64,000 bases of DNA, taken from Minisyncoccota bacterium (GTDB lineage: Bacteria; Patescibacteriota; Minisyncoccia; 2-02-FULL-40-12; GWA2-44-9). The notes under the pieces are model-generated. The model was not told the origin of the DNA and ran no database searches. It was given only the letters and a program-made list of their open reading frames with translations. Both the position numbers and the translations under genes were made by a program. Every line of letters starts with the position of its first letter. Within the stretch, counting starts at the first letter, position 1. Positions 1 to 64,000 of the stretch are shown here, piece after piece. The stretch lies in the NCBI GenBank assembly GCA_018062285.1, contig JAGOSO010000001.1, positions 32,773-96,772 on the forward strand. Reading direction: 5' to 3'.

Positions 1-501
1 TTCCGCCAATCTCGGGCGAACATCGACATGACAACCATGTCGTGGTATTTCCTACGAAGACGGTATTGCTCTCGGAGTACAGTTTCGAACTGAAATCCGA
101 GGTGGGCGTACTTAGTGCACGAGGCAGTGTTTTCTTTGAACACTTTCAAGTACACTTTGTGTAAACCAAGCTTGCCAAAAGCAAGAGCAAGAAGTTTCCG
201 TAGGGCCCGTGACGCAAAGTGCTGGCCACGATTCTGCTGTGAGAAAATCATGATACCGACCCTGGCGTTTTTGTTCTGCCTGTCAATTTCGTGAAGTCCA
301 CATGTCCCAATGATTTTGCCGTCACACAAGACAGAGAATAACTTATCTCTGTTGCTGGAGATGGCATGGGACAAATAAGCTTGTTGGCGCTCGACTGTGA
401 CCTTCCGTTCAAAAAACTGGAAGTTCTGTAGCGCGTCGACATTCATGGCTTCACACATTTCTTCCGCATCACTAAAACGTACTGGCCGGATGCTAACAAT
501 C
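1..501 (-). CDS. GNAT family N-acetyltransferase (partial; C-terminus beyond window start)
   Basis: Minus-strand ORF running off position 1. GTG start at 501-499, preceded by GGAGGAGAAAGC. Translation VKKIVSIRPVRFSDAEEM...GIMIFSQQNRGQHFASRALRKLLALAF...LHKVYLKVFKEN is GNAT-like (acetyl-CoA binding Q/RxxGxG/A-type segment). Confidence 0.55.
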
Positions 502-627
502 TTCTTCACGCTTTCTCCTCCCTAATTGTTAAACTTTTACCTCGAAACTTTTTTCGGGGCAAAGAATTGGAATCGAAACTGTTTCAATTACAATTCTTTA
601 GAGTTGACGAAGAGCCTCAGCTCTCCG

Positions 628-1233
628 TCAACGAGTGTCTTTGTAAAGACCGTGAATCGATAGATATTCCTCTGCTTGGGGAACCATTATACCGCTGATT
701 GATTCGCCAGATGCGACCCGTCGTCGAATCTCTTGGCTCGACGCACCTTGTTCAGCCTCGAGACTCAAGACAACACTGTGCGGTGGCAAATCTTCTGGCT
801 GAATTACGTAGCCCGGCCTCTGGATGACCGCGAAATTGAAGGTCTCCCAAACAAGATCCGCTTTCACCCAATGTTGGACATGTGACTGGCCAGAAGCTCC
901 GCCACAGATTAGATCCCCACCAACAACATGGAATATATCTCCTTCACTGGCGAACATCTCTTGAAGCTCGTAACACTTGGTGAACACGGACCGAGTAAGA
1001 TCAAAATCTTCAACTCGCACTCGATTCGGATCTAGCCCAAGAAGAGAAAGCTTCGTCATGGCTAAGCGATGGGCCGAGTCGACATTGTTTGTCGACAGCT
1101 TATCTGGTCGCAGGCCACAGATGATGACCAAAACTAGGTCGAAATACTGGAGTAGTAGTTCAACAATCTTGCGATGGTGTAAACCAAACGGATTGAAACT
1201 ACCACCAAACAAAGCAACTTTTTTTCTGGTCAT
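628..1233 (-). CDS. nadD: nicotinate/nicotinamide mononucleotide adenylyltransferase (NadD/NMNAT family)
   Basis: 201 aa. N-terminal GGSFNPFGLHH matches the GGxFxPxHxxH nucleotidyltransferase motif of NadD. GGAGG RBS 7 nt upstream of the ATG. Confidence 0.8.
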   Translation of the reverse strand: MTRKKVALFGGSFNPFGLHHRKIVELLLQYFDLVLVIICGLRPDKLSTNNVDSAHRLAMTKLSLLGLDPNRVRVEDFDLTRSVFTKCYELQEMFASEGDIFHVVGGDLICGGASGQSHVQHWVKADLVWETFNFAVIQRPGYVIQPEDLPPHSVVLSLEAEQGASSQEIRRRVASGESISGIMVPQAEEYLSIHGLYKDTR

Positions 1234-1278
1234 ACTCGGACCTCCTTTCTGATCGTTAAAATCTGAACCAAACTTTTG

Positions 1279-1320
1279 GAACAGAGATTTAGAACGAAAT
1301 TATTCGTTACAAATCTCTGT
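1279..1320. promoter_or_regulatory. 42-bp near-perfect inverted repeat (AACAGAGATTTGTAACGAA-TAAT-TTCGTTCTAAATCTCTGTT) in the nadD upstream region
   Basis: 19-bp arms with 2 mismatches and a 4-nt centre, read directly from the sequence. It lies between the G/C hairpin at 1333-1368 and the nadD RBS. It does not fit the GT-N7-AC NrtR motif. Confidence 0.3.
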
Positions 1321-1332
1321 TTTAAAAATTTG

Positions 1333-1368
1333 TCAGGGGGGGGCGCACATAGCGCCCCCCCTGACCGA
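1333..1368 (-). terminator. G8/C7 stem-loop (GTCAGGGGGGGGCGC-acata-GCGCCCCCCCTGAC) downstream of the 1378..2412 gene
   Basis: Near-perfect 15-bp GC stem seen in the sequence. A/T-rich tract follows on the minus strand. Possible terminator or attenuator between the amidohydrolase gene and nadD. Confidence 0.4.
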
Positions 1369-1377
1369 GAGAAGGCC

Positions 1378-2412
1378 TCAGGAAAAAATGAGCTGGTCGA
1401 TGGCTTCGTAGTCAGTCGAGTCGACCACATGCGCTCCGCGTTCTTGAAACCGCGTGAGCATATTTTCCATGTGCTCGGTGTAGTCGACCACACCCGGAAC
1501 CACAACTGGAGTCATGCAGTCCCGCAAGAAAACGACCTTGTCGGCAAAAGACGGATCCATCTCAATCAGACCAGTCAATAGATCATCGCCGCTTGCAGGA
1601 ACACAATGACTCCCAGCTTCACCGTCCAAAAAGGTGCGATGAGAGGAGCTGATCTTGTTGATCAACTCAACGTTCCTCTCTGCCCCGACAATCTGACCAC
1701 CGGAGTGTGTTGTCGTAACTTCGGGGGCAAAAATGCTGTAGTGCTCTGTGAGCGGGTTCTCACCCTTCAGAATGATTGGGTTATTCACTCCGCGAACGAA
1801 TCCGTGGAACAAACGAACCTCCTCAATCAGGCCTGCCAACCTGTGCCCATAAGAGCCTTTTAGGCAATGGTAGGGCCAAATTGTCAGTGGCGGCTTGCCA
1901 GCTCTCTCGAGCTGCTCGCAGTAATAGATGAACTGCTTTCGGAGCCAATCGACACCCACCCCAAGCTGATAGGCAAACAACGGGTTGGGTCGGTAGTTCC
2001 GGCGGTACTCATCGGCAGTGATTTGCGTGTGTGGCGCCGGATGATTCCCGCTTGCGTCGATGTGTGCCACTGGGAAAAAAATCTGAAACGGCACATGAGT
2101 GTCCATCGTATTGATGAACTGTGTGATGCACGGAAGATATCGATAACGGAACTCGCTTCTTCGGCGCAAAGCATCCATGGCGCCTGTGCCACTGCGACCG
2201 GCGACGAACAGGGCCCCATCCAGATAGTCGAAGTCCGACTGATCATCGATATCCAGAGCGTAGATTACTCGTGAATCCTGAGACGCCCGAGTAATGTCGT
2301 ATCCATCACGCCAGTAGTTGGCGGCGGCCATCAGAACTGCCGGATCGGGCCGGTAGGACGACACGTAGGCATTCTTGGGATCATAGTGCGGAGGCAACTG
2401 AAATTCTCGCAT
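1378..2412 (-). CDS. isochorismatase-fold cysteine hydrolase, PncA(nicotinamidase)-like, with ~70-aa N-terminal extension
   Basis: 344 aa. Paralogous to the 6859..7686 product: WPYHCLKGSYGH vs WPAHCLIGTWGH, NPLTEHYSIF vs NPWTEHYGAL, GEAGSHCV vs GEASSHCV, LRDCMTPVVVPGVVDY vs LEDCMSPVPAIPGVVDF. Retains a D (IDDQSDF), a K (ILKGENP) and a C (SHCV), plus DTH...AH metal-ligand-like residues. GGAGAGGAAG RBS. Confidence 0.6.
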   Translation of the reverse strand: MREFQLPPHYDPKNAYVSSYRPDPAVLMAAANYWRDGYDITRASQDSRVIYALDIDDQSDFDYLDGALFVAGRSGTGAMDALRRRSEFRYRYLPCITQFINTMDTHVPFQIFFPVAHIDASGNHPAPHTQITADEYRRNYRPNPLFAYQLGVGVDWLRKQFIYYCEQLERAGKPPLTIWPYHCLKGSYGHRLAGLIEEVRLFHGFVRGVNNPIILKGENPLTEHYSIFAPEVTTTHSGGQIVGAERNVELINKISSSHRTFLDGEAGSHCVPASGDDLLTGLIEMDPSFADKVVFLRDCMTPVVVPGVVDYTEHMENMLTRFQERGAHVVDSTDYEAIDQLIFS

Positions 2413-2539
2413 TTCTTCCTCTCCTTCTCTTTTGTAAAGAACCTTTTCCTTGCGTTTTCGAATAAAACAAGGGAATTATGGCCCATCAGCCCCAATTCTC
2501 TTGTCTCATTAAAACCTTCTCAAATTAAGCCATATAATA

Positions 2540-2570
2540 CATTAAAAATGGCCAAATGTCAACGAATAAC
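2540..2570 (-). promoter_or_regulatory. sigma-70-like promoter (TTGACA-N17-TATTAT) for the 1378..2412 gene
   Basis: Minus-strand sequence cgTTGACAtttggccatttttaatgTATTATatgg, about 130 nt upstream of the start codon. Confidence 0.4.
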
Positions 2571-2600
2571 CCTATGTCCCATCTTACTCCCACGAGCCTG

Positions 2601-2621
2601 TTATTGTCAATAGTACACTAA
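2601..2621. promoter_or_regulatory. NrtR-type operator (TTATTGT-CAATAGT-ACACTAA; GT-N7-AC core), slightly degenerate
   Basis: Same 21-bp palindrome family as 3368-3388, 7745-7765 and 7791-7811. Lies upstream of the PncA-like 1378..2412 gene. Its reverse complement carries a TTGACA -35 hexamer followed 17 nt later by GTAAGA/TAAGAT. Confidence 0.5.
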
Positions 2622-2635
2622 CTCTTGGCAAAAAA

Positions 2636-3358
2636 TTAAAGAACATCAATCTGCATAACTCGACCAGAACTAAACTTGTACAATTGAGCTGGTCGCCAAC
2701 GCTGGCCACGACGCTCATTTGCCGACTTCTCCAAGACATCAAGCTTTAATATCTTCTTTCTAAAATTTCTCTTATCCACTCCCCTATCAAGGATAGCCTC
2801 ATAGGCATTCTCGAGTTCAGTTAAAGTAAATTCGTGAGGCATTAATTTACTGATGATGGTGGTAAAGGCAATCTTCGATCTTAATCGTTCAAGACCAACA
2901 GATATAATTTGGCGATGATCATAAGCCAACTTTGGCAAAGCACTCACAGGAAACCACTGAGACACGTCAGAATCTTTTTGCTCTTCTTTTGAAAAACTAG
3001 CCCATGGAGCAAGAGCTAAATAAGCTACTGCAACAACACGGCCACGAGGATCACGCTTAACTTCACTGAAAGTATAAAGTTGTTCCAAATAAATATTTCT
3101 TGGATCAATATGACCTTTGTCTTTTATAATGCGCCTTGTTGCTTCTTCGGCGTTTTCTTCTGGATGAATAAGCCCGCCAGGCAAACCATGAATATTATTA
3201 AAATAGGGCGGAAGGTTAACTGGTATTAAACGAACATACAACATGCCATCACGGAAAGTAAAAAGAACTGTATCCGTAGCGAGAACAGCAAAACGAATCT
3301 TTGATGTTGAATTTTTAGATGTGGCTTTAGTAGTTGCCATATAGAGACATCTTATCAT
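2636..3358 (-). CDS. nrtR: Nudix-domain transcriptional regulator, NrtR family (ADP-ribose-responsive repressor of NAD metabolism)
   Basis: N-terminal Nudix box GLPGGLIHPEENAEEATRRIIKDKGH (Gx5Ex7REUxEExGU). C-terminal ~90 aa is winged-helix-like with NFRKKILKL...RPAQLYKF. Flanked by NrtR-type operators. Probable real start is M7 at 3340; the transcript looks leaderless because the -10 TAAGAT overlaps the first in-frame ATG. Confidence 0.65.
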   Translation of the reverse strand: MIRCLYMATTKATSKNSTSKIRFAVLATDTVLFTFRDGMLYVRLIPVNLPPYFNNIHGLPGGLIHPEENAEEATRRIIKDKGHIDPRNIYLEQLYTFSEVKRDPRGRVVAVAYLALAPWASFSKEEQKDSDVSQWFPVSALPKLAYDHRQIISVGLERLRSKIAFTTIISKLMPHEFTLTELENAYEAILDRGVDKRNFRKKILKLDVLEKSANERRGQRWRPAQLYKFSSGRVMQIDVL

Positions 3359-3367
3359 GTTTCAATC

Positions 3368-3388
3368 TTAGTGTCAATAGTACACTTA
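3368..3388. promoter_or_regulatory. NrtR-type operator (TTAGTGT-CAATAGT-ACACTTA) overlapping the -35 of the nrtR promoter (autoregulation)
   Basis: Palindrome TAGTGT-N7-ACACTA. On the minus strand the site contains TTGACA, then 17 nt, then TAAGAT immediately before the nrtR start. Confidence 0.55.
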
Positions 3389-3393
3389 TCCAC

Positions 3394-3424
3394 ATAAAAA
3401 GCCGCCACGGTGTATTGTGGCGGC
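3394..3424 (-). terminator. rho-independent terminator of the kinase gene (GCCGCCAC-ggtgtatt-GTGGCGGC plus T-run on minus strand)
   Basis: 8-bp GC stem followed by TTTTT on the minus strand (AAAAA at 3396-3400 on plus), directly downstream of the stop at 3435. Confidence 0.6.
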
Positions 3425-3434
3425 GATATTGGCA

Positions 3435-5174
3435 CTATTTCATCCTCAGGGACCAGAGGTCTCCATTGAGAATATAGGTGACCCTATCTCCCCAATTAGA
3501 CAAGCTCATGTCGGTAGCAATAGTTCTGTCATCAATCTGATTAACCTGACCATTGCTCGGCACAAAGATTTTCATCTGGCCATCTTCGACAATTGTTGCA
3601 CAGACACCCTTTGGCAAAATAGCCACGTTGAGTTCTGGACCATCGGCTTTCTCTTTTGAAATTCGATGCGACTTATAGTCGCCACCAAAAAACAAATCAA
3701 ATTTCTGATACTCGCCCGCCCGATCAAGACAGACCACAGAAACAAACCTATTGCCTGCAGAACCGGCAACAACGCGTAAGCCATCCAACTCTGCAACCCT
3801 CACGAGGATTAAAGAGCTATCGGAAAAAGGAACAACAACAAATGTGGCACCCATAGCATCCTGCACACCACACCCATTGAACCAACGAGTGGAATTGGTC
3901 ATGACACCCCAAGTCTTACCAACCGATACGATTGGCTTACCCAAGAGATGCATTTTTACTTCCGTTAAGCCATTCTCGGTAACAGCGAAGAGGCGGTTCT
4001 CATATCTAAGAACACTTCTGGCTTTCAAAGAAAGATCCAGAAGTGTTAATTTGAGACTTCCCTCTTCAACATACTGAAAAATGGTTTGCTGGTTCATTAG
4101 ATCTGCAACCAGCCATCCATCATCTACTTTCACGACCTCACAAGCACGAGAACTAGCTGTGCTAATTTGGCGTTTAGTAGCGACATCAACAAGTGCTCCA
4201 GAAGCCAACAAGACAACTCCGCAATGGAAGAGTCTAACTACTGAATCGTTTGGACGGCTCAGTAGTTTCTCAAAAACCAGAACCCCACTCTTGCTTGTTG
4301 TCACTGTTCGCATAACTTTTGCAGCCAGTGGAACAGTCAGCCCAGTATCAAATGGCGATGGTGGTCTTTGCCTTTCACCTTTTTGAAATGTCGCTTCGTA
4401 CCAACTGAGAAGCGGGGCAGGAATAGCAGAGAAATCTCGCACCGCGCGATTCAATCTCACACCAGAAGAGAAAACTGACGCTCCGGCTTTCATTCTCCCT
4501 TCAAGATTCCCCCGATCAAAACCATCGAGTGTCCCCTTGTAGGGATGCAGGCCGGTGTAGATTTGGAATGTCACAACTCCCCACGAGAACCAATCAGTCT
4601 TGTGATCAAACGTCTTGGCGTGCCAATCGCGAATTGATGGCATGATTACTGAAGCTGGCCAACGGCCAAGCGCCCAGGAATCAACGTCTACAACATGTGG
4701 CTCTGGCTCCGACTTGCGTCGTGATGCAAACCAATTCAATTCATTGGCATCAACGAGCAGAGCATTCTGACTGTGGGCAAAATCCACAACCTGACGCATG
4801 CGATCAACTAGAGTCGATGCATTCTGGTTTGTGAATCCTTCCTTCTGCCAAAATTCATTGGTGAACACTCGTGAAAGTGGATCACCATCAACATATGGCA
4901 TATAGAAGCCGACTGGGTCACCTGCCAGAGAAAAAACAAGCCCTCTGGGAGAAACGACATATGAGTGATTGAACCCAGACAGTATTTTCAACTTGTCTGG
5001 GATGCCTTTTTGTCGCATCTCTTTTGGGTCAAGATACATCTTCACAACAGAGTCACCGACTCGATAAATCGATCCTTCGCCACCAGTGGCAATATGATCG
5101 CTCGGCCGAATCGTAACCGTACCACGACCTTCAAGAACAACTTGGGTATTCCCCCTCACGATAGCTGGGGCCAT
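3435..5174 (-). CDS. protein kinase-like protein (atypical Ser/Thr kinase), third gene of a TerY-P-like triad
   Basis: Start taken at M9 (ATG 5174) because GGAGGAGG lies 7 nt upstream and it overlaps the PP2C stop. Has a glycine-rich loop TGGEGSIYRV, lysine motif SVVKMY, a catalytic-loop-like HSQNALLVDANELNW and a DxD segment VVDVDSW. The C-terminal ~300 aa are uncharacterised. Confidence 0.5.
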   Translation of the reverse strand: MAPAIVRGNTQVVLEGRGTVTIRPSDHIATGGEGSIYRVGDSVVKMYLDPKEMRQKGIPDKLKILSGFNHSYVVSPRGLVFSLAGDPVGFYMPYVDGDPLSRVFTNEFWQKEGFTNQNASTLVDRMRQVVDFAHSQNALLVDANELNWFASRRKSEPEPHVVDVDSWALGRWPASVIMPSIRDWHAKTFDHKTDWFSWGVVTFQIYTGLHPYKGTLDGFDRGNLEGRMKAGASVFSSGVRLNRAVRDFSAIPAPLLSWYEATFQKGERQRPPSPFDTGLTVPLAAKVMRTVTTSKSGVLVFEKLLSRPNDSVVRLFHCGVVLLASGALVDVATKRQISTASSRACEVVKVDDGWLVADLMNQQTIFQYVEEGSLKLTLLDLSLKARSVLRYENRLFAVTENGLTEVKMHLLGKPIVSVGKTWGVMTNSTRWFNGCGVQDAMGATFVVVPFSDSSLILVRVAELDGLRVVAGSAGNRFVSVVCLDRAGEYQKFDLFFGGDYKSHRISKEKADGPELNVAILPKGVCATIVEDGQMKIFVPSNGQVNQIDDRTIATDMSLSNWGDRVTYILNGDLWSLRMK

Positions 5175-5175
5175 C

Positions 5176-6042
5176 TCAAACCTCCTCCGCCAGATCAATG
5201 ACTTGTTCGATTCTTACAACAGCGAAAGAAATGTCATCAATTGGGCCTCGCCCAACCTGATGAAAATCTTTAATGCCTCGAATCATTCTCCGTTTAGCAA
5301 ATTCGCCCGTAGTATTCTTGAAAGCCAAGAGCGAACTCACTGCTTCTTGCCATGAAACACCTTCGACCTGAGTTACACCGTCAGAAAAAACGGCAATAAA
5401 CTCAAGTTCGGAAAGTTTTTCACGACTTAACTCCACCACAAAACCTGATCGTGCATCTTGGAATGGAATTAGGTTAATATTTTCTTCTTCTACTCTGGAC
5501 GAGCACTGCTTGATAGACATAGTGGCCTCAACTACATTGCCACCATGAATCCTATCAATGAATGTGATGGCATCTGCATCATCATACGCCGGATAGAACG
5601 GAGCGTTCTTGGTCCAATCAGAACGGAACATCATTGTTTCCCCGTTGCGATAACGCAAAGCGATAACTCCGTCACCTTGAACATGGACAAAGCCACTATT
5701 CTGGTTAATGAAAATGTAGGCGCAGGTCGAAAGCATATCGACCCTATTCAACCCCAGCATTAGCTGAGTGGATTTAAGGGTCGCCTGTTGGGCACTCGCA
5801 ATCAAGCGAGAATCCATGTCCGCTCGACCGACAAAAAGATGTGAGTCTTTGAGAGCCTGCAATGTTGCCAAGGCAAGCACTCGCGCACCAACATCGGTAT
5901 TCCCACCAGTTGAGCATCCATCTGAAACAATGGCGTAAGCTTCTGTGCCATTCGATCCAGAAATGGAATAGTCTTGGCAGGGCTTCCCACTAGAATAATG
6001 GGCCGCCCCGATGTGGAAGTAATGGTCAGCATAAAGTTTCAC
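5176..6042 (-). CDS. PP2C-family Ser/Thr protein phosphatase (TerY-P triad phosphatase)
   Basis: 288 aa. GTG start with GGAGG 6 nt upstream. PP2C/SpoIIE-like motifs: AIVSDGCSTGGNTDVG, later GDGVIAL and FAVFSDGV. Confidence 0.6.
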   Translation of the reverse strand: MKLYADHYFHIGAAHYSSGKPCQDYSISGSNGTEAYAIVSDGCSTGGNTDVGARVLALATLQALKDSHLFVGRADMDSRLIASAQQATLKSTQLMLGLNRVDMLSTCAYIFINQNSGFVHVQGDGVIALRYRNGETMMFRSDWTKNAPFYPAYDDADAITFIDRIHGGNVVEATMSIKQCSSRVEEENINLIPFQDARSGFVVELSREKLSELEFIAVFSDGVTQVEGVSWQEAVSSLLAFKNTTGEFAKRRMIRGIKDFHQVGRGPIDDISFAVVRIEQVIDLAEEV

Positions 6043-6095
6043 GATAACCCTCCGATAAAAAATGGGGATGGCGCACGTGCCATCCCCATGCGGAC

Positions 6096-6845
6096 CTAGA
6101 TGGTCGCCGCAATGTTCTGACTCGGGCCGCCAGTGCCCAGGGATTGGGACTGGCTCGAGACAGACTGCGAAACAAACTGGGCGATTTTTGCCAGCTTGCC
6201 TTTTGTTGCATCACCGGCGTCGATGTATTTCATGCCGGTTTCGGCTTCGAACTTCTCAAGATAGCCCTTGCAAGACTGAGCGTTGATACCAATGAGCACA
6301 CCAACGAGAGATTCAATCTCTTCGCCGACAAGCCCACGGTCCATCTCGTCTTTGACCATGCTGAGCGTTGCGCTTGAAGTGTTGTCGCCTCCGTCGGTAA
6401 TGACGAAAACGATACCGTTGGCCAGAAAGTCCTGGCCCATCAACCTCTTGGCGTAAGCGTTGGTAGCGCCGACCGCCGAGAAGGCAGCATCGTACAGCGG
6501 AGTCCAGCCACCAGTCCGGAAATCCGGATAGGTGTTCGGGTCAATCTCCCCCAGTGGTTTGAATCCGTGAATTTCTTCGATGCTGTTCTTGAACATATCG
6601 GAGAACAACAGGACTCGCAGGAGAAGATTGTTAGAACGGGGCGACTTCTTACACGAATCGACTGCGGCGATAACGCACCGCCGCAGCTCATCCTTGAAGC
6701 CGCTCACCGAGCCACTGACATCAACCGCGATAGTCACGAGCGTGTACTCGGTCGAGGTCAGGTGATCAATACGAACCGCCGAAAACTGGAAGCCTTGCCG
6801 GCCACCAATCTTCGAGGTTTCCGTGCCGTCATTCATTCGGGGCAT
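6096..6845 (-). CDS. von Willebrand factor A domain protein, TerY-like (TerY-P triad vWA)
   Basis: 249 aa. MIDAS motif VDVSGSVSG (DxSxS), then ...GGWTPLYDAA... and ITDGGDN, typical of TerY-type vWA proteins. GAGAGGAGAG RBS. Start is only 13 nt after the stop of the upstream PncA-like gene. Confidence 0.6.
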   Translation of the reverse strand: MPRMNDGTETSKIGGRQGFQFSAVRIDHLTSTEYTLVTIAVDVSGSVSGFKDELRRCVIAAVDSCKKSPRSNNLLLRVLLFSDMFKNSIEEIHGFKPLGEIDPNTYPDFRTGGWTPLYDAAFSAVGATNAYAKRLMGQDFLANGIVFVITDGGDNTSSATLSMVKDEMDRGLVGEEIESLVGVLIGINAQSCKGYLEKFEAETGMKYIDAGDATKGKLAKIAQFVSQSVSSQSQSLGTGGPSQNIAATI

Positions 6846-6858
6846 GATGCTCTCCTCT

Positions 6859-7686
6859 CTACTTCATGAAATCGACAGAGTTCGTGACGGTCATTCCCAG
6901 ACGCGTCATGTCTTTGAGCCACGCACTGGCAATCGCTGGGAAGTCGACGACCCCCGGGATAGCCGGCACAGGACTCATGCAGTCTTCGAGCAGGTGGAAC
7001 TTCTTGATGTGTTCCTGACCGATGTTCTTCGCGATCTGATTGACCGTGGTCAGCACGCAGTGACTGGAAGCTTCGCCGCCAACCAGAACAATGTCGGCTT
7101 CGGCCATGGTGTTCAGGAACTCCGTGTTCAAACCCGTCGAAGGGTCATCGGGGTCAGGAACTTCGGCCATGAGCGCGCCATAGTGTTCGGTCCAGGGATT
7201 CGAGCCCTTGGTCACGTAGTCGACCATGGCGAATTCCTTGTCCGACCAATGCTGAAGTGCTTCGTTCAGAACAGAGTGGACGTTGTGTCCCCATGTTCCG
7301 ATGAGGCAATGCGCCGGCCAGATGCAAATCTGGTACAGACCCGATGCTTCGAGCGTCTTGGCATAGGCCAAGGCACGCGCTCGGAATTGCGGATTGCGCG
7401 TGGTCCAGATTCCGGCTTCGATGTCCGACGCCGAAATGATCGTGAACGGGTTCGGCTGTTTGCCGCGCTGGTCCATCCAGAAAACCGGATGGGCGATGTC
7501 GAGCAGACGATGGCTGTCCAACGTCACGTGGATATCGTCGAGCTTGTGCCCGATTCGATCCACGAGCTTGGCCAACCGCTTCATGTCCGCATCAGCTCCA
7601 GGAACCGGCAACGTCGCGCCGGGGATGTCGCAGAAGTCGTTCTGCGGATCAATCACCAACAAATGCACCTTGAGAACTTTGCTCAT
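6859..7686 (-). CDS. pncA: PncA-like nicotinamidase / isochorismatase-family amidohydrolase
   Basis: 275 aa. N-terminal LLVIDPQNDFC (PncA VDxQNDF catalytic-Asp motif). Also LDSHRLLDIAHP (metal-ligand DxH...H pattern), K in YVTKGSNP, catalytic Cys in GGEASSHCV. First gene of the operon that continues into vWA, PP2C and kinase. Confidence 0.7.
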   Translation of the reverse strand: MSKVLKVHLLVIDPQNDFCDIPGATLPVPGADADMKRLAKLVDRIGHKLDDIHVTLDSHRLLDIAHPVFWMDQRGKQPNPFTIISASDIEAGIWTTRNPQFRARALAYAKTLEASGLYQICIWPAHCLIGTWGHNVHSVLNEALQHWSDKEFAMVDYVTKGSNPWTEHYGALMAEVPDPDDPSTGLNTEFLNTMAEADIVLVGGEASSHCVLTTVNQIAKNIGQEHIKKFHLLEDCMSPVPAIPGVVDFPAIASAWLKDMTRLGMTVTNSVDFMK

Positions 7687-7744
7687 AACTACCTCTTCTT
7701 TCCTTTGTTTGATTGTTAACGAGCTGTCCGTGTCTTATTTGTAC

Positions 7745-7765
7745 ATAGTGTATTTAGTACACTAT
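7745..7765. promoter_or_regulatory. NrtR-type operator (ATAGTGT-ATTTAGT-ACACTAT) near the -10/+1 of the pncA-like operon promoter
   Basis: Perfect 7-bp arms TAGTGT(A)/ACACTA with a 7-nt spacer (GT-N7-AC core). It sits about 45-60 nt upstream of the 7686 start codon. Confidence 0.5.
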
Positions 7766-7790
7766 GAGGGAAGACTAGCAGACCCTTGTC

Positions 7791-7811
7791 TTAGTGTCAA
7801 TAGTACACTTA
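7791..7811. promoter_or_regulatory. NrtR-type operator (TTAGTGT-CAATAGT-ACACTTA) upstream of the pncA-like/TerY-P operon, divergent to ychF
   Basis: Identical to the site at 3368-3388. Contains a TTGACA -35 on the minus strand. Confidence 0.5.
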
Positions 7812-7908
7812 TTAACAGGGGCAGGAGAGGGGATTTAAAAAATCTTTTAGAAATAAATAAAAACTATGACATGGTTGGTTTTTCGTGGTTTTCTGGTACA
7901 ATAAAGGC

Positions 7909-8995
7909 CATGTTATCAATCGGAATCGTGGGTTTGCCAAACGTTGGGAAGAGTACCCTCTTCAAGGCACTGACCAATAAACAAATAGATATTCAGAACT
8001 ATCCTTTCACCACCATCGACCCAAATGTCGGTGTTGTTGCCGTACCCGATGAGCGTATCGACAAGTTGGCCGAATTCTCGGGGACAAAAAAGAAAGTCTT
8101 CACAACTATCGAATTTATCGACATTGCCGGCCTAGTTAAGGGCGCTTCTCAGGGCGAAGGTTTGGGTAATAAATTTTTAGCCAACATTCGTGAGGCTGAT
8201 GCTATCGCCCAAGTTGTTCGTGCTTTCAACGACGACAATATTACCCACGTTCACAGTCGCGTAAATCCAGCCGAAGATATCGGAATCATAAATACTGAGC
8301 TCATTCTTGCTGACTCTGATACCGTAGCAAAGCGCATGGAAAAAACTTCTAAGCTAGCTCGTGCTGGTGATAAACTTGGTGTCCTTGAAATGGCTGGCCT
8401 TGAAAGATTCAAGAAACAACTAGATGCAGGCAATCTTCTCTATCATCTAACCTTAACGGAAGACGAGCAAAGGTTGATGAAAGAACTCAATCTCCTTACA
8501 GGTAAAAAATTCGTTTATGTTGTAAATGTTTCTGAGGACCAGCTCATTAGTCAGTGGCAGCCACCCCAAGAACTCATTGAGGCTATGGGTGGATCGCCTT
8601 ACGTTATCATGTGCAACAAGCTTGAATTAACCCTCTCTGAAGTTTCTCCGGAAGAAAAAGTTGAATATTTAAAAGAATTTAATCTACCAGAATCTGGCTT
8701 AGACACTTTAATTAAAAAAGGATATTACACTCTCGGACTTTTAACTTTCCTAACCACTGGTGTTGAAGAAACTCGCGCCTGGACCGCTCACCAAGGCGAC
8801 TTAATCCCTGTTGCTTCTCGTGCCATCCACACTGACTTTGAACGCCTCTTTATCCGCGCCGAAGTCATCAACTGGCAAGTCTTATTAGAAGCCGGATCAT
8901 ACGCCAACGCTCGCACCAAAGGCCTCGTCAAAATCGTCGGCCGAGACTACGTTATTCAAGAAGGCGACGTCGTAGATATACTCATTGGTAAATAA
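7909..8995 (+). CDS. ychF: ribosome-binding ATPase YchF (Obg-family GTPase)
   Basis: [22 protein letters not shown] (G1/P-loop), [12 protein letters not shown], and a C-terminal TGS-like domain. The longer track ORF 7394..8995 is an upstream read-through. A TG-extended -10 TACAAT sits 8 nt before the ATG, so the transcript looks leaderless. Confidence 0.9.
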
Positions 8996-9000
8996 AAACG

Positions 9001-9030
9001 AGCTCGGCCGAAGCCGAGCTCTTTTTGTGT
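9001..9030 (+). terminator. rho-independent terminator after ychF (GAGCTCGGC-cgaa-GCCGAGCTC TTTTTG)
   Basis: Perfect 9-bp stem plus T-run immediately after the ychF stop. Confidence 0.65.
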
Positions 9031-9043
9031 TGTTGCCATGACG

Positions 9044-9607
9044 CTAGGCCTTTTTGGCTTTGCGAATCCTTTTTGATCTAATGCAACTCGCCACCAACGG
9101 GATTCTGATAGACAGCCAGTCCTTGAAAATGCTCAAGGCTTCCTTCATCGGACTGGCTCGTTCCCACGAGACCGTCTCGACTGCAATGTCGCCTTCAACA
9201 TTCTCAACCAAGTCTTTTAAATAGTACTGGGCCAGCGTCACGACCCTCAGCGCCCGAGTCGCTTCACAGAAAATAGTGATTCTAAAAGTCTCATTTGTTC
9301 CTCTCTGGAGAGAGTTCCTGATGAACGAGCCGGCATCCTTGATATTCTCAGGGGTGGTATAGGAACCCTCAGAGATATAGAAATACTGGCCAAGGTAGGG
9401 GCCATTCTCCATAATGTACTTAAACATCATTCCACCCTCTGACAAGTGGGGGAACTTCGCCCGTTGGGTAAACCCACCGCAGGTAATGGTGTAGAGTGGC
9501 TGATTCTCTTTCAAGAACATGATCACTCGATCCAGATACGGACGAAGCGGTGAATTCAAGTCGCAGCCATACCCACACACAATCAAAATGGTACGTTTGC
9601 CTTCCAC
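9044..9607 (-). CDS. DUF218 / YdcF(ElyC/SanA)-like protein
   Basis: 187 aa. GTG start with GGAGG 6 nt upstream. ILIVCGYG...ITCGGFTQ...SEGGMMFKYIMENG...ISEGSYTTPENI follows the DUF218 pattern (SGG...sEA..m..yl..G....E..S.nT.eN). Confidence 0.5.
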   Translation of the reverse strand: MEGKRTILIVCGYGCDLNSPLRPYLDRVIMFLKENQPLYTITCGGFTQRAKFPHLSEGGMMFKYIMENGPYLGQYFYISEGSYTTPENIKDAGSFIRNSLQRGTNETFRITIFCEATRALRVVTLAQYYLKDLVENVEGDIAVETVSWERASPMKEALSIFKDWLSIRIPLVASCIRSKRIRKAKKA

Positions 9608-9791
9608 TAACCACCTCCTCGGAATTTACTAGCAATATAATACCACGGTAATTTATACCTGTAAATACTTGACCCAGACCCCATATTTTGATACTATATT
9701 ATCAATTAAATTAATACGTTTTATTCGCTCTTCAGGGTACCCATTAGCGGAAGATCTCCTTCCCTACCTGTCGGCAATCTAACGAAACAAC

Positions 9792-10253
9792 ATGTCGGAT
9801 GTTCGTAGAAATTACGAGTTAGCTTTTCATATCAATCAAAACTTAGAGGAATCTAAGATTATGTCGATTGCAGATGAAATGAAGAACGAGCTAGTTAAGG
9901 GTGGTGCTACTATCAGTTTTGCAAAAGAACCAGAGCGCCAACGCTTGTCTTACGAGATCAAGCACAATGGTGGAAGTTTCTTTGGCTACATTCAGTTCAA
10001 TATGCCTACTGGTAACGAGGATGACAAAGTCAGCTTGGCAGGCGTCGAGGAATACATTAAGCTTAACAATGATATTCTCCGATCTTTGATTCTCCGCCTC
10101 CCATCAGATGCTCAGAAGAGCCAAGCCTTGGAGCGCCAGTTGAAAGCCAAGGAACGACTCGAAAAGCGGGCCCAAACCACAGCCAAAGCCGCTCCAGTGG
10201 TACCTAATGAGAAGTTGGACAAAGAACTCGAAGACGTTATCGGTAAACTATAA
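9792..10253 (+). CDS. rpsF: 30S ribosomal protein S6
   Basis: RNYELAFHINQNL...RQRLSYEIKH...GYIQFNM fits the S6 N-terminal pattern. First gene of the rpsF-ssb-rpsR operon. A TTGACC-N17-TACTAT promoter sits at about 9679-9707. Confidence 0.75.
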   Translation: MSDVRRNYELAFHINQNLEESKIMSIADEMKNELVKGGATISFAKEPERQRLSYEIKHNGGSFFGYIQFNMPTGNEDDKVSLAGVEEYIKLNNDILRSLILRLPSDAQKSQALERQLKAKERLEKRAQTTAKAAPVVPNEKLDKELEDVIGKL

Positions 10254-10265
10254 CAAACCAAAAAT

Positions 10266-10778
10266 ATGAACCTCAACAAAGTTCTCCTCATTGGTCGACT
10301 AACTCAGGACCCAGAAGCTAAAACAACCCCGAGTGGACAAAATGTTGCAACACTCAACATGGCCACTAACCGAGTTTGGAATGATGCCTCTGGCCGCAAG
10401 GAAGCTACCGAATTCCATCGTGTCGTTGCTTGGGGAAAGTTGGGAGACATTGCTTCTAACTATCTCAAGAAAGGCGCCATGGTCATGATTGAAGGTCGTT
10501 TACAAACTCGTTCCTGGGACGATAAGACATCGGGCCAGAAACGCTACATGACCGAAATCATCGCCGAGAATCTCCAGATGGGTCCTCGCGCCACTGGCGC
10601 AGGGTCTGGTTCATTTGAACCATCAGCTGGCGGATACAAACGCCCAACTGAATCAGCCAGTATGCCAGTTACTAAATCAATCGAAAGTGAAATACCAATC
10701 ATTGATGAGAATGAACCTTTGAACGCCGGCGTCGAAGAAGACGAAATGGCTATCAAAGAAAAAGACTTACCATTCTAA
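10266..10778 (+). CDS. ssb: single-stranded DNA-binding protein
   Basis: OB-fold N-terminus MNLNKVLLIGRLTQDPE...HRVVAWGKL..., Gly-rich linker, and an acidic C-terminal tail ending DLPF. Confidence 0.85.
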   Translation: MNLNKVLLIGRLTQDPEAKTTPSGQNVATLNMATNRVWNDASGRKEATEFHRVVAWGKLGDIASNYLKKGAMVMIEGRLQTRSWDDKTSGQKRYMTEIIAENLQMGPRATGAGSGSFEPSAGGYKRPTESASMPVTKSIESEIPIIDENEPLNAGVEEDEMAIKEKDLPF

Positions 10779-10806
10779 AAAATAAATTTAAAAAATACTA
10801 AACAAC

Positions 10807-11016
10807 ATGCACTGCAAACTTTGCGAAGACAATATTGGTCACATCGACTACAAGAACACAAAATACTTGCGACCTTTTGTTACCGCTCAATTCAAAATCG
10901 GCACATCTAAGCGCAATGACCTTTGTGCCAAGCACCAGAGAATGATTGCCAACGCCATCAAACTCGCCCGCTTCATGGCCCTCATGCCATACACCAGAAA
11001 CCAGACAGTTAAGTAA
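10807..11016 (+). CDS. rpsR: 30S ribosomal protein S18
   Basis: 69 aa: CKLCEDNIGHIDYKNTKYLRPFVTAQFKIGTSKRNDLCAKHQRMIANAIKLARFMALMPY is the canonical S18. Confidence 0.85.
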   Translation: MHCKLCEDNIGHIDYKNTKYLRPFVTAQFKIGTSKRNDLCAKHQRMIANAIKLARFMALMPYTRNQTVK

Positions 11017-11029
11017 GTCTGGACCTTAA

Positions 11030-11066
11030 AACAATAAGACCCGCAACTTGGCGGGTCTTATTGTTT
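11030..11066 (+). terminator. terminator after rpsR (AACAATAAGACCCGC-aacttg-GCGGGTCTTATTGTTTT)
   Basis: Long perfect stem plus T-run. Confidence 0.6.
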
Positions 11067-11077
11067 TAAATAATTAA

Positions 11078-11112
11078 AAAGCGGGCAGCTGGAGGAATCT
11101 CCAGCTGCCCGC
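11078..11112 (-). terminator. terminator of the 11122..12312 gene (GCGGGCAGCTGGAG-attc-CTCCAGCTGCCCGC TTTTT on minus)
   Basis: 14-bp perfect stem followed by a T-run on the minus strand. Confidence 0.6.
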
Positions 11113-11121
11113 AACTTCTGC

Positions 11122-12312
11122 TCAACCCCACCTGGCTTCTTTGTCGAGAGGGATGAAGTATGCCACTGACACCTTCGAGGTGAGTCGCCTCGCTCGTCCG
11201 GTATCAATGATGACTCGGTCGCCTTTCGACGGGTACCACCGATGGCTACGATCGTCGAACACATACTTATCCCCGTGGATCGTATTCGCCGCCATCTGAC
11301 GCACGGTACCCCTGGTCTTGTGCTGGAATGAATCCTCATAGACCAGGCCGGTGTTGTAACCAGCCCTGAAAAGCCTCTCGTAAAAGTATTCCCGAGAGGC
11401 ATCCCAGCACCATGTGGACTGCAGATCCTTCTCGCCCGCCTTGATGGCGACCATGAAAAGCGTCATTCCAGGAAGCTTTTCGAGGATGCCTCGACCCGTT
11501 GCTCGATGAGGATCAAGAACGTTCTTGAACACCAGATCGACTGCGAGCTCACAGAGGAGAGTCGTGTTGTTGCCGTCTGCCGCAACCCGAGACACGATCC
11601 GCGCCTTCTCGTCGTTCTGGATGCGAACGAAGTGTCCGAACCCCAGACAGCGAAGCGAAGTGAGGTGTTCCGCCGCCGCCTTGCAGATCTCGACCACCGA
11701 TTCTTCGTCGAGACGCGTTTTGATGTTCTGTTGGTAGCGCAGAACACTGGTCGGAGCCTTGCGGGCCGCCATCAGCATGAGATCTTTCAGCGTGGCATCA
11801 TCAAAGATACTGCCATCTGAATTCGTCGTGCCGAGATCAAGACCGCGCGCGAGGAAGTCGTCCAACATGTTGGAGCATCCCTCGCGAACAACAATCTTGT
11901 CCAGTCGAGCATAGATCATGCCCGCCAGATCTTCGCGAGCAATCCCCGACTCGAGTCCTGCCGCTGCCAGGCCGAGATAGGCGTAGTTGAGACCCAAGTA
12001 GGCCTCACGAACCAACTCGACGCGACGGTCAACCGGCAAAAGGGTGATGAACCCACCTGACAGCGCCGCCCGCACGAAGTGACCGACATCCAGATGATTC
12101 CTCAGAAACACCATCGGATCGATGTCGCCGACCGTAAAGACGTCGGCGTAACGAGGACGGTTATAGTTGAACAACCAGTACGTGCCGACGGAATCTCTCA
12201 CCATGATCTCATCTTCCGTACGGACGGCCTGGCTGAGAAAATCAGCGGTGAGAGTTTTGGAAGCCCAACGGGCCTCCAGCTCAGCGAGCATCTTCTTCGT
12301 GGCTTCAGTCAT
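11122..12312 (-). CDS. hypothetical protein (396 aa), higher-GC accessory gene; shares a 5-prime leader element with the SemiSWEET-like gene at 62171..62458
   Basis: Start set at ATG 12312 (MTEATKKMLAELE...) because GGAGG lies 4 nt upstream. The track ORF's earlier M at 12339 lies upstream of that RBS. I recognise no domain. Predicted helical, about 55% GC against about 43% in core genes. Confidence 0.5.
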   Translation of the reverse strand: MTEATKKMLAELEARWASKTLTADFLSQAVRTEDEIMVRDSVGTYWLFNYNRPRYADVFTVGDIDPMVFLRNHLDVGHFVRAALSGGFITLLPVDRRVELVREAYLGLNYAYLGLAAAGLESGIAREDLAGMIYARLDKIVVREGCSNMLDDFLARGLDLGTTNSDGSIFDDATLKDLMLMAARKAPTSVLRYQQNIKTRLDEESVVEICKAAAEHLTSLRCLGFGHFVRIQNDEKARIVSRVAADGNNTTLLCELAVDLVFKNVLDPHRATGRGILEKLPGMTLFMVAIKAGEKDLQSTWCWDASREYFYERLFRAGYNTGLVYEDSFQHKTRGTVRQMAANTIHGDKYVFDDRSHRWYPSKGDRVIIDTGRARRLTSKVSVAYFIPLDKEARWG

Positions 12313-12391
12313 AGATCCTCCGACGTGCCCTATTAGCACGGTGAGTTAGCGAAATCCAGGTACCGCCTGGCGCGGATCTTACGTTTTCTTG

Positions 12392-12451
12392 GGTTGTTAA
12401 AGAAACCAACCTTGTCTTTATATTATATCATAAAATACACCAAAAAGTCAA
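12392..12451 (-). promoter_or_regulatory. promoter (TTGACT-N18-TATAAT) plus conserved palindromic leader element GGTTGGTTTCTTTAACAACC just downstream of the -10
   Basis: On the minus strand: -35 at 12446-12451, -10 at 12422-12427, palindrome GGTTG-N10-CAACC at 12392-12411, followed by AAAAC GTAAG. The same arrangement recurs at 62506-62564. Confidence 0.55.
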
Positions 12452-12475
12452 TGGCAATTTTGTCTTAAAATCTGT

Positions 12476-12517
12476 ATTAAAAAAGCCCGCAACACGGGTT
12501 ACCATGCGGCGGGCTTG
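12476..12517 (-). terminator. terminator of the 12542..13033 gene; member of a repeated terminator family (AGCCCGCCGCATGGTAACCCGTGTTGCGGGCTTTTTT)
   Basis: Hairpin plus T6 on the minus strand. Similar core ACCCGTGT(T/G)GCGGGC to the terminators at 13132-13170 and 61876-61917. Confidence 0.55.
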
Positions 12518-12541
12518 AAAGTGTGCAAGATAAATCACCAG

Positions 12542-13033
12542 CTAGATCATGTCGATGAGCGAGTCGATGGCCTGAGCCCCCTGGGGCTTACTGGCACCTT
12601 TCTTTGAGGTGCGCCGATCCATCTCTTCCCGAGCCCAGACAAGCAGTCTGTGCATCTCTCCGTAAATCTCAGAGGCCTCTTCAAGATCGATGAGCTCGCC
12701 TGTCCGGCTGGCACCGTCAATCTTGTCGACTTGATCTTCAAGGGTATTGAGGATGTCATCGTGATAGTTAAGGTCGTAGAGCTGGGTCAACTTCTTTTCA
12801 AAAAACTTCGGAGAGTTGCGGAAAAAAACCGCAATAATCTTCCGAACGTCAGCATTGATCTTTACCAGAATCTTGATAGCGCCCGACTCGTCGTTGTTCC
12901 TCTTGAGAGCCCCGGCCCTCTCCAGCTCTTTCTTGATTCCATCGGGCATAACGAAACCCTGAAAAGACTGAGAAAGAACCACCACCGACCTGACCATGGT
13001 CGTCGCCTCTTCTAACGTAAATTGATCAGCCAT
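12542..13033 (-). CDS. hypothetical protein (163 aa), own promoter and terminator
   Basis: GGAGG RBS. Promoter TTGACT-N16-CATAAT at 13080-13107. No recognisable domain. Weak similarity (LVWxRE segment) to the next gene's product. Confidence 0.45.
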   Translation of the reverse strand: MADQFTLEEATTMVRSVVVLSQSFQGFVMPDGIKKELERAGALKRNNDESGAIKILVKINADVRKIIAVFFRNSPKFFEKKLTQLYDLNYHDDILNTLEDQVDKIDGASRTGELIDLEEASEIYGEMHRLLVWAREEMDRRTSKKGASKPQGAQAIDSLIDMI

Positions 13034-13131
13034 CTAAAGCCTCCGGATATAAAGCACAAAAAAAAAGCACAACTCTTGTATTATGGCGTAATAAATAAAA
13101 AAGTCAATAGATACTTATATCTTATTCTGTA

Positions 13132-13170
13132 TTAAAAAGGCCCGCCACACGGGTCGCCGATGGCGGGCCT
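13132..13170 (-). terminator. terminator (GGCCCGCCATCGGCGACCCGTGTGGCGGGCC plus T5), repeated family
   Basis: Near-identical to the terminator at 61884-61916 (GGCCCGCCACGCGGCGACCCGTGTGGCGGGACC on minus). Confidence 0.6.
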
Positions 13171-13192
13171 TTGTGTTGGCGGGCTTGTGAGA

Positions 13193-13624
13193 CTACTTCT
13201 GCTCCATGATCTCGAGCACTTTGTCCAACATCTCTCGACGCGACCGAATCGCAGCGAGATGCCCTTCTTTCTTTCTCTCTGCTTCCTGAAGGACCTTCCG
13301 GAGGGCAAGGAGAAGATCTTCGAGAATGGCCTCTCGCCAAACAAGAGGCTGAGCCTTGAAGTTGTCCATCTCGTCCAGCGACCCGAACTCGCCGGTACGG
13401 TCGACAACAAGTCGGCAATACTCGTGGTGGGGTAGCGGCATCAACACAATAACACGATGCCCACTTGCCGTCAGCCGGTCGATGTACTTCGCAATTGGCT
13501 TAATACTGCCAACCAGCTCAGTGATCATCCGGCACGCTTGATCAACGAATGAGACCTCGTCGGGCCCCTCGAGTTCACTCAGCCTGACTTTCAGGTCTGT
13601 AGCGAAACTGTTGGTCGTAACCAT
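13193..13624 (-). CDS. hypothetical protein (143 aa), own promoter and terminator
   Basis: GAAGGAA RBS. Promoter TTGACT-N18-TATAAT (-35 13722-13727, -10 13698-13703). The terminator-promoter junction is about 80% identical to the one at 12420-12500. Confidence 0.45.
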   Translation of the reverse strand: MVTTNSFATDLKVRLSELEGPDEVSFVDQACRMITELVGSIKPIAKYIDRLTASGHRVIVLMPLPHHEYCRLVVDRTGEFGSLDEMDNFKAQPLVWREAILEDLLLALRKVLQEAERKKEGHLAAIRSRREMLDKVLEIMEQK

Positions 13625-13754
13625 TGTCAGTTCCTTCGATTTTCAATGAGCGAATTTGCTCACGGAAGCCCTATCTCAAGAGCTTCAACGTATTTATATT
13701 ATAGCACAATATATGCCAAAAAGTCAATAGTAATTTTACCTTAAAATTTGTATT

Positions 13755-13846
13755 AAAAAAGCCAACCATACGAGATCCACATGGTTGATCGAGGATCCAA
13801 AAGAAAGGCTATTTAAAAAATAAAACGCCGCGCATTTCGCGCGGCA
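13755..13846 (-). terminator. two consecutive terminator hairpins downstream of the 13907..14191 gene
   Basis: GCCGCGCG-aaat-GCGCGGCG plus TTTTATTTTTT at 13814-13846. CAACCATGTGGATCTCGTATGGTTG plus T6 at 13755-13789. Confidence 0.55.
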
Positions 13847-13906
13847 CCTTTGACCCCCAAGGCTAGGAATCCTCTTTTACGTAGAAGGATACAAACACGT
13901 AACGCA

Positions 13907-14191
13907 CTACCTCATCAAAGCACTCGCTCGAAGGCCGGACGACATTCCGTCGGAGAAAACCCTGGCAATGAGTCTTTCGATCTCGCGGCCAATGCTTCCC
14001 TCGTGCTCGATATTCACTGCCGCGATTGCGCAGAGCGCGTCCATCGCCTCACTTTCAATCGAGATAAAGTGGATGACCCTTTCGCCTCCACCGGCCTCGT
14101 CCAACTGTGCCTGAACTTCCTCACGACTAGAACAGCTCGTGATTGAAGCTTGGACTTCCGAACCCCCAATCGCAGAGAAGTAGATCTTCAT
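13907..14191 (-). CDS. hypothetical small protein (94 aa, MKIYFSAIGGSEV...), translationally coupled to the upstream gene
   Basis: Its ATG overlaps the stop of the 14188..14550 gene in an ATGA arrangement. Looks like a small alpha/beta protein. The track ORF's longer N-terminus is ignored. Confidence 0.4.
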   Translation of the reverse strand: MKIYFSAIGGSEVQASITSCSSREEVQAQLDEAGGGERVIHFISIESEAMDALCAIAAVNIEHEGSIGREIERLIARVFSDGMSSGLRASALMR

Positions 14192-14550
14192 GACCGCTCC
14201 TTGTTTGAGAAGATGATCACTCCACGCTCTAACGGGAAGGCGAAACATTCTACTTTCGGACTAATCGTCTTGGCCATCTTGCCGATCTTGGCCACGAAAC
14301 CATCCAAATGGGCCGGATTCTTCTCCGCGAACCAATGGGCTTCCTCGGACCAAATCTTAACCATGTAAACGCCACAGTTAAGGAAGTTCACCGCCATCGC
14401 GAGCGGACCCATCCATACAGACGGTTCACCGTGCCGGCCAGAATCATTGATGGCAATGACAGGGTTCTCACCCTCTCGAACCATCACCGTCTGGACACCG
14501 TCACTCTGGATGAGAAGCTTACCTCTTTCGGCACCTGATGTTTTCCGCAT
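14188..14550 (-). CDS. hypothetical small protein (120 aa); paralog of the 73-aa product at 61930..62152
   Basis: GGTGGAG RBS. N-terminus MRKTSGAERGKLLIQSDGVQTVMV resembles MRVIFEDSQWLIQIDSTGDLSIL in the other protein. Promoter TTGACT-N18-TATAAT (-35 14647-14652, -10 14623-14628). Confidence 0.45.
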   Translation of the reverse strand: MRKTSGAERGKLLIQSDGVQTVMVREGENPVIAINDSGRHGEPSVWMGPLAMAVNFLNCGVYMVKIWSEEAHWFAEKNPAHLDGFVAKIGKMAKTISPKVECFAFPLERGVIIFSNKERS

Positions 14551-14654
14551 CTTTTTTCTCCACCCGTTAAGGGCATCGTTCGCTCAGGATTGAGACGAAC
14601 TAGGACTTACGCTAACCATGCTATTATACAACACAAATCCCCATTAAGTCAATA

Positions 14655-14680
14655 GTAAAAACAGCACCCGCTTGGGTGCT
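14655..14680 (-). terminator. recA terminator (GCACCC-aagc-GGGTGC TGTTTTT on minus)
   Basis: Hairpin plus T-run immediately downstream of the recA stop. Confidence 0.55.
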
Positions 14681-14693
14681 GTTTTTACTAAGA

Positions 14694-15782
14694 TTATTCT
14701 TTCTCCTCTGCGTCCGGTGCCATAGTGACTGGAGCGACTTCTTCAGAGGCGGCGGCGGCGCGAACTTTGGTGACAATCTCGTTCATAATTTTTGGATTCT
14801 CCTTGAGGAACTGACGAGAACCTTCAATCCCCTGACCAATCTTTTCACCGTTGTAGCTGAACCAAGAACCAGCTTTAACCACGACACCATAACGAACACC
14901 GGCATTTACAACATCAGCGTATTTAGAAATACCTTCGTTGTAGAGAATGTCGAATTCGCAAGTACGGAAAGGTGGGGCAACTTTGTTTTTAACAATTTTA
15001 ACTTTAGTGCGATTGCCCACAATCTTTTCACCAGATTGAATCTGGGCAGAGCGACGGATTTCAATACGAACAGAAGAATAGAATTTCAAAGCCATACCGC
15101 CAGTAGTGGTTTCTGGATTACCAAACATGACACCAATCTTCATGCGAAGCTGGTTGATAAAGATAACGGTAGTCTTTGATTTAGCAACAATAGCAGTGAG
15201 CTTACGCAAAGCGTGAGACATCAAACGAGCCTGAGTACCCATGTGCTGTTGATCCATTTCACCCTCAATTTCAGCGCGTGGAGTTAAAGCGGCAACAGAG
15301 TCGATAACGATAACATCAACGCCACCAGATTTAACCAAGGACTCAACAATGTCTAAAGCTTGTTCGCCTGTATCTGGCTGAGAAATCAAAAGCTGATCAA
15401 TTTTAACGCCGATTCTTTTTGCATATTCAGGATCCAAGGCATGCTCAGCATCAACATAAGCTGCAATGCCACCCTGCTTTTGGGCTTCAGAAACAATATG
15501 CAAACAAAGAGTAGTTTTACCAGAAGATTCCGGACCATAGATTTCGATCACACGACCACGAGGAACACCGCCAACCCCCAAAGCGATATCGAGTGACAAC
15601 GAACCAGTCGGAATAACATCTATATCAACCTTGCTAACTTCACCCAATCTCATGATTGAGCCCTCGCCATATTTCTCCTGTAATTCCTTGACCATCATCT
15701 CGACATTCTTGCCACGACCCTCTTGGACCTTGGCTGATGCCGACTTTTTATCTTCTTTTTCTGAGTGTTTTTTTGTTGCCAT
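14694..15782 (-). CDS. recA: recombinase RecA
   Basis: 362 aa with canonical RecA segments: [33 protein letters not shown] (Walker A), [10 protein letters not shown], and others. Confidence 0.95.
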
Positions 15783-15879
15783 AAAAATAGATTAATTTGA
15801 GCTAATTCATCTTACAAAACGAGTATAAGAATGCAAGTTTACTTATCCCAAAAAGAACGAGCGACGCAAATGCGTCGCT

Positions 15880-16086
15880 CTATGGGGATGACTTTGGGTC
15901 TGAGTTGTCTTTCTTGTCGGGCGGCGCCTCAACGGTGAGCTTCCCGTCACGAACAACAAACACAGCAAGGACCTCGCAGTCCTCCTCTCGAATAACTGAG
16001 GGCTGACGATAAGAACGGCCCTGGTCATCAATCATCAGCATTCGCTGAAACTGTCGAAAAGCACGATGAGGATCTGACATTTTCAC
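15880..16086 (-). CDS. hypothetical small protein (68 aa)
   Basis: AAAGGA RBS 11 nt upstream. Followed by a perfect terminator hairpin GAGCGACGC-aaat-GCGTCGCTC (15856-15880). Has its own TTGTGA-N16-TATTAT promoter at about 16275-16305 and a long leader. Confidence 0.35.
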   Translation of the reverse strand: MKMSDPHRAFRQFQRMLMIDDQGRSYRQPSVIREEDCEVLAVFVVRDGKLTVEAPPDKKDNSDPKSSP

Positions 16087-16344
16087 TATCCTTTCGCGTT
16101 CATGATAGTGGATAGATCGGTAGAGGTCATGATTTCACTCCGCCGAATTTTTTCAACTTCTTCCTTGCACAACTTTCGAATCTTCACAACGAAGACTCGA
16201 CGTCGCTGGCAGTGGCAACATTCACAACCAGACTCAAATCCTGCATGGATAAGCAATGGCATGCCACACTCAACCTTTCTGTTAATAATGAGCTACTAGA
16301 ATAATACATCACCAAACAAAAATCACAAGACTAAATAAACCCGC

Positions 16345-16375
16345 CAGAAGAGCGGGTTTATTATTGGTCGAGAAT
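16345..16375 (-). terminator. ftsK terminator (AAACCCGC-cagaaga-GCGGGTTT ATTATT on minus)
   Basis: Hairpin plus a T-rich run. Confidence 0.5.
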
Positions 16376-16394
16376 GAGATTTTGATTCAGCGGA

Positions 16395-18626
16395 CTAAAC
16401 CTCGTCTTGTTCAGCCTCCGGAGTGTCGGCACTTATCGCAGTAGCACTTGGAACGGCCATTGAAGCAGAGGCGATGCCGGCATGAGCCATATCATCATCG
16501 TTATTGTTCTTTACGTAAACCTCACGAGGCTTGGCACCGTCCCCAGGCCCGATAATACCCTTGTCTTCAAGAATATCGAGTAAGCGGGCAGCTCGGGCAT
16601 AACCTACACGTAGGCGGCGTTGTAGCAACGATGCGGAGGCTTTACCGGCTTCCATGACCACAGCTTTGGCTTCTGGGTACATATCATCTTCGGTGTCGTT
16701 ATCCCCCTCGGCATATCCAGCAGCAACAGGAGCATTGAAATCAACCTGGAGTGACTGTTCGTTGCTGATTTCCAATTGATCGCCTTGATCTTTAATAAAT
16801 TTAACAACATCATGGACTTCTTGTTCGGTAACCAGCGCTCCCTGAACACGACGTGGTTGAGCGCTATCAGAAGACAAGAAGAGCATATCGCCCTTACCTA
16901 ACAACTTTTCAGCGCCTGGCATATCCAAAATTGTACGAGAGTCGATCTGACTTGGTACAGCCAAAGCAATACGAGTAGCAACATTGGCCTTAATCAAACC
17001 AGTAATAACTTCAACGGATGGGCGCTGAGTAGAAAGAATCAAGTGAATACCAACAGCGCGAGACATTTGAGCCAAGCGAACGATTGAAGCTTCAACGTCA
17101 CGACCATAAGTGGCCATCAAATCAGCCAACTCGTCGATAACAATAACGATCGCAGGCATGATTGGCTCACCTTTGTCAGTCATCTTGGCGTTGAAGGAGA
17201 ACATGTCTTTGGAACCAACCTTGGCCAACTGTTCGTAGCGTCGATCCATCTCGCCTATCGCCCATTTCAAAGCACCAATAACTTTTTTGTTGTCAGTGAT
17301 AACTGGGGTAATCAAATGCGGGATATCATTGTACAAAGTTAACTCAACGCGCTTAGGGTCGACGAGAATTAACTTCAAAGCATTTGGGGAATGCTTGTAC
17401 AGCAAGGAAAGAATGATTGCGTTGATGGCAACAGATTTACCGGTGCCAGTCGCGCCGGCAACTAGCAAGTGGGGCATCTTTTCTAAACCAGCAAAAATTG
17501 GCGTGCCGGAAACGTCGCGACCCAAAGCAAGCGGCAAGAAGTATTTAGACTTCTTGAACTCTTCGCTATCAAACATGTTATGCAAACCAACGATAGCAAC
17601 TTTCTTGTTTGGAACTTCGATACCAACCAAAGACTTACCAGGAATTGGCGCTTCGATACGGATAGGATGAGCAGCAAGAGCCAAAGATAAGTCAGGGTTC
17701 AAGGCACCAATACGTGACAACTTAACACCTACAGCGGGACGCAAAGTAAACTGTGTAACGGTCGGCCCGATTGCAACTTCGCCCATCTCCACATCGATAC
17801 CGAAGTTAGACAAAGTGCGCTTGATAATCGTGGCGCTAGCATTAATGTCACCAGTGACAGCTTCTTCTTGGTCCTCGTTTAACAAATCAAATGGAGGTAA
17901 GGCCCACTTGCCGAGCTTAAGATTCTTGATAACAAATTCCTTATCACTCATTGGCTCTGCTTTAGCTGGCTTTGCACTAATAGCCGTAACAGATGGTTTG
18001 AATTCTGGTTTTTTCTGGTCAACAATTTCGTTGCCTTTCTTCACAACAACATCAGTTGATTCAACAACTTCTTCTTTCTTGGCAAACAAATCACTTATCG
18101 AAATATTTAAAGATATTAAAACGGCAATCATACTCAAGGCAATCAAAACAATTGTTGAGGCAGTGAAACCAACTGAGGCTAACAATGGGTAGCCAAGAAT
18201 GACACCAAGATAACCGCCCTGGACTACCCGAGCGTGGGTATCGCCTCCACCAAAAATATAAAATAGGCCCAGGAAAGTAAGAATAAATAAAACTGTCCCA
18301 AAAACCGCACTAGTATAAACCTTACGCGAAAGAGACTTCACAAAAGATACTCCCAAAAATATAAAGGCTACTGGAATAATAAAAAAACCCCAGCCAAAAA
18401 GGGAACGTGAAGTAATATTAAATAATTCTCCTGCCTTACCTGCCTTACCCACAAAACTTAATAAGCTCAAAAGGGCCAAGCTAAAACTGGCAATGCCCCA
18501 AATACTGTTTCTGGTTTCTTGTCCCAAATCAAAAGTCGATACCTTTTCTTCCTTTGGTGGTCGGCCTCGTCTCTTGGGCTTATCATCTTCTTCCTCGATT
18601 TCCTTATTCTTCGGTGGTCGTCCCAT
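16395..18626 (-). CDS. ftsK: DNA translocase FtsK/SpoIIIE
   Basis: 743 aa. N-terminal TM helices, Walker A GATGTGKSV, then DELADLM..., and a C-terminal gamma-like winged-helix domain. Confidence 0.9.
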   Translation of the reverse strand: MGRPPKNKEIEEEDDKPKRRGRPPKEEKVSTFDLGQETRNSIWGIASFSLALLSLLSFVGKAGKAGELFNITSRSLFGWGFFIIPVAFIFLGVSFVKSLSRKVYTSAVFGTVLFILTFLGLFYIFGGGDTHARVVQGGYLGVILGYPLLASVGFTASTIVLIALSMIAVLISLNISISDLFAKKEEVVESTDVVVKKGNEIVDQKKPEFKPSVTAISAKPAKAEPMSDKEFVIKNLKLGKWALPPFDLLNEDQEEAVTGDINASATIIKRTLSNFGIDVEMGEVAIGPTVTQFTLRPAVGVKLSRIGALNPDLSLALAAHPIRIEAPIPGKSLVGIEVPNKKVAIVGLHNMFDSEEFKKSKYFLPLALGRDVSGTPIFAGLEKMPHLLVAGATGTGKSVAINAIILSLLYKHSPNALKLILVDPKRVELTLYNDIPHLITPVITDNKKVIGALKWAIGEMDRRYEQLAKVGSKDMFSFNAKMTDKGEPIMPAIVIVIDELADLMATYGRDVEASIVRLAQMSRAVGIHLILSTQRPSVEVITGLIKANVATRIALAVPSQIDSRTILDMPGAEKLLGKGDMLFLSSDSAQPRRVQGALVTEQEVHDVVKFIKDQGDQLEISNEQSLQVDFNAPVAAGYAEGDNDTEDDMYPEAKAVVMEAGKASASLLQRRLRVGYARAARLLDILEDKGIIGPGDGAKPREVYVKNNNDDDMAHAGIASASMAVPSATAISADTPEAEQDEV

Positions 18627-18689
18627 ATCCCTATATTATCTCTAATCTGCCGATAAAAACAAGTTGATTATTCACTTTATAAAAAATTA

Positions 18690-18995
18690 AAAACGGCGCT
18701 CTCTCGTAAGAGAACGCCGGTCTCGGAAGTGGCAATACTGTTCGTGGGAGTTTGTTTGCGGCCATCCCTTTCAGGATCTCCCGGGCGCGGTCACCCATGG
18801 CCTACTCTTTGCGTCGAGACTTCCGGCTCAACGACTTGGTTCACCTACGCATGATCTTCGACCTCCACGGTCAGCCCCTCGGGGCGGTTGTGTGGACCCG
18901 GGCGGACTTTATTTCGTATCCACCCTCTGTTGAATTTTAGGCCTTACGCGGGACCTGCCCGCTTGGTTGTGCCATATTCAGTTTAGTCGCCGAAC
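18690..18995 (-). ncRNA. candidate GC-rich (~60% GC) structured non-coding RNA / long 3-prime UTR ending in a terminator
   Basis: No credible ORF in any frame (only Arg-rich wrong-frame ORFs). Multiple strong stems, for example GGCCATCCC...GGGATGGCC and CGUUGAGCC-GGAA-GUCUCGACG. Ends with GGCGTTCTCTTACGAGAGAGCGCC plus T-run at 18690-18730. GC content is far above the local core-gene background. Confidence 0.3.
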
Positions 18996-18997
18996 TT

Positions 18998-19234
18998 CTA
19001 GTTGCGCTGACGCGAGTTGACCGGCATCGCCATCGCGGCGATTCCGTGCCAACGCTTCAGCGTCGCCGGCTTCTTGGTCTGCGAGCTCTTGAGCACCGCG
19101 GCAGCGCGCTCGGCGATTTCCTTCTTCGTGGCACCCCAGGTGCCATCGGCGGAAACGGTGACGCCAATCGCCTTGACGACGGCGGTCACCTGTGACTTGT
19201 CCTTGGCCTTCAACGCATCGAACATGCTGGTCAT
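18998..19234 (-). CDS. small Lys/Ala-rich basic protein (78 aa), possibly nucleic-acid-binding
   Basis: AGGAGA RBS 6 nt upstream. Perfect consensus promoter TTGACA-N17-TATAAT (-35 19343-19348, -10 19320-19325), followed by a roughly 95-nt structured leader. Sequence MFDALKAKDKSQVTAVVKAIGVTV...KKEIAERAAAVLKSSQTKKPA. Confidence 0.45.
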   Translation of the reverse strand: MTSMFDALKAKDKSQVTAVVKAIGVTVSADGTWGATKKEIAERAAAVLKSSQTKKPATLKRWHGIAAMAMPVNSRQRN

Positions 19235-19380
19235 GACTGTCTCCTGGTTGTAAACGGCCCACTGCGGGCCTAACTTCTTGGGCCATCCGCCTTAATGCGG
19301 ATCTCAGCCTCATGTATGTATTATACTCCCATTTTAGGTATTTGTCAATAGCCCTTAAAATAAGTCTTATTTTAATCAAA

Positions 19381-19408
19381 AACCACCCCGAGGGGTGGTT
19401 TTTGATTG
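19381..19408 (-). terminator. rpoC terminator (AAAAACCACCCC-tcg-GGGGTGGTTTTT), bidirectional
   Basis: Perfect stem flanked by A and T runs. Confidence 0.65.
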
Positions 19409-19418
19409 TTTGAGAGAA

Positions 19419-22400
19419 CTACTCCATCGACTGGAAGCCTGTTCCGGCTGGGATCAAGCGACCGATGATGACGTTTTCCTTCAAACCACGGAGATGATCT
19501 TCTTTGCCCATGAGTGCACTTTCGATAAGGACCGGAGCGGTCATCTGGAAAGATGCAGCGGACAAGAAACTGTCAGTTGAGAGAGATACCTTGGAGATAC
19601 CCATTAACAACTGTTCGTAAGTAGCTTCCTGTTTCTTGTTAGCTTTAGCCTTTTCATTTTCAGTAAAGACTTTGCGCTTTTCAACAACAGATTCAGCCAA
19701 AAGTTCAGTCTCACCTGGATCAAGAACTTTCACACGAGAGAACATCTGTTTAGTGATGAGCTCGACGTGCTTGTCGTTGACACTGTCTCCAGTTGGAGAG
19801 TAGATGCCGTGGACTTCACGAACGATGTAGCGGGTAACCAAGTCGATATCGTTAGTGGTTTCGAACAATTCACGAAGGTCAACGTTACCTTCACTCAATT
19901 GCTGACCAATACCGACCAAGTCACCGACACCAACCATTACTGGAATATTTGGAGTTAAGACGTACTCTCTCTTCTCGCCGGTCATTGCAACTTCGATAAC
20001 CATGACACGAGTCTTGGCACGTTCTTCGATGGCGATGACTTTGCCATCAACATCAGAGATAACGGCTTTGAATGAAGGAGAACGAGCTTCAAAAATTTCA
20101 ACGATACGTGGGAGACCCATAGTGATGTCTGCGCCGCCAGCACCTGCAACACCTCCGGTATGGAAGGTTCTCATGGTCAACTGGGTACCAGGTTCACCGA
20201 TAGCCTGAGCAGTAACGATACCGACAGCTTCACCCATGTTAACTAATTCGTTCTTGGATAAGTCGTAACCGTAACACAAACGGCAGATACCATTGATGGA
20301 CTTACATTTAACAACGGATCGGATGCGAATAGTTGGAAGCTTAAGTTCGTCGATCTTCTTTGAAGTGTCTTTGTCGACGATTTTGCCTTTCTTGGCCACA
20401 ACAGTGCCGTCAGCGGCAACAATATCATCCATGATGACACGACCCTTGATGCGTCGAGCCAAAGATTCACCACTAAACTTAGAGTCTTCAGCGTAGAGAG
20501 TAAGACCTTCTTTGTCTTTGCAGTCTTCTTCGAGAATAACAACATCCTGAGCAACATCAACCAAACGGCGGGTAAGATAGCCGGCTTCGGCAGTCTTCAA
20601 GGCAGTATCTACGAGACCCTTACGAGCACCGTGAGTAGAGATGAAGTATTCCAAAGGTTGCATACCTTCCTTGAGTGAGTTCTTAACTGGCAATTCCATC
20701 AATTCACCAGAAGGGTTAACCACGATACCGCGCATACCCATGAGCTGGTCGAGAACTGACCAAGAACCACGAGAGTTAGAATCAACCAACATGAAAGCTG
20801 AGTCACTTGGCTTAAGCTGTTTCTTCACGAGAACAGACAATTGAGCCTTAGCATCAGTCCAAATTTCGATAGCTTTGGTTTTGCGTTCGTGTTCGGTTAA
20901 CAAACCACTGTCATATGAAGCACGATTATCTTCAATAAGCTTGTCAGCGGCAGCGATGATACCTGGCTTCTCTGATGGTAAGTGCAAGTCAGCGAGAGTC
21001 CATGAGACACCAGACTGAGTAGCATAGGAGAAACCAAGCTGAGTAATATTGTTTAAGAATTTAACAGTAACAGCTTCACCACGTTCATCCCAGATATCCA
21101 ACTCGATACGCTTAAGTTCGCCTTTGGTCATCTTGGCATTAACGAATGGGTGACCTTCTGGTAAAGCTTTGTTGAAGATAATTCTACCAATACTGGTTTC
21201 AAATAATTCCAACTTGTCTTTGACGGCTGGGTTTGGAACTTTGATCTTGGCTTGAATGTTAACGATGTCATTTTCGTAGGCCAACAAAGCATCTTCAACT
21301 GAGTAGAAGACTTTGCCTTCACCCTTAGCGCCTTCAGCGATAACAGTTAGGTAGTAGCAGCCCAAAACGATATCGTTCTTAGCAGCAGCAACAGGTTCGC
21401 CGGTAGCTGGTTTCAAAATAGCATGACTGGCCAACATCAAGTCGCGAGCTTCACGTTGAGCTTCTTCGGTCAAAGGCAAGTGAACAGCCATCTGGTCACC
21501 GTCGAAGTCGGCGTTGAAAGCGATAGTTGGAAGGGCTGGGATTTTAACGGCCTTACCTTCAATCAAACTTGGCTTGAAAGCCTGAACAGACAAACGGTGC
21601 AATGTAGGAGCGCGGTTGAGCAAGACTAATTTATTAGTCATAGCTTCTTCCAAAGCGGCCCAGACATCAGGAGTTTCCTGTTCGATTAAACGACTGGCGG
21701 ATTTAATGTTGTGAGCTAATTCCTTGCGGATCAAAATACCAATAACGAAAGGCTTGAATAATTCCAAGGCCATACGCTTTGGCAAACCGCACTGATCGAT
21801 TTCCATTTCTGGACCAACAACGATTACGGAACGAGCTGAGTAGTCAACGCGCTTACCGAGCAAGTTTTGTCGGAAACGACCTTGCTTACCCTTGAGCATG
21901 TCAGCCAAAGATTTCAAAGCTCTCTTTTGACCAGTTGAAGCAGCGGTGGCAGACTGACTGCGCTTCATTGAGTTATCAATGAGTGAGTCAACAGCTTCCT
22001 GTAACATGCGCTTTTCGTTCTTAGTGATAACCTCAGGAGCTTTTAATTCCAAAAGGTGTTTCAAACGGTTGTTGCGGTTGATAACACGGCGATATAAATC
22101 GTTTAAGTCGGAAGTAGCAAAGCGTCCTCCATCTAACGGAACCATTGGGCGCAAAGCTGGTGGGATAACTGGCAAGATACTGATGATCATCCATTCTGGA
22201 CGAATACCAGCATTCTTCATCCCACGGATGAATCGCAAGCGGCGAGACATCTTACGGAATTCAAGAGGATTCTTTTCGTTCTTAATCTCCCCTTCTAAGT
22301 TAGGGATTAAAGTATCAAAATTTAATTCTTCTAAGAGTTTCTTGATTGCATCAGCACCGATTCCAGCTTCGAAGACTTCACCGTACTTCAAAGACAAGTC

Positions 22401-22979
22401 GCGGAAATCTAATTCGGAAACAACTTGGTACTTAAGCAAATTGCGGAGACTATTCTTTTCGCGTTCTTTTAATTCTTTGAGAGCTTCTTCCTCTTCGGCA
22501 TTCTTAACATTCTTAACTTTAGATTTGAATTCGTTCTCAATACGGCGCATAGCTTCCGCTTTGAGCTCTTCGTTAACTTTCATAACGATGTAGCTAGCGA
22601 AATAGACAACCTTTTCGAGTTCAGGCAAAGAAACGCCCAAGATGGCAGCAACCTTTGAAGGAACGCCACGGAGGAACCAAATATGAGCTACCGGAGCAGC
22701 CAACTTGATGTGACCCATGCGTTCACGACGAACGATAGCGCGAGTAACTTCGACACCGCAGCGATCGCAGATGATTCCCTTATAGCGGATTCTCTTGTAC
22801 TTACCGCAGTAACATTCCCAGTCTTTAGTAGGACCGAAGATGGCTTCCGAAAACAAACCTTCACGTTCAGGTTTCTGAGTTCGGTAGTTAATAGTTTCTG
22901 GCTTGGTGACTTCACCGTACGACCATGACAAAATATCCTCTGGTGACGCGACTTTGAGTTTTATTGATGCGAGATCCAT
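19419..22979 (-). CDS. rpoC: DNA-directed RNA polymerase subunit beta-prime
   Basis: 1186 aa. N-terminal zinc-binding CYCGKYKRIRYKGIICDRCGVEV, and the catalytic NADFDGD motif. Confidence 0.97.
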   Translation of the reverse strand: MDLASIKLKVASPEDILSWSYGEVTKPETINYRTQKPEREGLFSEAIFGPTKDWECYCGKYKRIRYKGIICDRCGVEVTRAIVRRERMGHIKLAAPVAHIWFLRGVPSKVAAILGVSLPELEKVVYFASYIVMKVNEELKAEAMRRIENEFKSKVKNVKNAEEEEALKELKEREKNSLRNLLKYQVVSELDFRDLSLKYGEVFEAGIGADAIKKLLEELNFDTLIPNLEGEIKNEKNPLEFRKMSRRLRFIRGMKNAGIRPEWMIISILPVIPPALRPMVPLDGGRFATSDLNDLYRRVINRNNRLKHLLELKAPEVITKNEKRMLQEAVDSLIDNSMKRSQSATAASTGQKRALKSLADMLKGKQGRFRQNLLGKRVDYSARSVIVVGPEMEIDQCGLPKRMALELFKPFVIGILIRKELAHNIKSASRLIEQETPDVWAALEEAMTNKLVLLNRAPTLHRLSVQAFKPSLIEGKAVKIPALPTIAFNADFDGDQMAVHLPLTEEAQREARDLMLASHAILKPATGEPVAAAKNDIVLGCYYLTVIAEGAKGEGKVFYSVEDALLAYENDIVNIQAKIKVPNPAVKDKLELFETSIGRIIFNKALPEGHPFVNAKMTKGELKRIELDIWDERGEAVTVKFLNNITQLGFSYATQSGVSWTLADLHLPSEKPGIIAAADKLIEDNRASYDSGLLTEHERKTKAIEIWTDAKAQLSVLVKKQLKPSDSAFMLVDSNSRGSWSVLDQLMGMRGIVVNPSGELMELPVKNSLKEGMQPLEYFISTHGARKGLVDTALKTAEAGYLTRRLVDVAQDVVILEEDCKDKEGLTLYAEDSKFSGESLARRIKGRVIMDDIVAADGTVVAKKGKIVDKDTSKKIDELKLPTIRIRSVVKCKSINGICRLCYGYDLSKNELVNMGEAVGIVTAQAIGEPGTQLTMRTFHTGGVAGAGGADITMGLPRIVEIFEARSPSFKAVISDVDGKVIAIEERAKTRVMVIEVAMTGEKREYVLTPNIPVMVGVGDLVGIGQQLSEGNVDLRELFETTNDIDLVTRYIVREVHGIYSPTGDSVNDKHVELITKQMFSRVKVLDPGETELLAESVVEKRKVFTENEKAKANKKQEATYEQLLMGISKVSLSTDSFLSAASFQMTAPVLIESALMGKEDHLRGLKENVIIGRLIPAGTGFQSME

Positions 22980-22988
22980 AGATTTATT

Positions 22989-25900
22989 TTATTTTTCCAT
23001 TAACTCGACATTCAATGCCAAGCCTTTAATTTCGGATAACAATACTTTAAATGATTCTGGTAAGTGTGGTGCTTTGATCTCTTCGCCATTAACAATCGAT
23101 TCGTAAGTCTTAGCACGGCCCAAAACATCGTCTGACTTGATGGTCAACATTTCCTGCAATGTATGTGCAGCACCATAACCTTCAAGAGCCCATACTTCCA
23201 TTTCTCCAAAACGCTGACCTCCGAATTGAGCTTTACCGCCCAATGGCTGTTGAGTGATTAATGAGTACGGCCCGATAGAACGCATGTGGAGCTTGTCTTC
23301 CACCATGTGAATCAGTTTCAAGAAGTAAGTAACACCAACATGAACAGGCTTGGAGTATGGTAAACCAGTCTTACCGTCATAGAGTTGCTGGCGACCATCA
23401 ACGGGGAAACCGGCTTTCTTTAATTCTTCTATAATAACTTCGTTACTTGGACCAGCCATTGAAGGGGTCGAAGCTTTGTAGCCCAACTTCTTAGCAGCTA
23501 AGCCAAGGTGAGATTCCATGATTTGACCAATGTTCATACGAGAAATAACACCGAGGGGAGAGAGAACGATATCGACTGGTGTACCATCGGCCAAGAAAGG
23601 CATGTCCTCCTGAGGCAAGATAACAGAGATAACACCCTTGTTACCGTGACGACCGGCAAGCTTGTCACCGACCTGAATCTTACGGAGCTGAGCAACAGAA
23701 ACTTCGATGCGCTTAATAACACCAACATCGAGCTTGTCACCTTCTTCGCGGGTGAACGTCTTAATATCGACGACACGACCCTGGCGGCCATATTCGAGGC
23801 GCATAGAAGAATCCTTAACGTCGCGAGACTTGTCACCGAAGATAGCACGGAGCAATCTTTCTTCAGCGGTTAAGTCAGATTCACCTTTTGGAGAAATCTT
23901 ACCGACGAGAATGTCTTGAGAGTGAACTTCAGCACCAACACGGACAACGCCGTCTGGGTCTAAGTCGTTCAAACGCTCCATGGCTACGTTTGGAATATCG
24001 TAAGTTGTGAGTTCTGGCCCGAGCTTAGTATCGCGAACGTCCATTGCGTAATCTTCAACGTGAATAGATGAAAGGACGTCTTCTTTGACTAAGCGGTCAG
24101 AAAGAATGATAGCGTCTTCGAAGTTAGCGCCTTTGAATGACATGTAAGCCACCAAAAGGTTTTTACCCAAAGCCAATTCCCCACCATCGGTTGATGGACC
24201 ATCAGCGAGGACATCGCCCTTCTTAACCTTCTGATCTTTCTGAACGATTGGGCGCTGGTTTAAAGCAGTAAATTTATTTGAACGTTGGAATTTGAGAAGC
24301 TTGAATTCGTATTCTTTTCCTTTTTCAGTTTCAAGAACAATCTTTCCAGAATCAACTTTAGTGATGGTGCCGGCTTCAGGAGCGATAACCAACATGCCTG
24401 AGTCACGAGCAACCTTGGCTTCCATACCAGTACCAACATAAGGAGCTTCTGGGGTAATCAAAGGAACGGCCTGCTTCTGCATGTTCGTTCCCATGAGCGC
24501 GCGGTTAGCATCATCGTTTTCCAAGAAAGGAATCAAGGTTGTAGCAACAGAGAACTGTTGTTTTGGAGAAACGTCGATGTAATCGATTTCTTCAGCGGTA
24601 GCAGTGTTGGCTTCACCTTTAATACGAACTGGGATTTTATCACCAACGAGCTTGCCAGATTTATCGACGACAGCACCGGCTTGAGCGATAACATAGCGCT
24701 CTTCTTCGGTGGCATCCATATAGATAACTTCTTCAGTGATCTTAGCGTCTTTAACTTTAATATAAGGAGTCAAAATGAATCCCAATGGAGAAATCTTGGA
24801 ATACATGGCCAAGTGGCCAACTAGACCAATGTTGGCACCTTCTGGGGTAGCAATAGGACAAATACGACCGTAGTGAGAAGGGTGAACGTCGCGAACTTCG
24901 AAACTGGCGCGTTCACGAGTTAAGCCACCCGGCCCGAGTGCGGTTAAACGACGTTTGTGCTCAAGTTCGGATAAAGGATTTTCTTGATCCATGAATTGAG
25001 ACAGCTGGCCAGAAGCAAAGAATTCTTTCAAAGCTGCGACGAATGGTCTGGCATTGATAAGCTGAGATGGCAAAACTGTAGCGACATCAGAAGTCGACAT
25101 ACGGTCTTTAATATTGCGCTCCATTCTAGAGAAAGCGACTCGCAAACGATCCTGGAGTAATTCACCCAATGTTTTAACACGGCGATTACCCAAGTGGTCG
25201 ATATTGTCTGGCTTGGATTGAGGATCGTTGTTTAAGCGGATGATTTCCTTGAGGATCAAGACGACGTCTTCAACACGAAGAACGCGATTCTTGGCATCGT
25301 CATAGTTAACATCCTGGTTGAAGCGTTGATTCAATCGGAAACGACCGACTTTAGACAAGTCATAACGAGATGAATTAGTGAACAAATTCATGATCATCTG
25401 CTTGGCATTGTCTGGGGTAGCAGGATCACCTGGGCGGACACGCTTGTAGAGCTCAATGAAACCTTCGTCTTCATTTGAAGATGGATCTTGGAGAATAGTG
25501 GCCAAGATATACTTCATATTTGGATCAGTATCAACGTCAGCAAAAGTCTTTTTAATATCTTCGTCCTTGGACAAACCTAAAGCACGCAACAAGGCAGTTG
25601 CGGCAACTTTTCTCTTTCTATCAATACGGACAGAGATAACACCGTTGTATTCAGTTTCGAATTCAAGCCAAGCACCACGGGCTGGGATTAATTTGGCACC
25701 AAAAAATCGCTGATGGCGACTAGATCGAGACATAGAGAACAAGGCACCAGGGCTACGGATCAATTGTGAGATAACAACACGTTCAACTCCATTAATAATG
25801 AAGGTGCCGCGCGGGGTCATCAATGGAAAATCAGCGATAAACAATTCTTGTTCGCGATATTGCCCAGTTCTCTTGTTTTGTAGACCAACTTTTACTTTAA

Positions 25901-26168
25901 GAGGAGCTTCATATGAAGTATTCTTCTCGATTGCAGTGCGTTCATTGTACTTTGGCTCTTCAAGTTTATAATCAGAAAAACTCAACTGTAATTCTTTGCC
26001 AGTCCAGTCTTCGATTGGAGAAACTTCTGAGAGGAGTTCCTTGAAACCAATATCCAAAAACCACTTATATGAATCTAACTGAACCTGTACTAAATTTGGT
26101 GCTTCAAACTGATCGACACCAAATTTTGAAAATAGTTTTCTGGACATACAATCAATGTTAACCGACAC
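22989..26168 (-). CDS. rpoB: DNA-directed RNA polymerase subunit beta
   Basis: 1059 aa, canonical beta-subunit conserved regions. Start may be M8 (MSRKLFSKFG...). Confidence 0.97.
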   Translation of the reverse strand: MSVNIDCMSRKLFSKFGVDQFEAPNLVQVQLDSYKWFLDIGFKELLSEVSPIEDWTGKELQLSFSDYKLEEPKYNERTAIEKNTSYEAPLKVKVGLQNKRTGQYREQELFIADFPLMTPRGTFIINGVERVVISQLIRSPGALFSMSRSSRHQRFFGAKLIPARGAWLEFETEYNGVISVRIDRKRKVAATALLRALGLSKDEDIKKTFADVDTDPNMKYILATILQDPSSNEDEGFIELYKRVRPGDPATPDNAKQMIMNLFTNSSRYDLSKVGRFRLNQRFNQDVNYDDAKNRVLRVEDVVLILKEIIRLNNDPQSKPDNIDHLGNRRVKTLGELLQDRLRVAFSRMERNIKDRMSTSDVATVLPSQLINARPFVAALKEFFASGQLSQFMDQENPLSELEHKRRLTALGPGGLTRERASFEVRDVHPSHYGRICPIATPEGANIGLVGHLAMYSKISPLGFILTPYIKVKDAKITEEVIYMDATEEERYVIAQAGAVVDKSGKLVGDKIPVRIKGEANTATAEEIDYIDVSPKQQFSVATTLIPFLENDDANRALMGTNMQKQAVPLITPEAPYVGTGMEAKVARDSGMLVIAPEAGTITKVDSGKIVLETEKGKEYEFKLLKFQRSNKFTALNQRPIVQKDQKVKKGDVLADGPSTDGGELALGKNLLVAYMSFKGANFEDAIILSDRLVKEDVLSSIHVEDYAMDVRDTKLGPELTTYDIPNVAMERLNDLDPDGVVRVGAEVHSQDILVGKISPKGESDLTAEERLLRAIFGDKSRDVKDSSMRLEYGRQGRVVDIKTFTREEGDKLDVGVIKRIEVSVAQLRKIQVGDKLAGRHGNKGVISVILPQEDMPFLADGTPVDIVLSPLGVISRMNIGQIMESHLGLAAKKLGYKASTPSMAGPSNEVIIEELKKAGFPVDGRQQLYDGKTGLPYSKPVHVGVTYFLKLIHMVEDKLHMRSIGPYSLITQQPLGGKAQFGGQRFGEMEVWALEGYGAAHTLQEMLTIKSDDVLGRAKTYESIVNGEEIKAPHLPESFKVLLSEIKGLALNVELMEK

Positions 26169-26365
26169 CCATGTGCCAGCCGGTTATTATCACCCAACGT
26201 CTAGCGCCTCCCAACAAACGATGCTAAAACCACACACAATTATATATGTTGTGCGTGGTTTTCTATTCGTTTATTATTTTTTGGGATGCGTCCAGGACAA
26301 TTTGGGCGAATTGTTAGCTATTGAGTACTCATTGGGAAACCTGTGAAGACTCAATAACCCGCAAT

Positions 26366-26626
26366 TTACTTAATTTTTAGGGCCTCTGCGACCGTTTTTG
26401 CTATAAGGAACGACATACTGGACTCATCCTCGAAACCCTCGAGAACCACCTCTAAAGATGACACTCTTGTTATTCTATTCCTTTTTAAAAGTTTGTCAAT
26501 AGAAGTTACCAACACCGTATCAAAATGAATGTCAATGGCAATAATCAACAAGTCCAATAACTGCCCATTCTCAATTATGCACAAGTCAATAGTCTCCCTA
26601 TTTTTTTTAATAATTTTAAGATTCAT
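26366..26626 (-). CDS. hypothetical protein (86 aa, low GC)
   Basis: ORF between the SEDS gene and the rpoB leader. No recognisable motif. Confidence 0.3.
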   Translation of the reverse strand: MNLKIIKKNRETIDLCIIENGQLLDLLIIAIDIHFDTVLVTSIDKLLKRNRITRVSSLEVVLEGFEDESSMSFLIAKTVAEALKIK

Positions 26627-26631
26627 CGTGA

Positions 26632-27738
26632 TTAACCGTAGCGCCTAATACTCTGCAATGTACCCAACCCAATCAACAAAGACCAGAGACTACTCCCCCC
26701 ATAACTAATAAAGGGGAAAGGAATACCCGTTACAGGCATCAGCCCCAAATCAACGCCCGAGCCAATTACTGCATGAGTGGCAATAATGATAGCTATCCCC
26801 ACAGCGAACAATCTACCAAAATTTGAAGTCGCGCGAGAAGCAATTTTCATTATCCGGGATATTAAAAATACTATTGCCCCCAAAACCGCCCCAATACCAA
26901 CCAAACCAAACTGATCAGCCGTTGATGCAAAAATAAAATCATTGTAAGGCTCCGGCAAAAATCCATTAGTTGTCTGAGGACCCTTCCCCCAACCGCTTCC
27001 AAACAAATGACCAGCTCCGATAGCAATCTTAGATTGAATTAAATTATAACCACTGCCATGCGGGTCGCTGCCGGGATTCAAAAAAGATACCACGCGTACC
27101 TTTTGATAAGGTTTCAAAGCAAAAGACCATCCGACCGTACCCACAATCAACAAAAGCACAGCCAAAACAAAAAGTTGCTTACGATTTAAACCAATGGCCA
27201 CCAACATGCCTATCCAAATAAAAAACATAATTATTGCTGACCCAAGATCGGGCTGAATCAATGTAATACCAATTGGAATCATGCAATAAAGGCCAGATAC
27301 AATAATATGCCTATAGTCGTTAATGTGAATATGGCGCTGGGAAAAATACTTGGCCATGAAGACGACTAGGACCAACTTAACAAACTCGGCTGGTTCAAAA
27401 GTTAATCCTCCGAGAGAAATCCAAGCTCGCACTCCTCGAATTGAAACAAAGAAGAATGGCATCAACAAAAGAATCACAGAAACAACATAGAGAGCAAAAA
27501 CAGCTACTGAATTATTTTTTAAATAACGATAATTAAAAAAAGACAAGATCGCCATCATCAATACTCCAAAAATAACAAAAGCGACCTGCTTCCAAAAATA
27601 AGGATTCTGTGTGCCACCAATACCATATATATCAACCAAGCTAAACAAACACAGCGCCACAACTGTGGCGAAAAGTGGTCGATCAATACCAGAAAAGTAT
27701 TGATTAATAATACTGCTGAAACTTTTCTTGAGTTCCAT
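26632..27738 (-). CDS. SEDS-family peptidoglycan polymerase/lipid II flippase (FtsW/RodA)
   Basis: 368 aa polytopic membrane protein with characteristic segments ...IQPDLGSAII..., ...GSGWGKGPQTTNGFLPEPYNDFIFA... and a C-terminal ...GSSLWSLLIG.... Confidence 0.85.
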   Translation of the reverse strand: MELKKSFSSIINQYFSGIDRPLFATVVALCLFSLVDIYGIGGTQNPYFWKQVAFVIFGVLMMAILSFFNYRYLKNNSVAVFALYVVSVILLLMPFFFVSIRGVRAWISLGGLTFEPAEFVKLVLVVFMAKYFSQRHIHINDYRHIIVSGLYCMIPIGITLIQPDLGSAIIMFFIWIGMLVAIGLNRKQLFVLAVLLLIVGTVGWSFALKPYQKVRVVSFLNPGSDPHGSGYNLIQSKIAIGAGHLFGSGWGKGPQTTNGFLPEPYNDFIFASTADQFGLVGIGAVLGAIVFLISRIMKIASRATSNFGRLFAVGIAIIIATHAVIGSGVDLGLMPVTGIPFPFISYGGSSLWSLLIGLGTLQSIRRYG

Positions 27739-28525
27739 TTCTTTTTATGAAATTAGAATTATTAAATACATTGGTGTTAATTTCTGTTTTTACACGAGAA
27801 CCAGCCGGCAAGACAAATGGCCAAACAACCTTAATGGAACGCTCGGTTTTTGCCAAAAAAGTCTGGAAGTTTGTTCTATTTGTCGCAATAATAGATCCCG
27901 AACTATCGGTCACCACAATGTCGACATCAATCGTATCAAAATCAAAATTGGTATTATTTGTAATTACTGCCTGATAGGTGGTCTGACTGGAATCAAAAGT
28001 GGTTGCCTCTCTTCCCACGTTAAAAGTTATATCTGAGGCTGTAGTAGTTTTTATCCAATCGACACTTTTAATCTGCAGCTGGGCCGAAGAACCATCGGGA
28101 ATATTTTTCAAAGAAGTCTGGACAATATATTTTGTTTGACCGGGAAGAATATAAAAAGATGATGTCTGGCGAGAAATTTCTTTTCCAGAATAATCCAACA
28201 CTACCAAATCATAATCAGTCACATCAGTACCATAATCCACGTTGGGATTATAAACCAAAGCCGCCAAATCATAATCCCCAATTGCTGTTTTAAATAATTG
28301 CACATCTTGAACTTCCAAAGCCTGAATTGGAGAAGAACAAGCGACACCACAAGCCACCGTGCCACAATCCACTCTTTCTTCTTGCCCATTTTTAATCCCA
28401 TCGTTACAGGTTGGTCTATTTTTAAAATACAAATTTCCACCCACAACCAAAACAACTATCAGGATATAAATACTGCCTATAATTAACTGCTTTTGAGTTC
28501 GCGGAAGCATAAAATCATTATACAT
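27704..28525 (-). CDS. hypothetical membrane-anchored protein with Cys-rich extracellular segment (273 aa)
   Basis: N-terminal TM helix IIGSIYILIVVLVVG, then CNDGIKNGQEERVDCGTVACGVACSS. Sits directly upstream of the SEDS gene. It lies immediately after the rRNA terminator, with a possible TATAAT-based leaderless start at M6. Confidence 0.4.
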   Translation of the reverse strand: MYNDFMLPRTQKQLIIGSIYILIVVLVVGGNLYFKNRPTCNDGIKNGQEERVDCGTVACGVACSSPIQALEVQDVQLFKTAIGDYDLAALVYNPNVDYGTDVTDYDLVVLDYSGKEISRQTSSFYILPGQTKYIVQTSLKNIPDGSSAQLQIKSVDWIKTTTASDITFNVGREATTFDSSQTTYQAVITNNTNFDFDTIDVDIVVTDSSGSIIATNRTNFQTFLAKTERSIKVVWPFVLPAGSRVKTEINTNVFNNSNFIKRNGTQEKFQQYY

Positions 28526-28532
28526 TTCTCAC

Positions 28533-28572
28533 AAAAAAACGAAAGGAGCGACCCAAATCGCTCCTTTCGGAG
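28533..28572 (-). terminator. terminator of the 23S-5S rRNA transcription unit (AAAGGAGCGA-tttgg-GTCGCTCCTTTCG TTTTTTT on minus)
   Basis: Strong hairpin plus T7 just downstream of the 5S rRNA. Confidence 0.65.
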
Positions 28573-28588
28573 TAAAACAAAAGCATTA

Positions 28589-28702
28589 GTCTGGCGGCTA
28601 CCTACTTTCGCTGGATGAGTCCAACTATCATGGGCCTTAAGGGATTTCACTTCTGAGTTCGGGATGGGATCAGGTGGGACACCCTTAGCATAGCCACCAA
28701 GC
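28589..28702 (-). rRNA. rrf: 5S ribosomal RNA
   Basis: Minus-strand sequence GCUUGGUGGCUAUGC...GUCCCACCUGAUCCCAUCCCGAACUCAGAAGUGAAAUCCC...GCCGCCAGAC matches the conserved 5S core (CCGAACUCAGAAGUGAAA) and helix I. Confidence 0.9.
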
Positions 28703-28796
28703 TAATGCTTTTGTTTCTGGCTGAATTATATTAGTTAGAAGGAGAAAGGTCTATTGTTGCATTGAGTCATGTTGAAAGAAAAATTCAATCAAACGA

Positions 28797-31700
28797 TTAC
28801 TCAAAATTATGACTGTTTAGTAGCTCTTGGCTGAGCACCTCGCGGTGCGTACACCTAAGCCCTATCAACCTCGTAATCTACAAGGAGTCTAAGAAATCTA
28901 ATCTTGGGGCCCGTTTCGTACTTATATGCTTTCAGTACTTATCGGCACCGAACATAGCTACCCAGCGCTGCTCTTGGCAGAACAGCTGGCAGACCAGAGG
29001 TTCGTTCATCTCGGTCCTCTCGTACTAGAGACAACCCCCCTCAAATTTCAACGCCCGCACCAGATATGGACCAACCTGTCTCACGACGGTTTGAACCCAG
29101 CTCGCGTACCCTTTTAATTGGCGAACAGCCAAACCCTTGGGGCCTTCTTCAGTCCCAGGATAGGGCGAGCCGACATCGAGGTGCCGAACACTGCCGTCGC
29201 TGTGAACGCTCGGGCAGTACTAGCCTGTTATCCCCGGAGTAGCTTTTATTTGTTGATCTTCGCCCCTCCTACGAGGTAGCGTCGGTTCACTAAGTTCTGC
29301 TTTCGCATCTGCGCGACACATCCGTCTTGCAGTTAAGCTGGCTTTTGCCTTTACGCTATCGTTCCGATGTCCATCCGGAACTAGCCAACCTTGATAAACG
29401 CCTCCATTACTCTTTAGGAGGCAAGTGCCCCACTTAAACTGCCTGCCAGGCACTGTCTCGATAACACCCTAACAAGGTGTAACAAATAAAAATCTAAAAT
29501 CACTCCAACTAAATTAGTACAATAATGCACTATTTAGTATTACCAGAGTTCACTTTAGCTTTTTATGTTTCACCCTCTTAGGGTGCTACCGGTTAGAGCT
29601 ACAAATCGTTAAAATGGGTGTTTCATTGGCGGATCCATCGGGCCCGAGAGCACGACTTCAAATCCTCCCCACTACGCTACGTATAACAACTCGTAGACCA
29701 ATACCAAGCTGCAGTGAAGCTTCCGGGGTCTTTCCGTCTAGGTGCGGGTAGTCGGCATCTTTACCGACATTGCATTTTCACCGAGCTATTGGCTGAGACA
29801 GTCCCCCAGTCGTTCCGCTATTCATGCGCGTGGGAACTTACCCCACAAGGTATTTCGCTACTTTTAGACAGTTATAGTTACTGCCGTCGTTCACCGGCGC
29901 TTCGGGCCTCCCCAGTACATCTTGCGACATACCAGTTCAACCGTTAACGTTCCGGCACCGGACAAGCGTCACCCCGTATACATCGCCTTGCGGCTTAGCA
30001 CGGAGTTGTGTTTTTGATAAACAGTCGCCAGGGGTTCTTTCGCTGCGGCCCCCATCATCTTGCGATGAAAAGGGCAGGCCTTATACCGAAGGTACGGCCG
30101 CTTTTTTGCCGAGTTCCTTAGCCAATAATCACTCGTTCGCCTTAGTACACTGATACTAGTCCACCTGTGTCGGTTTTGCGGTACGTTTCCAATGTTGATA
30201 ATCTTAGAAGTTTTTCTTGGAAGCGTGCTCAGTTGAATTTCGTCTTGCGACAATTCGTAAGGCGCTCGGATGTGTCTTGCGACTGGACGTGGATTTTCCT
30301 GCGTCCCACCCTCACGCTATACCCGTTAAATCCGATTATACGGTCAACCTACAACTCTCCGTCACTCCTTCGATCAACACTGGAGGGCCAGAATATTAAC
30401 TGGCTGTCCATTATGATCGGTGGCCCTAAAGCCACCTTACACTTAGGCACGCCTAACCCTCCGATGATTGCCATCGCGGAGGAAACCTTGGACTTACGGC
30501 GGTGATGGTTTTCACATCACATGCGGTTACTCATCCCAACATTCTCCCTTCTCAACGCTCCAGCAAACTTCACAGTTCACCTTCACAGCAGTTGAGAATG
30601 CTCCCCTACCACTCGTACAAGTAAATGTACGAATCCACAATTTCGGTATTATGCTTAGCCCCTATACATTTTCGGCGCACATTGCCTCTCCGTCTTGCGA
30701 CGGAATCGAGTAGTGAGCTATTACGCACTCTTTAAAGGATGGCTGCTTCTAAGCCAACCTCCTACCTGTCTAAGGCAACGAACTTCCTTTTCACTTAGCA
30801 TAAATTTTGGGACCTTAATTTGTGATCTGGGCTGTTTCCCTTGCGTACACGAAGCTTAGCCCTCGCGTACTCACTGGCATAGATTTCATGAAGGTATTCG
30901 GAGTTTATTTGGTAGGCCTACCATTGCTGGCACGGCTAACCAATTAGTGCTCTACCCCCTTCATTACTCCATACCGCTGTCCCTAAAGACATTTCGGGGA
31001 GAACCAGCTATTACCAAGCTCGATAAGCTTTTCACTTCTAACCACAAGTCATCCGATGACATTGAGCGATCAAACGGTTCGGGCCTCCACTTATCTTTCG
31101 ATAAGCTTCACCCTGCTCATGGTTAGCTCGCCTGGCTTCGGGTCTTACCTATACCGCATAAAGACATTTCACCTATAAGCCCTAAAGCTTGTAGGTGAAA
31201 GTTCTTAAACGCGCTATTAACACTCGGTTTCCCTGTCCATACGTCCCAGTGGAACTTATAGTGCGGTGTAAGTAAACTCGTCGGGTCATTCTTCAATAGG
31301 CACACCGTTACCCGACGTCTTGCGACGGCAGGCTCCGGCTCTTTGTAGGCACACGGTTTCAGTTTCTATTTCACTCCCCTCGCCGGGGTTCTTTTCGCCT
31401 TTCCCTCACGGTACTGGTTCACTATCGATCACGAATAGTATTTAGCCTTATCCAGTAGTATGGACAAATTCACCCCGGACATTCTTATCCTGGGCTACTC
31501 AGGTAACAATACAGAAGTTCGTTTGGTTTCGGATACAGGACTGTCACCTGCTATGGTCGGCTGTTCCAAGGCCGTTCTCCTACCGCACGAATTTTTAACT
31601 TCTTATGAAGTTTTAACTCCACGCACGATGTGTCTGCGCGAAGTTAAAATTTCAAGTGTACTATCCCTATTACCCCACCCTCATTTTAGTAAACTAATTT

Positions 31701-31982
31701 GAAAATGGTTTAGGCTGTGCCGCTTTCGCTCGCCGCTACTCACGGTATCTAATTCTATTTATTTTCCTTTGGGTACTGAGATGTTTCACTTCCCCAAGTA
31801 TGCTTCCTGCTTGCGCAGAATAATCATGGTTCACATGATTGGGTTGCCCCATTCGGACATCTCCGGGTCATAGCTTGCTCGACAGCTCACCGAAGCTTTT
31901 CGCAGTCACGCAACGTCCTTCATAGCCTATTCGTGTCAAGGCATCCTCCGTGCGCCCTTTAATGTGGTCATTTTGCTTGACC
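28797..31982 (-). rRNA. rrl: 23S ribosomal RNA (about 3.2 kb; includes an AT-rich roughly 110-nt expansion segment near 29465-29580)
   Basis: The 5-prime end GGUCAAGCAAAAUGACCACAUUAAAGGGCGCACGGAGGAUGCCUUGAC is at about 31982. Domain V sequences are present (GGAUAACAGGCUAGUACUGCCCGAGCGUUCACAGCGACGGCAGUGUUCGGCACCUCGAUGUCGGCUC). The 3-prime helix-1 partner is near 28797-28815. End coordinates are approximate to about 15 nt. Confidence 0.85.
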
Positions 31983-32287
31983 TTTGAGTAATCGCTTGAT
32001 TGATGTTTCCTTTATCTTCCAAAGTTCTAAGGAAATAAAACTTGGAAGAACTAACTAACTTAATGCAATATCTTTTAGATACTTTCTTACCCTCTAACTA
32101 ATATAATTTTTAAGTTGCATTCCATTAGCAGCCAGCGAAGAGTTTCCTTGAAACCTATCGTCGAACGCCAATCTATTTTTTAAAAAAATTACCGCTTTCT
32201 AGCGGCAGACCTAAGCGCATCAATATGCTAGGTTTTTAGCCGCGTTTACCTCTTAGTTGTAACGTAGTTAACATAGAATATTTCAGT

Positions 32288-32320
32288 AATGTTAGTATAG
32301 CAAACTAGCCCTCATAGAGT
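32288..32320 (-). promoter_or_regulatory. candidate promoter of the 23S-5S unit (TTGACT-N18-TATACT)
   Basis: Minus-strand sequence ggctaTTGACTctatgagggctagtttgcTATACTaac, about 320 nt upstream of the mature 23S 5-prime end. There is no 16S rRNA or tRNA between the promoter and the 23S. Confidence 0.4.
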
Positions 32321-32329
32321 CAATAGCCC

Positions 32330-33499
32330 CTAGGGGGCTGGGTCAAAAGCCTCTAAGGAATGGGCTAATTTGTCCACTTCTTCCCAACCAGCCTTAGAAT
32401 CAAAGTTGTATCTCGCAGGCAAAGCAATTACATATTTTGAATTCTGCCCCAAAATACTTGGCGGGATTGGTGCTGCCCCAACCGATATGTTGTCATCGGA
32501 AACTTTGTCATTAGTTACTCTTCTCCATTCATCCAATGTAAAAATCATTACTGGCAAATCTTCCCTCATGCTAGATGTCGCCCACTGAGGATGACGGAGT
32601 ATTATCTTCGGACCACGAATCGTCTTATTGTTATCATTCAAATATGCACCCTCCCACTGACTATTTAAAACCGTGTATCCCTTCCAAGCACTGGTTAATG
32701 GAATTGAAAATCCATACTGATTATTTTTATAGATAATAGAACTCGCTGAATCTTTTGATTTAAATGTGGTCAACATCTGATCAAAAATTTTGTCTTCTTG
32801 CTCAGGAGTCATAACACCTGGCAAAGCTAATATTTTTTTATAGTCCGTAATCAATGGTGTTCTCTCGGGATTGAAAGGTCTCTTGATGACAAGGGTGTGA
32901 TTAGCATCTATTGAAAAATAATATGTGTCGACACCACAGCCTTCTGCCCCCATCCTGAATCTGTAGCCACTCAAACCACCAGATGAATATGTATCGACGA
33001 AACCAGGCGACAATTTAAACTGACCATTTTCAAAAATATCTTTGGGGTAAAAATAATCTTTGGCCACACTTGAGCCCATGTCTCCATTAAACATTTTCCA
33101 TGCAGAATTAAAATCAACCACTTGAGTTAATGGCTGACTATCCCCTTTCATGTCGCAAGTATCTGAGTGTTGATATGGAACACCATGAGTAATTCTCGCA
33201 CCATCAACATTCTCCTGAATCAAAAAATTATTAGGATACTTAAACTCAAACCCATACTGTGTATTCACATACGTCTTCCAGCCTGCCGTCTCATCAGCCC
33301 CTAATGTTGGTGTTGGAGTTGCCACAACTACCGTTTGTTGTTTCTGCCAATACCAGATACCGACATAGGCACCAGCGCCGAGTAAAATTAAAATGCCTAA
33401 AGTGATGGCAAACTTTTTATTTAGGAAATGACGATGAGGATTAGAGTAAGTTGCAAGTGGGACTAAGGGCTGTTCTGCTTGAGGGGTTATTGGGTCCAT
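32330..33499 (-). CDS. N-terminally membrane-anchored secreted protein with repeated WKTYxNxxYGFEFKYP-motif domains (389 aa)
   Basis: Tandem paralog of 33487..34533. Shared N-terminus HRHFLNKKFAITLGILILLGAGAYVGIWYWQKQQ, a Pro/Thr linker, and repeats GWKTYVNTQYGFEFKYPNNF plus a degenerate second copy. Confidence 0.5.
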   Translation of the reverse strand: MDPITPQAEQPLVPLATYSNPHRHFLNKKFAITLGILILLGAGAYVGIWYWQKQQTVVVATPTPTLGADETAGWKTYVNTQYGFEFKYPNNFLIQENVDGARITHGVPYQHSDTCDMKGDSQPLTQVVDFNSAWKMFNGDMGSSVAKDYFYPKDIFENGQFKLSPGFVDTYSSGGLSGYRFRMGAEGCGVDTYYFSIDANHTLVIKRPFNPERTPLITDYKKILALPGVMTPEQEDKIFDQMLTTFKSKDSASSIIYKNNQYGFSIPLTSAWKGYTVLNSQWEGAYLNDNNKTIRGPKIILRHPQWATSSMREDLPVMIFTLDEWRRVTNDKVSDDNISVGAAPIPPSILGQNSKYVIALPARYNFDSKAGWEEVDKLAHSLEAFDPAP

Positions 33500-34533
33500 G
33501 GTTTTATTACTCTAAAGGTTGAAAGTATTTGGTGAGAGACATCATTATCAATAAAGTCAAAGATGGCTAAAGGCATCTTTGAGTCACGGGAAAGAATTGC
33601 AGTCTTCCCAGGGTAAAGCCAATCCGGACCAGTAAGACACTGATCGACTGCGAAACTAGCAAACCTAGAGACAACACAATTAGTGAAATTTTCCCTGGGC
33701 TGTTCTTTGCCTGAGGTATCTATCAACATGGTTGGCGGATCTCCTGCGACAACGCTGGTATCTACCAAAACAAAGCTTGCGTCACCCTGAGAACCAACCC
33801 AATTGGCAGGATATTTAAACTCAAACCCATACCTTGTATTTTTGTATGTTTTCCAATTTGAGGTCTCGATAGAATCAGTGAATTTAAATGTAGAGATAAT
33901 TTTTTCTATGACGGACAATTGTTCTTGTCTACAAGTTTCAAAAACAACAGCTGACTTGTTGTGCGCAATCTCAAAAACATAATCACCACAAAGATTTTGA
34001 ACGGCCTGATAAGATGTAACCTCTAAACCACCTACCACAGACTTCTTTACGCCAACAAAAAGATCTTTCGCCTTTACGGGAACATTGCCCATGCTATTAA
34101 TGCTATTAATCTTTTCTTCGACAGTTGCACTAAGCGGAATGAGTCTCACGTCATAGTATGGACCAGGCATTGATTCCATTGACGATACTGTACTTGGGGA
34201 TTGAAAATCGACAACTCCATCGTCTGTAAGGGATGGAGACGGAACCCAATCTGAAGGGTACTTAAACTCAAAACCATATTCTGTACTGGTATATGTTTTC
34301 CAATTCACTGTTTCACCTGTCTTAGGTGTCGGTGTTGGGGCCACCACCGCAACTTGCTGTTTTTGCCAATACCAAATACCAGCATACGCGCCAGTAGCCA
34401 ACAAAATCAAAACACCAAAAGTGATTGCAAATTTTTTGTTTAGGAAATGACGATGAGGCTCGGGCACAAAGGGGGACGGGACTGGAGTATTTTGTTTAGC
34501 AGAAGTTCCTGGAGCAAATGAAGTATAATCCAT
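33487..34533 (-). CDS. N-terminally membrane-anchored secreted protein with two WKTYxNxxYGFEFKYP-motif domains (348 aa)
   Basis: HRHFLNKKFAITFGVLILLATGAYAGIWYWQKQQ, then PTPTPK linker, then NWKTYTSTEYGFEFKYPSDW and NWKTYKNTRYGFEFKYPANW. Confidence 0.5.
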   Translation of the reverse strand: MDYTSFAPGTSAKQNTPVPSPFVPEPHRHFLNKKFAITFGVLILLATGAYAGIWYWQKQQVAVVAPTPTPKTGETVNWKTYTSTEYGFEFKYPSDWVPSPSLTDDGVVDFQSPSTVSSMESMPGPYYDVRLIPLSATVEEKINSINSMGNVPVKAKDLFVGVKKSVVGGLEVTSYQAVQNLCGDYVFEIAHNKSAVVFETCRQEQLSVIEKIISTFKFTDSIETSNWKTYKNTRYGFEFKYPANWVGSQGDASFVLVDTSVVAGDPPTMLIDTSGKEQPRENFTNCVVSRFASFAVDQCLTGPDWLYPGKTAILSRDSKMPLAIFDFIDNDVSHQILSTFRVIKPWTQ

Positions 34534-34678
34534 TATGGTTCTAGTTGGTCTCGTAAAAGTTGCCTAGGGTCGCGCTGAGAGAGCGAGCAGGACTTTACGC
34601 AAGACAAGTTTTATTAATTATCCCACTTAACTAAAAGGTCCGCCAGTGGCGGACCTTTTAGTTATAAACTTTTACTGT

Positions 34679-36925
34679 TTAGGCGAGTCGGATAAGTCCG
34701 AGAACTTTTCGGCGACCAGCATACAAGGCAGACGACAACAATCCACCAAATCCAGCTAAGGCAAAAGCATCAGCAGGTCCAGTTTTCACATGCAAGGCAT
34801 TAGCTAAAACTTGATTGCCGATTGTAATGTAAACTGGATTTGAAGTTATGGAGCCAGTGTTATCAGCACGGGTTGTTGCAGTATTAACCAACTGTTGATT
34901 AAGTGAAACACCTGCATTGATGGTGGCATAGAATTTCATCTCGGCCTTTTGGCCTGAAGACAAACTTCCGATATTTAAGCCACCAGAAACAATACCATCA
35001 GTCGTAACAATATTATTTAATGTTGTACTGTGAGCAGTGTAAGTCATCCCAGCAGGCAAAACATCGGTAACAACAACATTATTTAAGTTTGTGTTGTAAG
35101 GGGCAACGACAGTAATAGTGAATTCGATACCATCACCTGCATGTGCTCCAAAAGATGTACTCTCGACATTATTACCAGCAGAAATATTACGGCCAGTCTT
35201 TTGAATTGTTAGAGCGTTTGAAACTACGTTAGCGAGCGTGACTGAAGCAGTGTCAGTTACCGTTGTCGCATTACTTGCATAAGCCGAGGCGCTATTAGTA
35301 AGGGTAGCGTAACCATAGTTATACTGGTTGTATCCCTGACCAACCGTAGCTCTAAAACGAAGTGTAACAGAGCGAGTTGGGTAGAATGTACCAAGACTTA
35401 AGCCACCAGAAGTTAATCCGTCAGCCACATAAGAATAGTCATTAGTGGTACTACCTGAGACATATCCCAAACCATAAGGAAGGGTGTCCGTGACTCTAAC
35501 GCTGTTTGCATTCTCGTAACTAGCATTGGAGACGCGGAGAATAAATTCTACGGTATCACCAACTTTCGCATTAACTGATTTTGACTCACTTGAATTCGAT
35601 GTAATATTTCTGACGGTCTTTGTAATATTTAGGGTCGAAGTTAGATCCGTAACAATACATGGGCCAGTTACATAAACAACTGTGTTTGCGGAAGCGTAAC
35701 CACTTGGATAGCCATAGGCGGTAGCAGTATAAGTTGTGGTCTGAGAAGGGGTCACAGTCCTGCTTCCACTTAGAGCCACGTTACCCAATGAGCTTACAGA
35801 AACCTGAGAAGCATTCTGGGAAGACCATGCCAAAGTGGCTGACTGGCCAATACAGACTGAAGCTGGGCTGGCTGAAATAGAAACTGTCGGAGTTGGTGTT
35901 GGTGTTGGTGTTGGTGTTGGAGTTGGAGTTGGAGTTGGGGTTGGAGTTGGTGTCGGAGTTGGAGTTGGTGTCGGAGTTGGAGTTGGTGTCGGAGTTGGAG
36001 TTGGTGTCGGAGTTGGAGTTGGTGTCGGAGTTGGAGTTGGTGTCGGAGTTGGAGTTGGTGTCGGAACAAAACCACACAATTCACCGCCACCGTACTTAAC
36101 ATCAAATACTCTTCGGCCAGCAGAAGCATAATCTGGAGGAGTTAATGGGTAACCTTCAATCAAATCAACTTGATAGCGACAAGCTGGAACACCAACAACT
36201 AATACATTCGTATCTATAGTTTGATGAGGGTTTAAAGTTACGGTTTTAGAATCAAACAATGTTTGGGTAGAAATCCAATCAGATCCAAGACTAAACATTT
36301 TGTAAGAAACTAAACTAACAGTATAAGTACAATTAGAAGTATTAGTGATGCGTCCAGTTGCAGTTGTAGAACCAGCTGAGACAACAGAGCCAACAACATT
36401 ATCAATAACCGATCCGGTACAAGTTGGAGGAGGAGTTGGGGTTGGAGAATATGTTGGGGTTGGGGTTGGAGTTGGAGTCGGTGTTGGAGAATAAGTTGGG
36501 GTTGGGGTTGGGGTTGGGGTTGGAACACCACAAGCATTACTACGAACAGTTCGAGAATCCAAAACAGTAGAATCACTTGAAACAACCAAGCGATACTGAC
36601 AATCAGGAACGTTGATGTGTAATTCTAAGCTTTCAAAAGGACCAACAACAGTAGAAGCAGAATCGTAATGGGAATTGTTTGATGTGAGATAGTCATCCAT
36701 TGCCACATTAAAAGAACAAGCCGAGTTGTTAATAATTATACCCAAAGCGCCACCACCAAATTCACCAGTGGAAACGATTGATGCGGTCAAGGCTGACTGG
36801 GGGCCCCCACAATCCTCCGTACTAGCCTTAGATAACTTCATTACTGAAAAAGTAACAGTAACAGCTAGAGCAACAACTAAAGTTGCCTTAGTAATTCTGT
36901 TCATATTTGTGTTGTTCATATTCAT
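34679..36925 (-). CDS. large secreted cell-surface protein with (TP)n linkers and C-terminal sortase-type sorting signal
   Basis: Signal peptide [36 protein letters not shown] (start taken at M23 of the track ORF 34679..36991). Contains a roughly 40x TP repeat and DUF11-like repeat domains. C-terminus [28 protein letters not shown] has a xKTGP motif, a hydrophobic helix and a basic tail. The sortase gene is adjacent. Confidence 0.6.
35880..36075. repeat. tandem nucleotide repeat (period 6/18, GGTGTCGGAGTTGGAGTT...) encoding the (TP)n linker
   Basis: Direct inspection shows about 30 consecutive GTTGGNGT(T/C)GGA units. They are in-frame inside the surface-protein CDS, and the out-of-frame track ORFs there are artefacts. 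Confidence 0.85.
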
Positions 36926-37039
36926 ATTTTTTGTTTTAAAACCCCTTATTTTTATTGATTTTATTGACTGTTTGCGACTAATATAGCCCATTCGATACAG
37001 GATAATAATAACATAACAGGCCTTATTCTGTCAAGCCCC

Positions 37040-37765
37040 CTATTTGATGAGAGTAGCACTCACGGCAACACGGTTTAAATCCGTGCCAATTGGCCAACAA
37101 GTAGAGACGACCAAATCACCAGTTAAACCAGAGCTGACGAGCTGTTGAGCACTTCCTTTTTGAATAGTGGTGACCTTGTAGGCATACTTAGTTGGGCCCA
37201 CGGTTACATAAATAATGTCATTAGCTTCCAGTTTACCCAGCAGAGAAAAGACAGCAGAATAAGCAGTCCAGGGCAAATCAGAAGATGAGTGCCCAATGAT
37301 TACCGAAGTCCCCGATTGCCCAGGCATTGATGACCCAGGATAAAGGACCACGCCTTTTTTAAGGGCCGCCAAGACAGTCGCGTCTGTATTATTGCTAACC
37401 TGCAAAACTGGAGCCGAAACACCTATTTTTGGGATATCAATAATTGCGCTTAGTTGAGCCTGTCCTACTGGACCGGTTGGCTGAGTTGGCTTGAGGGTTG
37501 GTGCAGCATTAGACTTAAGTGCTGAAGTAATTATTTCGGGGTGCTTATCGTATCCATATAAATCACGATATTGTTGAGTCAGCAATTCATTATCTGCTTC
37601 TGGTGTGTGCGTAAAAGGATACTTGATAGCTTTATACAGAGTAGGCCCATTCAAAACAATCATGATTATAACGAAGGCCGTAACGAAAATAGCGACCAAA
37701 CTTTTCCAAGAAGTCTTCTTTTCTGGTTTGGGAACTTTAAGTTGTGACAATACTGGAATATCCAT
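37040..37765 (-). CDS. sortase (class A/E-like cysteine transpeptidase)
   Basis: N-terminal TM anchor. Catalytic His in VIIGHSS, TLxTC-like LVVSTCWP with the catalytic Cys, and a downstream RVAVSATL Arg. Confidence 0.7.
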   Translation of the reverse strand: MDIPVLSQLKVPKPEKKTSWKSLVAIFVTAFVIIMIVLNGPTLYKAIKYPFTHTPEADNELLTQQYRDLYGYDKHPEIITSALKSNAAPTLKPTQPTGPVGQAQLSAIIDIPKIGVSAPVLQVSNNTDATVLAALKKGVVLYPGSSMPGQSGTSVIIGHSSSDLPWTAYSAVFSLLGKLEANDIIYVTVGPTKYAYKVTTIQKGSAQQLVSSGLTGDLVVSTCWPIGTDLNRVAVSATLIK

Positions 37766-37766
37766 T

Positions 37767-38510
37767 TTATTTAGTTAAAATTTCTGGGCCGTTTTCTGTA
37801 ATGGCAACCGTGTGTTCAATGTGAGCCGCGGGTTTTTTGTCAGCGGTAATATAAGCAAAGCCATCTGGTCCGTTTGCTATTTTGTGGCTACCAAGAACCA
37901 CCATTGGTTCAATAGCGATAACCATACCAGCTTTTAAAACTGGGCCCTCACCACGCTTACCGTAATTAGGGACTTCTGGTTCTTCGTGAAGTTCTGTGCC
38001 AATACCATGACCAATTAAATCACGGACCACATCCATTTTTTGTGATTTAACGTATTCATGGATAGCATGACCCACATCACCGAGAGTATTGCCGACTTTA
38101 GCATTTTCAATTCCAATAGCCAAAGCCTCAGCCGTAATGTCAACGAGCTTACGCAAATCAAGCCGGCCCACAGAGCCAATTATTACAGAACGTGCACTAT
38201 CGGTATAAAAACCTTTGTGCAAAACCCCGAGGTCTAGTTTGACTAAATCGCCATCTTTTAGCTTCCTCTCCGAAGGTAAACCATGAACAATTTCTTCGTT
38301 TATGGAAACACAAAGACTGGCCGGGAAGCCATTATAATTAAGGAAGGCTGGTTTAGCTCCGCGGGCAATAATCAAATCACGAGCCATGGCGTCTAGGTCT
38401 TTTGTTTGAATTCCGGCCTTGGCTGAAGCAACCAAAACATCAAGAACCTCGGCCAAAATATGGCCACCTTCGCGCATTAATTCAATTTGTTGGGGTGTCT
38501 TTATTTGCAT
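37767..38510 (-). CDS. map: type I methionine aminopeptidase
   Basis: 247 aa with the canonical MetAP fold and metal ligands (D...D...H...E...E pattern; segments GHGIGTELHEEP and VIAIEPM). Confidence 0.9.
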   Translation of the reverse strand: MQIKTPQQIELMREGGHILAEVLDVLVASAKAGIQTKDLDAMARDLIIARGAKPAFLNYNGFPASLCVSINEEIVHGLPSERKLKDGDLVKLDLGVLHKGFYTDSARSVIIGSVGRLDLRKLVDITAEALAIGIENAKVGNTLGDVGHAIHEYVKSQKMDVVRDLIGHGIGTELHEEPEVPNYGKRGEGPVLKAGMVIAIEPMVVLGSHKIANGPDGFAYITADKKPAAHIEHTVAITENGPEILTK

Positions 38511-38513
38511 TAA

Positions 38514-39191
38514 TTACCACAGCTTATTAAGGATTTCTCTATGAACATTCTCGATGGATTGCTCTCCATTTATGGTAATTACATTATACCCTTTTTTTGA
38601 TAAAAAGTCAATAACAGGCTCTGTTTCAGAAACATAGACCTGGTAACGCTTTTTAATGGTTTCTGGGGTGTCGTCCGCCCGAAAAATAATCGAACTTCCA
38701 TCTTGGGGACAGGCAGTGATTCCTTCGTTGTCTTTAGTGTCGTAGATTGGATGACCGTTCTTCTCGCAAACTCGACGCTTACTATTTCTTTTAACAGACT
38801 CTTCTTCGCTTAATTTTATATAGACGACCTTGATTGAGTCTTTGGAATAATATTTATCTACGGCCGGCATTTCAATTTCGGCCTCCTCCAGCTTACGGGG
38901 CCACCCATTCCCAACTAAACCATCACCGCTCTTCCCCACTTCTTCAATTTTTTCTATCGCCCAAGCCTCAACCAAACTGCTTGTGTTTAGTTGCCCGGAT
39001 TCTTTAAGATCTTTTTCATGAGCCATAACAAGGTCACCTGGATCGGCCGACCTTAATTTGTCTTCAATTATTTTTGAAGTTTTTATTTCTAAAAAATGTA
39101 GTTCTCGAGCCAGCAATTCTGATTGAGTATCCTTGCCACTTCCTGGCGGCCCGATTAATATAACTGCCCACTTATTTTGAGTTGTTTCCAT
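38514..39191 (-). CDS. adk: adenylate kinase (with zinc-lid insertion)
   Basis: P-loop ILIGPPGSGKDTQS, and a LID region with C...CPQDGS cysteines. Confidence 0.9.
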   Translation of the reverse strand: METTQNKWAVILIGPPGSGKDTQSELLARELHFLEIKTSKIIEDKLRSADPGDLVMAHEKDLKESGQLNTSSLVEAWAIEKIEEVGKSGDGLVGNGWPRKLEEAEIEMPAVDKYYSKDSIKVVYIKLSEEESVKRNSKRRVCEKNGHPIYDTKDNEGITACPQDGSSIIFRADDTPETIKKRYQVYVSETEPVIDFLSKKGYNVITINGEQSIENVHREILNKLW

Positions 39192-39244
39192 AAATCAATA
39201 ATAACATCCCTTTTAAAATAAAACAGCGACCAGGAATGGTCGCC

Positions 39245-39565
39245 TTAAAGATATTTGTATGCCCAATATTCCCGAGGAATCGTCTGGTCTTTAATGGTGC
39301 ACTTTCTCGGAGGATCAGCGTTAAAACCCATCAAATCAACAAGGTCCTTGAAGTGGGTTTGATTCTTGATCCAAGAACACTTAACCACTAGGAACAATGC
39401 AACTTCTCCGTCACGCGTCCCCCAAAGCTCAAAACAGGAAGTGGCGGGATCAAATACAGCCGTATCGCCTCGGCGAATTCTTTTGGCGCTTTGAACAACA
39501 GTGTTAACTTTCCCGATCTCTGCCTTTTCCCTGATTGTTTGATTGCGGTTGGTGATATCCGGCAA
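39245..39565 (-). CDS. hypothetical protein (106 aa) inserted between secY and adk
   Basis: ORF with somewhat higher GC. No recognisable motif. It sits in the normally tight secY-adk junction. Confidence 0.35.
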   Translation of the reverse strand: MPDITNRNQTIREKAEIGKVNTVVQSAKRIRRGDTAVFDPATSCFELWGTRDGEVALFLVVKCSWIKNQTHFKDLVDLMGFNADPPRKCTIKDQTIPREYWAYKYL

Positions 39566-39582
39566 AGCCCCTCCTCCTTACT

Positions 39583-40845
39583 CTAGTATTCGTACATCGA
39601 CAACTGGGCATTCAACTGCTTCATGATTTCAAGAGCAACAGAAACAACAATGAGGATTGAAGTACCACCAACAGCAAAGTCGGTTACAGAAGTGAAGCGC
39701 TGAACAACATTTGGCAAAACAGCGATGATACCCAAGAAGACGGCGCCAACCAAAGTGACGCGATTCAATAAATGGTAGAGGAACTGAGCAGTTGAGGCAC
39801 CAGGACGAATACCAGGGATATAACCACCCTGCTTCTGAATATCTTCAGAAATTGCTTTTGGGTCAAAAGTGATAGCGGTATAGAAATAAGTAAATATCAC
39901 TACTAGGGCGAAATAGAAGATAGCATACCAGGTTCCTGTTGGTGCCAAGAATGCGTTAACGGATGAGGCAATACTAGAAACAATAGCAATCTTGGTATTA
40001 ATAAAGAATCCAGAAATAAGACTAGGGAAAAGCAACAAAGAAAGAGCGAAGATGATTGGCATCACACCAGCGTTGTTTAAACGCATTGGCAAATAGGTAG
40101 ACACTCCACCATAAACCTTAGAGCCACGAACACGGCGAGCATAGTTAACGGGAATATTGCGTTGAGCTTCAGAAATATAAACCACAGCAGCAATAACGAC
40201 TACCGACAAAATCGAGAACGCCAAGTAACTAAAGAAGAGGGATGAATTATATTTAAATAGGGCCTGCTGAAGCTGAACCGGGAAATGGGCAACGATACCA
40301 GCCAAGATTAAAATCGAAACACCATTACCGATATTCTTTTCGGTAATGAGCTCACCTAACCACATCAAGAAAATGCTTCCGGCGACAACTACCGAAATAA
40401 CAGTTGCCCACTGAAACAAATTTAAGAAGCCAATAACATTTTGGTGCTGCAGGGAAACCAAGAAACCATAGCCAGACAAAGCGGCCAACGGCACAGTAAG
40501 AATTCGAGAGTATTGATTAAAACGAGCACGACCAGCTTCACCATCACGTTTATATAATTCTTCCAAAGAAGGGAAGATCATGGTCATTAGCTGCATGATG
40601 ATTGAAGAAGAAATGTATGGCCCCAAAGCAAGCATCACGATTGAAAGCTGGGCCAAAGAACCGCCAGTCAAAGCAGAAAGCAAACCATAGAATTGGTTAT
40701 TGGCAAAAAAAGCTTGGAGTTGAGACGAGTCAACGTAAGGGATAGGAATGTTAGCTACAAATCTGTAAACAACAAGGAGACCAAGAATGAACAATACCTT
40801 ATTGCGGATGTCTTTTTTCTTAAAGATTTGGAGAAACTTATTCAT
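39583..40845 (-). CDS. secY: protein translocase subunit SecY
   Basis: 420 aa, 10 TM helices, canonical SecY segments. Confidence 0.95.
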   Translation of the reverse strand: MNKFLQIFKKKDIRNKVLFILGLLVVYRFVANIPIPYVDSSQLQAFFANNQFYGLLSALTGGSLAQLSIVMLALGPYISSSIIMQLMTMIFPSLEELYKRDGEAGRARFNQYSRILTVPLAALSGYGFLVSLQHQNVIGFLNLFQWATVISVVVAGSIFLMWLGELITEKNIGNGVSILILAGIVAHFPVQLQQALFKYNSSLFFSYLAFSILSVVVIAAVVYISEAQRNIPVNYARRVRGSKVYGGVSTYLPMRLNNAGVMPIIFALSLLLFPSLISGFFINTKIAIVSSIASSVNAFLAPTGTWYAIFYFALVVIFTYFYTAITFDPKAISEDIQKQGGYIPGIRPGASTAQFLYHLLNRVTLVGAVFLGIIAVLPNVVQRFTSVTDFAVGGTSILIVVSVALEIMKQLNAQLSMYEY

Positions 40846-40861
40846 TTGGAGAATAAAGGAA

Positions 40862-41335
40862 TTAGACTATCTTGCCGCCAGCCTTAGTGATCTTTTCTTT
40901 GGCTGAATCAGAGAAAGCAAATCCCTTAAGGGTTACTTTCTTCTTAAGGACGCCATTACCGAGAACTTTAACAGTATCTGTAGTATTTTCAATGATACCC
41001 TTGTCGATAAGCATCTGGGCTGTTATTTCTTGGCCTTCAGAGAATTTATCAAAAGCATCAAGATTGATAGCGGTTGGCTTATCATGCTTCAATTGGAAAA
41101 AGCGATGCTTGCGGTGTGGGCTATTATTACCTGGTTTCTTGGATGCACCACGTTGTTTTGGGAACAATTGCCAAATGCGATTATCGCCTCCTCGAAAACC
41201 TGTCTTAATGCCAGCACCAGCACGAGAAGCCTGACCCTTGGTACCCTTACCAGAAGTGGTTCCTCTTTTACCTCCACGACCAACACGTTTGGCGTATGTT
41301 CGTTTGGTTTTTGGTTTTAATTGATGAATATTCAT
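40862..41335 (-). CDS. rplO: 50S ribosomal protein L15
   Basis: MNIHQLKPK...RVGRGGKRGTTSGKGTKGQ is the L15 N-terminus. It follows S5 directly, with no L30 gene. Confidence 0.9.
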   Translation of the reverse strand: MNIHQLKPKTKRTYAKRVGRGGKRGTTSGKGTKGQASRAGAGIKTGFRGGDNRIWQLFPKQRGASKKPGNNSPHRKHRFFQLKHDKPTAINLDAFDKFSEGQEITAQMLIDKGIIENTTDTVKVLGNGVLKKKVTLKGFAFSDSAKEKITKAGGKIV

Positions 41336-41340
41336 ATTGA

Positions 41341-42021
41341 TTACTTATGCTGAGATAATGGTCGGATCATTTTCAAAGCTTTAACAGTTGCTTGAGCAAT
41401 GTTGAGTTTGTTGTTAGTGCGCTCGATAAGTTTACCAGTTAAACCAGTAATACCTGCCAATTTGGCAACGACACGAACTGGACCACCAGCCTTAACACCA
41501 CCGCGGCCTGGTTTCAAAATCACAACAGCAGAATTATATTTAGCTTCGACTTGATAAGGAATTGTTCCGTTCTTTAATGGGACGAGGAACAAATGCTTCT
41601 TGGCTTGGTTAACAGCTTTCTGGACAGACTGAGCAACATCTTTACCCTTGGCCATACCGACAGCAACACGACCCTTACCATCGCCAATAACAATAGTGGC
41701 GCGGAAACTAAAGCGCTTACCACCCTTAGTTACACGAGCAACACGAGCGAGCTCAAGAACCTTTTGATCAAATTCTGATTTAGGACGCTCACCACCACGA
41801 CGCATTCCACCTCGGCCACCACGGCCGCCAAATTGACCACCACCTCGGCCACCACGGCCGCCACCAAAACCACCTTGTCTAGGGGCAGGGGCTGCTGGAT
41901 GGGCAGGTAAACGAGTTCCAGTTTCTGGGCCACGAACGACAGGAGCTTCGGCTGGTACTTCTACCGCTTCTGTTGCTGGAGTGACTACTTCTTCTGATTG
42001 TGGTTCGATTATTGGGTCCAT
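41341..42021 (-). CDS. rpsE: 30S ribosomal protein S5 with roughly 70-aa N-terminal RGG-repeat extension
   Basis: S5 core ...VARVTKGGKRFSFRATIVIGDGKGRVAVGMAKGKDVAQ..., preceded by GGFGGGRGGRGGGQFGGRGGRGGMRRG. Confidence 0.9.
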   Translation of the reverse strand: MDPIIEPQSEEVVTPATEAVEVPAEAPVVRGPETGTRLPAHPAAPAPRQGGFGGGRGGRGGGQFGGRGGRGGMRRGGERPKSEFDQKVLELARVARVTKGGKRFSFRATIVIGDGKGRVAVGMAKGKDVAQSVQKAVNQAKKHLFLVPLKNGTIPYQVEAKYNSAVVILKPGRGGVKAGGPVRVVAKLAGITGLTGKLIERTNNKLNIAQATVKALKMIRPLSQHK

Positions 42022-42026
42022 ATAGA

Positions 42027-42389
42027 TTACATTTTAATTCCGGCTTCACGTAAACCTTCAGCTAAGGCTTTTACGCGTCCATGATATTTAAATCCACCAC
42101 GGTCAAACAAAACAGCATCAATTCCCTTCTTCTTCAAGGCATCAGCGAGGGCTTTACCATTTGATGTGGCTTTTTCAATTTTAGTTCCTTTTGCAGATTT
42201 GGTTTTCTTGCCAGCATAGTCAGAAACAGAAAGGATGGTAACACGTGCGGTGTCATCAATGACCTGAGCATAGGTATATTTATTACTCTTGTAGACAGCA
42301 ACACGAGGACGAGAAGCGGTACCAGAAATTTTGGCACGAACTCGAACATGTCGACTGACGCGGCGTGATTGTTTTGATGAAGTATTCAT
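42027..42389 (-). CDS. rplR: 50S ribosomal protein L18
   Basis: 120 aa, L18 family, in spc-operon order. Confidence 0.9.
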   Translation of the reverse strand: MNTSSKQSRRVSRHVRVRAKISGTASRPRVAVYKSNKYTYAQVIDDTARVTILSVSDYAGKKTKSAKGTKIEKATSNGKALADALKKKGIDAVLFDRGGFKYHGRVKALAEGLREAGIKM

Positions 42390-42395
42390 AATAGT

Positions 42396-42941
42396 TTATG
42401 CGGCTGTTGCTGCTTTCTTACCAGCTTTACGTTTAATAACTTCGCCTTGATAACGAATACCGCTACCCTTATAAGGTTCTGGCAAACGGTGCATGCGAAT
42501 CTTGGCGGCAATCTTACCAATCAATTCTTTATCGATTCCTTGAATCTTGATTGAACTCTTGTCGGTTACGAAAGTAATACCTTCTGCCCCTTCAATAGTC
42601 ACTGGGTGAGAAAAGCCGAGGCCCATTTCCAGATTGGCACCCTTAGCGGCAGCTTTGTAACCAACGCCTTGGAATTCGAGAACAGTTTCAAATCCAGTGG
42701 TAACACCGGTGACCATATTCTGAACCAAGGCGCGAGTAAGACCCCAGAAAACCTTACCTTCTTTTGAAGGGTTTTCAGCCAACTTTATTTTAATCTCGTT
42801 GCCCTCAACGGCAATAACAACATCTTTAAATATTGCTCTTTCGAGAGTCCCCTTTGGGCCTTTTACGGAAATTAAATCACCGTTGATTTTTACTTCAACA
42901 CCCTGAGGAATAGTGATTGGTTTTTTTCCGATTTTAGACAT
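42396..42941 (-). CDS. rplF: 50S ribosomal protein L6
   Basis: 181 aa, L6 family. Confidence 0.9.
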   Translation of the reverse strand: MSKIGKKPITIPQGVEVKINGDLISVKGPKGTLERAIFKDVVIAVEGNEIKIKLAENPSKEGKVFWGLTRALVQNMVTGVTTGFETVLEFQGVGYKAAAKGANLEMGLGFSHPVTIEGAEGITFVTDKSSIKIQGIDKELIGKIAAKIRMHRLPEPYKGSGIRYQGEVIKRKAGKKAATAA

Positions 42942-42949
42942 ATATTTGT

Positions 42950-43351
42950 TTACCAGATTTCACAGATTAATTCACCGCCAAGCTTTTGCTTGCGAGCATC
43001 CCTGGAATTCATAACTCCTTGGGATGTCGAAATAATAGCCAAGCCGTAACCAGAATGAACAGGACGAATAGCTTCAGCTTTAATATACATTCGGCGGGAA
43101 GGCTTACTTATGATCTTGATTCCTTGAATTACGCCTTCACCTTCATTGTATTTTAAGGTCAACAATAAATATTCGTGTTCGGTCTTTTTGATTTTCTTGT
43201 TTTTGCGTTCAACCTCGCTCAAGTAACCAGCAGCTTTCAAAACATTAGCCATTGCAAATTTCATTTTTGAAAACGGAAGCAACACTTGGTCTTTAGAAAC
43301 CATTTGAGCATTCTTGATCTGTATTAATAAGTCTGAAATAGGGTCTGTCAT
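42950..43351 (-). CDS. rpsH: 30S ribosomal protein S8
   Basis: 133 aa: MTDPISDLLIQIKNAQ... is the S8 N-terminus. Confidence 0.9.
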   Translation of the reverse strand: MTDPISDLLIQIKNAQMVSKDQVLLPFSKMKFAMANVLKAAGYLSEVERKNKKIKKTEHEYLLLTLKYNEGEGVIQGIKIISKPSRRMYIKAEAIRPVHSGYGLAIISTSQGVMNSRDARKQKLGGELICEIW

Positions 43352-43362
43352 AATAATTTAAA

Positions 43363-43548
43363 TTACCAAGATGATTTTTTAACTCCAGGCAATAATCCGG
43401 CACTAGCCAATTCACGGAAGTGAATACGGCACAAACCAAATTTGCGCATGTAGCCACCCTTTCGGCCACACAAGAAGCAACGCAAAACTATTCTTGATGA
43501 ATATTTTGGTTTCTTATTTGACCGTGCGATTGTTGATTTCTTTGCCAT
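43363..43548 (-). CDS. rpsN: 30S ribosomal protein S14 (type Z, zinc-binding)
   Basis: 61 aa with a CxxC...CxxH motif [23 protein letters not shown]. Confidence 0.9.
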
Positions 43549-43551
43549 AGA

Positions 43552-44088
43552 TTATTTAAGTGGGAACCCTAAGCTCTTAAACAAGGCCACGCCTTCGGCA
43601 TGGGTGTGAGCAGTGGTTGTAAATGTTACCTGCAAACTGAATATATCTTTAACATTCTCATAATTCAGTTCCGGGAAAATACTTGATTCCTTAAGACCAA
43701 TGTTTAAATTTCCGCTTGTGTCGACGTTGGCAACAGAAAGACCACGGAAGTCTTTAGAACGAGGCAAGGCAACATTGATGAAACGATCAGCAAAATCATA
43801 CATGCGAGCACCACGGAGAGTCACAGCAATACCAACTGGCACGCCCTGACGAACCTTGAAACTAGCAATTGATTTTTTGGCCATACGGAAAGTTGGCTTT
43901 TGACCAGACAAAGCAGCAACATCGCCAGCAATTCTTTCTAAAATCTTGTCTTCCTTGAACAACTTGCCGACACCAACATTAATAACAACCTTACTAAGTT
44001 TTGGGGTTGCCATAACATTTGCAATATTAAACTCCTTCTGCAATGCAGGGATTGAGTGTTTGCGGTATTGTTCAATTAATTGGGTCAT
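43552..44088 (-). CDS. rplE: 50S ribosomal protein L5
   Basis: 178 aa, L5 family. Confidence 0.9.
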   Translation of the reverse strand: MTQLIEQYRKHSIPALQKEFNIANVMATPKLSKVVINVGVGKLFKEDKILERIAGDVAALSGQKPTFRMAKKSIASFKVRQGVPVGIAVTLRGARMYDFADRFINVALPRSKDFRGLSVANVDTSGNLNIGLKESSIFPELNYENVKDIFSLQVTFTTTAHTHAEGVALFKSLGFPLK

Positions 44089-44097
44089 AACGATTGC

Positions 44098-44406
44098 TTA
44101 TTGTACTGCACTTTTACACTTTTTACAAATGCGGACCTTTGATTCTCCTTTAATTTCATAACCAACGCGGGTAGCTTTGCCACATGCTTTGCAGATAACG
44201 GCAACACTAGCAGCACTGATCGCTCTTTCCTTATTTACAATTTGACCTGACTGGCCTTGCTTGCGGGCTTTGGTATGACGCTTGATCATATTCAAACCTT
44301 CAACAACAACCTTGCCCTCATCGGCCAAAACCAATAAGATCTTTGCTTTCTTGCCTCGGTCCTTACCGCTAAGCATTACCACGTTGTCTCCTTTAAGTAA
44401 TTTCAT
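44098..44406 (-). CDS. rplX: 50S ribosomal protein L24 (C-terminal CxxC...CxxC zinc-ribbon variant)
   Basis: KOW motif VVMLSGKDRGKKAKIL. C-terminus CKACGKATRVGYEIKGESKVRICKKCKS has four Cys at positions where E. coli L24 has none. Confidence 0.9.
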   Translation of the reverse strand: MKLLKGDNVVMLSGKDRGKKAKILLVLADEGKVVVEGLNMIKRHTKARKQGQSGQIVNKERAISAASVAVICKACGKATRVGYEIKGESKVRICKKCKSAVQ

Positions 44407-44420
44407 GGATATAATAAATC

Positions 44421-44789
44421 TTATACTACCTCTTCGGCTAATGAAGCGATGGTGTTAAAACCTCTTTCTTTAATTTCTCTTGGGATTGGCCCGAAAATAC
44501 GTCCGCCCTTTGGCTCATTGCCAGCGGCCAAAATAACAACGGCATTATCATCAAATCTGATATAAGTACCATCCTTGCGTCGGAATGGTTTACGTTGACG
44601 AACAACGACACACTTAACAACATCTTTTTTCTTTACGGCCTTACGTGGTTCGGCAACTTTAACAGAAGCAACAACGATATCTCCGATTTCAGCATAGCGG
44701 CGGCCAGAACCTCCAAGCACCTTGAAAACACCGACGACTTTTGCGCCTGAGTTATCTGCCACTGTAACGATTGATCGAAGCTGTAACAT
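44421..44789 (-). CDS. rplN: 50S ribosomal protein L14
   Basis: 122 aa, [17 protein letters not shown]... is canonical L14. Confidence 0.95.
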
Positions 44790-44798
44790 GGATTAAAT

Positions 44799-45044
44799 TT
44801 AGATTTTAGAAATAACAGTCCAGCGTTTTTCCTTGGACATTGGTCGGCCTTCCTGAATGATAACCTTATCGCCCGTATGATATGCATCCTCTGGGTTGTG
44901 GGCCTTAAATCGTGTTGAAACTTTATAAGACTTCTTATACTTCGGATGAATCTTCATTCGGGTTACTTCAACCACAACAGTCTTCTGCATTTTGTCAGAG
45001 ACGACATATCCTTTTAGTGTTCGGTGTTGGGCTGTAGTATTCAT
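44799..45044 (-). CDS. rpsQ: 30S ribosomal protein S17
   Basis: 81 aa, S17 OB-fold pattern. Confidence 0.9.
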   Translation of the reverse strand: MNTTAQHRTLKGYVVSDKMQKTVVVEVTRMKIHPKYKKSYKVSTRFKAHNPEDAYHTGDKVIIQEGRPMSKEKRWTVISKI

Positions 45045-45046
45045 AT

Positions 45047-45224
45047 TATTTGGCTAAAGCAGTTAAAATTCTGGCTATATCTTTTTTGGTTTTTTTAAAT
45101 TGACTAAAGTCTTTTAACTTTTTGTCGGCACGATCAAAACTAAGTTCATTCATTTTAACACGCATCTCATTTAAAGAGGCAGTTAATTCTTCTCTTGACT
45201 TATTGTTTATATCGAAGCGTTTCA
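45047..45224 (-). CDS. rpmC: 50S ribosomal protein L29
   Basis: 59-aa ORF absent from the track because it is under 60 aa. Manual translation gives MKRFDINNKSREELTASLNEMRVKMNELSFDRADKKLKDFSQFKKTKKDIARILTALAK. It sits between rplP and rpsQ in the expected operon position. Confidence 0.8.
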
Positions 45225-45626
45225 TTATCGTGCAACAATTTTAGTTTTGATTGGTAATTTGTGGGCACCTAAGCGCAATGCTTCACGGGCGGATGCTTCT
45301 GGTAAACCGTCGATCTCAAAAATAACGCGACCGATTTCAACTGGAGCAACGAAATAAGCCAAAGGACTGCGACCGCCCCCCATACCTTTTGTTCCACCGC
45401 TACTAGTGCGAGGTTTGTCTGGGAAAACACGCATCCAGATCTTTCCACCGCGAGCAATGAAACGAGTCATTACTTTACGGGCAGCTTCTAGCTGGTTGGA
45501 ACGCAACCACTTTGCTTCTTCGGATTTCAAACCGAAAGATCCAAAACTCAACTTGGTTCCGCGGGTAGCGAATCCTTTATTGCCGTTCTTGTGAGTTTTT
45601 GTATGTTTTACTCTTGAAGGTTGCAT
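45225..45626 (-). CDS. rplP: 50S ribosomal protein L16
   Basis: 133 aa, L16 family. Confidence 0.95.
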   Translation of the reverse strand: MQPSRVKHTKTHKNGNKGFATRGTKLSFGSFGLKSEEAKWLRSNQLEAARKVMTRFIARGGKIWMRVFPDKPRTSSGGTKGMGGGRSPLAYFVAPVEIGRVIFEIDGLPEASAREALRLGAHKLPIKTKIVAR

Positions 45627-45664
45627 GGTCGTGTTATTATATCAGATTCTTTAGTGTTTGTCTA

Positions 45665-46303
45665 TTATTCTTCGAATTTCTCGCCTTTATATATCCAGAC
45701 CTTAACACCGATAGTTCCAAAGGTGGTATGGGCTGTGGCCTTAGCGTAGTCGATATCGGCACGCAAGGTCTGAAGAGGCAAACTGCCTTCTTCTAAGTGC
45801 TCGGCGCGAGCGATTTCAGCCCCATCTAAACGGCCTCCCATATAAATCTTGGCTCCTTTAACTTGGCGAGAAGACATGATTTTTATCAAAGTCTGTTTCA
45901 TCAAGCGTCGGAATGGGATACGTTTTTCAATTTGCTCAACGATTGTTTCGGCCATCACTCGAGCAGATTCTTCTGGGTTTCTGAACTCCATCACCTCTAA
46001 ACGGATGGCAACTTTCTTTTTTAATTTGGTACTAATCGCCTTTTTCAAATCTTCGATACCTGTACCGCCACGGCCGATTAATAAACCTGGCTTTGTGGTT
46101 GTAACAATAACGTTCAAGGTATCACTGCCACGTTCAAGACGAATATCGGCAACACCCATACCCTTGAATTTCTTTTCTAAGAAATCGCGAACAATTAAGT
46201 CATCCTTCAAGTAAGGAATATATTTTTTGCCACCAAACCAAGTGGATGACCAGTCCTTTAGTATGCCAACACGTAATGAAATTGGAGAGATTTTTTGTCC
46301 CAT
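45665..46303 (-). CDS. rpsC: 30S ribosomal protein S3
   Basis: 212 aa with KH domain ...LLIGRGGTGIEDLKK.... Confidence 0.95.
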   Translation of the reverse strand: MGQKISPISLRVGILKDWSSTWFGGKKYIPYLKDDLIVRDFLEKKFKGMGVADIRLERGSDTLNVIVTTTKPGLLIGRGGTGIEDLKKAISTKLKKKVAIRLEVMEFRNPEESARVMAETIVEQIEKRIPFRRLMKQTLIKIMSSRQVKGAKIYMGGRLDGAEIARAEHLEEGSLPLQTLRADIDYAKATAHTTFGTIGVKVWIYKGEKFEE

Positions 46304-46309
46304 AGTATT

Positions 46310-46837
46310 TTAGATTGATTTGCGTTGGAACATCTTACGAACACCCTTTTTAGGTTCCGCAATTTTCTTTCCAAGCTCAGTTTTAACGGCTGGTTTGCCT
46401 TCGTTCTTCATCTTTGGCTGGTCAGCTTCGGTGTGATCGTGGGTATGACCTTCATGCTTATGGTCTTCTTTTGTTTCTTTCTTTTCGCCTTTTAATCCTG
46501 GAACTTTTTCAGCCAACACTAAATGAATATGGCTGGTTTTCTTTTGGATTTCACCAACAGCACCCATAGCTTTAGGCTGATAGCGTTTTAATTTAACACC
46601 TTCATCAACATAGAATTCTTTAATATAGAGATTGCTTGCAACCATGTTGAAGTTGTTCTCGGCATTAGCAATAGCAGAACGAATAAGTTTCGAAACTGGT
46701 AAAGCTGGTCGGCGAATAACGAACTCAAGCTGTTGCAAAGCTTTCAATGCACCCTTGCCTCTGACAAGGTTGACGATAAGTCTGACCTTACGAGGGGCTT
46801 GGCGTAGACTATTTAATTGTGCGGATACAGTTGCCAT
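46310..46837 (-). CDS. rplV: 50S ribosomal protein L22 with Lys/His/Glu-rich C-terminal extension
   Basis: L22 core, then a roughly 60-aa charged tail (KKETKEDHKHEGHTHDHTEADQPK...). Confidence 0.9.
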   Translation of the reverse strand: MATVSAQLNSLRQAPRKVRLIVNLVRGKGALKALQQLEFVIRRPALPVSKLIRSAIANAENNFNMVASNLYIKEFYVDEGVKLKRYQPKAMGAVGEIQKKTSHIHLVLAEKVPGLKGEKKETKEDHKHEGHTHDHTEADQPKMKNEGKPAVKTELGKKIAEPKKGVRKMFQRKSI

Positions 46838-46846
46838 ATTAAATTA

Positions 46847-47203
46847 TTATTTCTTAGCTGGTGTTTTAGCATCAGCGGCTGGGGCTTTTGCGGCCTGTGC
46901 AGCTTCAATTTCTTTTTGTTTTGCAGCAGCTTCCATTTCCTTCTGCATCTTGCCTCCGTGGCGACTAAACTTCCTGGTAGGTGCAAATTCGCCCAATTTA
47001 TGACCAACCATATCTTCAGTGACAAATACTGGAAGGTGAACGCGTCCGTTGTGAACACCAAAAGTATAGCCAATCATTTCTGGAGATATAGAACATGCGC
47101 GAGACCAAGTTTTGATGATGGTCTTGTCGCCTGCTTTCAAGTTGGCAATCTTCTTAAGAAGACGCTCATCTCGATATGGACCTTTTTTGAGTGATCGTGA
47201 CAT
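46847..47203 (-). CDS. rpsS: 30S ribosomal protein S19 with Ala/Lys-rich C-terminal tail
   Basis: S19 core ...[18 protein letters not shown]..., then [34 protein letters not shown]. Confidence 0.9.
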
Positions 47204-47208
47204 ATGGT

Positions 47209-48042
47209 TTATTTAGTCCTGCGTCTAACAATGAATTTATTTGTTTTATTCTTCTTGTTTCTGGTCTTGCGTCCTCCCGTAATCTTACCTTGGGCAGTCT
47301 TTGGTCGGCGTGTACCTCGACTTTGTCGGCCTTCGCCTCCACCGTATGGATGGTCAACAGGGTTCATGGCACTAGCTCTGACTTTTGGTCGTCGGCCTAA
47401 CCAACGAGTTCGGCCGGCTTTACCCAAACTAACTGAACTATGCTCAGAGTTCGAAAGCTGTCCGATAGAAGCAAAGCACTGGTCAGAAATCAATCGAGTT
47501 TCAGAAGAAGGCATAACCAATTGAACATATCCACCTTCACTGGCCAAAACACTAGCAGCCGAACCAGCAGAGCGAACGAGTGTTCCACCTTGGTTGGGAT
47601 GCATTTCAATATTGTGGACCAAAGAACCTTGAGGAATGTTCTTGAGCTTCATGCGGTTGCCTGGTTTCAAAGAGGCACGTTCAGCAGTGATAATAGCATC
47701 ACCAGCCTTCATTTCTTGAGGAGCAAGAATATAGCGCTTTTCACCATCAGCAAAGTGAACACGGGCGATACGACTAGTTCGGTTTGGATCGTATTCAATA
47801 GATGCAATGACTCCTGGAATATCGATTTTGTTTTGTTTGAAATCAATATCACGGAAAACACGCTTGTGGCCACCGCCACGTCCTTGACGACCAGCGGAAA
47901 TATGACCTTTGTTGTCACGACCATAAGCCTTCTTGAAGCCATGCTTCTTAGACTTTAATGGAGCGATATCAGTCAATCCAGAGAAATCATAACCCTGCAT
48001 GGATCGGCGTGATGGACTTGTTGGTTTATAATCTTTTGGCAT
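47209..48042 (-). CDS. rplB: 50S ribosomal protein L2
   Basis: 277 aa, canonical L2. Confidence 0.95.
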
Positions 48043-48046
48043 AAAA

Positions 48047-48457
48047 TTAGGCTTTGGCAGAATTAATTGAATCGCCCTCAGCTAAAGTAACAATCGCCTT
48101 TCGGAAACCAGCTTTGGTTCCAATGTGTCGGCCGACAGTTCTCTTTTTGGAAGGCATGTTGATCATATTAACTGCTACAACTTTAACCTTATATCTGTTT
48201 TCGATAGCCTTCTTAACTTCTGGCTTGTTGGCATCGCGAGTAACCTTGAACATATATTGGTTCATGGTTTCTAAGCGACTAGCCTTTTCGGAAACATAAG
48301 GATGCAAAATTGCTGAAACTTTTGAAATAATTAAATTAGAAGTATTGGCGACAACTGGAGCAGCCTCAACTTTAACTTCTTTGGTGGCCTTAACCTTAGC
48401 AACTGTTTTGCTCTTGGTGGCAGCCTTTTTAGTTTTGAAAATATTAAGTGCGCTCAT
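48047..48457 (-). CDS. rplW: 50S ribosomal protein L23 (with Lys/Ala-rich N-terminal extension)
   Basis: 136 aa; the L23 core follows a basic N-terminal segment. Confidence 0.85.
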   Translation of the reverse strand: MSALNIFKTKKAATKSKTVAKVKATKEVKVEAAPVVANTSNLIISKVSAILHPYVSEKASRLETMNQYMFKVTRDANKPEVKKAIENRYKVKVVAVNMINMPSKKRTVGRHIGTKAGFRKAIVTLAEGDSINSAKA

Positions 48458-48458
48458 A

Positions 48459-49106
48459 TTATTCAGATTTCTTGCCCCATTGCTTTTCGATAGCAGCCAA
48501 AGATTCTTTTGAAAGAATCACTCGGTTAGCTTCAAGCAAAACTAATGGATTTAAATTTCTGGATTCGATTGTATTTAAGTATGGTAAATTGCGGGCCGAT
48601 TTGTATACAACCAATGAATCAGTTGGGGTAACCAACAAGACATTACTCAAGCGACCAATGACGCCACCGAGCTTGTTCATGATAGTAGCCATCTCTTTAG
48701 TCTTTGGCTTTTCAAGAGTCAAAGCATCAACGATAAACAATTGGCCATCGCGAGCTTTGGATGACAAAGCAACCTTTAGTGCTTTCTGCATCATCTTCTT
48801 GTTAATTTCTTTTTTGAAATTCTTTTCTTTAGTTGGACCACCAGTTACGCCCCCAGAACGCCAGATTGGTGAACGGATAGAACCGTGACGAGCTCGGCCG
48901 GTGCCTTTTTGCTTCCAAGGTTTCTTGCCGCCTCCGCGAACTTCGCCTCGGCCTTTAGTGTGAGCCAAAACCTGTCTCTTGTTAGACATCTGAGAAGTAA
49001 TAATTTGATGAAGCAAGTCTTGATTCATTGGCAAACCGAAGATTGAATCAGAAAGATCAATCGTGCCGACTTGCTTTGCCTCTTTGTTGTATAAAGGGAA
49101 TTCCAT
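48459..49106 (-). CDS. rplD: 50S ribosomal protein L4
   Basis: Start set at MEFPLYNKEAKQ... (ATG 49106), five nt after the L3 stop. The longer track ORF overlaps rplC. Confidence 0.85.
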   Translation of the reverse strand: MEFPLYNKEAKQVGTIDLSDSIFGLPMNQDLLHQIITSQMSNKRQVLAHTKGRGEVRGGGKKPWKQKGTGRARHGSIRSPIWRSGGVTGGPTKEKNFKKEINKKMMQKALKVALSSKARDGQLFIVDALTLEKPKTKEMATIMNKLGGVIGRLSNVLLVTPTDSLVVYKSARNLPYLNTIESRNLNPLVLLEANRVILSKESLAAIEKQWGKKSE

Positions 49107-49113
49107 ATTCGTG

Positions 49114-49710
49114 TTATGCGCTAATTTCCAACATACTACCTTTGTTGCCAGGAACGGCACCAGTGATAGCCATCAATTTATTTTCTGCATCAATCTTAAC
49201 AATCTTCAAACCGCGAATTGATTTATTGACACCACCCATTCGGCCAGCCATGCGCATACCCTTCAACGTATGTTGTGGGAAGCGTTGACCAATAGAACCG
49301 GCGTGACGCAAAACTGAATGAGCACCGTGAGATGCAGGCATACCTCGGAAGCCATGGCGTTTAACAACACCTTGGAAACCCTTACCCTTAGATACGCCAC
49401 TGACTTTTACGCTCTCGCCTTCAGCAAAAGCAGAAATATCAATGGTGTCTCCAACTTTTAATTCACTATCGGCTTTAAATTCTTTTAAGATTGCAAACAT
49501 CCCCAAATCTTTAACATGACCCTTGGCTGGCTTGTTTAACTTTTTCTTAAGACCAGTTCCAATTTGAACAGCTTCATAACCATCATTTTCTTTGGTCTTA
49601 ACTTGAACAACAACGTTAGGCTCGATTTGAACCAAAGTAACAGGGACGACGGTTCCGTCTTCCTTAAACATTTGAGTCATCCCGATTTTTGTTCCCAAGA
49701 TATACTTCAT
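49114..49710 (-). CDS. rplC: 50S ribosomal protein L3
   Basis: Start set at MKYILGTKIGMTQMF... (ATG 49710), which is the canonical L3 N-terminus. Confidence 0.9.
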   Translation of the reverse strand: MKYILGTKIGMTQMFKEDGTVVPVTLVQIEPNVVVQVKTKENDGYEAVQIGTGLKKKLNKPAKGHVKDLGMFAILKEFKADSELKVGDTIDISAFAEGESVKVSGVSKGKGFQGVVKRHGFRGMPASHGAHSVLRHAGSIGQRFPQHTLKGMRMAGRMGGVNKSIRGLKIVKIDAENKLMAITGAVPGNKGSMLEISA

Positions 49711-49970
49711 ATCGTTTTGAAATTTTGCCACAAAAAATACCGGACACGCCGGCAAAGCGCAAGTCCATCTAATTTTGTGTGTTCCTGAATCTTATATTAA
49801 ACCGGCCTAATAATCAAGGTCGTAGCTAAGCGGTGCATTTTTACAAACCGGATGTGGCAGGTGTTCTCGCTTCCGCGAACTTTCCTGTCCCTTGCCGGAT
49901 AAATACTGCCGTCTTCATTACTACCTTATTCTCCTCTCCTGGTTTCCCAAGAGAGGAAGTAAGATAACAA
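49711..49970 (-). promoter_or_regulatory. 260-nt structured spacer between rpsJ and rplC (internal attenuator-like hairpins)
   Basis: These two genes are normally adjacent. The spacer contains stems CCTCTCTTGG-gaaa-CCAGGAGAGG and CCGGCGTGTCCGG followed by TATTTTTTG just before the rplC RBS. No ORF. Confidence 0.35.
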
Positions 49971-50309
49971 TTACATTTTTACTTCGATATCGACACCAGC
50001 TGGGAGATTCAAGTTCATCAGAGCATCGATAATCTTTGGACTAGGCGATGTGATGTCTATCAATCTCTTGTGGGTACGCATTTCGAACTGCTCGCGGGAA
50101 TTCTTATCGATGAAGGGCGATCGGTTGACCGTGTACTTCTGAATTTCCGTTGGCAATGGGACTGGGCCAATTGGCCTGCCACCAAAGCGTTCAATCGTTT
50201 CCACAATTTGCTTAGCGGACTTATCGATAATCTTATTATCGTAAGCCTTAAGCTTAATGCGAATACGCTGCTCGGTTGATTCTGGTTTTTTTGATGCTTT
50301 GGTTGCCAT
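49971..50309 (-). CDS. rpsJ: 30S ribosomal protein S10
   Basis: ...[10 protein letters not shown]...PLPT...R...[18 protein letters not shown] is canonical S10. Confidence 0.95.
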
Positions 50310-50361
50310 ATCTTTTAGGAAAGAACTTGCGAGTCCTGGCCGAAGCCAGAACTCACTTGTT

Positions 50362-51561
50362 TTACTTGATGATTTTAACTACCGCACCTGCACCGACGGT
50401 CTTACCTCCTTCGCGGATAGCGAAACGAAGTTTCTCGTCCATGGCAACTGGGGCAATCAATTTAACATCCAAAGTGATGGTATCACCAGGCATAACCATT
50501 TCTGTTCCTTCTGGAAGAATGATTTCGCCAGTAACATCGGTAGTTCGGAAGTAGAATTGAGGTTTGTAACCTTTCAAGAATGGAGTGTGTCGTCCACCTT
50601 CTTCTTTGGTCAAGACATAAATCTCAGCTGAGAAGTCAGTGTGTGGAGTGATCGAACCTGGCTTGGCCAAAACCTGACCACGTTCAACATCTTCTTTCTT
50701 GGTACCGCGGAGCAAGATACCAGCATTGTCGCCAGCCTCACCTGAGTCCAACTGCTTGTTGAACATTTCGATACCAGTGACAACAGTCTTTACTGTTGGC
50801 TTCAAACCAACGATTTCAACTTCATCGTTAAGTTTAAGGGTACCGCGTTCGATACGACCAGTAACAACAGTGCCACGACCTTCGATAGCGAAGATATCTT
50901 CGATAGGCATCAAGAATGGCTTATCGGTATCGCGAACTGGATCTGGAATGAAACTATCAAGAGCATTCACCAATTCAATGAAAGGCTTGGTAGCATCGTC
51001 TTTTGCGTTTGAAGCAAGAGCTTTGGTTGCTGAACCACGGATAATAGGAGTGGTGTCGCCTGGGAAACCATTCTTAGTCAATAACTCACGAATTTCAGCT
51101 TCAACCAAATCAGCTAATTCAGCATCTTCAACCATGTCCATCTTGTTCATGAAGACAACGATATAAGGAACGCCGACCTGCTTAGCGAGCAAGATGTGTT
51201 CACGAGTTTGAGGCATAGGACCATCTGGAGCAGAAACAACCAAGATTGCACCGTCCATCTGGGCAGCACCGGTGATCATGTTCTTGATGTAGTCGGCGTG
51301 ACCTGGGCAGTCAACGTGAGCATAGTGACGCTTTGGGGTTTCGTATTCTGAGTGGTGAGTAGAGATTGTAATACCTCTGGCTCGTTCTTCAGGAGCCTTG
51401 TCGATTGAATCAACACCTTCTACGCGTGAACCATAGCTTTCGTCCTTGTACAAATCCAAAACATGCAAAATAGCCGCCGTAGTGGTGGTTTTTCCATGGT
51501 CAACGTGGCCAATAGTGCCGACGTTTACGTGTGGTTTATTTCTTTCAAATTTTCCTGCCAT
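50362..51561 (-). CDS. tuf: elongation factor Tu
   Basis: 399 aa: [21 protein letters not shown]. Confidence 0.97.
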
Positions 51562-51685
51562 TCGGGTATATAGCTTATAGGTTTTTACGTATCGGTTGAA
51601 TTGGAAGCCGAGACGTAAGAGTCCAGAAGCTATCTGTTAATGTGTATATCTATTTTAGCTGAAAACCAAATGAGAGTCAAGCCTT

Positions 51686-51970
51686 TTAGATACCGAGTCC
51701 TTTTTCCTCTTCTTCGATCTGTTCCTTGAGGGCCAAGATGTCCTTATTTATCCTCTCCAACAGCTCCATATCACTACTCTGATTTACCGCTGGTGACACA
51801 ACTGGCTGGGCCACAAAACGAGGCTCTTTTACTGACGAATCCCCTTCGGTCTTTTCTAACAAATCCTTGTAGGACTTATAGTCTACGACCACATACGATG
51901 GTTCTCCGTTATCCATAATCAAAACCGCTGTCGAATGCTTGAGCATCTTCTTTAATTCAGAGATATTCAT
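51686..51970 (-). CDS. Phd/YefM-like antitoxin-fold protein (94 aa) with acidic coiled-coil C-terminus
   Basis: N-terminus MNISELKKMLKHSTAVLIMDNGEPSYVVVDYKSYKDLLE fits the YefM/Phd pattern (...I..nG.p..V..s.eeYe.L.E). Part of an insertion between fusA and tuf. Confidence 0.45.
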   Translation of the reverse strand: MNISELKKMLKHSTAVLIMDNGEPSYVVVDYKSYKDLLEKTEGDSSVKEPRFVAQPVVSPAVNQSSDMELLERINKDILALKEQIEEEEKGLGI

Positions 51971-51995
51971 ATTGCCCCCATACTAACGCAATCCA

Positions 51996-52049
51996 TAAAA
52001 AAGAAAAGCCCTGACAAGGATGTGTTGTTGAACACATCCTTGTCAGGGC
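51996..52049 (-). terminator. strong terminator of the 52064..52936 gene (19-bp perfect stem GCCCTGACAAGGATGTGTT/AACACATCCTTGTCAGGGC plus T-run)
   Basis: Read directly from the sequence. On the minus strand it is followed by TTTTCTTTTTTAT. Confidence 0.7.
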
Positions 52050-52063
52050 AAAGAACGACCGAC

Positions 52064-52936
52064 TTACGATCCCGTCTTTCGGGTCTCCTGCCTCTTCCAG
52101 AATTCATCTGCCCGGAATCTAAAATGTTCCTTCCAGGTTCGACTGGGAACAATGCCATGGTCGTACGCAACCGACTCAAGATTTTCCCGCAGGATCTGGC
52201 AGGCGGGCGAGCGATATCGCCCCATATCTTCTCTCGCAGACTCGAGAATACCCTGAATGGCTTTCTGTAATTCGATGTGTTGCTTCTCTTCTGTCTTTAT
52301 TGATTCCAACATCGACAGGACGTCGATGTGGTTAAAAATATTTTCAAGACTAGAGAATGTCAAAAAATTCTTCTGGGTCAAGACGAAAAGCGGGCCGTCT
52401 TTCCCAATCACTCGCTTCAAAGACCACTTCTTGGCCAAATTTCCATGAATCTTGACCGGGAACCTGAAACGGCTGTTGGAAAAAGCGAGGAGAGAAAAAT
52501 CGGCACCTTCCAAAAAAGCTCGTGTTTTCTGAAGCCTCAACCATTCACCAAGAGAGATCTCTTTTATCTTGTTGTCATATCCAATCCTGTACGTGCTGGT
52601 CGGACCAAACCACTTCCAGAACAAGTCATCCGAAAACCCACTCATAGAATTAATGAACACAATGGCGCTCATAAAGGAAATCGCCACCCAAGTCGATTCA
52701 TAGTGCGCAGACAAGAAGGTGGATTTGGGGATTACCCAATTTGTGATGACCCACCACCACACTTTCACAAACAGTAACCCGGCCACAACCATAATAGAGG
52801 TGTAGGAAAAACGATTCCAATTTTTAAGGTCACGGAAAAATGTTGCGATCACAAACCCGGGGTAACCACAGAGCCCGAAGAAAAAACTCATAAGGCTCCA
52901 AAAAACGAGAACGAAAAAATACAACATAGCACACAC
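52064..52936 (-). CDS. hypothetical integral membrane protein (290 aa: N-terminal about 4 TM helices plus about 170-aa cytoplasmic domain), own promoter and terminator
   Basis: GAGGAG RBS. Promoter TTGATT-N17-TATAAT (-35 53069-53074, -10 53046-53051) right after the fusA terminator. It is inserted between fusA and tuf. Confidence 0.45.
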   Translation of the reverse strand: MCAMLYFFVLVFWSLMSFFFGLCGYPGFVIATFFRDLKNWNRFSYTSIMVVAGLLFVKVWWWVITNWVIPKSTFLSAHYESTWVAISFMSAIVFINSMSGFSDDLFWKWFGPTSTYRIGYDNKIKEISLGEWLRLQKTRAFLEGADFSLLAFSNSRFRFPVKIHGNLAKKWSLKRVIGKDGPLFVLTQKNFLTFSSLENIFNHIDVLSMLESIKTEEKQHIELQKAIQGILESAREDMGRYRSPACQILRENLESVAYDHGIVPSRTWKEHFRFRADEFWKRQETRKTGS

Positions 52937-53091
52937 TCCTCAGCGATAGGCCCAAAGTCCTACCGGTGAACGAAGCCGCTCATGGCCATTTCGCAGAATT
53001 GCGAACTTTCCATGCGGAGCCTCTTTGTTAACGAACAACGACAATATTATACAATACTAATTTATAAAAATCAATATTAAGATGCCCCCAC

Positions 53092-53120
53092 CAAAAAACA
53101 CCCGTATGGGTGTTTTTTGG
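53092..53120 (-). terminator. fusA terminator (AAAAAACACCCATACGGGTGTTTTTTTGG on minus)
   Basis: Hairpin plus T-run immediately downstream of the fusA stop. Confidence 0.6.
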
Positions 53121-53151
53121 TGTCGAGAATGACGAGAGGCGGAATGAGCGA

Positions 53152-55254
53152 TTATTTCTTGCCTTCAATAATCTGCTGAGCGACGTTTGATGGAACTGGT
53201 TCGTAGTGATCGAATTCCATGGTGTAGTTACCACGACCTTCAGTTAATGAGCGGAGGGAAGTTGAGTAACCAAACATTGAAGATAATGGAACACGAGCAT
53301 CGATAACTTTCAAACTCAATGATGATCGATCAGCAATGTTAATAATCTGACCACGGCGTCCAGCAATATCACCGGTTGTTTCACCCATCGATTTTTCAGG
53401 AATGATAACTTCAACTTTCATGATAGGTTCAAGTAAAACTGGTTTGGCGCGCTTGGAAGATTCTTGTAATGCAGTTGAGCCAGCCATTTTGAAAGCGATT
53501 TCAGAAGAGTCGACTTCGTGGTAAGAACCATCGTACAAAGTAACTTTGATGTCTACCATTGGGAAGCCGGCGACAACGCCACGCTCAAGAGCTTCTTGAA
53601 TACCCTTTTCAGTTGGTTTCACGAATTCTTCAGGAATGGCACCGCCTTTAATAGCGTTAACGAATTCATAACCAGCACCACGTTCCAATGGTTCAACTTT
53701 CAACCAAACGTGACCGTACTGACCACGACCGCCGGATTGTTTAATATATTTACCTTCAGCTTGAGCTTCTTGAGTAATAGTTTCTTTATAAGCAACCTGT
53801 GGGCGACCGACGTTGGCTTCAACAGAGAATTCACGGCGCATGCGGTCAACCAAAACGTCTAAGTGCAATTCGCCCATACCAGATATAATGGTTTCGCCGG
53901 TTTCAGCATCGGTGCGAATACGGAAAGTTGGGTCTTCATCAGAAAGTTTGCGCAAAGCCATGCCCATCTTTTCTTGGTCGGCTTTTGTCTTAGGTTCGAT
54001 ACGCAAAGAGATAACTGGTTCTGGCGCATCGATACCCAACAAAGTAACTGGGTGCTCAGGATCGCAAAGAGTATCGCCTGTTTTAGTAGCTTTCAAACCA
54101 ACAGCGGCAGCAATACCACCAGCGTCGATTTCTTTGATTTCTTCACGTTCGTTAGCGTGCAAACGAACGATACGTCCAATACGTTCTTGCTGACCAGTAC
54201 GAGTATTTAAAACATAGGAACCGGCTTGCAACATACCAGAATAGACACGGAAGAAAGTAAGCTGACCAACATAAGGGTCGGTTGCGACTTTGAAAGCCAA
54301 AGCACGGAAAGGTTCTGAATCAGATGGCTTAGCGATTATTTCTTCACCAGCTTCACCCTTACCGATTGTTGGAGGAACATCTATTGGAGAAGGTAAGAAG
54401 AAGGCAACAGCGTCAAGAACGAGCTGAACACCTTTATTCTTCAAAGCAGAACCGCAATACACAGGGTAAATTTTACCAGCGATAACAGCAGAGCGAAGAA
54501 TAGTTTTTAATTTTTCAACTGGAATTTCTTTACCTTCAAGATAGTCGTTCATGGCGACTTCATCATTCTCGACAATCTTTTCTACCAAAATAGCGCGCTG
54601 TTTTTCAGCCTCTTCTTTTAATTCAGCAGGAATTGGACCACGAACAATCTTTTCACCTTTCACACCTTCAAACTGAACAAAATCCATCTCCATCAAATCA
54701 ACGACACCAGTAAACTGGTCTTCGTGGCCATTTGGAATCTGCATCTTTACAGCATTCGGTGTAAGACGTTCGAGAATCGATTGGTAAGAACGTTCAAATG
54801 ATGCGCCCAAGCGGTCTAATTTATTAATAAAGCAAACACGAGGAACATTGTAATCATCAGCGTAGCGCCAGTTGGTTTCAGATTGAGGTTCGACGCCGGC
54901 AACACCGTCGAAAACGACAACAGCACCATCAAGAACACGCATGGAGCGCTTAACCTCGATGGTAAAGTCGATGTGTCCTGGGGTATCGATTAAGTTGATC
55001 TTGATCTTTTTGGTGAGATCTCCAGCGGCGTTTGTTGGAGTCCAAAAAGTAGTTGTAGCGGCGGCTGTAATAGTAATACCACGTTCACGTTCCTGTTCCA
55101 TCCAGTCCATGACAGTATCCCCTTCGTGAACTTCACCGATTTTGTGACTAACACCAGTATAGAACAAAATGCGCTCGGAAACGGTCGTTTTTCCAGCGTC
55201 GATGTGGGCGATGACTCCAATATTTCTGACCTTTTCGATAGGGTATTCTCTCAC
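53152..55254 (-). CDS. fusA: elongation factor G
   Basis: 700 aa: [17 protein letters not shown], and the remaining G-domain motifs and domains II to V. Confidence 0.97.
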
Positions 55255-55333
55255 AAACAGAACTTAGGATTTAGAACCTAGGATTCAGATTAGAGCTAAA
55301 TCCTAACCACTATGTCCTAATGACTAGTTATTT

Positions 55334-55810
55334 TTATTTATTGCCCCAAGCAAAGTGAGCAAAGGCTTTGTTGGCGTCGGCCATGCGGTGCATGTCGAGC
55401 TTCTTCTTGACGGCGTTTCCAGTATTATTAAAAGCATTCAATAATTCTTCGGCGAACTTTTCTTCCATTGGGCGGCCTTTAGCATTACGAGCAGCCTCAA
55501 CTAACCAGCGGACAGCTAAAGCGTTTTTGCGTTCTGGGCGAACTTCAATAGGAACCTGATAGTTAGCGCCACCGATACGGCGGGATTTCAATTCCATGTT
55601 TGGAGCAGCATTAGTGATAGCCGTTTCCAAAACTTCTAAAACAGGCTTCTTGGCTTTTTCGCCAGCGATTTCTAGAGCTTTGTAAACGATGCGAGTAGCA
55701 GTAGATTTGTGACCAGAATACATAATTCGGTTGATGATTTTAGCAACAACAAGACTCTGGTATTGGAGGTCTGGTTCTACGTGTGTTTTTCGTTTAACGG
55801 GTCTGCGCAT
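55334..55810 (-). CDS. rpsG: 30S ribosomal protein S7
   Basis: 158 aa, canonical S7. Confidence 0.95.
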   Translation of the reverse strand: MRRPVKRKTHVEPDLQYQSLVVAKIINRIMYSGHKSTATRIVYKALEIAGEKAKKPVLEVLETAITNAAPNMELKSRRIGGANYQVPIEVRPERKNALAVRWLVEAARNAKGRPMEEKFAEELLNAFNNTGNAVKKKLDMHRMADANKAFAHFAWGNK

Positions 55811-55833
55811 GTTTAAAGATTATAACTTAGTTA

Positions 55834-56244
55834 TTATTTACTTTTCTTAGCACCGTACTTAGAGCGCTGCTGCTTTCGGCCTTCAACGGCACCAGCATCA
55901 AGCACGCCACGAACGATATGATAACGAACACCTGGAAGATCCTTTACGCGACCACCACGGATAACAACAACTGAGTGCTCTTGTAAGTTATGACCAATAC
56001 CAGGGATATAGGCGGTGACTTCGTTGCCATTGGTTAAACGGACACGAGCGATTTTACGTAAAGCTGAGTTAGGTTTCTTAGGGGTCATTGTACGAACCTG
56101 AATGCAAACACCACGCTTAAATGAAGCTGGATAATAGACTGGCTTATTCTTAAGAGAGTTCATGCCGAACGTTAAAGCAGGCGACTTTGTTTTCGCTTTA
56201 GCTATTTTACGTGGCTTTTTTAATAGTTGTCTGAATGTTGGCAT
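55834..56244 (-). CDS. rpsL: 30S ribosomal protein S12
   Basis: 136 aa: ...[50 protein letters not shown]... TAGGAGG RBS. Confidence 0.95.
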
Positions 56245-56338
56245 TTATAAGTAAAAAAATATTCCTTACCTCCTAGCTGAATTGTTGTTCAACTTGTTTT
56301 GATATATTACCAGAAATAAAATACAAACGCAAGCCCGC

Positions 56339-56995
56339 CTACATATTCAGGCCCGTAATCAAATGAAACAGCCAAGGGACCAATGGGTAGATAATGGGGT
56401 AAATGAATAAAAGGAAGATAATAAAAAAGAAGATACTATATCTATATAGAAAGGCCTTGAAAGCATGATACCTATCTGAAAGAAGGGTCATTAGCACCCA
56501 ATGACCATCAAGAGGCGGGATGGGGAAAAGATTAAAAATAGCGAGCACTAAATTTATGGCCACAATTATGGCGAAGAGTTGGGGGAAGATTCCAGCTGGC
56601 AAAGCGCTTGGGAAGAAACGCAACATTAAACCGAAAACAAGAGCGATTAACATGTTTGAAGCTGGTCCAGCCATCGCCACCTTAAGAGGACCATATTTTT
56701 GATCTCTTAAATTTCTAGGATCATAAGGCACAGGCTTCGCATAACCAAATACAAAAGGACTGCCCGACAACAATAGAAGCAAAGGCAGAACAATTGAACC
56801 AAAAATATCAACATGACGAAGAGGATTCAAACTTAATCTACCCATTAAACGGGCAGTATCGTCTCCTAATGATTGAGCGGCAAAACCGTGGCTGACCTCA
56901 TGAATAACCACTGAATATAAGAAAGCCACCAAGCCAAATATGGTAATGATAGACATCGGTATTGCAATACTAACAATTTTAGTGTAATATAACAA
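56339..56995 (-). CDS. M50-family (site-2 protease-like) membrane zinc metalloprotease
   Basis: 218 aa polytopic protein with HExxH inside a TM helix (VIHEVSHGFAA) and downstream LDG. Confidence 0.65.
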   Translation of the reverse strand: MLYYTKIVSIAIPMSIITIFGLVAFLYSVVIHEVSHGFAAQSLGDDTARLMGRLSLNPLRHVDIFGSIVLPLLLLLSGSPFVFGYAKPVPYDPRNLRDQKYGPLKVAMAGPASNMLIALVFGLMLRFFPSALPAGIFPQLFAIIVAINLVLAIFNLFPIPPLDGHWVLMTLLSDRYHAFKAFLYRYSIFFFIIFLLFIYPIIYPLVPWLFHLITGLNM

Positions 56996-57000
56996 ACATT

Positions 57001-57192
57001 ATGACCAGATGTTCTAACTGCGGGAAAAAGCCGGTTATGTCGACCACACGAGTTCTTCTCCGTGGTCATTATAATCCAACAGTAAAATCCAAGCGCTACC
57101 CAAACCTTCAGTGGGCCCGCGTTGACGGCAAACGAGTCAAACTCTGCACTGACTGCATAAAGACTATCGCCAAGAAAGCTGCTAAAGCCTAA
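57001..57192 (+). CDS. rpmB: 50S ribosomal protein L28
   Basis: 63 aa: CSNCGKKP...GHYNPTVKSKRYPNLQWARVDGKRVKLCTDC matches L28 with Zn-binding Cys pairs. Promoter TTGCAA-N17-TAATAT directly upstream. Confidence 0.8.
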   Translation: MTRCSNCGKKPVMSTTRVLLRGHYNPTVKSKRYPNLQWARVDGKRVKLCTDCIKTIAKKAAKA

Positions 57193-57217
57193 GCCAAACA
57201 ATTTAATAAACAAAAGA

Positions 57218-57252
57218 ACGGGTTGAGCGCTTACGTGCTCAACCCGTTTTAG
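57218..57252 (+). terminator. bidirectional terminator (AACGGGTTGAGCGCTTACGTGCTCAACCCGTTTT)
   Basis: Perfect 13-bp stem. Serves rpmB on plus and the 57249..57506 gene on minus. Confidence 0.6.
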
Positions 57253-57506
57253 TACTTCACGATCCACTTCAGGAACTGAGTGGCCGACAAATCCGGCCAG
57301 ACCACCGATGCCTGCTGACACTCACGAATGAGAGCCTGCTGACAACGGGTAAACATCTTGCGAGCTTCTTCAAGCCCCCCAGATTCCTTCTTGAACGTTG
57401 CACGGTTCTGCGCCAACAAAAGTTCGTGCGCAGCATCACACAAGTTCTTCCAAAATGGGGCGAGTCGCGCATTGCGCTCGCAAATCTTTCCGAACCGAGA
57501 CAGCAT
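57249..57506 (-). CDS. hypothetical protein (85 aa), second gene of a two-gene higher-GC operon
   Basis: AAGGGAGGG RBS 5 nt upstream, immediately after the stop of the 57521..57991 gene. No recognisable motif. Confidence 0.4.
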   Translation of the reverse strand: MLSRFGKICERNARLAPFWKNLCDAAHELLLAQNRATFKKESGGLEEARKMFTRCQQALIRECQQASVVWPDLSATQFLKWIVKY

Positions 57507-57520
57507 CTGACCCTCCCTTA

Positions 57521-57991
57521 TTATTCGCTTCCGTTAATTTCCTCTTCCGTGAGATCCTTGCCCAGCAAATAGCGGGCGACGGACAAGGCCCAACGGCCGA
57601 TCTGGCCCCTATGTTGGATTCCAATTATATCACCTCTCCAAGAATTGTCAAGACCATTCGTCTTGTACAATCTGGACAGCTGGTTAGCCGCATCAATAAG
57701 AGAATCGTGGACTATTTTACGTGCCCTATCTGCGTTCTCGACGGTGGGTTTATCGGAAAAATTCTTTTTGTGCTTTGAAAGACGGATAACAGCATCAGCG
57801 TAAGCTCCGATCGTTTGGGTCAGGTTTTCTGTCGCCTCTCTAAGCGCCTTATTGCCCTCGGCTTGTTTTTCTAGTTTTAAATAAAGATCAGTCGCCTTTG
57901 TGTCCCTAACGACACTAACGGCCTGCTCTTCATCGGCCTTTCGGTGCCAAAGTTCATCTAAGAATGGCTCTCGTTGTTTTTCTCCTGGCAT
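57521..57991 (-). CDS. hypothetical protein (about 156 aa from M18; track ORF 57521..58042)
   Basis: A TTG/M1 start at 58042 would leave no RBS spacing. TTGACT at 58035-58040 and an A/T-rich -10 suggest a leaderless start at ATG 57991. No recognisable domain. Confidence 0.35.
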   Translation of the reverse strand: MPGEKQREPFLDELWHRKADEEQAVSVVRDTKATDLYLKLEKQAEGNKALREATENLTQTIGAYADAVIRLSKHKKNFSDKPTVENADRARKIVHDSLIDAANQLSRLYKTNGLDNSWRGDIIGIQHRGQIGRWALSVARYLLGKDLTEEEINGSE

Positions 57992-58066
57992 GGATTTAAA
58001 TATTAATAAATACAGTATCTCTTGATTTGCTTGGTGAGTCAATTCTCCTGTATAGTAAGGTCACTT

Positions 58067-58137
58067 CGGGCTGTAGTGTAACGGTAGCACGAGTCCATGG
58101 GGTGGATTTAGTCCGGGTTCAAATCCCGGCAGCCCGA
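58067..58137 (+). tRNA. tRNA-Pro (anticodon GGG)
   Basis: Manual fold: 7-bp acceptor CGGGCUG/CAGCCCG, U8, D-stem GUGU/GCAC, anticodon stem AGUCC/GGAUU with loop AUGGGGU (U33, anticodon GGG, G37), T-arm CGGGU-UCAAAUC-CCCGG, discriminator A. CCA is not encoded. A terminator follows at 58153-58180. Confidence 0.75.
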
Positions 58138-58152
58138 CATTTTATAAACCAA

Positions 58153-58180
58153 TTAAAAACCGTCGAAAGACGGTTTTTAA
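58153..58180 (+). terminator. terminator after tRNA-Pro (AAAAACCGTC-gaaa-GACGGTTTTT)
   Basis: Perfect stem flanked by A and T runs. Confidence 0.6.
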
Positions 58181-58623
58181 CAAGATCCCCGCAAGAGTAA
58201 TAATGACTAGAGTCTTCTAAACTAAGTGGGTTCTCGCACGACGAACTATCGGAATTCGGTTTAAGGAACTCTTCCAAGATCATCAGATAATAAAGATCCC
58301 TATATATTAGTTTGGCTCAAGTTTTACAGGAACAGAGGTCCTCATGCTTAATACAACGTAGGCCGGATGGATATGTTACACCCGCTTCATAAATACTAAA
58401 AAATCGACGCAATACGTCGATTTTTTAGTAGGCCCACCGTCTACAAAAGCATTGATCACATGATACAGGTGGGTCTCCGCAAAGATAATTCTTCGGAACC
58501 AGTAAAGGCTCGCCAGAACTATATGATATGAGAGTCCCTTGAAAATGTTTTGTCTTAAGCTTTTGCAAACAGAGATGACCTACAAGTATTCTACTCCCAA
58601 ACAGAGATCTGCCAAGTGGCTAA

Positions 58624-59094
58624 CTATTCCCCTCGTTCGACATCATGATGGAAGGCCTCGTTTGGTCTTTCATACGAGAATAATTCTTCTGGCTTAAAGT
58701 GAATCGCAATCTCTTTTTCACCAGCTGCTGCATCCTCAGATGAGTGGATTATGTTGCGAGCAATAGACATACTGAAATCACCACGAATGGTTCCTGGCGC
58801 TGCTTGTCGACCATTTGTTGGACCACAGATTGCACGGACCACAGAAGCGGCTTCCATTCCTTCTAAAGCAACAACTAGCACTGGCAACATTTTCATGAAC
58901 TTCTTTGTTGGTTCAAAAAAAGATTTTCCAGCATGAGCAGAGTAGTGCTCATTTAAAGTTTCCTCCGACAAATGGTTCATCTTAAAACCGATGAACTTTA
59001 ATCCCTTCCTCTCGAATCGGTGAATAATTTCACCAACCAAACCCCTCTGAAACGCATCCGGCTTCAAAATAATAAGTGTTCGTTCTGTATTCAT
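58624..59094 (-). CDS. ndk: nucleoside diphosphate kinase
   Basis: 156 aa: LIILKPDAFQRGLVGEIIHRFE...NIIHSS (catalytic His). A TATAAT -10 sits 7 nt before the ATG, so the transcript looks leaderless. Confidence 0.9.
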   Translation of the reverse strand: MNTERTLIILKPDAFQRGLVGEIIHRFERKGLKFIGFKMNHLSEETLNEHYSAHAGKSFFEPTKKFMKMLPVLVVALEGMEAASVVRAICGPTNGRQAAPGTIRGDFSMSIARNIIHSSEDAAAGEKEIAIHFKPEELFSYERPNEAFHHDVERGE

Positions 59095-59177
59095 GTCCTA
59101 GATTATAACTTAAATATTAAAAAACAAAAGGCCCCGACGAGTCGAGACCTTTCTCTTTCCTCGTCGAGGCTTAGTAA

Positions 59178-59402
59178 TTAGCCGTGCCCCACAACCTCAA
59201 CGGCTGGGCGAACTCGGTCGGCAACAACTGCCATCTCTGAATTGTCGCCGGCAACAACTGCCAGATTGCCCAATTTTTCAACGACTTGCAAAGATGGCTT
59301 AGCTCCACCCTTGCGAGCAATTTCGACCCGAAGTCTGCCGTTGGGCAGAAGATGCACGGACACCTGCGAGTGATCGTCTTCCACAATAATTGGTTCTGAC
59401 AC
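59178..59402 (-). CDS. hypothetical small protein (74 aa; GTG start), possible paralog of the 61930..62152 and 14188..14550 products
   Basis: AAGGAGGG RBS 5 nt upstream of the GTG. MSEPIIVEDDHSQVSVHLLPNGRLRVEI aligns with MRVIFEDSQWLIQIDSTGDLSILKKE. Higher-GC segment. Confidence 0.4.
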   Translation of the reverse strand: MSEPIIVEDDHSQVSVHLLPNGRLRVEIARKGGAKPSLQVVEKLGNLAVVAGDNSEMAVVADRVRPAVEVVGHG

Positions 59403-59488
59403 AAAACCCTCCTTATCCTGACAAGAAAGAACCGTCCAACTCGCAAATACTATCACATAAAATCAAAAATCAAAACGAGCAAAAATAT

Positions 59489-60118
59489 TTACCACTGGGC
59501 GGGTTTTTGATTTCGAGCCCATGTTGGGAACATTCTCTTTAATTCTTCTTTGTCGGCTTGGGGGATACTATTGTATACAGCAACCCAAGTCGTTGTGATA
59601 GCCCTCTGGGCAGCAGAAAGACTTATCTTTCCGTTACATACTTCGCGGTGTAAATAATTTACCGTAAGATCTTTTTCTATAAACCCAGGCCTTGGATCAG
59701 CTGGGAATGGCCAGAGATTAGCAATGTCATTACTACCTCCAAGTGTTAGAGGAATATAGTGATCTAATTCATAAGTCCCAAAAGGTGGTGGATAGACAAC
59801 ACCGTATGCTCTATAGATTTTTTTCTTTAGTGAAACCGAAACATCACGCACCGTCTTGGTGTAACCAGAAACACAGATTTTATCAACTGTGACGTCAGAG
59901 AAAATTGCCCCAGGAGTACAGGCAGGATCAGGTAGACTATCCTGAATAACACATTGCGAATTTTTAGTCGGCAACTGAGCAACGAACGGCCCAGTGTCAC
60001 TAAACAAAGCTTGCTGTGTCGAAACAGAGATTGAATCTTTGCCAGAATAAAAACCAGTTAGCCCAGCAATGATAAAGCCAATCACCAACCAAATTGTTCT
60101 AATTTGTTTTGGATCCAT
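59489..60118 (-). CDS. membrane-anchored HNH-family endonuclease
   Basis: Start at MDPKQIRTIWLVIGFIIAGL (TM anchor). HNH signature ELDHYIPLTLGGSNDIANLWP...REVCNGKIS. Its start overlaps the last codons of comEC. Confidence 0.55.
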   Translation of the reverse strand: MDPKQIRTIWLVIGFIIAGLTGFYSGKDSISVSTQQALFSDTGPFVAQLPTKNSQCVIQDSLPDPACTPGAIFSDVTVDKICVSGYTKTVRDVSVSLKKKIYRAYGVVYPPPFGTYELDHYIPLTLGGSNDIANLWPFPADPRPGFIEKDLTVNYLHREVCNGKISLSAAQRAITTTWVAVYNSIPQADKEELKRMFPTWARNQKPAQW

Positions 60119-61679
60119 CTTTCTGTAATTTTTTAACACTCCATATTCCAAAAATAATTAGGGCATACAAACCAATCAAAATAAACGCAGGCATCATTAC
60201 GGTTACGGCCGAGAATGACAAACCGCCAAACCATTTAACAACGCTTAGTTGCCACCAAGATAAAATCCAAGAGATAGTCCCGACAGCCTGACCCAATGAG
60301 CTAGCCACAAAACCAGCAAGGCCAGTCAAAAATCCAAACAACATGGTGTAGGGCATTAATGGCAGGACTAATAGGTTGGCGGGAATAGATACTAAAGAAA
60401 AAGTATGGAAAGTATATGCGAGCAATGGCGCAACCATAATCTGGGCCGAGACAGACATTAAAACTGTTTCTTTTAAGCCCATCCATTCCGGAATCTTTTT
60501 AAATCTTTCTTTGAGAAGCGGACCAACGTACATCAAACCCAGCACAGCCAAGAAAGACAACTGGAAACCGACATCAAATCGTAAAGCCAAAGGATCAATC
60601 AGTACCATGGCCGCACCAGCAAATAAAATTGAATTCTTCGGGTCATACAGTCGACCATAACCATTTGCAAACAATAACAATAATCCCATGACCGCGGCAC
60701 GGACTACTGAAGCGCCAGCTCCAGTCATAATTGTAAAGACAATAATAAAACCAACCGAAACCCAGAAGGCTCGACGGCGGCGCATAAAGAATACCAAGAC
60801 CGCTAATAGGGCTTCGCCGATAATCGTAATGTTGTAACCGGAAATAGCCAGTACGTGAGTTGTGCTAGTTTTATTGAATGCATCAGTTAGCTCGGCTGGA
60901 ATATCCTGCTTTGTGCCCAAGAGCACCCCATTGATGTACGCCGAATACGGAACACCCAAGGAACGACTGACGGAACTTTCGAAACTGTCCTTAATGGCGA
61001 ATATCTTTTTATAAAACCCTATCTTTAGCCCTTGGAACGTCGAAACATGTATCTTTGAATCAAAAATAATTTTAGGGTAGGGGATGGTCGTCCGAATTGA
61101 TTTATTTTTTAAATATTGTACGTAATCAAAATCTGGAGAAAAATTATCAGGCAACATTAAAGCGCCATCAACAGAAATTAAATCTCCGTAATGATAGACG
61201 GGATAAGCTTTTAGAAAAATCAGAGTTAGTTCATTGACTGGAAACTTTCGCCCACCAACTTCCACTTCCGTTGCATGCAAAACTAATTGTGCCTTGTCCC
61301 CGTCCACCGCCATCTCACCATCAACAAATCCTTTTGTTATGACAGGGATCCCTTTATTTTTTTCACCTGTCGAAGGGCTATTGTATTGATGTGTCGCAAA
61401 TTCAGTGAGTGCACTCTCTACCAGATTCGCCTGCCCGTATCTGAACACCCCCAGTGCTAGAACTAAGACACAGGCCCCAATCAAAACTCCCACTCGCCTG
61501 TTCCGCTCTGCTGTCTTGGTATTAACAAAAGTTTTTTCATATGCCGAAACTACAACGATAATTGTGCCTACTAAAATCATGGCCAACACACCTGTGTTTG
61601 ATCCCCCAAACCACGGACCACAAAAAACTCCCACCAAAAACGAGATTAATAAATATCCAAAAACTTGAGCCTTATGCAT
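60099..61679 (-). CDS. comEC: DNA internalisation-related competence protein ComEC/Rec2 (no beta-lactamase domain)
   Basis: 526 aa polytopic membrane protein with an N-terminal DUF4131-like region and the ComEC channel domain (...HVLAISGYNITII...). Confidence 0.75.
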   Translation of the reverse strand: MHKAQVFGYLLISFLVGVFCGPWFGGSNTGVLAMILVGTIIVVVSAYEKTFVNTKTAERNRRVGVLIGACVLVLALGVFRYGQANLVESALTEFATHQYNSPSTGEKNKGIPVITKGFVDGEMAVDGDKAQLVLHATEVEVGGRKFPVNELTLIFLKAYPVYHYGDLISVDGALMLPDNFSPDFDYVQYLKNKSIRTTIPYPKIIFDSKIHVSTFQGLKIGFYKKIFAIKDSFESSVSRSLGVPYSAYINGVLLGTKQDIPAELTDAFNKTSTTHVLAISGYNITIIGEALLAVLVFFMRRRRAFWVSVGFIIVFTIMTGAGASVVRAAVMGLLLLFANGYGRLYDPKNSILFAGAAMVLIDPLALRFDVGFQLSFLAVLGLMYVGPLLKERFKKIPEWMGLKETVLMSVSAQIMVAPLLAYTFHTFSLVSIPANLLVLPLMPYTMLFGFLTGLAGFVASSLGQAVGTISWILSWWQLSVVKWFGGLSFSAVTVMMPAFILIGLYALIIFGIWSVKKLQKDGSKTN

Positions 61680-61875
61680 TGATAAAATGTAACAGGAATT
61701 TATTTAGTTCGCTAGTCGCAAAACCTCACCCCTTTCTCGACCCTCTGGTTCGGAATGAAATAACCCCTTGCCTCCCCGCATAAAATTCTGCTGAATTTTT
61801 GCTTTGATCTCGGCCCGTCGGCCTGCGAACAGTCGGCAATAGGTTATTCCATTCCTCCCCACTATTTTTATTGGA

Positions 61876-61917
61876 ATTAAAAAGGCCCGCCACACGGGTC
61901 GCCGCGTGGCGGGACCT
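61876..61917 (-). terminator. terminator (GGTCCCGCCACGCGGCGACCCGTGTGGCGGGCC plus T5), repeated family
   Basis: Near-identical to the terminator at 13139-13169. Lies downstream of the 61930..62152 gene. Confidence 0.6.
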
Positions 61918-61929
61918 TCGTGCTGCGGG

Positions 61930-62152
61930 CTACATGGTCACCAGAAACCCAGGATTGTGAATGTGGTTGAGGTGTGGGGCCAAGCGACAAGATTCAGCCG
62001 TCACGACCATGCCATCGGTTCGCCGACCATTGATATGAATCTCCGGACCGGGCCGAGTGGTTGTCGCATGATATTCCTTCTTCAGAATCGACAAATCTCC
62101 TGTCGAGTCGATCTGGATAAGCCATTGGCTATCCTCAAAGATCACTCTCATC
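61930..62152 (-). CDS. hypothetical small protein (73 aa), co-transcribed with the SemiSWEET-like gene
   Basis: GGAGAGAAAG RBS directly before the ATG at 62152, 18 nt after the upstream stop. Paralogous N-terminus to the 14188..14550 product. Confidence 0.45.
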
Positions 62153-62170
62153 TTTCTCTCCTTCTGCGCC

Positions 62171-62458
62171 TTAGGCGCGTGGACGATACTTGCGGTAAGC
62201 GATGAGGATGACCAAGGACACAAAGGCGCTGAGGCCCATGCACCACATGAACATGTCATTGTGAGTGAAAAATCCTTCAACGGAAAATGACAGCTGAAGA
62301 ATCATGTACAACCAGAACATGCCGGGGCTGATGGCCGCGACATCCTTGGTACGCACGATCTTGATCAACTGCGGAAGCATCGCCCCCACATTGATCACAC
62401 CAGCGAGCCAGATGAACTGGTGCCAGTGGATCATGAGGGCAAACTCTTCTCTCGTCAT
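62171..62458 (-). CDS. SemiSWEET / PQ-loop family small transporter (3-TM, 95 aa)
   Basis: GAMLPQLIKIVRTKDVAAISPGMFWLYM matches the SemiSWEET PQ motif region (FLPQ...R...TK...IS..M). Three predicted TM helices. Confidence 0.65.
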   Translation of the reverse strand: MTREEFALMIHWHQFIWLAGVINVGAMLPQLIKIVRTKDVAAISPGMFWLYMILQLSFSVEGFFTHNDMFMWCMGLSAFVSLVILIAYRKYRPRA

Positions 62459-62505
62459 TACCTAATCCTTCCTGCGCTTCAACGCCGCTAACTTACGAAT
62501 TTTTT

Positions 62506-62564
62506 GGTTGTTAAAGAAACCAACCTAGCCTATATATTATACTCCTTTTGGTCAAAAAAGTCAA
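62506..62564 (-). promoter_or_regulatory. promoter (TTGACT-N17-TATAAT) plus the same GGTTGGTTTCTTTAACAACC palindromic leader element as at 12392-12411
   Basis: On the minus strand: -35 at 62559-62564, -10 at 62536-62541, palindrome at 62506-62525, followed by AAAAAATTCGTAAG (the other copy has AAAACGTAAG). Confidence 0.55.
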
Positions 62565-62592
62565 ATAGGCCCAGAGGGCCTATTTGATAGAA
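62565..62592 (-). terminator. terminator hairpin (AATAGGCCC-tct-GGGCCTATT plus T-run) overlapping the downstream -35
   Basis: Follows the structured element downstream of nrdJ. Confidence 0.5.
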
Positions 62593-62608
62593 AAACAGTG
62601 AGAATTTG

Positions 62609-62700
62609 AGCTTTAGTCTTAGCCGACCGTCGCAGGCGGGTAGCCGAGGGCAGAGCGGAAAAGTCAGCAGACTTTTAACGCGGGTCGGCGGGACTAAAGC
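62609..62700 (-). ncRNA. candidate structured RNA element immediately downstream of nrdJ
   Basis: 10-bp outer stem AGCUUUAGUC/GACUAAAGCU encloses inner stems CCGCCGACC/GGUCGGCGG-like and AAAAGUC-agcag-GACUUUU. No ORF. Confidence 0.25.
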
Positions 62701-62710
62701 TTAAATTCAA

Positions 62711-64000
62711 CTAGTTGCAGACTCCTGTGGTCGCAAAACAATTAGGGCAACTGAAGCAGGCGCCGGCACGGACCATGAGGGTACCACACTGACAGATTGG
62801 GGCGTCAGCTTGAGAACGAGTGGTCATGCCTGGTTGGTGACGTTCTGGGGCCTCTGCTGAACGAACTGGGGCACGTTCTGGGGTAGCAGTTGGAGCGTCA
62901 GCAACAAGACTAGAGAGCAACGAATCGGTTTGATTTTTTACTTCCATAACGCGCTCGGTGAAATCAGGGCCAAAAGTAGCATCAGGGCCAAACAACTCTT
63001 CTCTATCTTCACGTGACAAGTATTTCATCCCTAGATAGCGGAAGACGTAATCAACAATTGATTTAGCTGTTGGAATTTCCGTGTTCGACGTAAAACCAGA
63101 TGGGTCAAAGCGCATATCTTTAAACTTCTTAACCAAGACCTTGAGCGGTACACCGGATTGAAGACAAATAGAAATAAGGGTGGCGATAGTATCGAGCAAT
63201 CCCGAGAAAGTACTTCCCTCTTTGGCCACAGTAATAAATGTCTCCCCCGGTTTCATGGTGTCCGGATAGAAACCAACGTTGAGGTAACCTTTGTGTCCAC
63301 CAACATCAAACTTGTGGGTAATTGATGGGCGCTCATCTGGGAGTTTGCGACGAATATACCCATTACTTTTTTCGATAAGTGGATCGACACCTACTTTAGC
63401 TTTTACTTCTTCAGTGGTGTCAGAGTCTTTCTTCGTGTTTAAAGGCTGGATTGTTTTGCATCCGTCGCGGTACAAAGCAATAGCTTTCAAACCAAGTTTC
63501 CAACCTTGGATAAATACGTCTCGAACATCTTCGACAGTGGCTTCCGTTGGCAAGTTGATTGTTTTAGAAATAGCACCTGAAATAAATGGCTGAACAGCGG
63601 CCATCATGTTTAAGTGGCCCATGTGACTGATGCTGCGAGTACCATTGGCAGCCTTGAAAGCACAGTCAAAAACAGGCAAATCTTTTTCTTTAAGGTGTGG
63701 GGCACCTTCAATAGTATCCTGTTCAGTGATGTGAGCAATGATGTCTTCTGTTTCTTGGTTGGAATAACCCAATCGACGCAAAGCCATTGGGACCTGATTA
63801 TTCACGAGCTTCAAAACACCACCACCAACAAGCTTTTTGTATTTGACCAGAGCGATATCAGGTTCAACACCAGTGGTCTGACAATCCATCAAGAAAGCGA
63901 TTGTTCCCGTTGGGGCCAAGACGCTAATTTGAGAATTGCGAACACCATATTTTTCAGCGAGTTCCAAGGTTTCGTGCCAGACTTGGCGAGAAGCGTTCAA
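62711..64000 (-). CDS. nrdJ: class II (adenosylcobalamin-dependent) ribonucleotide reductase NrdJ, C-terminal part (N-terminus beyond window end)
   Basis: Active-site and C-terminal segments characteristic of NrdJ: ...LAPTGTIAF..., ...ISHMGHLNMMAAVQPFISGAISKTINLP..., and a C-terminal Cys cluster CQCGTLMVRAGACFSCPNCF. The ORF continues past 64000. Confidence 0.8.
   Translation of the reverse strand: MNASRQVWHETLELAEKYGVRNSQISVLAPTGTIAFLMDCQTTGVEPDIALVKYKKLVGGGVLKLVNNQVPMALRRLGYSNQETEDIIAHITEQDTIEGAPHLKEKDLPVFDCAFKAANGTRSISHMGHLNMMAAVQPFISGAISKTINLPTEATVEDVRDVFIQGWKLGLKAIALYRDGCKTIQPLNTKKDSDTTEEVKAKVGVDPLIEKSNGYIRRKLPDERPSITHKFDVGGHKGYLNVGFYPDTMKPGETFITVAKEGSTFSGLLDTIATLISICLQSGVPLKVLVKKFKDMRFDPSGFTSNTEIPTAKSIVDYVFRYLGMKYLSREDREELFGPDATFGPDFTERVMEVKNQTDSLLSSLVADAPTATPERAPVRSAEAPERHQPGMTTRSQADAPICQCGTLMVRAGACFSCPNCFATTGVCN

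Follow-up and report, generated by a model that had tools for sequence, protein, structure and literature searches.

What does a four-gene cassette encoding an amidase, a vWA protein, a PP2C phosphatase and a Ser/Thr kinase do when it lies behind predicted operators of the repressor NrtR? This question is raised by an island in a Patescibacteria genome (Candidatus Pacebacteria), which was analyzed within a stretch of 64 kb (the window). A preliminary description had interpreted the island as an NrtR-controlled NAD-metabolism locus that includes a TerY-P-like triad, and this overall interpretation is supported. We read the island as one of NAD salvage. The most likely function of the cassette, which we favor on balance but not firmly, is a phospho-switch-controlled nicotinamide-to-nicotinate step that is derepressed by ADP-ribose.

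Gene content of the island

All seven genes proposed previously were confirmed as ORFs, each on the minus strand. The features of the island are:

628–1233, minus strand: NadD-like nicotinate-nucleotide adenylyltransferase, 201 aa (Pfam CTP_transf_like, 53.2 bits)
1234–1377, minus strand: highly structured spacer between nadD and the 344-aa PncA-like gene (folding energy)
1378–2412, minus strand: second PncA-like amidase, 344 aa (ORF and catalytic motifs)
2602–2620: predicted NrtR box 4, 5' of the 344-aa PncA-like gene (motif match)
2636–3358, minus strand: NrtR (Pfam NrtR_WHD and NUDIX)
3369–3387: predicted NrtR box 3, 5' of nrtR (motif match)
3401–3424, minus strand: intrinsic-terminator-like hairpin at the cassette end (8-bp stem, 7 GC pairs, TTTTT)
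3435–5174, minus strand: Hanks-type Ser/Thr kinase with all-beta domain, 579 aa (structure prediction and fold search)
5176–6042, minus strand: PP2C-type Ser/Thr phosphatase, 288 aa (Pfam PP2C_2)
6057–6089, minus strand: terminator-like hairpin in the vWA-PP2C spacer (11-bp stem, 7 GC pairs, then TTTTT)
6096–6845, minus strand: stand-alone vWA protein, 249 aa (AF2 model, Foldseek, MIDAS residues)
6859–7686, minus strand: nicotinamidase-like amidase, 275 aa, first gene of the cassette (catalytic residues, PDB sequence matches)
7746–7764: predicted NrtR box 2, TAGTGTATTTAGTACACTA, perfect match (motif match)
7792–7810: predicted NrtR box 1 of the tetrad promoter, TAGTGTCAATAGTACACTT, 1 mismatch (motif match)

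The Nudix regulator does carry the NrtR-type winged helix that had been ascribed to it (Pfam NrtR_WHD, 79.7 bits, cut-off 27; NUDIX, 32.1 bits, cut-off 21.1). It scored 125.5 bits against the NCBIfam ADPR-responsive repressor, under the equivalog cut-off, and its Nudix box is degenerate, with RRIIKD where REUxEE is expected. Judged by its sequence, it is a true NrtR-type protein with a Nudix-like sensor domain and an NrtR winged helix. Translation may start at an internal ATG at 3340; the gene call for NrtR in locus L001 is 234 aa. The NadD-like protein matched the NCBIfam NadD models at E 1.5e-18, under the cut-off.

Of the three signaling proteins, only the phosphatase was identified by Pfam (PP2C_2, 53.2 bits, cut-off 24), and its metal-binding aspartates D24, D41, D50, D124, D221 and D269/270 are conserved in 120 sequences. 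The kinase reached 25 bits against Pkinase, short of the cut-off of 31.7, and the vWA protein had no Pfam match in the profile search; the identity of both was resolved with predicted structures and a fold search. For the kinase, these analyses and conservation support the fold and the catalytic residues of a Hanks-type domain (~1–277), which is fused to an all-beta domain of ~285 aa (~295–579). The fold search gave no assignment for this beta domain and no OB fold was identified, nor was a zinc ribbon recognisable in the kinase. The AF2 model of the vWA protein (pLDDT 84.4, pTM 0.86) matched integrin I domains, a pilin vWA and the NorD vWA in Foldseek, and the MIDAS is intact (D42-x-S-x-S46, T115 and D151; 142 sequences). 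Its C-terminal tail (residues 224–249) is disordered, Ser/Gln-rich and invariant in the same 142 sequences. Pfam VWA was matched by 12 of 39 diverse members of the family.

Reading the junctions directly gave the 13 nt between amidase and vWA, with GAGGAG within, and the 53 nt between vWA and PP2C that had been reported. The PP2C-kinase overlap turned out to be a 1-nt gap (TGAgATG), with the kinase ATG just past the PP2C stop. This ATG was taken as the kinase start; TTG at 5198 is an alternative.

Predicted NrtR operators and conserved hairpins

NrtR operators, the effector ADP-ribose and regulons containing pncA, pncB and nadD are established (PMC2330246). No report linking NrtR with Patescibacteria was found in the literature searched. 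The bare core GT-N7-AC is ordinary in frequency (193 matches against 192 expected). The four palindromes proposed in the island nevertheless hold as an extended 19-bp box, TAGTGT-N7-ACACTA: at no more than 1 mismatch, the 64 kb contain exactly four (at 2602, 3369, 7746 and 7792), all of them intergenic and in the island only. The next in rank, with 2 mismatches, falls within a tRNA-Pro gene at 58074. Across 80 related loci, 135 boxes were found at this threshold, as compared to 4 in shuffled sequence. At least 40 of the 57 Patescibacteria loci have a box ahead of the cassette, with tandem boxes in 19 of the 57, and box density in these loci is 2.06 per kb upstream of the cassette versus 0.073 per kb elsewhere. 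The same box is common upstream of nrtR in related loci and also precedes pncB, pnuC, nadD, nadK, pncA and an ADP-ribosylglycohydrolase gene in Patescibacteria.

The boxes coincide with promoter-like sequences. On the minus strand, box 1 includes TTGACA, a -35-like hexamer that is present in 24 of 84 boxes upstream of the cassette PncA-like gene in related loci. Box 2 lies 60–78 nt 5' of the amidase ATG, downstream of a putative -10. Box 3 overlaps the -35 TTGACA of a promoter-like TTGACA-17-TAAGAT, a position that predicts nrtR autoregulation, and box 4 overlaps the TTGACA of a promoter-like TTGACA-18-TAAGAT. NrtR would thus bind boxes overlapping the promoters of three units, namely nrtR, the 344-aa PncA-like gene and the cassette. 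When ADP-ribose, a product of NAD cleavage, accumulates, NrtR would leave the DNA and the cassette would be transcribed.

Control of nadD by NrtR, which had also been proposed, is doubtful in this window because a terminator-like structure and no box lies upstream. The 144-nt spacer folds very strongly (-72.5 kcal/mol, z = -10.5), with a GC hairpin at ~1366–1332, then AAATTTTT, then an inverted repeat at 1269–1332 with 30-nt arms. From this arrangement, the spacer is likely to shield nadD from the promoter under NrtR control.

A second structure bears on the cassette itself. The 53-nt vWA-PP2C spacer is occupied by a GC-rich hairpin and its TTTTT (6089–6062; -23.9 kcal/mol, z -2.8), immediately followed by the PP2C ribosome-binding site GGAGG. 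A hairpin with a T-run follows vWA in 39 of 70 loci, as compared to 14 of 210 control windows. The close junctions on which a single operon had been proposed are real, but this conserved terminator-like hairpin makes a single uniform transcript unlikely. We suggest that amidase and vWA protein are abundant, whereas phosphatase and kinase are scarce read-through products. The hairpin could also be a full terminator, and PP2C and kinase would then be outside NrtR control. Neither gene has space for a separate promoter.

Distribution of the cassette and its relation to defense

Related genomes keep amidase, vWA, PP2C and kinase adjacent in that order, as the preliminary description had asked. The three signaling genes were correctly recognised there, but they are not a free-standing triad: 134 of 139 loci have a catalytically intact amidase ahead of vWA, and the conserved unit is a tetrad. 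This cassette recurs in ~120 other loci, huge phages included, and is complete in 55/61 Patescibacteria, 12/19 other bacterial and 53/59 phage loci, the phage set consisting of 57 IMG/VR contigs plus two deposited genomes of huge phages (485 and 595 kb). Its common neighbors are pncB, nadD, nadK, pnuC and nadR. The most frequent is pncB: it is found no more than 10 kb away in 35 of the 61 Patescibacteria loci and in 21 of the 59 from phages, and several phages have it between vWA and PP2C. Against a salvage role, the reference set used gave no NAD gene within 10 kb in 16 of the 19 non-Patescibacteria loci. A Variovorax megaplasmid carries an amidase-vWA pair that is divergent from NrtR and surrounded by NAD kinase, macro and Nudix genes; PP2C and kinase are absent from this locus, which suggests that amidase and vWA are the core pair. 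Patescibacteria, phages and a megaplasmid thus share the association of the tetrad with NAD genes. No paper coupling a nicotinamidase with vWA, PP2C and kinase was found in the literature searched, in line with the novelty claimed earlier, and within that literature the NrtR-linked cassette is apparently undescribed.

The triad had been likened to TerY-P, and as homology this can be defended. Gene order and domain set are identical to those of TerY-P, vWA, PP2C and kinase (PMC11090510). The triad is also a distant homologue of E. coli YegL-PphC-YegI: hhalign paired the kinase family with YegI (96.5%, E 7.8e-10) and the vWA family with YegL, Ser-rich tail included (84%, E 7.6e-6). The cassette is mobile, and anti-phage activity has been reported for TerY-P-like modules. 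It could accordingly be a stress or anti-phage module with a function of its own, such as abortive infection, in which the NAD link reflects co-regulation or hitch-hiking and the amidase is an accessory or an effector that might, for example, destroy a nicotinamide-containing molecule. We consider this very unlikely. The four proteins and the 39 vWA members matched no PADLOC model, except for one weak kinase match to MADS6, and the only matches by tblastn in 72,556 plasmids (E up to 1) were the Variovorax copies, with no TerY gene of a Ter cluster. A zinc ribbon is not recognisable in the kinase, which carries the ~285-aa beta domain. In addition, the cassette lies within phage genomes, consistently adjoining pncB and nadD, and the amidase is nearly constant. 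Membership in defense-type TerY-P was rejected on the PADLOC result and the lack of a recognisable zinc ribbon.

The phage-borne copies strengthen the earlier idea of a response to NAD depletion. They also raise the possibility, somewhat doubtful in our view, that the cassette is chiefly a mobile counter-defense device, a Preiss-Handler-type pathway by which phages and mobile elements rebuild NAD+ from nicotinamide freed by host NADase defenses. Kinase, PP2C and vWA would be a switch sensing infection or depletion, and the Patescibacteria copy would have been domesticated or would be ancestral. The idea shares ground with the salvage function we favor, the selective pressure being conflict instead of housekeeping. 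Besides the largely complete phage tetrads, it is consistent with 27 of the 59 phage loci having pncB, nadD, prs or a NAMPT-like gene no farther than 10 kb away, and with Bradyrhizobium copies in prophage-like DNA, within IMG/VR provirus calls and beside PDDEXK and HerA genes. The vWA proteins of Patescibacteria and Proteobacteria are 42–57% identical, which is indicative of horizontal transfer, and NARP1, NARP2 and NARP3 are precedents for phage NAD+ reconstitution. However, the NARP pathways employ different enzymes and no signaling proteins, and some "viral" IMG/VR contigs may be misclassified cellular DNA. The Patescibacteria cassette, moreover, is widespread, strongly conserved (62–78% identity) and in the host NrtR regulon, and looks like housekeeping.

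The amidase and its proposed phospho-switch

The 275-aa amidase matched NCBIfam PncA at E 8.4e-8, under the curated cut-off, and its top PDB sequence matches are nicotinamidases. All seven catalytic and metal-binding residues are kept: D13, D57, H59, H66, H126, K160 and C210, at least 95% conserved in 135 homologues, correspond to D8, D49, H51, H57, H71, K96 and C138 of M. tuberculosis PncA. The 344-aa enzyme is a paralogue with 28% identity and the same catalytic motifs. JGI names relatives of the cassette amidase nicotinamidase-related amidase.

Six Patescibacteria loci contain a canonical PncA in addition to the cassette, and the reaction of the cassette amidase may therefore differ from simple deamidation of nicotinamide. 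Its substrate might be a related amide (NMN, nicotinamide riboside, NAD or a nicotinamide-derived signal), and the cassette would regulate another point of NAD or ADP-ribose metabolism. Compared with canonical PncA, the enzyme has ~90 additional residues and a conserved insert at 67–120. It scores under the isochorismatase cut-off as well, and in some lineages it carries an extra, uncharacterized N-terminal domain of ~200 aa. We nonetheless regard another substrate as unlikely, since the nicotinamidase catalytic triad, metal ligands and WPxHC motif are retained and the commonest neighbor, pncB, consumes nicotinate. Under the salvage function we favor, the amidase would convert nicotinamide to nicotinate, feeding PncB and the Preiss-Handler route.

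The vWA protein would be its stoichiometric partner. Kinase and PP2C may reversibly phosphorylate the invariant Ser-rich tail, which would switch a MIDAS-mediated interaction and hence nicotinamidase output; the input would be sensed by the kinase beta domain.

Alternatively, the vWA protein could be a maturation factor or metallochaperone for the amidase metal center, a role that vWA partners have for other metalloenzymes, the cassette being an enzyme with its assembly factor and not a signaling switch, and kinase and PP2C would merely tune it. The vWA maturation factors known so far partner a MoxR-type AAA+ ATPase, and none was found in these loci. The amidase does keep an Asp-His-His(-His) metal site, and the nicotinamidases of M. 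tuberculosis and E. coli reportedly need metallochaperone-like proteins for reactivation (PMC6941528). The structural matches include the vWA domain of NorD from the NorQ-NorD complex (PDB entry title), the Variovorax pair lacks PP2C and kinase, and the hairpin implies that amidase and vWA are expressed alike, at a high level. We hold this role to be improbable, as a Ser-rich tail without variation and a kinase and PP2C that are seldom absent speak for phospho-regulation.

Gene content and distribution of the cassette

Reading of the open reading frames in the window recovered all seven genes of the island where the preliminary description had placed them, all on the minus strand. A vWA protein identical to the one encoded here is deposited from a Candidatus Pacebacteria MAG, which places the window in Patescibacteria (CPR).

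Genes and structured spacer of the island
6859-7686, minus strand: 275-aa amidase
6096-6845, minus strand: 249-aa vWA protein
5176-6042, minus strand: PP2C phosphatase
3435-5174, minus strand: kinase
2636-3358, minus strand: NrtR
1378-2412, minus strand: 344-aa PncA-like protein
1234-1377, minus strand: 144-nt spacer between the 344-aa PncA-like gene and nadD (-72.5 kcal/mol, z -10.5)
628-1233, minus strand: NadD-like protein (family scans)

A census anchored on the vWA family covered 80 loci of species-representative genomes plus 59 from phages or proviruses, with locus ORFs labelled by reference proteins taken from three annotated contigs. In nearly every locus, the gene directly upstream of vWA was orthologous to that of the 275-aa amidase (66% identity). 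The full tetrad, in the order amidase-vWA-PP2C-kinase, was present in 55 of 61 Patescibacteria-like loci, the rest being cut by contig ends. It was also found in 53 of the 59 phage loci, among them two deposited genomes of huge phages (485 and 595 kb), and in 12 of the 19 loci labelled as other phyla, which came from Bradyrhizobium isolates and from Methylococcaceae, Rickettsiales, Bdellovibrionales and Myxococcales MAGs. The adjacency of PncA-like, vWA, PP2C and kinase genes is therefore kept in relatives. The preliminary description had treated the last three as the unit; its gene set holds, but the counts of complete four-gene loci identify the tetrad, amidase included, as what is conserved.

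The cassette is linked to genes of NAD metabolism. Within 10 kb of it in Patescibacteria, NrtR was found in 32 of 61 loci, pncB in 35, nadD in 17, nadK in 11, an ADP-ribosylglycohydrolase gene in eight and pnuC-nadR in four. Phage loci carried pncB within 10 kb in 21 of 59 instances, sometimes between the vWA and PP2C genes, and their neighbours also include nadD, prs, a NAMPT-like gene and NrtR. Pfam scans of the genes interleaved with the cassette in two huge phages returned nothing informative.

Variovorax megaplasmids carry NrtR divergent from an amidase-vWA pair, with no PP2C or kinase, surrounded by NAD kinase, macro, Nudix and deoxyribosyltransferase-like genes. Since the pair occurs here without PP2C and kinase, amidase plus vWA looks like the core of the cassette. 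Fusions of vWA to amidase or kinase were sought in a representative library and none was found among the best 150 matches, all of them stand-alone proteins of about 250 aa. On plasmid 2 of Variovorax sp. SRS16 (629756-648457) a RecX gene is also among the flanking genes, and a candidate lineage-specific NrtR operator, the perfect palindrome GTTAGTT-N9-AACTAAC, is located 65 nt before the amidase gene.

Two further settings were observed. The Bradyrhizobium tetrads (comparison loci L045, L048 and L061; L088 and L090-L092) lie in provirus regions called by IMG/VR, next to DUF3799 PDDEXK, radical-SAM-like, DUF3268 zinc-finger and HerA-like helicase genes; NAD genes were not detected near these tetrads. 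Three loci from Myxococcales or delta-proteobacterial MAGs (L081-L083) display a variant order of (amidase), vWA, kinase and NrtR, in which PP2C was not detected and the kinase is shorter (446 aa in L083).

Identity of the cassette proteins and relation to TerY-P and YegL-PphC-YegI

The 275-aa amidase retains the Asp-Lys-Cys catalytic triad of canonical PncA proteins such as M. tuberculosis PncA and yeast Pnc1 (here D13, K160 and C210), as well as their Asp-His-His(-His) metal site (D57, H59, H66 and H126) and WPxHC motif. These seven residues are at least 95% conserved among 135 homologues and align to M. tuberculosis PncA, whose sequence and residue numbering served as the reference. The best PDB sequence matches were nicotinamidases. 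Unlike canonical PncA (~180-215 aa), the protein has a ~55-residue insert and a C-terminal extension, is genetically coupled to a vWA protein and scores under the curated thresholds of the family models (Pfam Isochorismatase, 21.3 bits against 27; NCBIfam PncA, 32.3 bits against 174, with an E-value of 8e-8). The sub-threshold scores and the insert leave room for a rival explanation, in which the amidase acts on another amide substrate. The conserved active site, the nicotinamidase matches and the neighbouring pncB genes are in keeping with nicotinamide, the substrate adopted in the model below.

In some Patescibacteria the amidase carries an extra N-terminal domain of ~200 aa, giving a 518-aa protein. 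In others this domain is a separate upstream gene adjoining another gene of 197 aa (comparison loci for these arrangements: L003, 8352-9908; L002, 7757-8968). No Pfam match was obtained for the N-terminal domain, its separate-gene version or the adjoining gene.

The 249-aa protein had no Pfam match in the scan of the window proteins. A PDB sequence search with the vWA profile was also empty, and the vWA fold was therefore sought by structure prediction. An AlphaFold2 model built with 22 homologues displayed a vWA fold (pLDDT 84, pTM 0.86), and a fold search matched it to integrin I domains, pilin vWA domains and NorD. Pfam VWA was matched by 12 of 39 diverse family members, and JGI labels relatives 'YegL'. 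The MIDAS residues D42, S46, T115 and D151 are invariant in the family. The last 25 residues are disordered yet almost invariant (FVSQSVSSQSQSLGTGGPSQ...), phage copies included; serines of this tail are S226, S228, S230, S231, S233 and S242. The metal ligands retained by the amidase, the NorD match and the occurrence of the amidase-vWA pair without PP2C and kinase accommodate a second rival explanation, in which the vWA protein is a metallochaperone. The conserved tail, together with the kinase and phosphatase genes, is what the proposed role as a regulated partner of the amidase builds on.

The protein encoded at 5176-6042 is a PP2C_2 phosphatase by Pfam (53.2 bits) with conserved metal-binding aspartates. 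The kinase scored 25 bits against Pfam Pkinase, under the cut-off of 31.7; its best structural matches in the fold search were Hanks protein kinases, C-lobe included, on which ground a small-molecule kinase identity was dropped. The vWA, PP2C and kinase identities proposed earlier thus stand, in the case of PP2C by Pfam and in the other two, weak or absent in Pfam, by predicted structure and fold. The C-terminal 285 aa of the kinase are predicted to form an all-beta domain of ~29 strands. Kinase matches dominated both fold searches, and the domain may include an OB fold. No paired-Cys (CxxC) motifs were seen by eye in the C-terminal half of the window's kinase, which argues against a zinc ribbon. 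Given their intact active-site residues, all four cassette proteins look catalytically competent.

The order vWA-PP2C-kinase and a perfect MIDAS (DxSxS...T...D) are common to the cassette triad, TerY-P and E. coli YegL-PphC-YegI. Profile alignments (hhalign) related the kinase family to YegI (96.5%, E 7.8e-10) and the vWA family to YegL (84%, E 7.6e-6), and in the latter the Ser-rich tail of YegL was aligned. The alignment of PP2C with PphC was limited to a short N-terminal motif. From these alignments the triad is assigned as a distant homologue of E. coli K-12 yegL-pphC-yegI. In the K-12 locus (2149039-2153128; yegL-pphC-(yegJ)-yegI) the Ser-rich tail aligns with the tail of the Patescibacteria vWA protein. 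The cassette triad is almost always preceded by an amidase gene, and none precedes yegL.

TerY-P consists of a TerY-like vWA protein, a PP2C and a kinase ending in a zinc ribbon, which is replaced by an OB fold in its stand-alone defence form (PMC11090510). The shared order and MIDAS are among the points in favour of a third rival explanation, that the cassette is a TerY-P-style defence system. PADLOC assigned no defence model to the seven island proteins or to 39 vWA relatives, one weak kinase match to MADS6 aside, and for this reason the cassette was not filed as TerY-P defence. A tblastn search of 72,556 plasmids, at E-values up to 1, likewise returned only the Variovorax copies and no Ter-cluster TerY. 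The cassette kinase ends in a ~285-aa all-beta domain in which neither known TerY-P terminus was recognised, and the cassette's setting is NAD salvage or phage genomes, in contrast to the Ter clusters and restriction systems of TerY-P. A TerY-P-style defence role is kept as an unlikely rival. The TerY-P likeness noted in the preliminary description survives in the MIDAS, the PP2C and kinase order and the YegL/YegI homology, and fails in defence models and in similarity to Ter-cluster TerY.

NrtR boxes and operon structure

NrtR proteins are Nudix plus winged-helix repressors that bind a 21-bp palindrome with a GT-N7-AC core overlapping promoters, regulate their own genes and control pncA, pncB, nadD, pnuC-nadR and prs-nadV; their anti-repressor is ADP-ribose (PMC2330246). 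The regulator at 2636-3358 belongs to this type, as had been proposed: it scored 79.7 bits against Pfam NrtR_WHD (cut-off 27), and its N-terminal Nudix fold scored 32.1 bits against NUDIX (cut-off 21.1). Its Nudix box, read from the sequence, is degenerate (GGLIHPEENAEEATRRIIKDKG, with RRIIKD instead of REUxEE), which fits a sensor and not a hydrolase.

The bare GT-N7-AC core occurs at chance level in the window (193 found, 192 expected). The extended palindrome TAGTGT-N7-ACACTA, a putative NrtR operator called the box here, was found four times in the 64 kb with at most one mismatch, at 2602, 3369, 7746 and 7792. There was no fifth; the best remaining candidate, inside a tRNA gene, has two mismatches. 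For nrtR and the 344-aa PncA-like gene there are good promoter-like sites whose TTGACA is overlapped by a box (at 3369 and 2602, respectively). The distal box at 7792 also includes TTGACA, and the perfect box at 7746 lies between a putative -10 element and the amidase start. Such positions relative to promoter-like elements point to repressor geometry.

Among 57 Patescibacteria loci, at least 40 have the same box before the amidase gene, and 19 have two. The count is a lower bound, because several loci scored as negative contain two-mismatch variants (TCGTGT...ACACGA) and others have the cassette within a longer operon that starts at a boxed pnuC. Box density in Patescibacteria loci was 2.06 per kb upstream of the amidase gene, compared to 0.073 per kb elsewhere, and the 80 loci held 135 boxes, compared to four in shuffled loci. 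The same box was also found in related loci upstream of nrtR, pncB, pnuC, nadD, nadK, pncA and the ADP-ribosylglycohydrolase gene. The palindromes described earlier upstream of nrtR and NAD genes are thus kept among relatives and, by the usual standard of comparative genomics, the cassette is a predicted conserved member of the Patescibacteria NrtR regulon. The box was not found in proteobacterial loci and is essentially absent from phage loci, which suggests that the NrtR wiring is lineage-specific.

Regulation of the divergent ychF gene by these boxes was considered and dropped, since in other genomes they accompany the cassette and not ychF. The public call for the YchF GTPase (421 aa, 7730-8995, plus strand) begins inside the box region; its conserved N-terminus points to a start at 7911 (7911-8995, plus strand), which leaves a shared intergenic region of 224 nt.

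Within the cassette, the amidase-vWA junction is 13 nt with GAGGAG, the vWA-PP2C junction is 53 nt and the PP2C-kinase junction is TGAgATG. The 53-nt spacer is taken up by an 11-bp GC-rich hairpin, TTTTT and, directly after it, the PP2C ribosome-binding site. The presence of this hairpin is conserved and its sequence is not: a hairpin with a T-run lay within 90 nt of the vWA stop codon in 39 of 70 loci, compared to 14 of 210 control windows. As a promoter would not fit into the spacer, transcription of PP2C and kinase most likely relies on read-through, and the amidase and vWA protein would therefore be expressed at high levels and the phosphatase and kinase at low levels. Such a ratio is to be expected if an enzyme works with a stoichiometric partner and the regulators of both act catalytically.

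In the intergenic stretch preceding nadD (1234-1377), a terminator-like GC hairpin comes first, followed by AAATTTTT and, at 1269-1332, an inverted repeat whose arms are 30 nt long. No second copy of this spacer occurs in the window, and it has no Rfam match. It may combine a terminator with an additional regulatory hairpin or operator acting on nadD. With a terminator-like spacer upstream and no box before the gene, NrtR control of nadD, as the preliminary description had it, is doubtful in this genome. An Rfam scan of positions 1-9000 gave a sub-threshold miRNA model only, and hence no riboswitch. Directly 3' of nadD, an AT-rich inverted repeat with 19-nt arms (561-599), probably a terminator, separates it from a GNAT acetyltransferase gene truncated by the start of the window.

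A predicted role in NAD+ salvage

The observation behind the preliminary description is confirmed and its interpretation supported, with the corrections made above. The best-supported reading is a model of four steps. NrtR would hold the cassette repressed until ADP-ribose, its presumed effector here, reports NAD breakdown. The amidase, acting as a nicotinamidase, would turn nicotinamide into nicotinate for PncB. The vWA protein would be the partner of the amidase through a predicted contact, and the kinase and PP2C would switch phosphorylation of the vWA tail, their putative target, and so gate amidase activity. Since phages carry the cassette, a serious complementary reading is that it helps to reconstitute NAD+ when phage and host are in conflict.

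The finding is a variant of two known themes, the NrtR regulon and the TerY-P/YegL-type triad, and it is widely conserved and mobile. The regulons of Rodionov et al. 2008 (PMC2330246) share the repressor type, operator and autoregulation seen here; that study did not extend to Patescibacteria, and the present regulon stands apart through its vWA, PP2C and Ser/Thr kinase genes. The genes named nrtX/nrtY there, from Proteus mirabilis, Hahella and Streptomyces, might be the amidase-vWA pair, because their arrangement resembles the Variovorax one; a literature search found these names in no other papers. If they are the pair, it had already been recorded in 2008 under 'unknown function', and novelty narrows to the coupling with kinase and PP2C and to the phage distribution.

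NARP1, NARP2 and NARP3, like the cassette, are compact mobile gene sets of phages, and they rebuild NAD+ after depletion by host NADases. Family scans found none of their defining pairs (Adps + Namat, NadV + NMNAT, PnuC + NadR) within the cassette. PnuC/NadR (the NARP3 genes, adjoining it in some Patescibacteria loci) and NAMPT-like/Prs genes are neighbours only, in some loci. The cassette, in its predicted role, would instead enter the Preiss-Handler route by a nicotinamidase with PncB, and it has a kinase, a phosphatase and a vWA protein, all of which the NARPs lack. The DRA0331-0334 operon of Deinococcus radiodurans encodes a vWA protein, a Ser/Thr kinase, an FHA protein and a PP2C (bioRxiv 10.64898/2026.01.23.701218). 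It resembles the cassette in combining vWA, Hanks kinase and PP2C as an operon signalling module, and differs in its FHA protein, its role in DNA-damage signalling and its lack of an amidase or any NAD or NrtR link. The literature searched held no paper coupling a nicotinamidase with vWA/PP2C/kinase genes, in agreement with the earlier claim of novelty (subject to the identity of nrtX/nrtY), and none coupling NrtR with Patescibacteria; papers on NAD genes of jumbo phages do not mention the cassette.

More broadly, and as a tentative proposal that we consider possible rather than probable, the tetrad would be an undescribed, horizontally mobile, phosphorylation-gated entry to Preiss-Handler NAD+ salvage, wired to NrtR and ADP-ribose in ultra-small symbiotic bacteria and serving huge phages as a fourth type of NAD+ reconstitution against NADase immunity. 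If true, it would be the first TerY-P/YegL-PphC-YegI-type triad with an identifiable metabolic output, would give a concrete function to a widespread module without a known one, and might account for the signal to which the orphan E. coli module yegL-pphC-yegI responds. To our knowledge, the known regulation of bacterial NAD salvage is transcriptional (NadR, NiaR, NrtR), and a kinase/phosphatase/vWA switch acting on nicotinamidase would extend it by post-translational control. Patescibacteria depend on salvaged cofactors. The cassette is strongly conserved among them and also occurs in huge phages, in prophages and on a megaplasmid, and it bears both on symbiont physiology and on the phage-bacterial arms race over NAD+ depletion. 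The four proteins have intact active sites, are small and look soluble, and should be amenable to study in vitro and in E. coli.

Further NAD-related genes follow nadD on the 3' side, where the contig extends past the window start (16337-20750 of comparison locus L001). They encode the GNAT protein, a 190-aa Nudix protein, a 528-aa protein with a weak NAMPT_N match, a Prs-like protein and NadE, and the Patescibacteria NrtR box was found at none of them. Candidate identities for the NAMPT-like/Prs-like pair are NadV/Prs and a NARP1-like Namat/Adps pair.

Follow-up and report, generated by a model that had tools for sequence, protein, structure and literature searches.

Predicted NrtR-family operators at NAD-salvage genes of a Candidatus Paceibacteria genome

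Gene content and palindromic sites of the nrtR locus

The window, i.e. the whole stretch of 64,000 nucleotides that was analysed, carries an nrtR gene within a cluster of NAD-salvage genes, and all genes described here are encoded on the reverse strand. The nrtR gene (2636..3340) encodes a protein of 234 aa with a Nudix-like domain, whose Nudix box is degenerate, and an NrtR winged helix. Downstream of it lies the gene of PncA2 (1378..2412, 344 aa), a protein that was assigned a nicotinamidase fold with AlphaFold2 and Foldseek. The AlphaFold2 pLDDT is 95, the top 27 Foldseek matches in the PDB are all nicotinamidases or pyrazinamidases, and the NCBI name for the identical protein is nicotinamidase. 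Across 30 homologues, no substitution occurs at D56/D60, D104-x-H106, H182, H190, K216 or C270, a set that provides the candidate catalytic Asp, Lys and Cys and the metal-binding Asp/His residues of the isochorismatase-like fold. The following gene (628..1233) encodes, by its profile matches, a NadD-like nicotinate-nucleotide adenylyltransferase. No terminator was detected between nadD and PncA2 (1233 to 1378), and the two are probably co-transcribed.

Upstream of nrtR, the cluster begins with PncA1 (6859..7686), a nicotinamidase-like protein of 275 aa with weak matches to isochorismatase/PncA models. PncA1 and PncA2 are paralogues (BLASTP 4e-30), and PncA1 is 88% identical to its counterpart in L081, a syntenic relative whose NrtR is ~64% identical to that of the window. 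The next gene encodes a vWA-fold protein of 249 aa (6096..6845) with a DxSxS metal-site motif, whose homologues are named YegL by JGI. Pfam VWA gave no match to this protein; its AlphaFold2 model (mean pLDDT 82) is most similar in the PDB to integrin I domains, the PilB vWA domain and inter-alpha-inhibitor heavy chain 1 (top Foldseek matches, E ~1e-8 to 1e-9). It is followed by a PP2C-type phosphatase of 288 aa (5176..6042; Pfam PP2C_2, 3.8e-14) and a kinase-like protein (3435..5174), which comprises ~579 aa if translated from the ATG at 5174, located 1 nt beyond the PP2C stop codon; a TTG at 5198 is an alternative start. The kinase-like protein reaches 25 bits against Pkinase, below the cut-off of 31.7 bits, and in its C-terminal ~300 residues no CxxC pairs were found by eye and no zinc ribbon was seen. 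An intrinsic terminator past the kinase-like gene (3401..3424, reverse strand) lies directly upstream of the nrtR operator described below, and L081 has a hairpin in the equivalent place.

In an earlier note on this DNA, these genes were described as one pncA-like/TerY-P operon. A strong intrinsic-terminator-like hairpin of 11 pairs with a T-run (6062..6089, reverse strand) separates the vWA and PP2C genes, and L081 has a different hairpin, of 13 pairs, at the same position. The single operon is thus not upheld, since this strong terminator, whose position L081 shares, interrupts it after the vWA gene. Of the TerY-P components, the vWA fold and the PP2C phosphatase are present; the kinase-like protein shows no C-terminal zinc ribbon by eye. 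None of the PADLOC models, those for TerY-P included, matched the vWA protein, the phosphatase or the nicotinamidase-like proteins, and the sole PADLOC match of the kinase-like protein was a weak one to mad6.

Four palindromic sites are distributed over this cluster. Site 1 (2602..2620, reverse strand; TATTGTCAATAGTACACTA) is located 16 nt past the nrtR stop codon and contains the hexamer TTGACA at 2610..2605. Site 2 (3369..3387, reverse strand; TAGTGTCAATAGTACACTT) precedes nrtR, with TTGACA at 3377..3372, and is the predicted operator of the nrtR promoter. Sites 3 and 4 are arranged in tandem ahead of PncA1, the first gene after them. Site 4 (7792..7810, reverse strand; also TAGTGTCAATAGTACACTT), with TTGACA at 7800..7795, is the predicted operator O1 of the PncA1 promoter. 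Site 3 (7746..7764, no strand assigned; TAGTGTATTTAGTACACTA) is the predicted operator O2, a perfect palindrome TAGTGTA-N5-TACACTA without a -35 box. Sites 2 and 4 are identical across 24 nt. All four sites conform to (T/A)nAGTGT-N7-ACACTnA or are one base off. A scan of the 64 kb with the 18-mer, allowing up to 3 mismatches, returned exactly these four sites, with 0.03 expected by chance; looser motif scans of the 64 kb added matches only at chance level, one of them within a tRNA. The four sites of the earlier note are therefore confirmed as the only good matches in the window. Their GT-N7-AC core likewise fits the NrtR operator of Rodionov 2008 (PMC2330246), a 21-bp palindrome with this core, as well as the BtAraR operators AGTGT-N7-ACAC, which were validated by gel shift and crystallography (PMC4666351), and the nrtR gene lies between the sites.

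The motif TAGTGT-N7-ACACTA was also followed through a comparison set of related loci from many phyla (1.44 Mb), where it recurs before nrtR and NAD genes across 170 loci. It is found close upstream of nrtR (≤250 nt) in 54 of 154 related loci, which accounts for 71 of the 133 matches in the 1.44 Mb. Among the unique matches, 77 of 128 lie ≤350 nt upstream of nrtR or a NAD gene (5.8% expected). In L081, the two tandem operators are 47 nt apart (46 nt in the window), the equivalent of site 4 (AAGTGTAATGTTGACACTA) occupies the same relative position, and a 26-nt block including the site-2 operator is identical. The tandem arrangement before the pncA-like gene, pointed out earlier, is thus borne out by the like layout in L081. 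The L081 cluster runs on into genes for ADP-ribosylglycohydrolase, pncB, prs and nadE, and the clusters of relatives add pncB, nadE, pnuC and prs. Very probably, to judge from the sequence, the four sites are genuine NrtR-family operators with NAD-salvage genes as targets. The predicted targets comprise the two nicotinamidase-like paralogues, the vWA/PP2C/kinase-like group and nrtR itself, and probably also nadD.

Promoter-like elements within and beside the operators

The earlier note placed a TTGACA hexamer in every site and a -10 box 17 nt downstream of it. The hexamer is embedded in three of the four sites (1, 2 and 4) and is missing from site 3, whose reverse complement (ACTAAATACACTA) does not contain it. 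Sites 1, 2 and 4 each provide a sigma-70-type -35/-10 pair at 16-18 nt spacing, placed correctly for the respective genes; promoter-like matches in the region overall are not enriched relative to shuffled sequences (11 vs 10.5). The 17-nt spacing applies to sites 2 and 4, but the spacer at site 1 is 18 nt and the -10 hexamer at site 4 matches at only 3 of 6 positions. The pair at site 2 is TTGACA-17-TGaTAAGAT (10/12 matches), with an extended -10 at 3349..3354 (reverse strand). At site 4 it is TTGACA-17-TGcTAGTCT (9/12), where the TG extension of the putative -10 (7772..7777, reverse strand) is present, and the aligned position in L081 reads TGaTAGCAT. The pair at site 1 is TTGACA-18-TAAGAT (10/12, -10 at 2586..2581). 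For site 2 and site 4, L081 keeps both the embedded -35 and the TG-extended -10 boxes; the site 1 promoter is not kept, and its embedded -35 is absent from L081. The transcription start of PncA1 is predicted at ~7765, which puts site 3 at about +2 to +20 relative to the site-4 promoter. The proposed compact repressor-over-promoter design is conserved in L081 for sites 2 and 4; it does not extend to site 3, without a -35 box, and at site 1 the embedded -35 is not conserved.

The repeats could be mere promoter modules, in which a shared -35 box and its conserved flanks serve RNA polymerase or a sigma factor and no repressor is involved. The TTGACA in three of four sites, with a plausible -10 at 17-18 nt, and the 24 nt shared by sites 2 and 4 would agree with such modules. 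The best palindrome, however, is site 3, the one without a -35 box, and the dyad symmetry agrees with validated NrtR-family operators. The palindrome also adjoins nrtR in dozens of loci that span phyla, mostly without TTGACA. We consider a promoter-only origin highly improbable, and have good confidence that all four serve as operators of the NrtR-family repressor whose gene they flank in this Candidatus Paceibacteria (CPR) genome.

In the family as a whole, embedded TTGACA occurs in 6 of 125 sites, no more often than by chance. The -35 is embedded in 7 of 16 sites of this clade vs 4 of 170 sites otherwise, so the embedding is clade-specific. Site 3, which is not part of a promoter, agrees with the family consensus TAGTGTA-N5-TACACTA at every position, and sites 1, 2 and 4 depart from it at precisely the base required for TTGACA. 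An operator that overlaps a -35 box is a tidy yet ordinary repressor design. NrtR sites that overlap promoters or fall between promoter and start codon were already published in 2008 (PMC2330246), so the operator-over-promoter design is not new.

The geometry at nrtR also bears on its mRNA. A gap of 8 nt separates the -10 from the ATG at 3340, a start backed by the aligned N-termini of homologues, and no Shine-Dalgarno sequence was found ahead of this ATG; of the neighbouring genes, the one starting at 7686 is preceded by a GAGG box and the one starting at 2412 by a GGAG box. Similar spacings are found in other loci, namely TTGACA-17-TGaTACAAT-6-ATG in L081, TATGAT-9-ATG in L001 and TAGAAT-6-ATG in L086. 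The nrtR mRNA appears from this geometry to be leaderless or nearly so and autorepressed, which lends support to the autoregulation and leaderless mRNA proposed earlier.

At site 1, a second promoter-like site, P2 (TTGACA-17-TATTAT, 11/12; 2534..2562, reverse strand), lies outside the operator, 40 nt downstream of site 1. It is stronger than the embedded promoter, and its L081 equivalent is TTGACA-17-TAATAT. P2 could be the true promoter of PncA2 and nadD, in which case NrtR at site 1 would not work through occlusion of the embedded -35. The operator, whose centre is ~84 nt ahead of the P2 start, would then be a roadblock against read-through from nrtR, act by looping or have hardly any effect, and PncA2 would mainly be controlled by its conserved leader hairpin. 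The conservation of P2 in L081, set beside an embedded -35 and TAAGAT that are not conserved, argues for this, as does the lack of a detected terminator between nrtR and site 1. A layout of stop codon, T6, ~9 nt and operator is moreover kept in L081, L166, L167, L169 and L170, six loci with the present one. On the other side, the pair at site 1 still reaches its 10/12, and in L081 a promoter-like pair overlaps the operator in another register (TTGACT-17-TAATAT), which suggests selection for some operator-overlapped promoter. Control through P2 is plausible, though we lean against it, and we retain the reading that NrtR overlaps a promoter at site 1 as well.

The regulator and its ligand

The nrtR protein matches Pfam NrtR_WHD (1.7e-22; 79.7 bits, cut-off 27) and NUDIX (1.3e-07; 32.1 bits, cut-off 21.1). 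Against the NCBIfam equivalog NF050029, an ADP-ribose-responsive repressor, it scores 125 bits with a cut-off of 400, so that it is treated as a family member and not as a demonstrated orthologue. Its closest relatives in the PDB are BtAraR (8e-33) and Shewanella NrtR (8e-27). In the BtAraR-DNA crystal structure, Asp178, Lys179, Arg180, Asn181, Arg183 and Lys184 'define the GTGT motif' (PMC4666351). The recognition helix DKRNFRK of the nrtR protein is identical to that of BtAraR and invariant among 25 homologues; in the wing, Arg205 is conserved and Lys204 is replaced by Trp.

The shared recognition helix and the better score of BtAraR over Shewanella NrtR would fit an AraR-like sugar regulator instead of a NAD regulator. 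No pentose genes are located nearby, however; the predicted targets encode nicotinamidase-like proteins and NadD, to which relatives add further NAD genes (pncB, nadE, pnuC) and prs. In addition, BtAraR closes its nucleotide cleft with Gly89 and Leu67, and these positions are occupied by Arg and Lys here. The sugar-regulator assignment is almost certainly wrong, and the protein is taken as a regulator of NAD genes.

Lys76 and Arg98 of Shewanella NrtR touch ADP-ribose and are both missing from the arabinose-binding BtAraR; the equivalents here, K75 and R99, are invariant in homologues. Two further residues of Shewanella NrtR, Arg41 and Asn43, make contact with the phosphates of ADP-ribose; their counterparts here are Val41 and Leu43. 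NrtR may thus bind its sites and yet respond to a ligand other than ADP-ribose, such as NAD, another nucleotide or a sugar phosphate. Apart from Val41 and Leu43 and the equivalog score far under its cut-off, such a ligand has precedents in the family: NAD is the reported effector of Corynebacterium NdnR, and members that respond to NAD or arabinose are known. The retained Lys and Arg point instead to a nucleotide-sized ligand with phosphates, and ADP-ribosylglycohydrolase genes occur in the clusters of relatives. A different effector is possible but rather unlikely, and ADP-ribose is kept as the preferred candidate.

Proposed regulation and comparison with known systems

From what was observed, namely the motif with its statistics and conservation, the family of the protein and a promoter-like geometry at the sites, we infer NrtR binding, repression, effector and transcription starts as follows. 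An NrtR dimer would contact both AGTGT/ACACT half-sites via its winged-helix recognition helix. Bound to sites 2 and 4, it would cover the -35 hexamer and exclude RNA polymerase, and site 3, as a second operator over the start of the PncA1 transcript, would make the repression of this promoter double. The nrtR gene would be autorepressed and yield a leaderless or near-leaderless transcript. At site 1, NrtR would overlap the weaker promoter of PncA2 and nadD and possibly block read-through from nrtR, and P2 would escape direct occlusion. By analogy with characterised NrtRs, release would be brought about by a nucleotide-type effector of NAD breakdown, most probably ADP-ribose, and would switch on nicotinamide salvage along with the linked vWA/PP2C/kinase-like genes; the PP2C and kinase-like genes would be reached by read-through of the internal terminator.

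A broader reading is that NrtR of Patescibacteria also controls a conserved signalling module, composed of the divergent nicotinamidase paralogue, the TerY-like vWA protein, the phosphatase and the kinase-like protein. The module adjoins nrtR here and in L081 and is rearranged in L166-L170, and we regard this extension as speculative and unlikely. If true, it would couple ADP-ribose/NAD status to a phosphorylation switch that could answer NAD depletion by phage attack or host dependence, and the operator/-35 fusion peculiar to this clade would be a compact wiring of this switch in small genomes.

Among known systems, the NrtR regulons of Rodionov et al. 2008 (PMC2330246; Synechocystis Slr1690, Shewanella SO1979) share the Nudix-like plus winged-helix regulator, the 21-bp GT-N7-AC palindromes, their placement over promoters or between promoter and start, and NAD salvage and universal NAD genes as targets, pncA and nadD among them. 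They differ in that the host here belongs to an uncultured CPR (Paceibacteria) lineage and in that two very divergent nicotinamidase paralogues and a vWA/PP2C/kinase-like group are among the targets. A literature search found no paper that joins NrtR with CPR or Patescibacteria and, as far as found, the clade-specific operator/TTGACA fusion has not previously been pointed out.

BtAraR of Bacteroides thetaiotaomicron (PDB 5bs6 and related; PMC4666351) is the closest solved relative, with the identical DKRNFRK and, likewise, tandem operators ahead of its main operon. In contrast to the NAD genes here, it controls pentose genes and senses L-arabinose, and its nucleotide cleft is filled by Leu67 and Gly89 where the window protein has Lys and Arg. 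NrtR of Mycobacterium smegmatis (PMC6800001) is likewise a repressor both of its own gene and of NAD genes, via a palindrome near nrtR; its autorepression was shown experimentally, and ADP-ribose disrupts its binding. Its palindrome differs (GTTTTCGA-N7-TCGAAAAC), its targets are the de novo genes nadABC and not salvage genes, and a leaderless mRNA is not mentioned in the paper.

The TerY-P triad (Anantharaman et al. 2012, Gao et al. 2020, via PMC11090510) resembles the present group in that genes for a vWA protein like TerY, a phosphatase of the PP2C type and a Ser/Thr-kinase-like protein lie next to each other. The TerY-P kinase carries a C-terminal zinc ribbon or, in the variant linked to defence, an OB fold. 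Measured against this description, the kinase-like protein of the window stays below the Pfam Pkinase cut-off, no zinc-ribbon Cys pairs were seen by eye in its C-terminal half, and the group has no TerY-P match in PADLOC. A terminator parts the vWA gene from the PP2C and kinase-like genes, and the whole group is located in a NAD-salvage cluster, not in a defence island.

Genes and predicted NrtR operators

The genes relevant here are all encoded on the minus strand. In transcription order they specify PncA1 (nicotinamidase-like, 275 aa; 7686-6859), a vWA-fold protein of 249 aa assigned by fold matches (6845-6096), a PP2C phosphatase (6042-5176), a kinase-like protein (5174-3435), NrtR (3340-2636), PncA2 (344 aa, assigned from a fold model; 2412-1378) and a NadD-like adenylyltransferase (1233-628). 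The NrtR assignment is solid, with Pfam matches to NrtR_WHD (1.7e-22) and NUDIX and, as closest solved structures, the NrtR-family protein AraR of Bacteroides thetaiotaomicron (BtAraR; 8e-33) followed by Shewanella NrtR (8e-27). A longer nrtR ORF starting at 3358 was rejected, as it would begin within its own promoter and finds no support in homologue N-termini. The PncA2 model has a pLDDT of 95, its best 27 PDB fold matches are nicotinamidases/pyrazinamidases without exception, and 30 homologues all share its candidate residues for catalysis and metal binding. PncA1 is a paralogue of PncA2 (4e-30). An ORF at 1230..1505, in another frame and overlapping the 3' end of PncA2, was discarded as spurious. 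From an identical NCBI protein and the names of homologues, the window belongs to a MAG of Candidatus Pacebacteria/Paceibacterota.

The same genes (PncA1, vWA, PP2C, kinase-like, nrtR, PncA2, nadD) are syntenic in the relative L081 (assembly GCA_034680565.1), whose NrtR is ~64% identical to that of the window. There, nadD is fused to NAD kinase and is followed downstream by genes for ADP-ribosylglycohydrolase, pncB, prs and nadE. The link of NrtR to two unusual nicotinamidase paralogues and to the vWA/PP2C/kinase-like group is kept in relatives.

Four related sites had been described in the earlier note, and all of them were recovered by sequence reading and pattern search: site 1 (2602-2620, TATTGTCAATAGTACACTA), site 2 (3369-3387, TAGTGTCAATAGTACACTT), site 3 (7746-7764, TAGTGTATTTAGTACACTA) and site 4 (7792-7810, identical to site 2). 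They are the sole matches in 64 kb in an 18-mer search with ≤3 mismatches, against 0.03 expected. Looser palindrome scans of the window added matches at chance level only, one of them within a tRNA.

The predicted sites are very probably NrtR operators, as had been proposed; three independent lines, namely the published definition, structure and comparative genomics, agree. In the majority of NrtR motifs, a GT-N7-AC core sits within a 21-bp palindrome (PMC2330246). BtAraR operators read AGTGT-N7-ACAC(T/C), as validated by gel shift and crystallography, and in the BtAraR-DNA complex GTGT is read by Asp178, Lys179, Arg180, Asn181, Arg183 and Lys184 (PMC4666351). The DKRNFRK helix of the window NrtR is identical to that of BtAraR and invariant in 25 CPR homologues. 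For the comparative analysis 171 loci were fetched, 170 of which encode an NrtR homologue; relatives among the matches listed are mostly 38-60% identical, and close ones were obtained by exact-protein look-ups. The first 165 loci (1.44 Mb) contain 133 motif matches (≤1 mismatch), 71 of them ≤250 nt upstream of nrtR (54 of 154 loci), with site centres concentrated in the final 40 nt before the estimated nrtR start codon. Across all loci, 77 of 128 unique matches are located ≤350 nt upstream of nrtR or an NAD gene (PncA-like, PncB, PnuC, NadD, ADP-ribosylglycohydrolase), compared with a background of 5.8%. The family-wide consensus is TAGTGTA-N5-TACACTA.

In Shewanella NrtR, ADP-ribose is contacted by Arg41, Asn43, Lys76 and Arg98; BtAraR carries Leu in place of Lys76 and Gly in place of Arg98. 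Alignment mapping places Lys75 and Arg99, which do not vary among homologues, but Val41 and Leu43 at the equivalent positions of the window NrtR. A nucleotide-type effector is likely on this mapping, and ADP-ribose would be the best guess. Inspection of the sequence shows no catalytic glutamates in the Nudix box.

Promoter overlap and its conservation

A TTGACA hexamer was said to lie inside every site. This holds for sites 1, 2 and 4 (minus strand) but not for site 3, because its spacer reads ATTTAGT. Site 3 matches the family-wide consensus perfectly, whereas the other three depart from it at exactly one base, giving up the T of TACACTA for the G that TTGACA needs. The locus illustrates the mutual constraint of operator and promoter, with promoter-free site 3 retaining the full family consensus. 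The 17-nt distance claimed between -35 and -10 was found for sites 2 and 4; the spacer at site 1 is 18 nt.

At site 2, the promoter-like site of nrtR reads TTGACA-17-TGaTAAGAT on the minus strand (10/12, extended -10). The -10 box ends 8 nt short of the ATG at 3340, before which no Shine-Dalgarno sequence was found; the two neighbouring genes carry GGAG or GAGG. From this predicted geometry the nrtR mRNA is probably leaderless and autoregulated, in line with the earlier note. Comparable arrangements are found in L081 (TTGACA-17-TGaTACAAT-6-ATG), which shares an identical 26-nt block upstream of nrtR with the window, and in two further nrtR loci, L001 (TTGACA-16-TATGAT-9-ATG) and L086 (TTGACA-18-TAGAAT-6-ATG). 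The more distant loci L166-L170 have the nrtR operator directly after the -10 box instead. Leaderless geometry is also seen at ychF (7894-7912, plus strand), where 7 nt separate TGgTACAAT from the start codon (ATG, 7910); such starts may be frequent in the genome.

The promoter-like site of PncA1 at site 4 reads TTGACA-17-TGcTAGTCT, with a weak -10 hexamer and a TG extension. Its predicted start lies near 7765, and site 3 would therefore cover about +2 to +20. The tandem pair is spaced by 46 nt in the window and 47 nt in L081, where TTGACA lies inside the upstream member and TGaTAGCAT follows 18 nt later.

TTGACA is embedded in 7 of 16 sites where NrtR is ≥54% identical, one of the seven being a near-copy of window site 1, compared with 4 of the 170 other sites (Fisher p = 2e-6). 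Because of these counts and the designs in relatives, the embedding is a clade trait. It was rejected as a general NrtR property, since 6 of 125 sites carry it in the family as a whole and chance predicts about 4.6.

In another nrtR locus, L084 (318-372), the operator TAGTGTTGACAATACACTA upstream of pnuC embeds TTGACA in another register and is flanked by a perfect 18-nt inverted repeat (TTAACACTACTCCCTTCT / AGAAGGGAGTAGTGTTAA). The NrtR of L084 and L085 is 95% identical to that of the window overall, with the C-terminal 220 residues at 100% and the first 14 unrelated; its gene comes after pnuC and a NadR-like kinase gene and has no operator of its own. This pattern points to a recombination junction at precisely the nrtR 5' end (window 3299-3340, L084 2032-2073).

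At site 1, the operator stands, but the proposed repressor-over-promoter design is uncertain. The strand reads TTGACA-18-TAAGAT (10/12), conservation is limited to the operator, and the embedded -35 box is missing in L081. A second promoter-like site, P2 (2562..2534, minus strand; TTGACA-17-TATTAT), is the better match (11/12) and lies outside the operator. Near-consensus P2 is located 40 nt downstream of site 1, under no operator, and is conserved in L081 (8763-8791). The order nrtR stop codon, T6-T7, ~9 nt and operator is present in the window (2621-2638), L081, L166, L167, L169 and L170, and is kept in these six loci despite otherwise unalignable intergenic regions. Candidate roles of the T-run are an UP-like element or a piece of a terminator or roadblock.

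A long hairpin, GAGACAAGAGAAUUGGGGCUGAUGGGCCAUAAUUCCCUUGUUUU, is located in the PncA2 leader (2454-2515, minus strand), ~12 nt downstream of the predicted P2 start. The window and L081 (8815-8860), two independent sequences only, both keep it, while the flanks have diverged; the fold z-score is -2.2 in both. In L081, a terminator-like hairpin overlaps its 3' arm. The conserved hairpin has no Rfam match and might act on the nicotinamidase paralogue as a cis-regulatory RNA or attenuator. A riboswitch in the 160-nt leader was also considered and rejected, known NAD riboswitches being absent by Rfam; a permissive search of 2350-2660 gave chance-level matches only. Another conserved leader block, AAGTCGCGTT ... 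GCAAGTCCTGCTCGAAAA, sits between the post-nrtR operator and the following gene in L166 (~2060-2130), L167 (~4010-4070) and L169 (~1330-1400).

Over the whole window, Rfam at gathering thresholds reports 23S rRNA, 5S rRNA, one tRNA and nothing else. The 23S match (28797-31965, minus strand) spans 3169 nt against a 2925-position model, and therefore contains an insertion of about 240 nt. The 5S gene adjoins it, and 16S is absent throughout the window.

The vWA/PP2C/kinase-like group

The tandem sites 3 and 4 were thought to precede a pncA-like/TerY-P operon. The sites are in place, but a strong terminator-like hairpin (6089..6062) separates the vWA and PP2C genes and splits this operon. L081 has a different hairpin in the same position. 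Since the terminator T-run in the window is just ~13 nt from the PP2C start codon, and the space between terminator and PP2C yielded no promoter-like site in either the window or L081, the PP2C and kinase-like genes, which are 1 nt apart, are probably expressed via read-through. A second terminator (3424..3401) is located before the nrtR operator.

The TerY-P part of the proposal holds for domain content only, following the definition in PMC11090510. Identity with the TerY-P defence system was rejected, as none of the three proteins matched a PADLOC model as TerY-P. The kinase match of the kinase-like protein is under the Pfam cut-off. For TerY-P kinases a zinc ribbon or OB fold is described (PMC11090510), whereas the kinase-like protein has no evident zinc ribbon. 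Its ~300 C-terminal residues (3435-4300) have neither a family match nor Cys pairs.

A string of genes for PP2C, a ~625-aa kinase-like protein, a ~350-aa nicotinamidase and a 264-297-aa protein occurs in L166 (4218-9152), L167 (4096-8899), L168 (2110-6809), L169 (4139-9014) and L170 (4160-8936). It adjoins nrtR in four of these five metagenomic or MAG loci. In L166 and L169, a Band_7 gene and a ~310-aa gene are located upstream of PP2C. As the string repeats in five further loci, the phosphatase/kinase pair and the nicotinamidase paralogue appear to be linked in function.

Relation to known NrtR systems

Transcription factors are few in CPR bacteria, and hardly any of their regulons have been characterised. 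The locus offers a clean, testable case in which a repressor of known family is accompanied by four operators, predicted promoters and an mRNA that is probably leaderless and autoregulated. The link of NrtR to nicotinamidases and the vWA/PP2C/kinase-like group could mean that regulated NAD salvage is a key function in these host-dependent organisms. A search for NrtR together with CPR or Patescibacteria found no paper within the library covered.

The identification of NrtR operators is correct with three corrections: the -35 of site 3, the mechanism at site 1 and the split operon. A repressor on the -35 box combined with autoregulation is a textbook mechanism. NrtR operators overlapping promoters have been known since 2008 (PMC2330246), and NrtR autorepression was demonstrated by experiment in Mycobacterium smegmatis (PMC6800001). 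The locus makes two modest additions: a fusion of operator and -35 box that is specific to this clade, and a tie to the vWA/PP2C/kinase-like group that is conserved.

Follow-up and report, generated by a model that had tools for sequence, protein, structure and literature searches.

The DNA analysed here, hereafter the window, is a 64 kb stretch of a Paceibacteria (CPR) genome, and this host group has tiny genomes. Within it the convergent genes recA (14694-15782, minus strand), whose product belongs to a cluster (90% identity) that bears the name recombinase RecA, and rpsR (10807-11016, plus strand), which encodes ribosomal protein S18, form the conserved upstream and downstream flanks of an islet of ~3.7 kb (11017-14693) containing five genes. 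The rpsR product shares 91% identity with S18 of the related genome L081 and 84% with that of L091, whose counterpart has a Pfam Ribosomal_S18 match on record. The islet is flanked by S6-SSB-S18 on one side and recA-ftsK-rpoC-rpoB on the other, and the rpoB-rpoC-ftsK-recA synteny is kept in relatives. Up to 10 kb from the array in either direction, the genes are those for ribosomal proteins, SSB, YchF, recA, ftsK and rpoBC; beyond recA itself no recombinase was seen among them, and no integrase, transposase or phage gene adjoins the array.

Four transcription units, all on the minus strand, lie between recA and the gene that we term p405 (396 aa, 11122-12312, minus strand). The small genes of this array, also on the minus strand, are p120 (14188-14550; 120 aa), p94 (13907-14191; 94 aa), p143 (13193-13624; 143 aa) and p163 (12542-13033; 163 aa). 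The initial annotation had overlooked p405 as a member of the islet. An independent Logan contig covers positions 10987-14816 at 99.84% identity; the islet is no assembly artefact.

The islet in related genomes

The recA-rpsR gap is hypervariable, its contents differing in each of four related genomes, which agrees with the early impression of a hotspot for accessory genes. In L081 (RecA 94-96% identical) the gap measures about 94 nt and holds one hairpin and no genes, in L221 (RecA 95%) it contains a single unrelated 97-aa gene, and in L091 (RecA 89%) the order is recA, a p405 homolog, a 145-aa gene and rpsR. In no relative does the vicinity of recA encode a homolog of the four small proteins, and none lies beside the p405 homologs that were fetched. 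We found no genome in an intermediate state, for instance with p405 and a single one or a pair of the small genes; how many insertions there were, in which order they occurred and which junction was copied from which can therefore only be inferred. The islet genes also deviate in composition, with GC3 values of 0.62-0.67 compared with 0.39-0.46 in recA, ftsK, rpoB, rpoC, ndk and EF-Tu. Homologs of p405 and p163 in four other genomes show a similarly high GC3, so that recent transfer alone does not account for it.

Proteins encoded by the small genes

The p163 protein is short and divergent within its family, a small group of 16 helical proteins (190-213 aa) confined to Patescibacteria, none of which has a Pfam domain. 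Its AF2 model is all-helical (pLDDT 83) and gave no fold match, and its distant relatives are located elsewhere in the fetched loci, away from recA and the p405 homologs. Purifying selection acts on p163, in which all six sites that differ between strains are third-position and synonymous.

The p120 gene (GC3 0.62, product pI 8.6) has a good Shine-Dalgarno sequence (GGTGGAG), and its product retrieved only itself from 5.8e9 protein clusters. The p94 product is acidic (pI 4.8), and the start of its gene overlaps the p120 stop by 4 nt (ATGA), an arrangement that suggests translational coupling of the two. For p143 (GC3 0.65, Shine-Dalgarno GAAGGAA) the NCBI annotation gives 111 aa only. Neither p143 nor p94 has homologs in the narrower sets searched (related loci and a phage collection, for p143 also IMG/VR viral contigs), and p120 has none in related loci. 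Relatives in other genomes, which had been proposed as a check that these small ORFs are real, were thus found for p163 but not for p120, p94 or p143 in the sets searched.

Pfam, PHROGs, PADLOC and NCBIfam gave no match for the islet proteins, lenient thresholds included (for PADLOC-DB 2.0, no family for any of eight proteins at E <= 0.1), as expected from the first reading of these proteins as lacking recognisable domains. Phage and plasmid records show no DNA or protein similarity to the islet. In all-against-all blastp of the small proteins nothing fell below E=0.2, and hhalign of p143 against the p163 family returned a probability of 0.3%. The four are mutually unrelated, and therefore only the regulatory junctions were duplicated, not the genes; the picture of small-gene cassettes that duplicate and diversify does not hold. 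Nor do the proposed p120 paralogs, examined at 61930-62151 and 59178-59456, for which there was no blastp match at E<100 (word size 2) and no phmmer match.

It is unlikely that some of the ORFs p143, p120 and p94 are non-functional, being decayed remnants or products of chance in DNA richer in GC, which would make the array a graveyard of duplicated regulatory DNA. Although GC-rich DNA has fewer stop codons, each ORF exactly fits the space between promoter and terminator, with a Shine-Dalgarno sequence at the right distance, and the coding-like GC1/GC2/GC3 pattern of these ORFs is the one seen in p163 and p405, which are verified genes. The precise coupling of p120 and p94 argues in the same direction, as against the lack of a p120 homolog in a large protein database, the absence of all three from related loci and the shorter NCBI version of p143. 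Identical p120, p94 and p143 proteins are encoded in an independent strain-level assembly, but since there are no SNPs within the three genes this identity is uninformative on selection. At least some of the islet genes are real (the p163 and p405 families), and the probable gene status of p120, p94 and p143 rests on their Shine-Dalgarno sites, frame composition and promoter-terminator fit.

Duplicated terminator-promoter junctions

The islet promoters are, by prediction, near-consensus and of the sigma-70 type. Those of p120 (14652-14623), p143 (13727-13698) and p405 (12451-12422) read TTGACT-N18-TATAAT, with 11 of 12 consensus matches, and that of p163 (13107-13080) reads TTGACT-N16-CATAAT (10 of 12). 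The region contains 11 promoter-like sites, compared with 5.3 +/- 1.8 in shuffled sequences. Strong hairpins followed by U-tracts are located 3' of recA, p94 (two), p143, p163, p405 and p73, a 73-aa ORF near the far end of the window (see below), with predicted energies of -24 to -38 kcal/mol and z from -3.8 to -8.4. The putative recA intrinsic terminator (14653-14690, minus strand; 17-bp stem, -27.4 kcal/mol, z -8.4) has a U-tract that continues into the p120 -35 box, and both L091 and L081 have an orthologous hairpin 3' of recA. The first terminator 3' of p94 (13822-13850, minus strand) is a 13-pair stem with a U-tract, and a predicted bidirectional terminator (11081-11112; 14-bp stem, -32.5 kcal/mol) is common to p405 and rpsR. 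The initial annotation of four units, each with a near-consensus promoter and its own terminator, is thus borne out at the level of prediction.

Four minus-strand junctions connect these signals. Copy A (12412-12519), which is predicted to drive p405, combines a terminator-family copy (12471-12519) with a promoter module (-35 at 12446-12451, TG-extended -10 at 12422-12427). Copy B (13689-13788), predicted to drive p143, has a diverged terminator hairpin (13762-13788) and a promoter module (-35 at 13722-13727, TG-extended -10 at 13698-13703). Copy C (13072-13184), with p163 as its predicted target, consists of a terminator-family copy (13126-13184; hairpin -28.4 kcal/mol) and a promoter module (-35 at 13102-13107, -10 CATAAT at 13080-13085). 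Copy D (14614-14670) is a weak copy of the promoter module (-35 TTGACT at 14647-14652, -10 TATAAT at 14623-14628) that may drive p120-p94. The promoter copies stop 66-100 nt upstream of the p405, p143, p163 and p120 starts.

The likeness between junctions, first estimated at about 80%, survives proper alignment: copy A (12414-12496) and copy B (13690-13772) are 82% identical over 83 nt (blastn E 4e-19; local-alignment z=26.7 against dinucleotide shuffles). The partial copy first placed at 13085-13140 corresponds to positions 13072-13147 of copy C, with 75-76% identity to A and B and z about 12. By these measures the junction modules are genuine duplicates. For copy D z reaches only 4.7-5.8 against A and B, and its similarity is barely beyond that of a generic promoter in this genome; nhmmer with the promoter-module profile recovered copy B at E 4e-18 and copy D at E 7e-8. 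Within the 64 kb of window scanned, from a contig of at least 170 kb, this profile found no further copy and one marginal match, at the 23S rRNA promoter, and none of the 150-nt tiles elsewhere in the window rose above background against the junctions.

In L091 the DNA that separates recA from the p405 homolog contains ATTGACTTTTT..TATAAT..GGTTGGTTTCTTTAACAAC, a promoter and leader as in copy A. Relatives possess the p405 promoter but without the upstream part of the junction module.

A second unit with the same modules

A distant minus-strand unit makes use of the same modules (61872-62541, 48-50 kb away). It comprises a leader copy (62492-62541), a SemiSWEET gene (62171-62458; PQ-loop and MtN3 Pfam matches), p73 (61930-62151) and, at the 3' end, a terminator-family copy (61872-61931). 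GC3 in this operon is 0.74 and 0.60. The terminator family has three copies, at 12471-12519, 13126-13184 and 61872-61931, and the copy C terminator is 83% identical to 61863-61931 over 70 nt (E 2e-10), in keeping with the recurrence 48 kb away that was noticed at the outset. The leader module (12378-12427, minus strand), which consists of the -10 box and the 5'-proximal p405 leader with GGTTGGTTTCTTTAACAACC, matches 62492-62541 at 86% over 50 nt (E 4e-11) and is also found upstream of the p405 homolog in L091. The search for junction pieces outside the islet therefore yielded the terminator and leader at SemiSWEET, and no other module copy in the 64 kb. The SemiSWEET copy of the p405 leader (-10 box and first 40 nt) was absent from the initial annotation.

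p405 and its 5' leader

The p405 family has 54 representatives and a confident predicted fold, which suggests an alpha-solenoid protein with a C-terminal beta domain. Its structured 5' leader (12310-12377, minus strand) contains a hairpin, a CUC/GAG helix and a second hairpin, of which the CUC/GAG helix is predicted to pair with the Shine-Dalgarno sequence of p405. A covariance model of the leader found it upstream of p405 homologs in seven of seven loci (58-75 bits), and nowhere outside such regions in about 200 kb; the leader of L099, on which the model was not trained, scored 26.5 bits. In the leader alignment 89.9% of cells are paired compared with 73.5% in shuffles, and seven pairs show compensatory changes. 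Rfam 15 contains no match to 12310-12377 at E <= 1 or at the gathering threshold. We consider the leader a candidate cis-regulatory RNA that is conserved, covarying and would sequester the Shine-Dalgarno sequence.

Origin of the islet

The locus is probably a lineage-specific, moron-like accessory islet in the hypervariable recA/rpsR spot, wired by local reuse of promoters and terminators. In this scheme p405, with its own promoter and structured leader, would be the older resident, since its L091 homolog sits directly after recA. Four further unrelated genes of atypical composition (p120-p94, p143 and p163) would then have come between recA and p405, their expression signals having arisen when a single resident segment of ~110 nt was duplicated locally. 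This segment would comprise a terminator hairpin with a U/T-tract that also serves as upstream element, being AT-rich, an extended -35 (CTATTGACTTTTT) and a -10 (TATAAT), and might have been copied by recombination between, or slippage of, junction copies. As a consequence of such duplication each unit is expected to be an insulated transcription unit, monocistronic (bicistronic for p120-p94) and under a strong housekeeping-type promoter, and the terminator and leader pieces of the same kit would have been reused at the SemiSWEET operon. The proteins themselves are most likely dispensable, niche-specific accessories. Against this explanation, the whole block could come from an unsampled donor that already had the repeated junctions.

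It is distinctly unlikely that the units are mobile promoter-gene-terminator cassettes captured singly at the junction, in the manner of integrons or morons, from a phage, plasmid or CPR-wide pool. Such capture would be compatible with the autonomy of every unit, the direct junction repeats that flank each of them, gap contents that differ in every relative examined, the same terminator and leader modules around a second GC3-rich operon, and the occurrence of the p405 and p163 families in differing contexts across genomes, always GC3-rich. However, the array has no integrase, transposase or phage gene beside it and no similarity to phage or plasmid records, exact-pattern scans of IMG/VR and JGI metagenomes for the promoter and terminator modules gave chance matches only, and hairpins with terminator-like U-tracts and a promoter per unit are unlike integron cassettes. 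The p405 promoter of the relatives, which lacks the upstream module part, also counts against capture. In a more speculative form, to which we give little credence, CPR bacteria would capture genes without an integrase, by a mechanism that depends on RecA and uses the junction as its substrate for recombination. If so, circular or linear DNA bearing a junction would integrate by homologous recombination at a resident junction and build arrays of promoter-equipped ORFans from a CPR-wide, GC3-rich mobile pool that would also include the p405 and p163 families along with the conserved leaders of these.

A toxin-antitoxin or anti-phage defence module, as the initial annotation envisaged for the islet, is very unlikely, even for the p120/p94 pair alone. 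The two genes are small and overlapping, encode a basic and an acidic protein under a strong predicted promoter of their own and occupy a variable accessory spot, but the defence and domain databases are silent on them even at lenient thresholds, as are the phage and plasmid records, p120 has no homolog among the 5.8e9 clusters although such genes tend to be widespread and patchy, and the basic-then-acidic order differs from the common antitoxin-toxin order. The only toxin-antitoxin-like trait found was the coupling of p120 and p94.

It is extremely unlikely that the junctions are merely convergent, the host's strong promoters and terminators all being similar without any duplication, for although the extended -35 context CTATTGACT is common to the 23S rRNA promoter, TTGACTTTTT..TATAAT occurs also at the SemiSWEET promoter and in L091, and related genomes share stereotyped TTGACAAAA..GCC..AAAAAG..TATAAT promoters, the identity also covers positions outside the consensus, namely the spacer, the terminator loop and the 30 nt that precede the -35. 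Against dinucleotide shuffles the z-scores are 12-27, and none of the other promoters and terminators of the 64 kb rises above background.

Comparison with known systems

Local reuse of regulatory DNA has a parallel in putative mobile promoters (PMPs), which are non-coding segments that measure 50-100 nt, share at least 80% of their nucleotides with another copy in the same genome and have non-homologous coding sequences downstream (Matus-Garcia, Nijveen & van Passel 2012, PMC3488235; PMC3575422). Small PMP families have been attributed to duplication by homologous or non-homologous recombination (PMC3488235; PMC3575422). The A-B pair and the leader module lie within these limits of identity and length, whereas copies C and D fall below the identity threshold and would be diverged members only. 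The family is small (2-4 copies), as is typical of PMPs, and the genes downstream of the junction copies are non-homologous. By this operational definition copies A and B and the leader module are putative mobile promoters, their promoter activity and copying being predictions from sequence. The array differs from PMPs in that its repeat includes the terminator of the upstream gene, that 2.3 kb hold a tandem cluster of 3-4 copies, of which each apparently wires a different newly acquired gene, and that the host is a CPR bacterium.

Chromosomal integration hotspots, or genomic islets between conserved core genes, are a general concept of comparative genomics. Here the conserved recA and rpsR enclose an empty gap, a 97-aa gene, a p405 homolog with a 145-aa gene, or five genes, but the scale is very small (0-3.7 kb), and neither a tRNA nor an integrase nor att repeats at the flanks accompany the genes. 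Phage morons, reportedly described by Juhala et al. in 2000, offer a further likeness. A moron has its own promoter and terminator and is therefore an independent transcription unit ('The moron comes of age', PMC3594210). The islet is likewise extra DNA, the gap being empty in L081 and differently filled in L221 and L091, its units have their own predicted promoters and terminators, and its GC content differs from that of its neighbours. In contrast to morons it lies outside any phage or prophage, between core genes and with no PHROG match, and its promoters appear to be copied from a resident chromosomal promoter rather than imported with the gene.

Integron arrays share the tandem arrangement of unrelated small ORFans in one orientation with a recurring hairpin-containing junction. 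However, no tyrosine-recombinase integrase (intI) was seen within 10 kb of the islet, the hairpins look like terminators with U-tracts and show no sign of attC recombination sites, and every islet unit has a predicted promoter, whereas integron cassettes are mostly promoterless. Likewise, p120 and p94 resemble type II toxin-antitoxin pairs in being small and adjacent, with a 4-nt overlap and a single predicted promoter and terminator, but contain no toxin or antitoxin domain in Pfam, NCBIfam or PADLOC.

Implications

As an instance of regulatory-DNA reuse the array is clear, though fairly ordinary, and it reveals no new defence or toxin system. It would provide a compact example of how a reduced-genome bacterium wires new genes by copying a terminator-plus-promoter segment, and CPR bacteria would thereby join the organisms with documented promoter reuse. 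The candidate regulatory leader of p405 is a more promising lead than the array, being testable, from an uncultivated lineage and not in Rfam. For this group of bacteria, the recA/rpsR gap is where strain-specific genes may be sought.

Gene content and variability of the recA-rpsR gap

The islet between recA and rpsR (window positions 11017-14693) carries five genes on the minus strand, which follow recA (14694-15782, minus strand) in the transcription order p120 (14188-14550), p94 (13907-14191, with an ATGA overlap with p120), p143 (13193-13624), p163 (12542-13033) and p405 (11122-12312). The first four are named by the length of their products in amino acids, and p405 encodes a protein of 396 residues. 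On the opposite, plus strand, rpsR, ssb and rpsF (9792-11016) are convergent with recA and the islet genes. The five proteins encoded in 11122-14550 match exactly MBP9821874-878, the hypothetical proteins KBC81_00260-00280, from a record entitled “Candidatus Pacebacteria/Paceibacterota bacterium” MAG. An independent assembly spans 10987-14816 at 99.84% identity and includes both islet borders, which excludes a chimeric contig.

Loci of related genomes were retrieved by exact-protein look-ups, as a RecA contig scan was too unspecific owing to the conservation of RecA (80 loci from many phyla, with only L001 remotely useful). The synteny rpoB-rpoC-ftsK-recA // rpsR-ssb-rpsF-ychF is maintained in these relatives; what varies is the recA-rpsR gap. 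In place of the five genes of the window, locus L081 (RecA 94-96% identical) has about 94 nt, which hold a single bidirectional hairpin, L221 (RecA 95%) has one unrelated 97-aa gene, and L091 (RecA 89%) has a p405 homolog directly after recA, followed by a 145-aa gene. The suggestion in the initial annotation that this position is a hotspot is borne out by these differences, while its other component, that the islet is a set of duplicated gene cassettes, is not supported.

The remainder of the window is core sequence, encoding rpoB/C, ftsK, a ribosomal protein operon and 23S/5S rRNA. At 3169 nt the 23S rRNA gene (28797-31965, minus strand; noted together with 28589-28701 on the same strand) is longer than its 2925-nt model, a difference suggestive of an insertion or intervening sequence. 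Its promoter is directly preceded by a protein gene rather than by 16S rRNA, so that the operon seems to be divided. Insertions of this kind and split rRNA operons are both common among CPR bacteria. A 770-aa open reading frame (34679-36991, minus strand) contains long imperfect tandem repeats at 35844-36554, with 6/12/18-nt periodicity and GTTGGA/GTCGGA units, which implies a repeat protein of low complexity that is probably surface-exposed.

The islet proteins

None of the five proteins gave a match in Pfam, PHROGs, PADLOC or NCBIfam. A search of p120 against 5.8 billion clusters returned only itself, p143 and p94 have no relative in the related loci, and p143 has none among IMG/VR viral contigs. 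It is unlikely, given their predicted expression signals, that some of these three ORFans (p120, p94 and p143) are non-functional. The paralogs of p120 proposed at 61930-62151, a 73-aa open reading frame in the SemiSWEET operon, and at 59178-59456 could not be aligned with it even by permissive blastp and phmmer. We also rejected the idea that p143 arose from p163 by duplication and divergence, since p143 shows no relationship to the p163 family.

p163 belongs, as a short and divergent member, to a family of 16 proteins (190-213 aa) that is confined to Patescibacteria and lacks a Pfam domain. Relatives of p163 occur as stand-alone genes at other variable positions. AF2 predicts an all-helical structure (pLDDT 83), and an attempt to derive a function from the fold gave no usable Foldseek match, none having E<2. 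Within p163, two independent Logan assemblies from the same population depart from the window at six positions. Each is a synonymous third-position change, which is direct evidence that purifying selection acts on this gene. No strain SNPs are present in the other ~2.6 kb of islet coding sequence, and the only two outside p163 fall where rpsR ends and immediately beyond. A local recombination tract, or a relaxed constraint on synonymous sites, may account for this concentration in p163. Other p163-family genes in Patescibacteria have a different, long conserved leader (L093:7716-8000, L094:7785-8000 and L095:7729-8000) that is not found at p163 in the window. Its parts are the promoter TTGACAAAA..TATAAT, a small hairpin where the transcript begins, an upstream open reading frame of 5-6 codons and, around TTCAGGTAATCCTGCCTGAT, a long stem formed by GCAGAAGAG...CTCTTCTGC.

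p405 has 54 representative homologs (best identity 46%) and no sequence match in Pfam or PDB. Its high-confidence model (pLDDT 92.9) consists of an alpha-solenoid with a C-terminal beta domain.

True mobility or capture of cassettes would accommodate the variable gap, and we consider it improbable. An integron has no support: no integrase was seen among the genes within 10 kb on either side, the hairpins have the form of terminators and each unit carries a predicted promoter of its own. Searches of phage and plasmid records with p405, p143, p94 and p120 (tblastn) and with the whole islet (blastn) were empty, as was the p143 viral-contig scan, and on this basis a phage or plasmid origin was rejected. 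A toxin-antitoxin or defence function, as had been proposed, is very unlikely: the coupling of p120 to p94 is consistent with it, and nothing beyond this coupling was found in its favour.

Duplicated promoter-terminator junctions

A consensus scan located putative promoters of the type TTGACT-N18-TATAAT on the minus strand at 14652-14623, 13727-13698 and 12451-12422, each matching 11 of 12 consensus positions, and a fourth, with 10 of 12 matches, at 13107-13080 (minus strand). Two of the four have TG-extended -10 boxes. Every unit is closed by a stable hairpin followed by a U-tract, with predicted folding energies of -24 to -38 kcal/mol (z -3.8 to -8.4). The initial description of units with near-consensus promoters and their own terminators therefore agrees with the scan and the predicted hairpin energies.

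The junctions themselves are also homologous, as had been claimed. Copy A, before p405 (12414-12496), and copy B, before p143 (13690-13772), are 82% identical over 83 nt (blastn E 4e-19 within the window), with a local-alignment score of 54 compared with 9.9 +/- 1.7 in dinucleotide-type shuffles (z 26.7). A third copy, before p163 (13072-13147), shows 75-76% identity to both (z about 12), and a fourth, before p120, is only marginally above background (z 4.7-5.8). The terminator hairpin family has three members, at 12471-12519, 13126-13184 and 61872-61931. Among 150-nt tiles of the window no other was above background in junction similarity, and a promoter-module profile run against the 64 kb found no further copy except for a marginal match at the promoter of the 23S rRNA, where the extended -35 sequence CTATTGACT is also present. 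Since no other tile or promoter in the window is similar, the resemblance reflects duplication rather than a general promoter consensus, and convergence of the junctions is highly improbable.

Exact-pattern scans with the promoter and terminator modules gave three and zero matches, respectively, in IMG/VR and one in JGI metagenomes; these were dismissed as AT-rich chance matches without extended similarity. An Rfam match to Bp2_287 at 13135-13293, overlapping the terminator and the 3' end of p143, reached 30.8 bits, where the gathering score is 70, and was regarded as spurious. A literature search with the hairpin sequence found nothing relevant.

The spacer between recA and the p405 homolog in L091 matches the window in three elements: the recA terminator, the promoter and the leader. 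Its ATTGACTTTTT...TATAAT promoter and GGTTGGTTTCTTTAACAAC leader can be aligned with copy A, which identifies the p405 promoter and leader as the ancestral resident; in the window four small genes sit between recA and this promoter. We therefore favour, with moderate confidence, local reuse as the source of the expression signals of these unrelated newcomer genes: one resident junction, comprising the terminator hairpin, a T-tract/UP-like region and the -35 and -10 boxes, would have been copied to wire the newcomers.

The stretch 12378-12427, made up of the -10 box and the initial 40 nt of the p405 leader, is 86% identical over 50 nt to 62492-62541, which precedes SemiSWEET; the initial annotation does not list this repeat. 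In both (minus strand) the start of the leader carries an imperfect dyad, GGTTG-N10-CAACC (GGTTGGTTTCTTTAACAACC), which is also retained upstream of the L091 p405 homolog and, judged from sequence, may act as an operator or RNA element common to p405 and SemiSWEET, linking the two genes. A second repeated promoter-region motif, AGTGTACTATTGACACTAAGA, occurs at 2599-2627, 3366-3394 and 7789-7817 (and 7720-7760). It is an inverted repeat (AGTGT-N7-ACACT) overlapping a -35 box. The copies upstream of the unrelated genes 2636-3358 and 6859-7719 are 93% identical, and at the latter gene a second AGTGTACTAAATACACT dyad lies downstream. This motif looks like the operator of a small regulon.

Codon composition

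The five islet genes have GC3 values of 0.62-0.67 and the SemiSWEET operon 0.60-0.74; recA, ftsK, rpoB/C, ndk and EF-Tu fall at 0.39-0.46. None of the genes tested across the window with GC3 of at least 0.55 has a Pfam domain. Homologs of p405 and p163 in four other genomes have GC3 of 0.75-0.82, compared with 0.40-0.64 for their neighbours, so the excess belongs to these gene families as such and is not just a trace of recent transfer. The GC3-rich class (0.56-0.74 here and 0.75-0.83 for homologs in relatives, compared with 0.28-0.46 for the GC3-poor core) includes window genes at 1378-2412, 6096-6845, 9044-9607, 11122-14550, 52064-52936, 57249-57506 and 61930-62458, with homologs from L081, L091, L092 and L097. 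As the excess persists even where homologs share no more than 25-46% identity, recent transfer alone is not a sufficient explanation.

A conserved leader RNA upstream of p405

A leader of 62-77 nt is present upstream of p405 (12310-12377, minus strand) and of all six other homologs with retrieved contexts (L091:7938-8003, L092:423-489, L096:114-187, L097:5942-6003, L098:1009-1076 and L099:131-207), which have 25-46% protein identity and different genomic contexts. Hairpin 1, CC[AGG]CGGnnCC[UGG], shows AU/GC/CG/UA covariation and is preceded by an invariant CCGC. It is possible that this CCGC and the loop GCGG pair, with CCRGG/CCYGG, as a compact H-type pseudoknot. A conserved CUC(A)CC is predicted to pair with the GAG of the Shine-Dalgarno sequence GGAGG, and this CUC/GAG helix, which would mask the Shine-Dalgarno sequence, encloses a variable, covarying hairpin 2.

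When six of the sequences were used to build a covariance model, it recovered the seventh (26.5 bits, E 2e-5) and had no other match in about 200 kb. In the model-fitted alignment of seven sequences 89.9% of cells are paired, compared with 73.5% in shuffles (0/500 reach this value), and 7 of 13 pairs show compensatory changes (1/500 shuffles); slid-control alignments pair 28-48%. Two reservations attach to these values: the sample is seven sequences, and the alignment was itself fitted with the model. Rfam 15 contains no match. On these comparative grounds the leader is a candidate new cis-regulatory RNA that looks like a gene-family-specific translational control element, and could be autoregulatory or ligand-responsive.

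The hairpin-1 sequence CCGCRCCRGGCGG-NNN-CCYGG also occurs in at least 120 viral contigs of IMG/VR (for example L151:7741-7761, L128, L160, L149 and L135, the last with three copies, among L101-L180). Most copies lie 9-28 nt upstream of a same-strand ORF start, the ORFs belonging to several unrelated families, and the covariance model matches them at the hairpin only (17-31 bits). These could represent a widespread 5'-UTR or terminator hairpin, or in part GC-rich chance matches.

Nature of the islet

The hallmarks of phage morons include extra DNA, deviant GC content and their own promoter and terminator (PMC3594210). Three of four hallmarks are seen in the islet (extra DNA, deviant GC and its own predicted promoters and terminators) but, unlike morons, it is not in a phage. 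The interpretation with the best support is an accessory islet of moron-like character, set in a hypervariable spot between core genes. Reuse of promoters and terminators in such an accessory islet is a known kind of case; the leads worth following are the leader RNA and the class of GC3-rich orphan genes.
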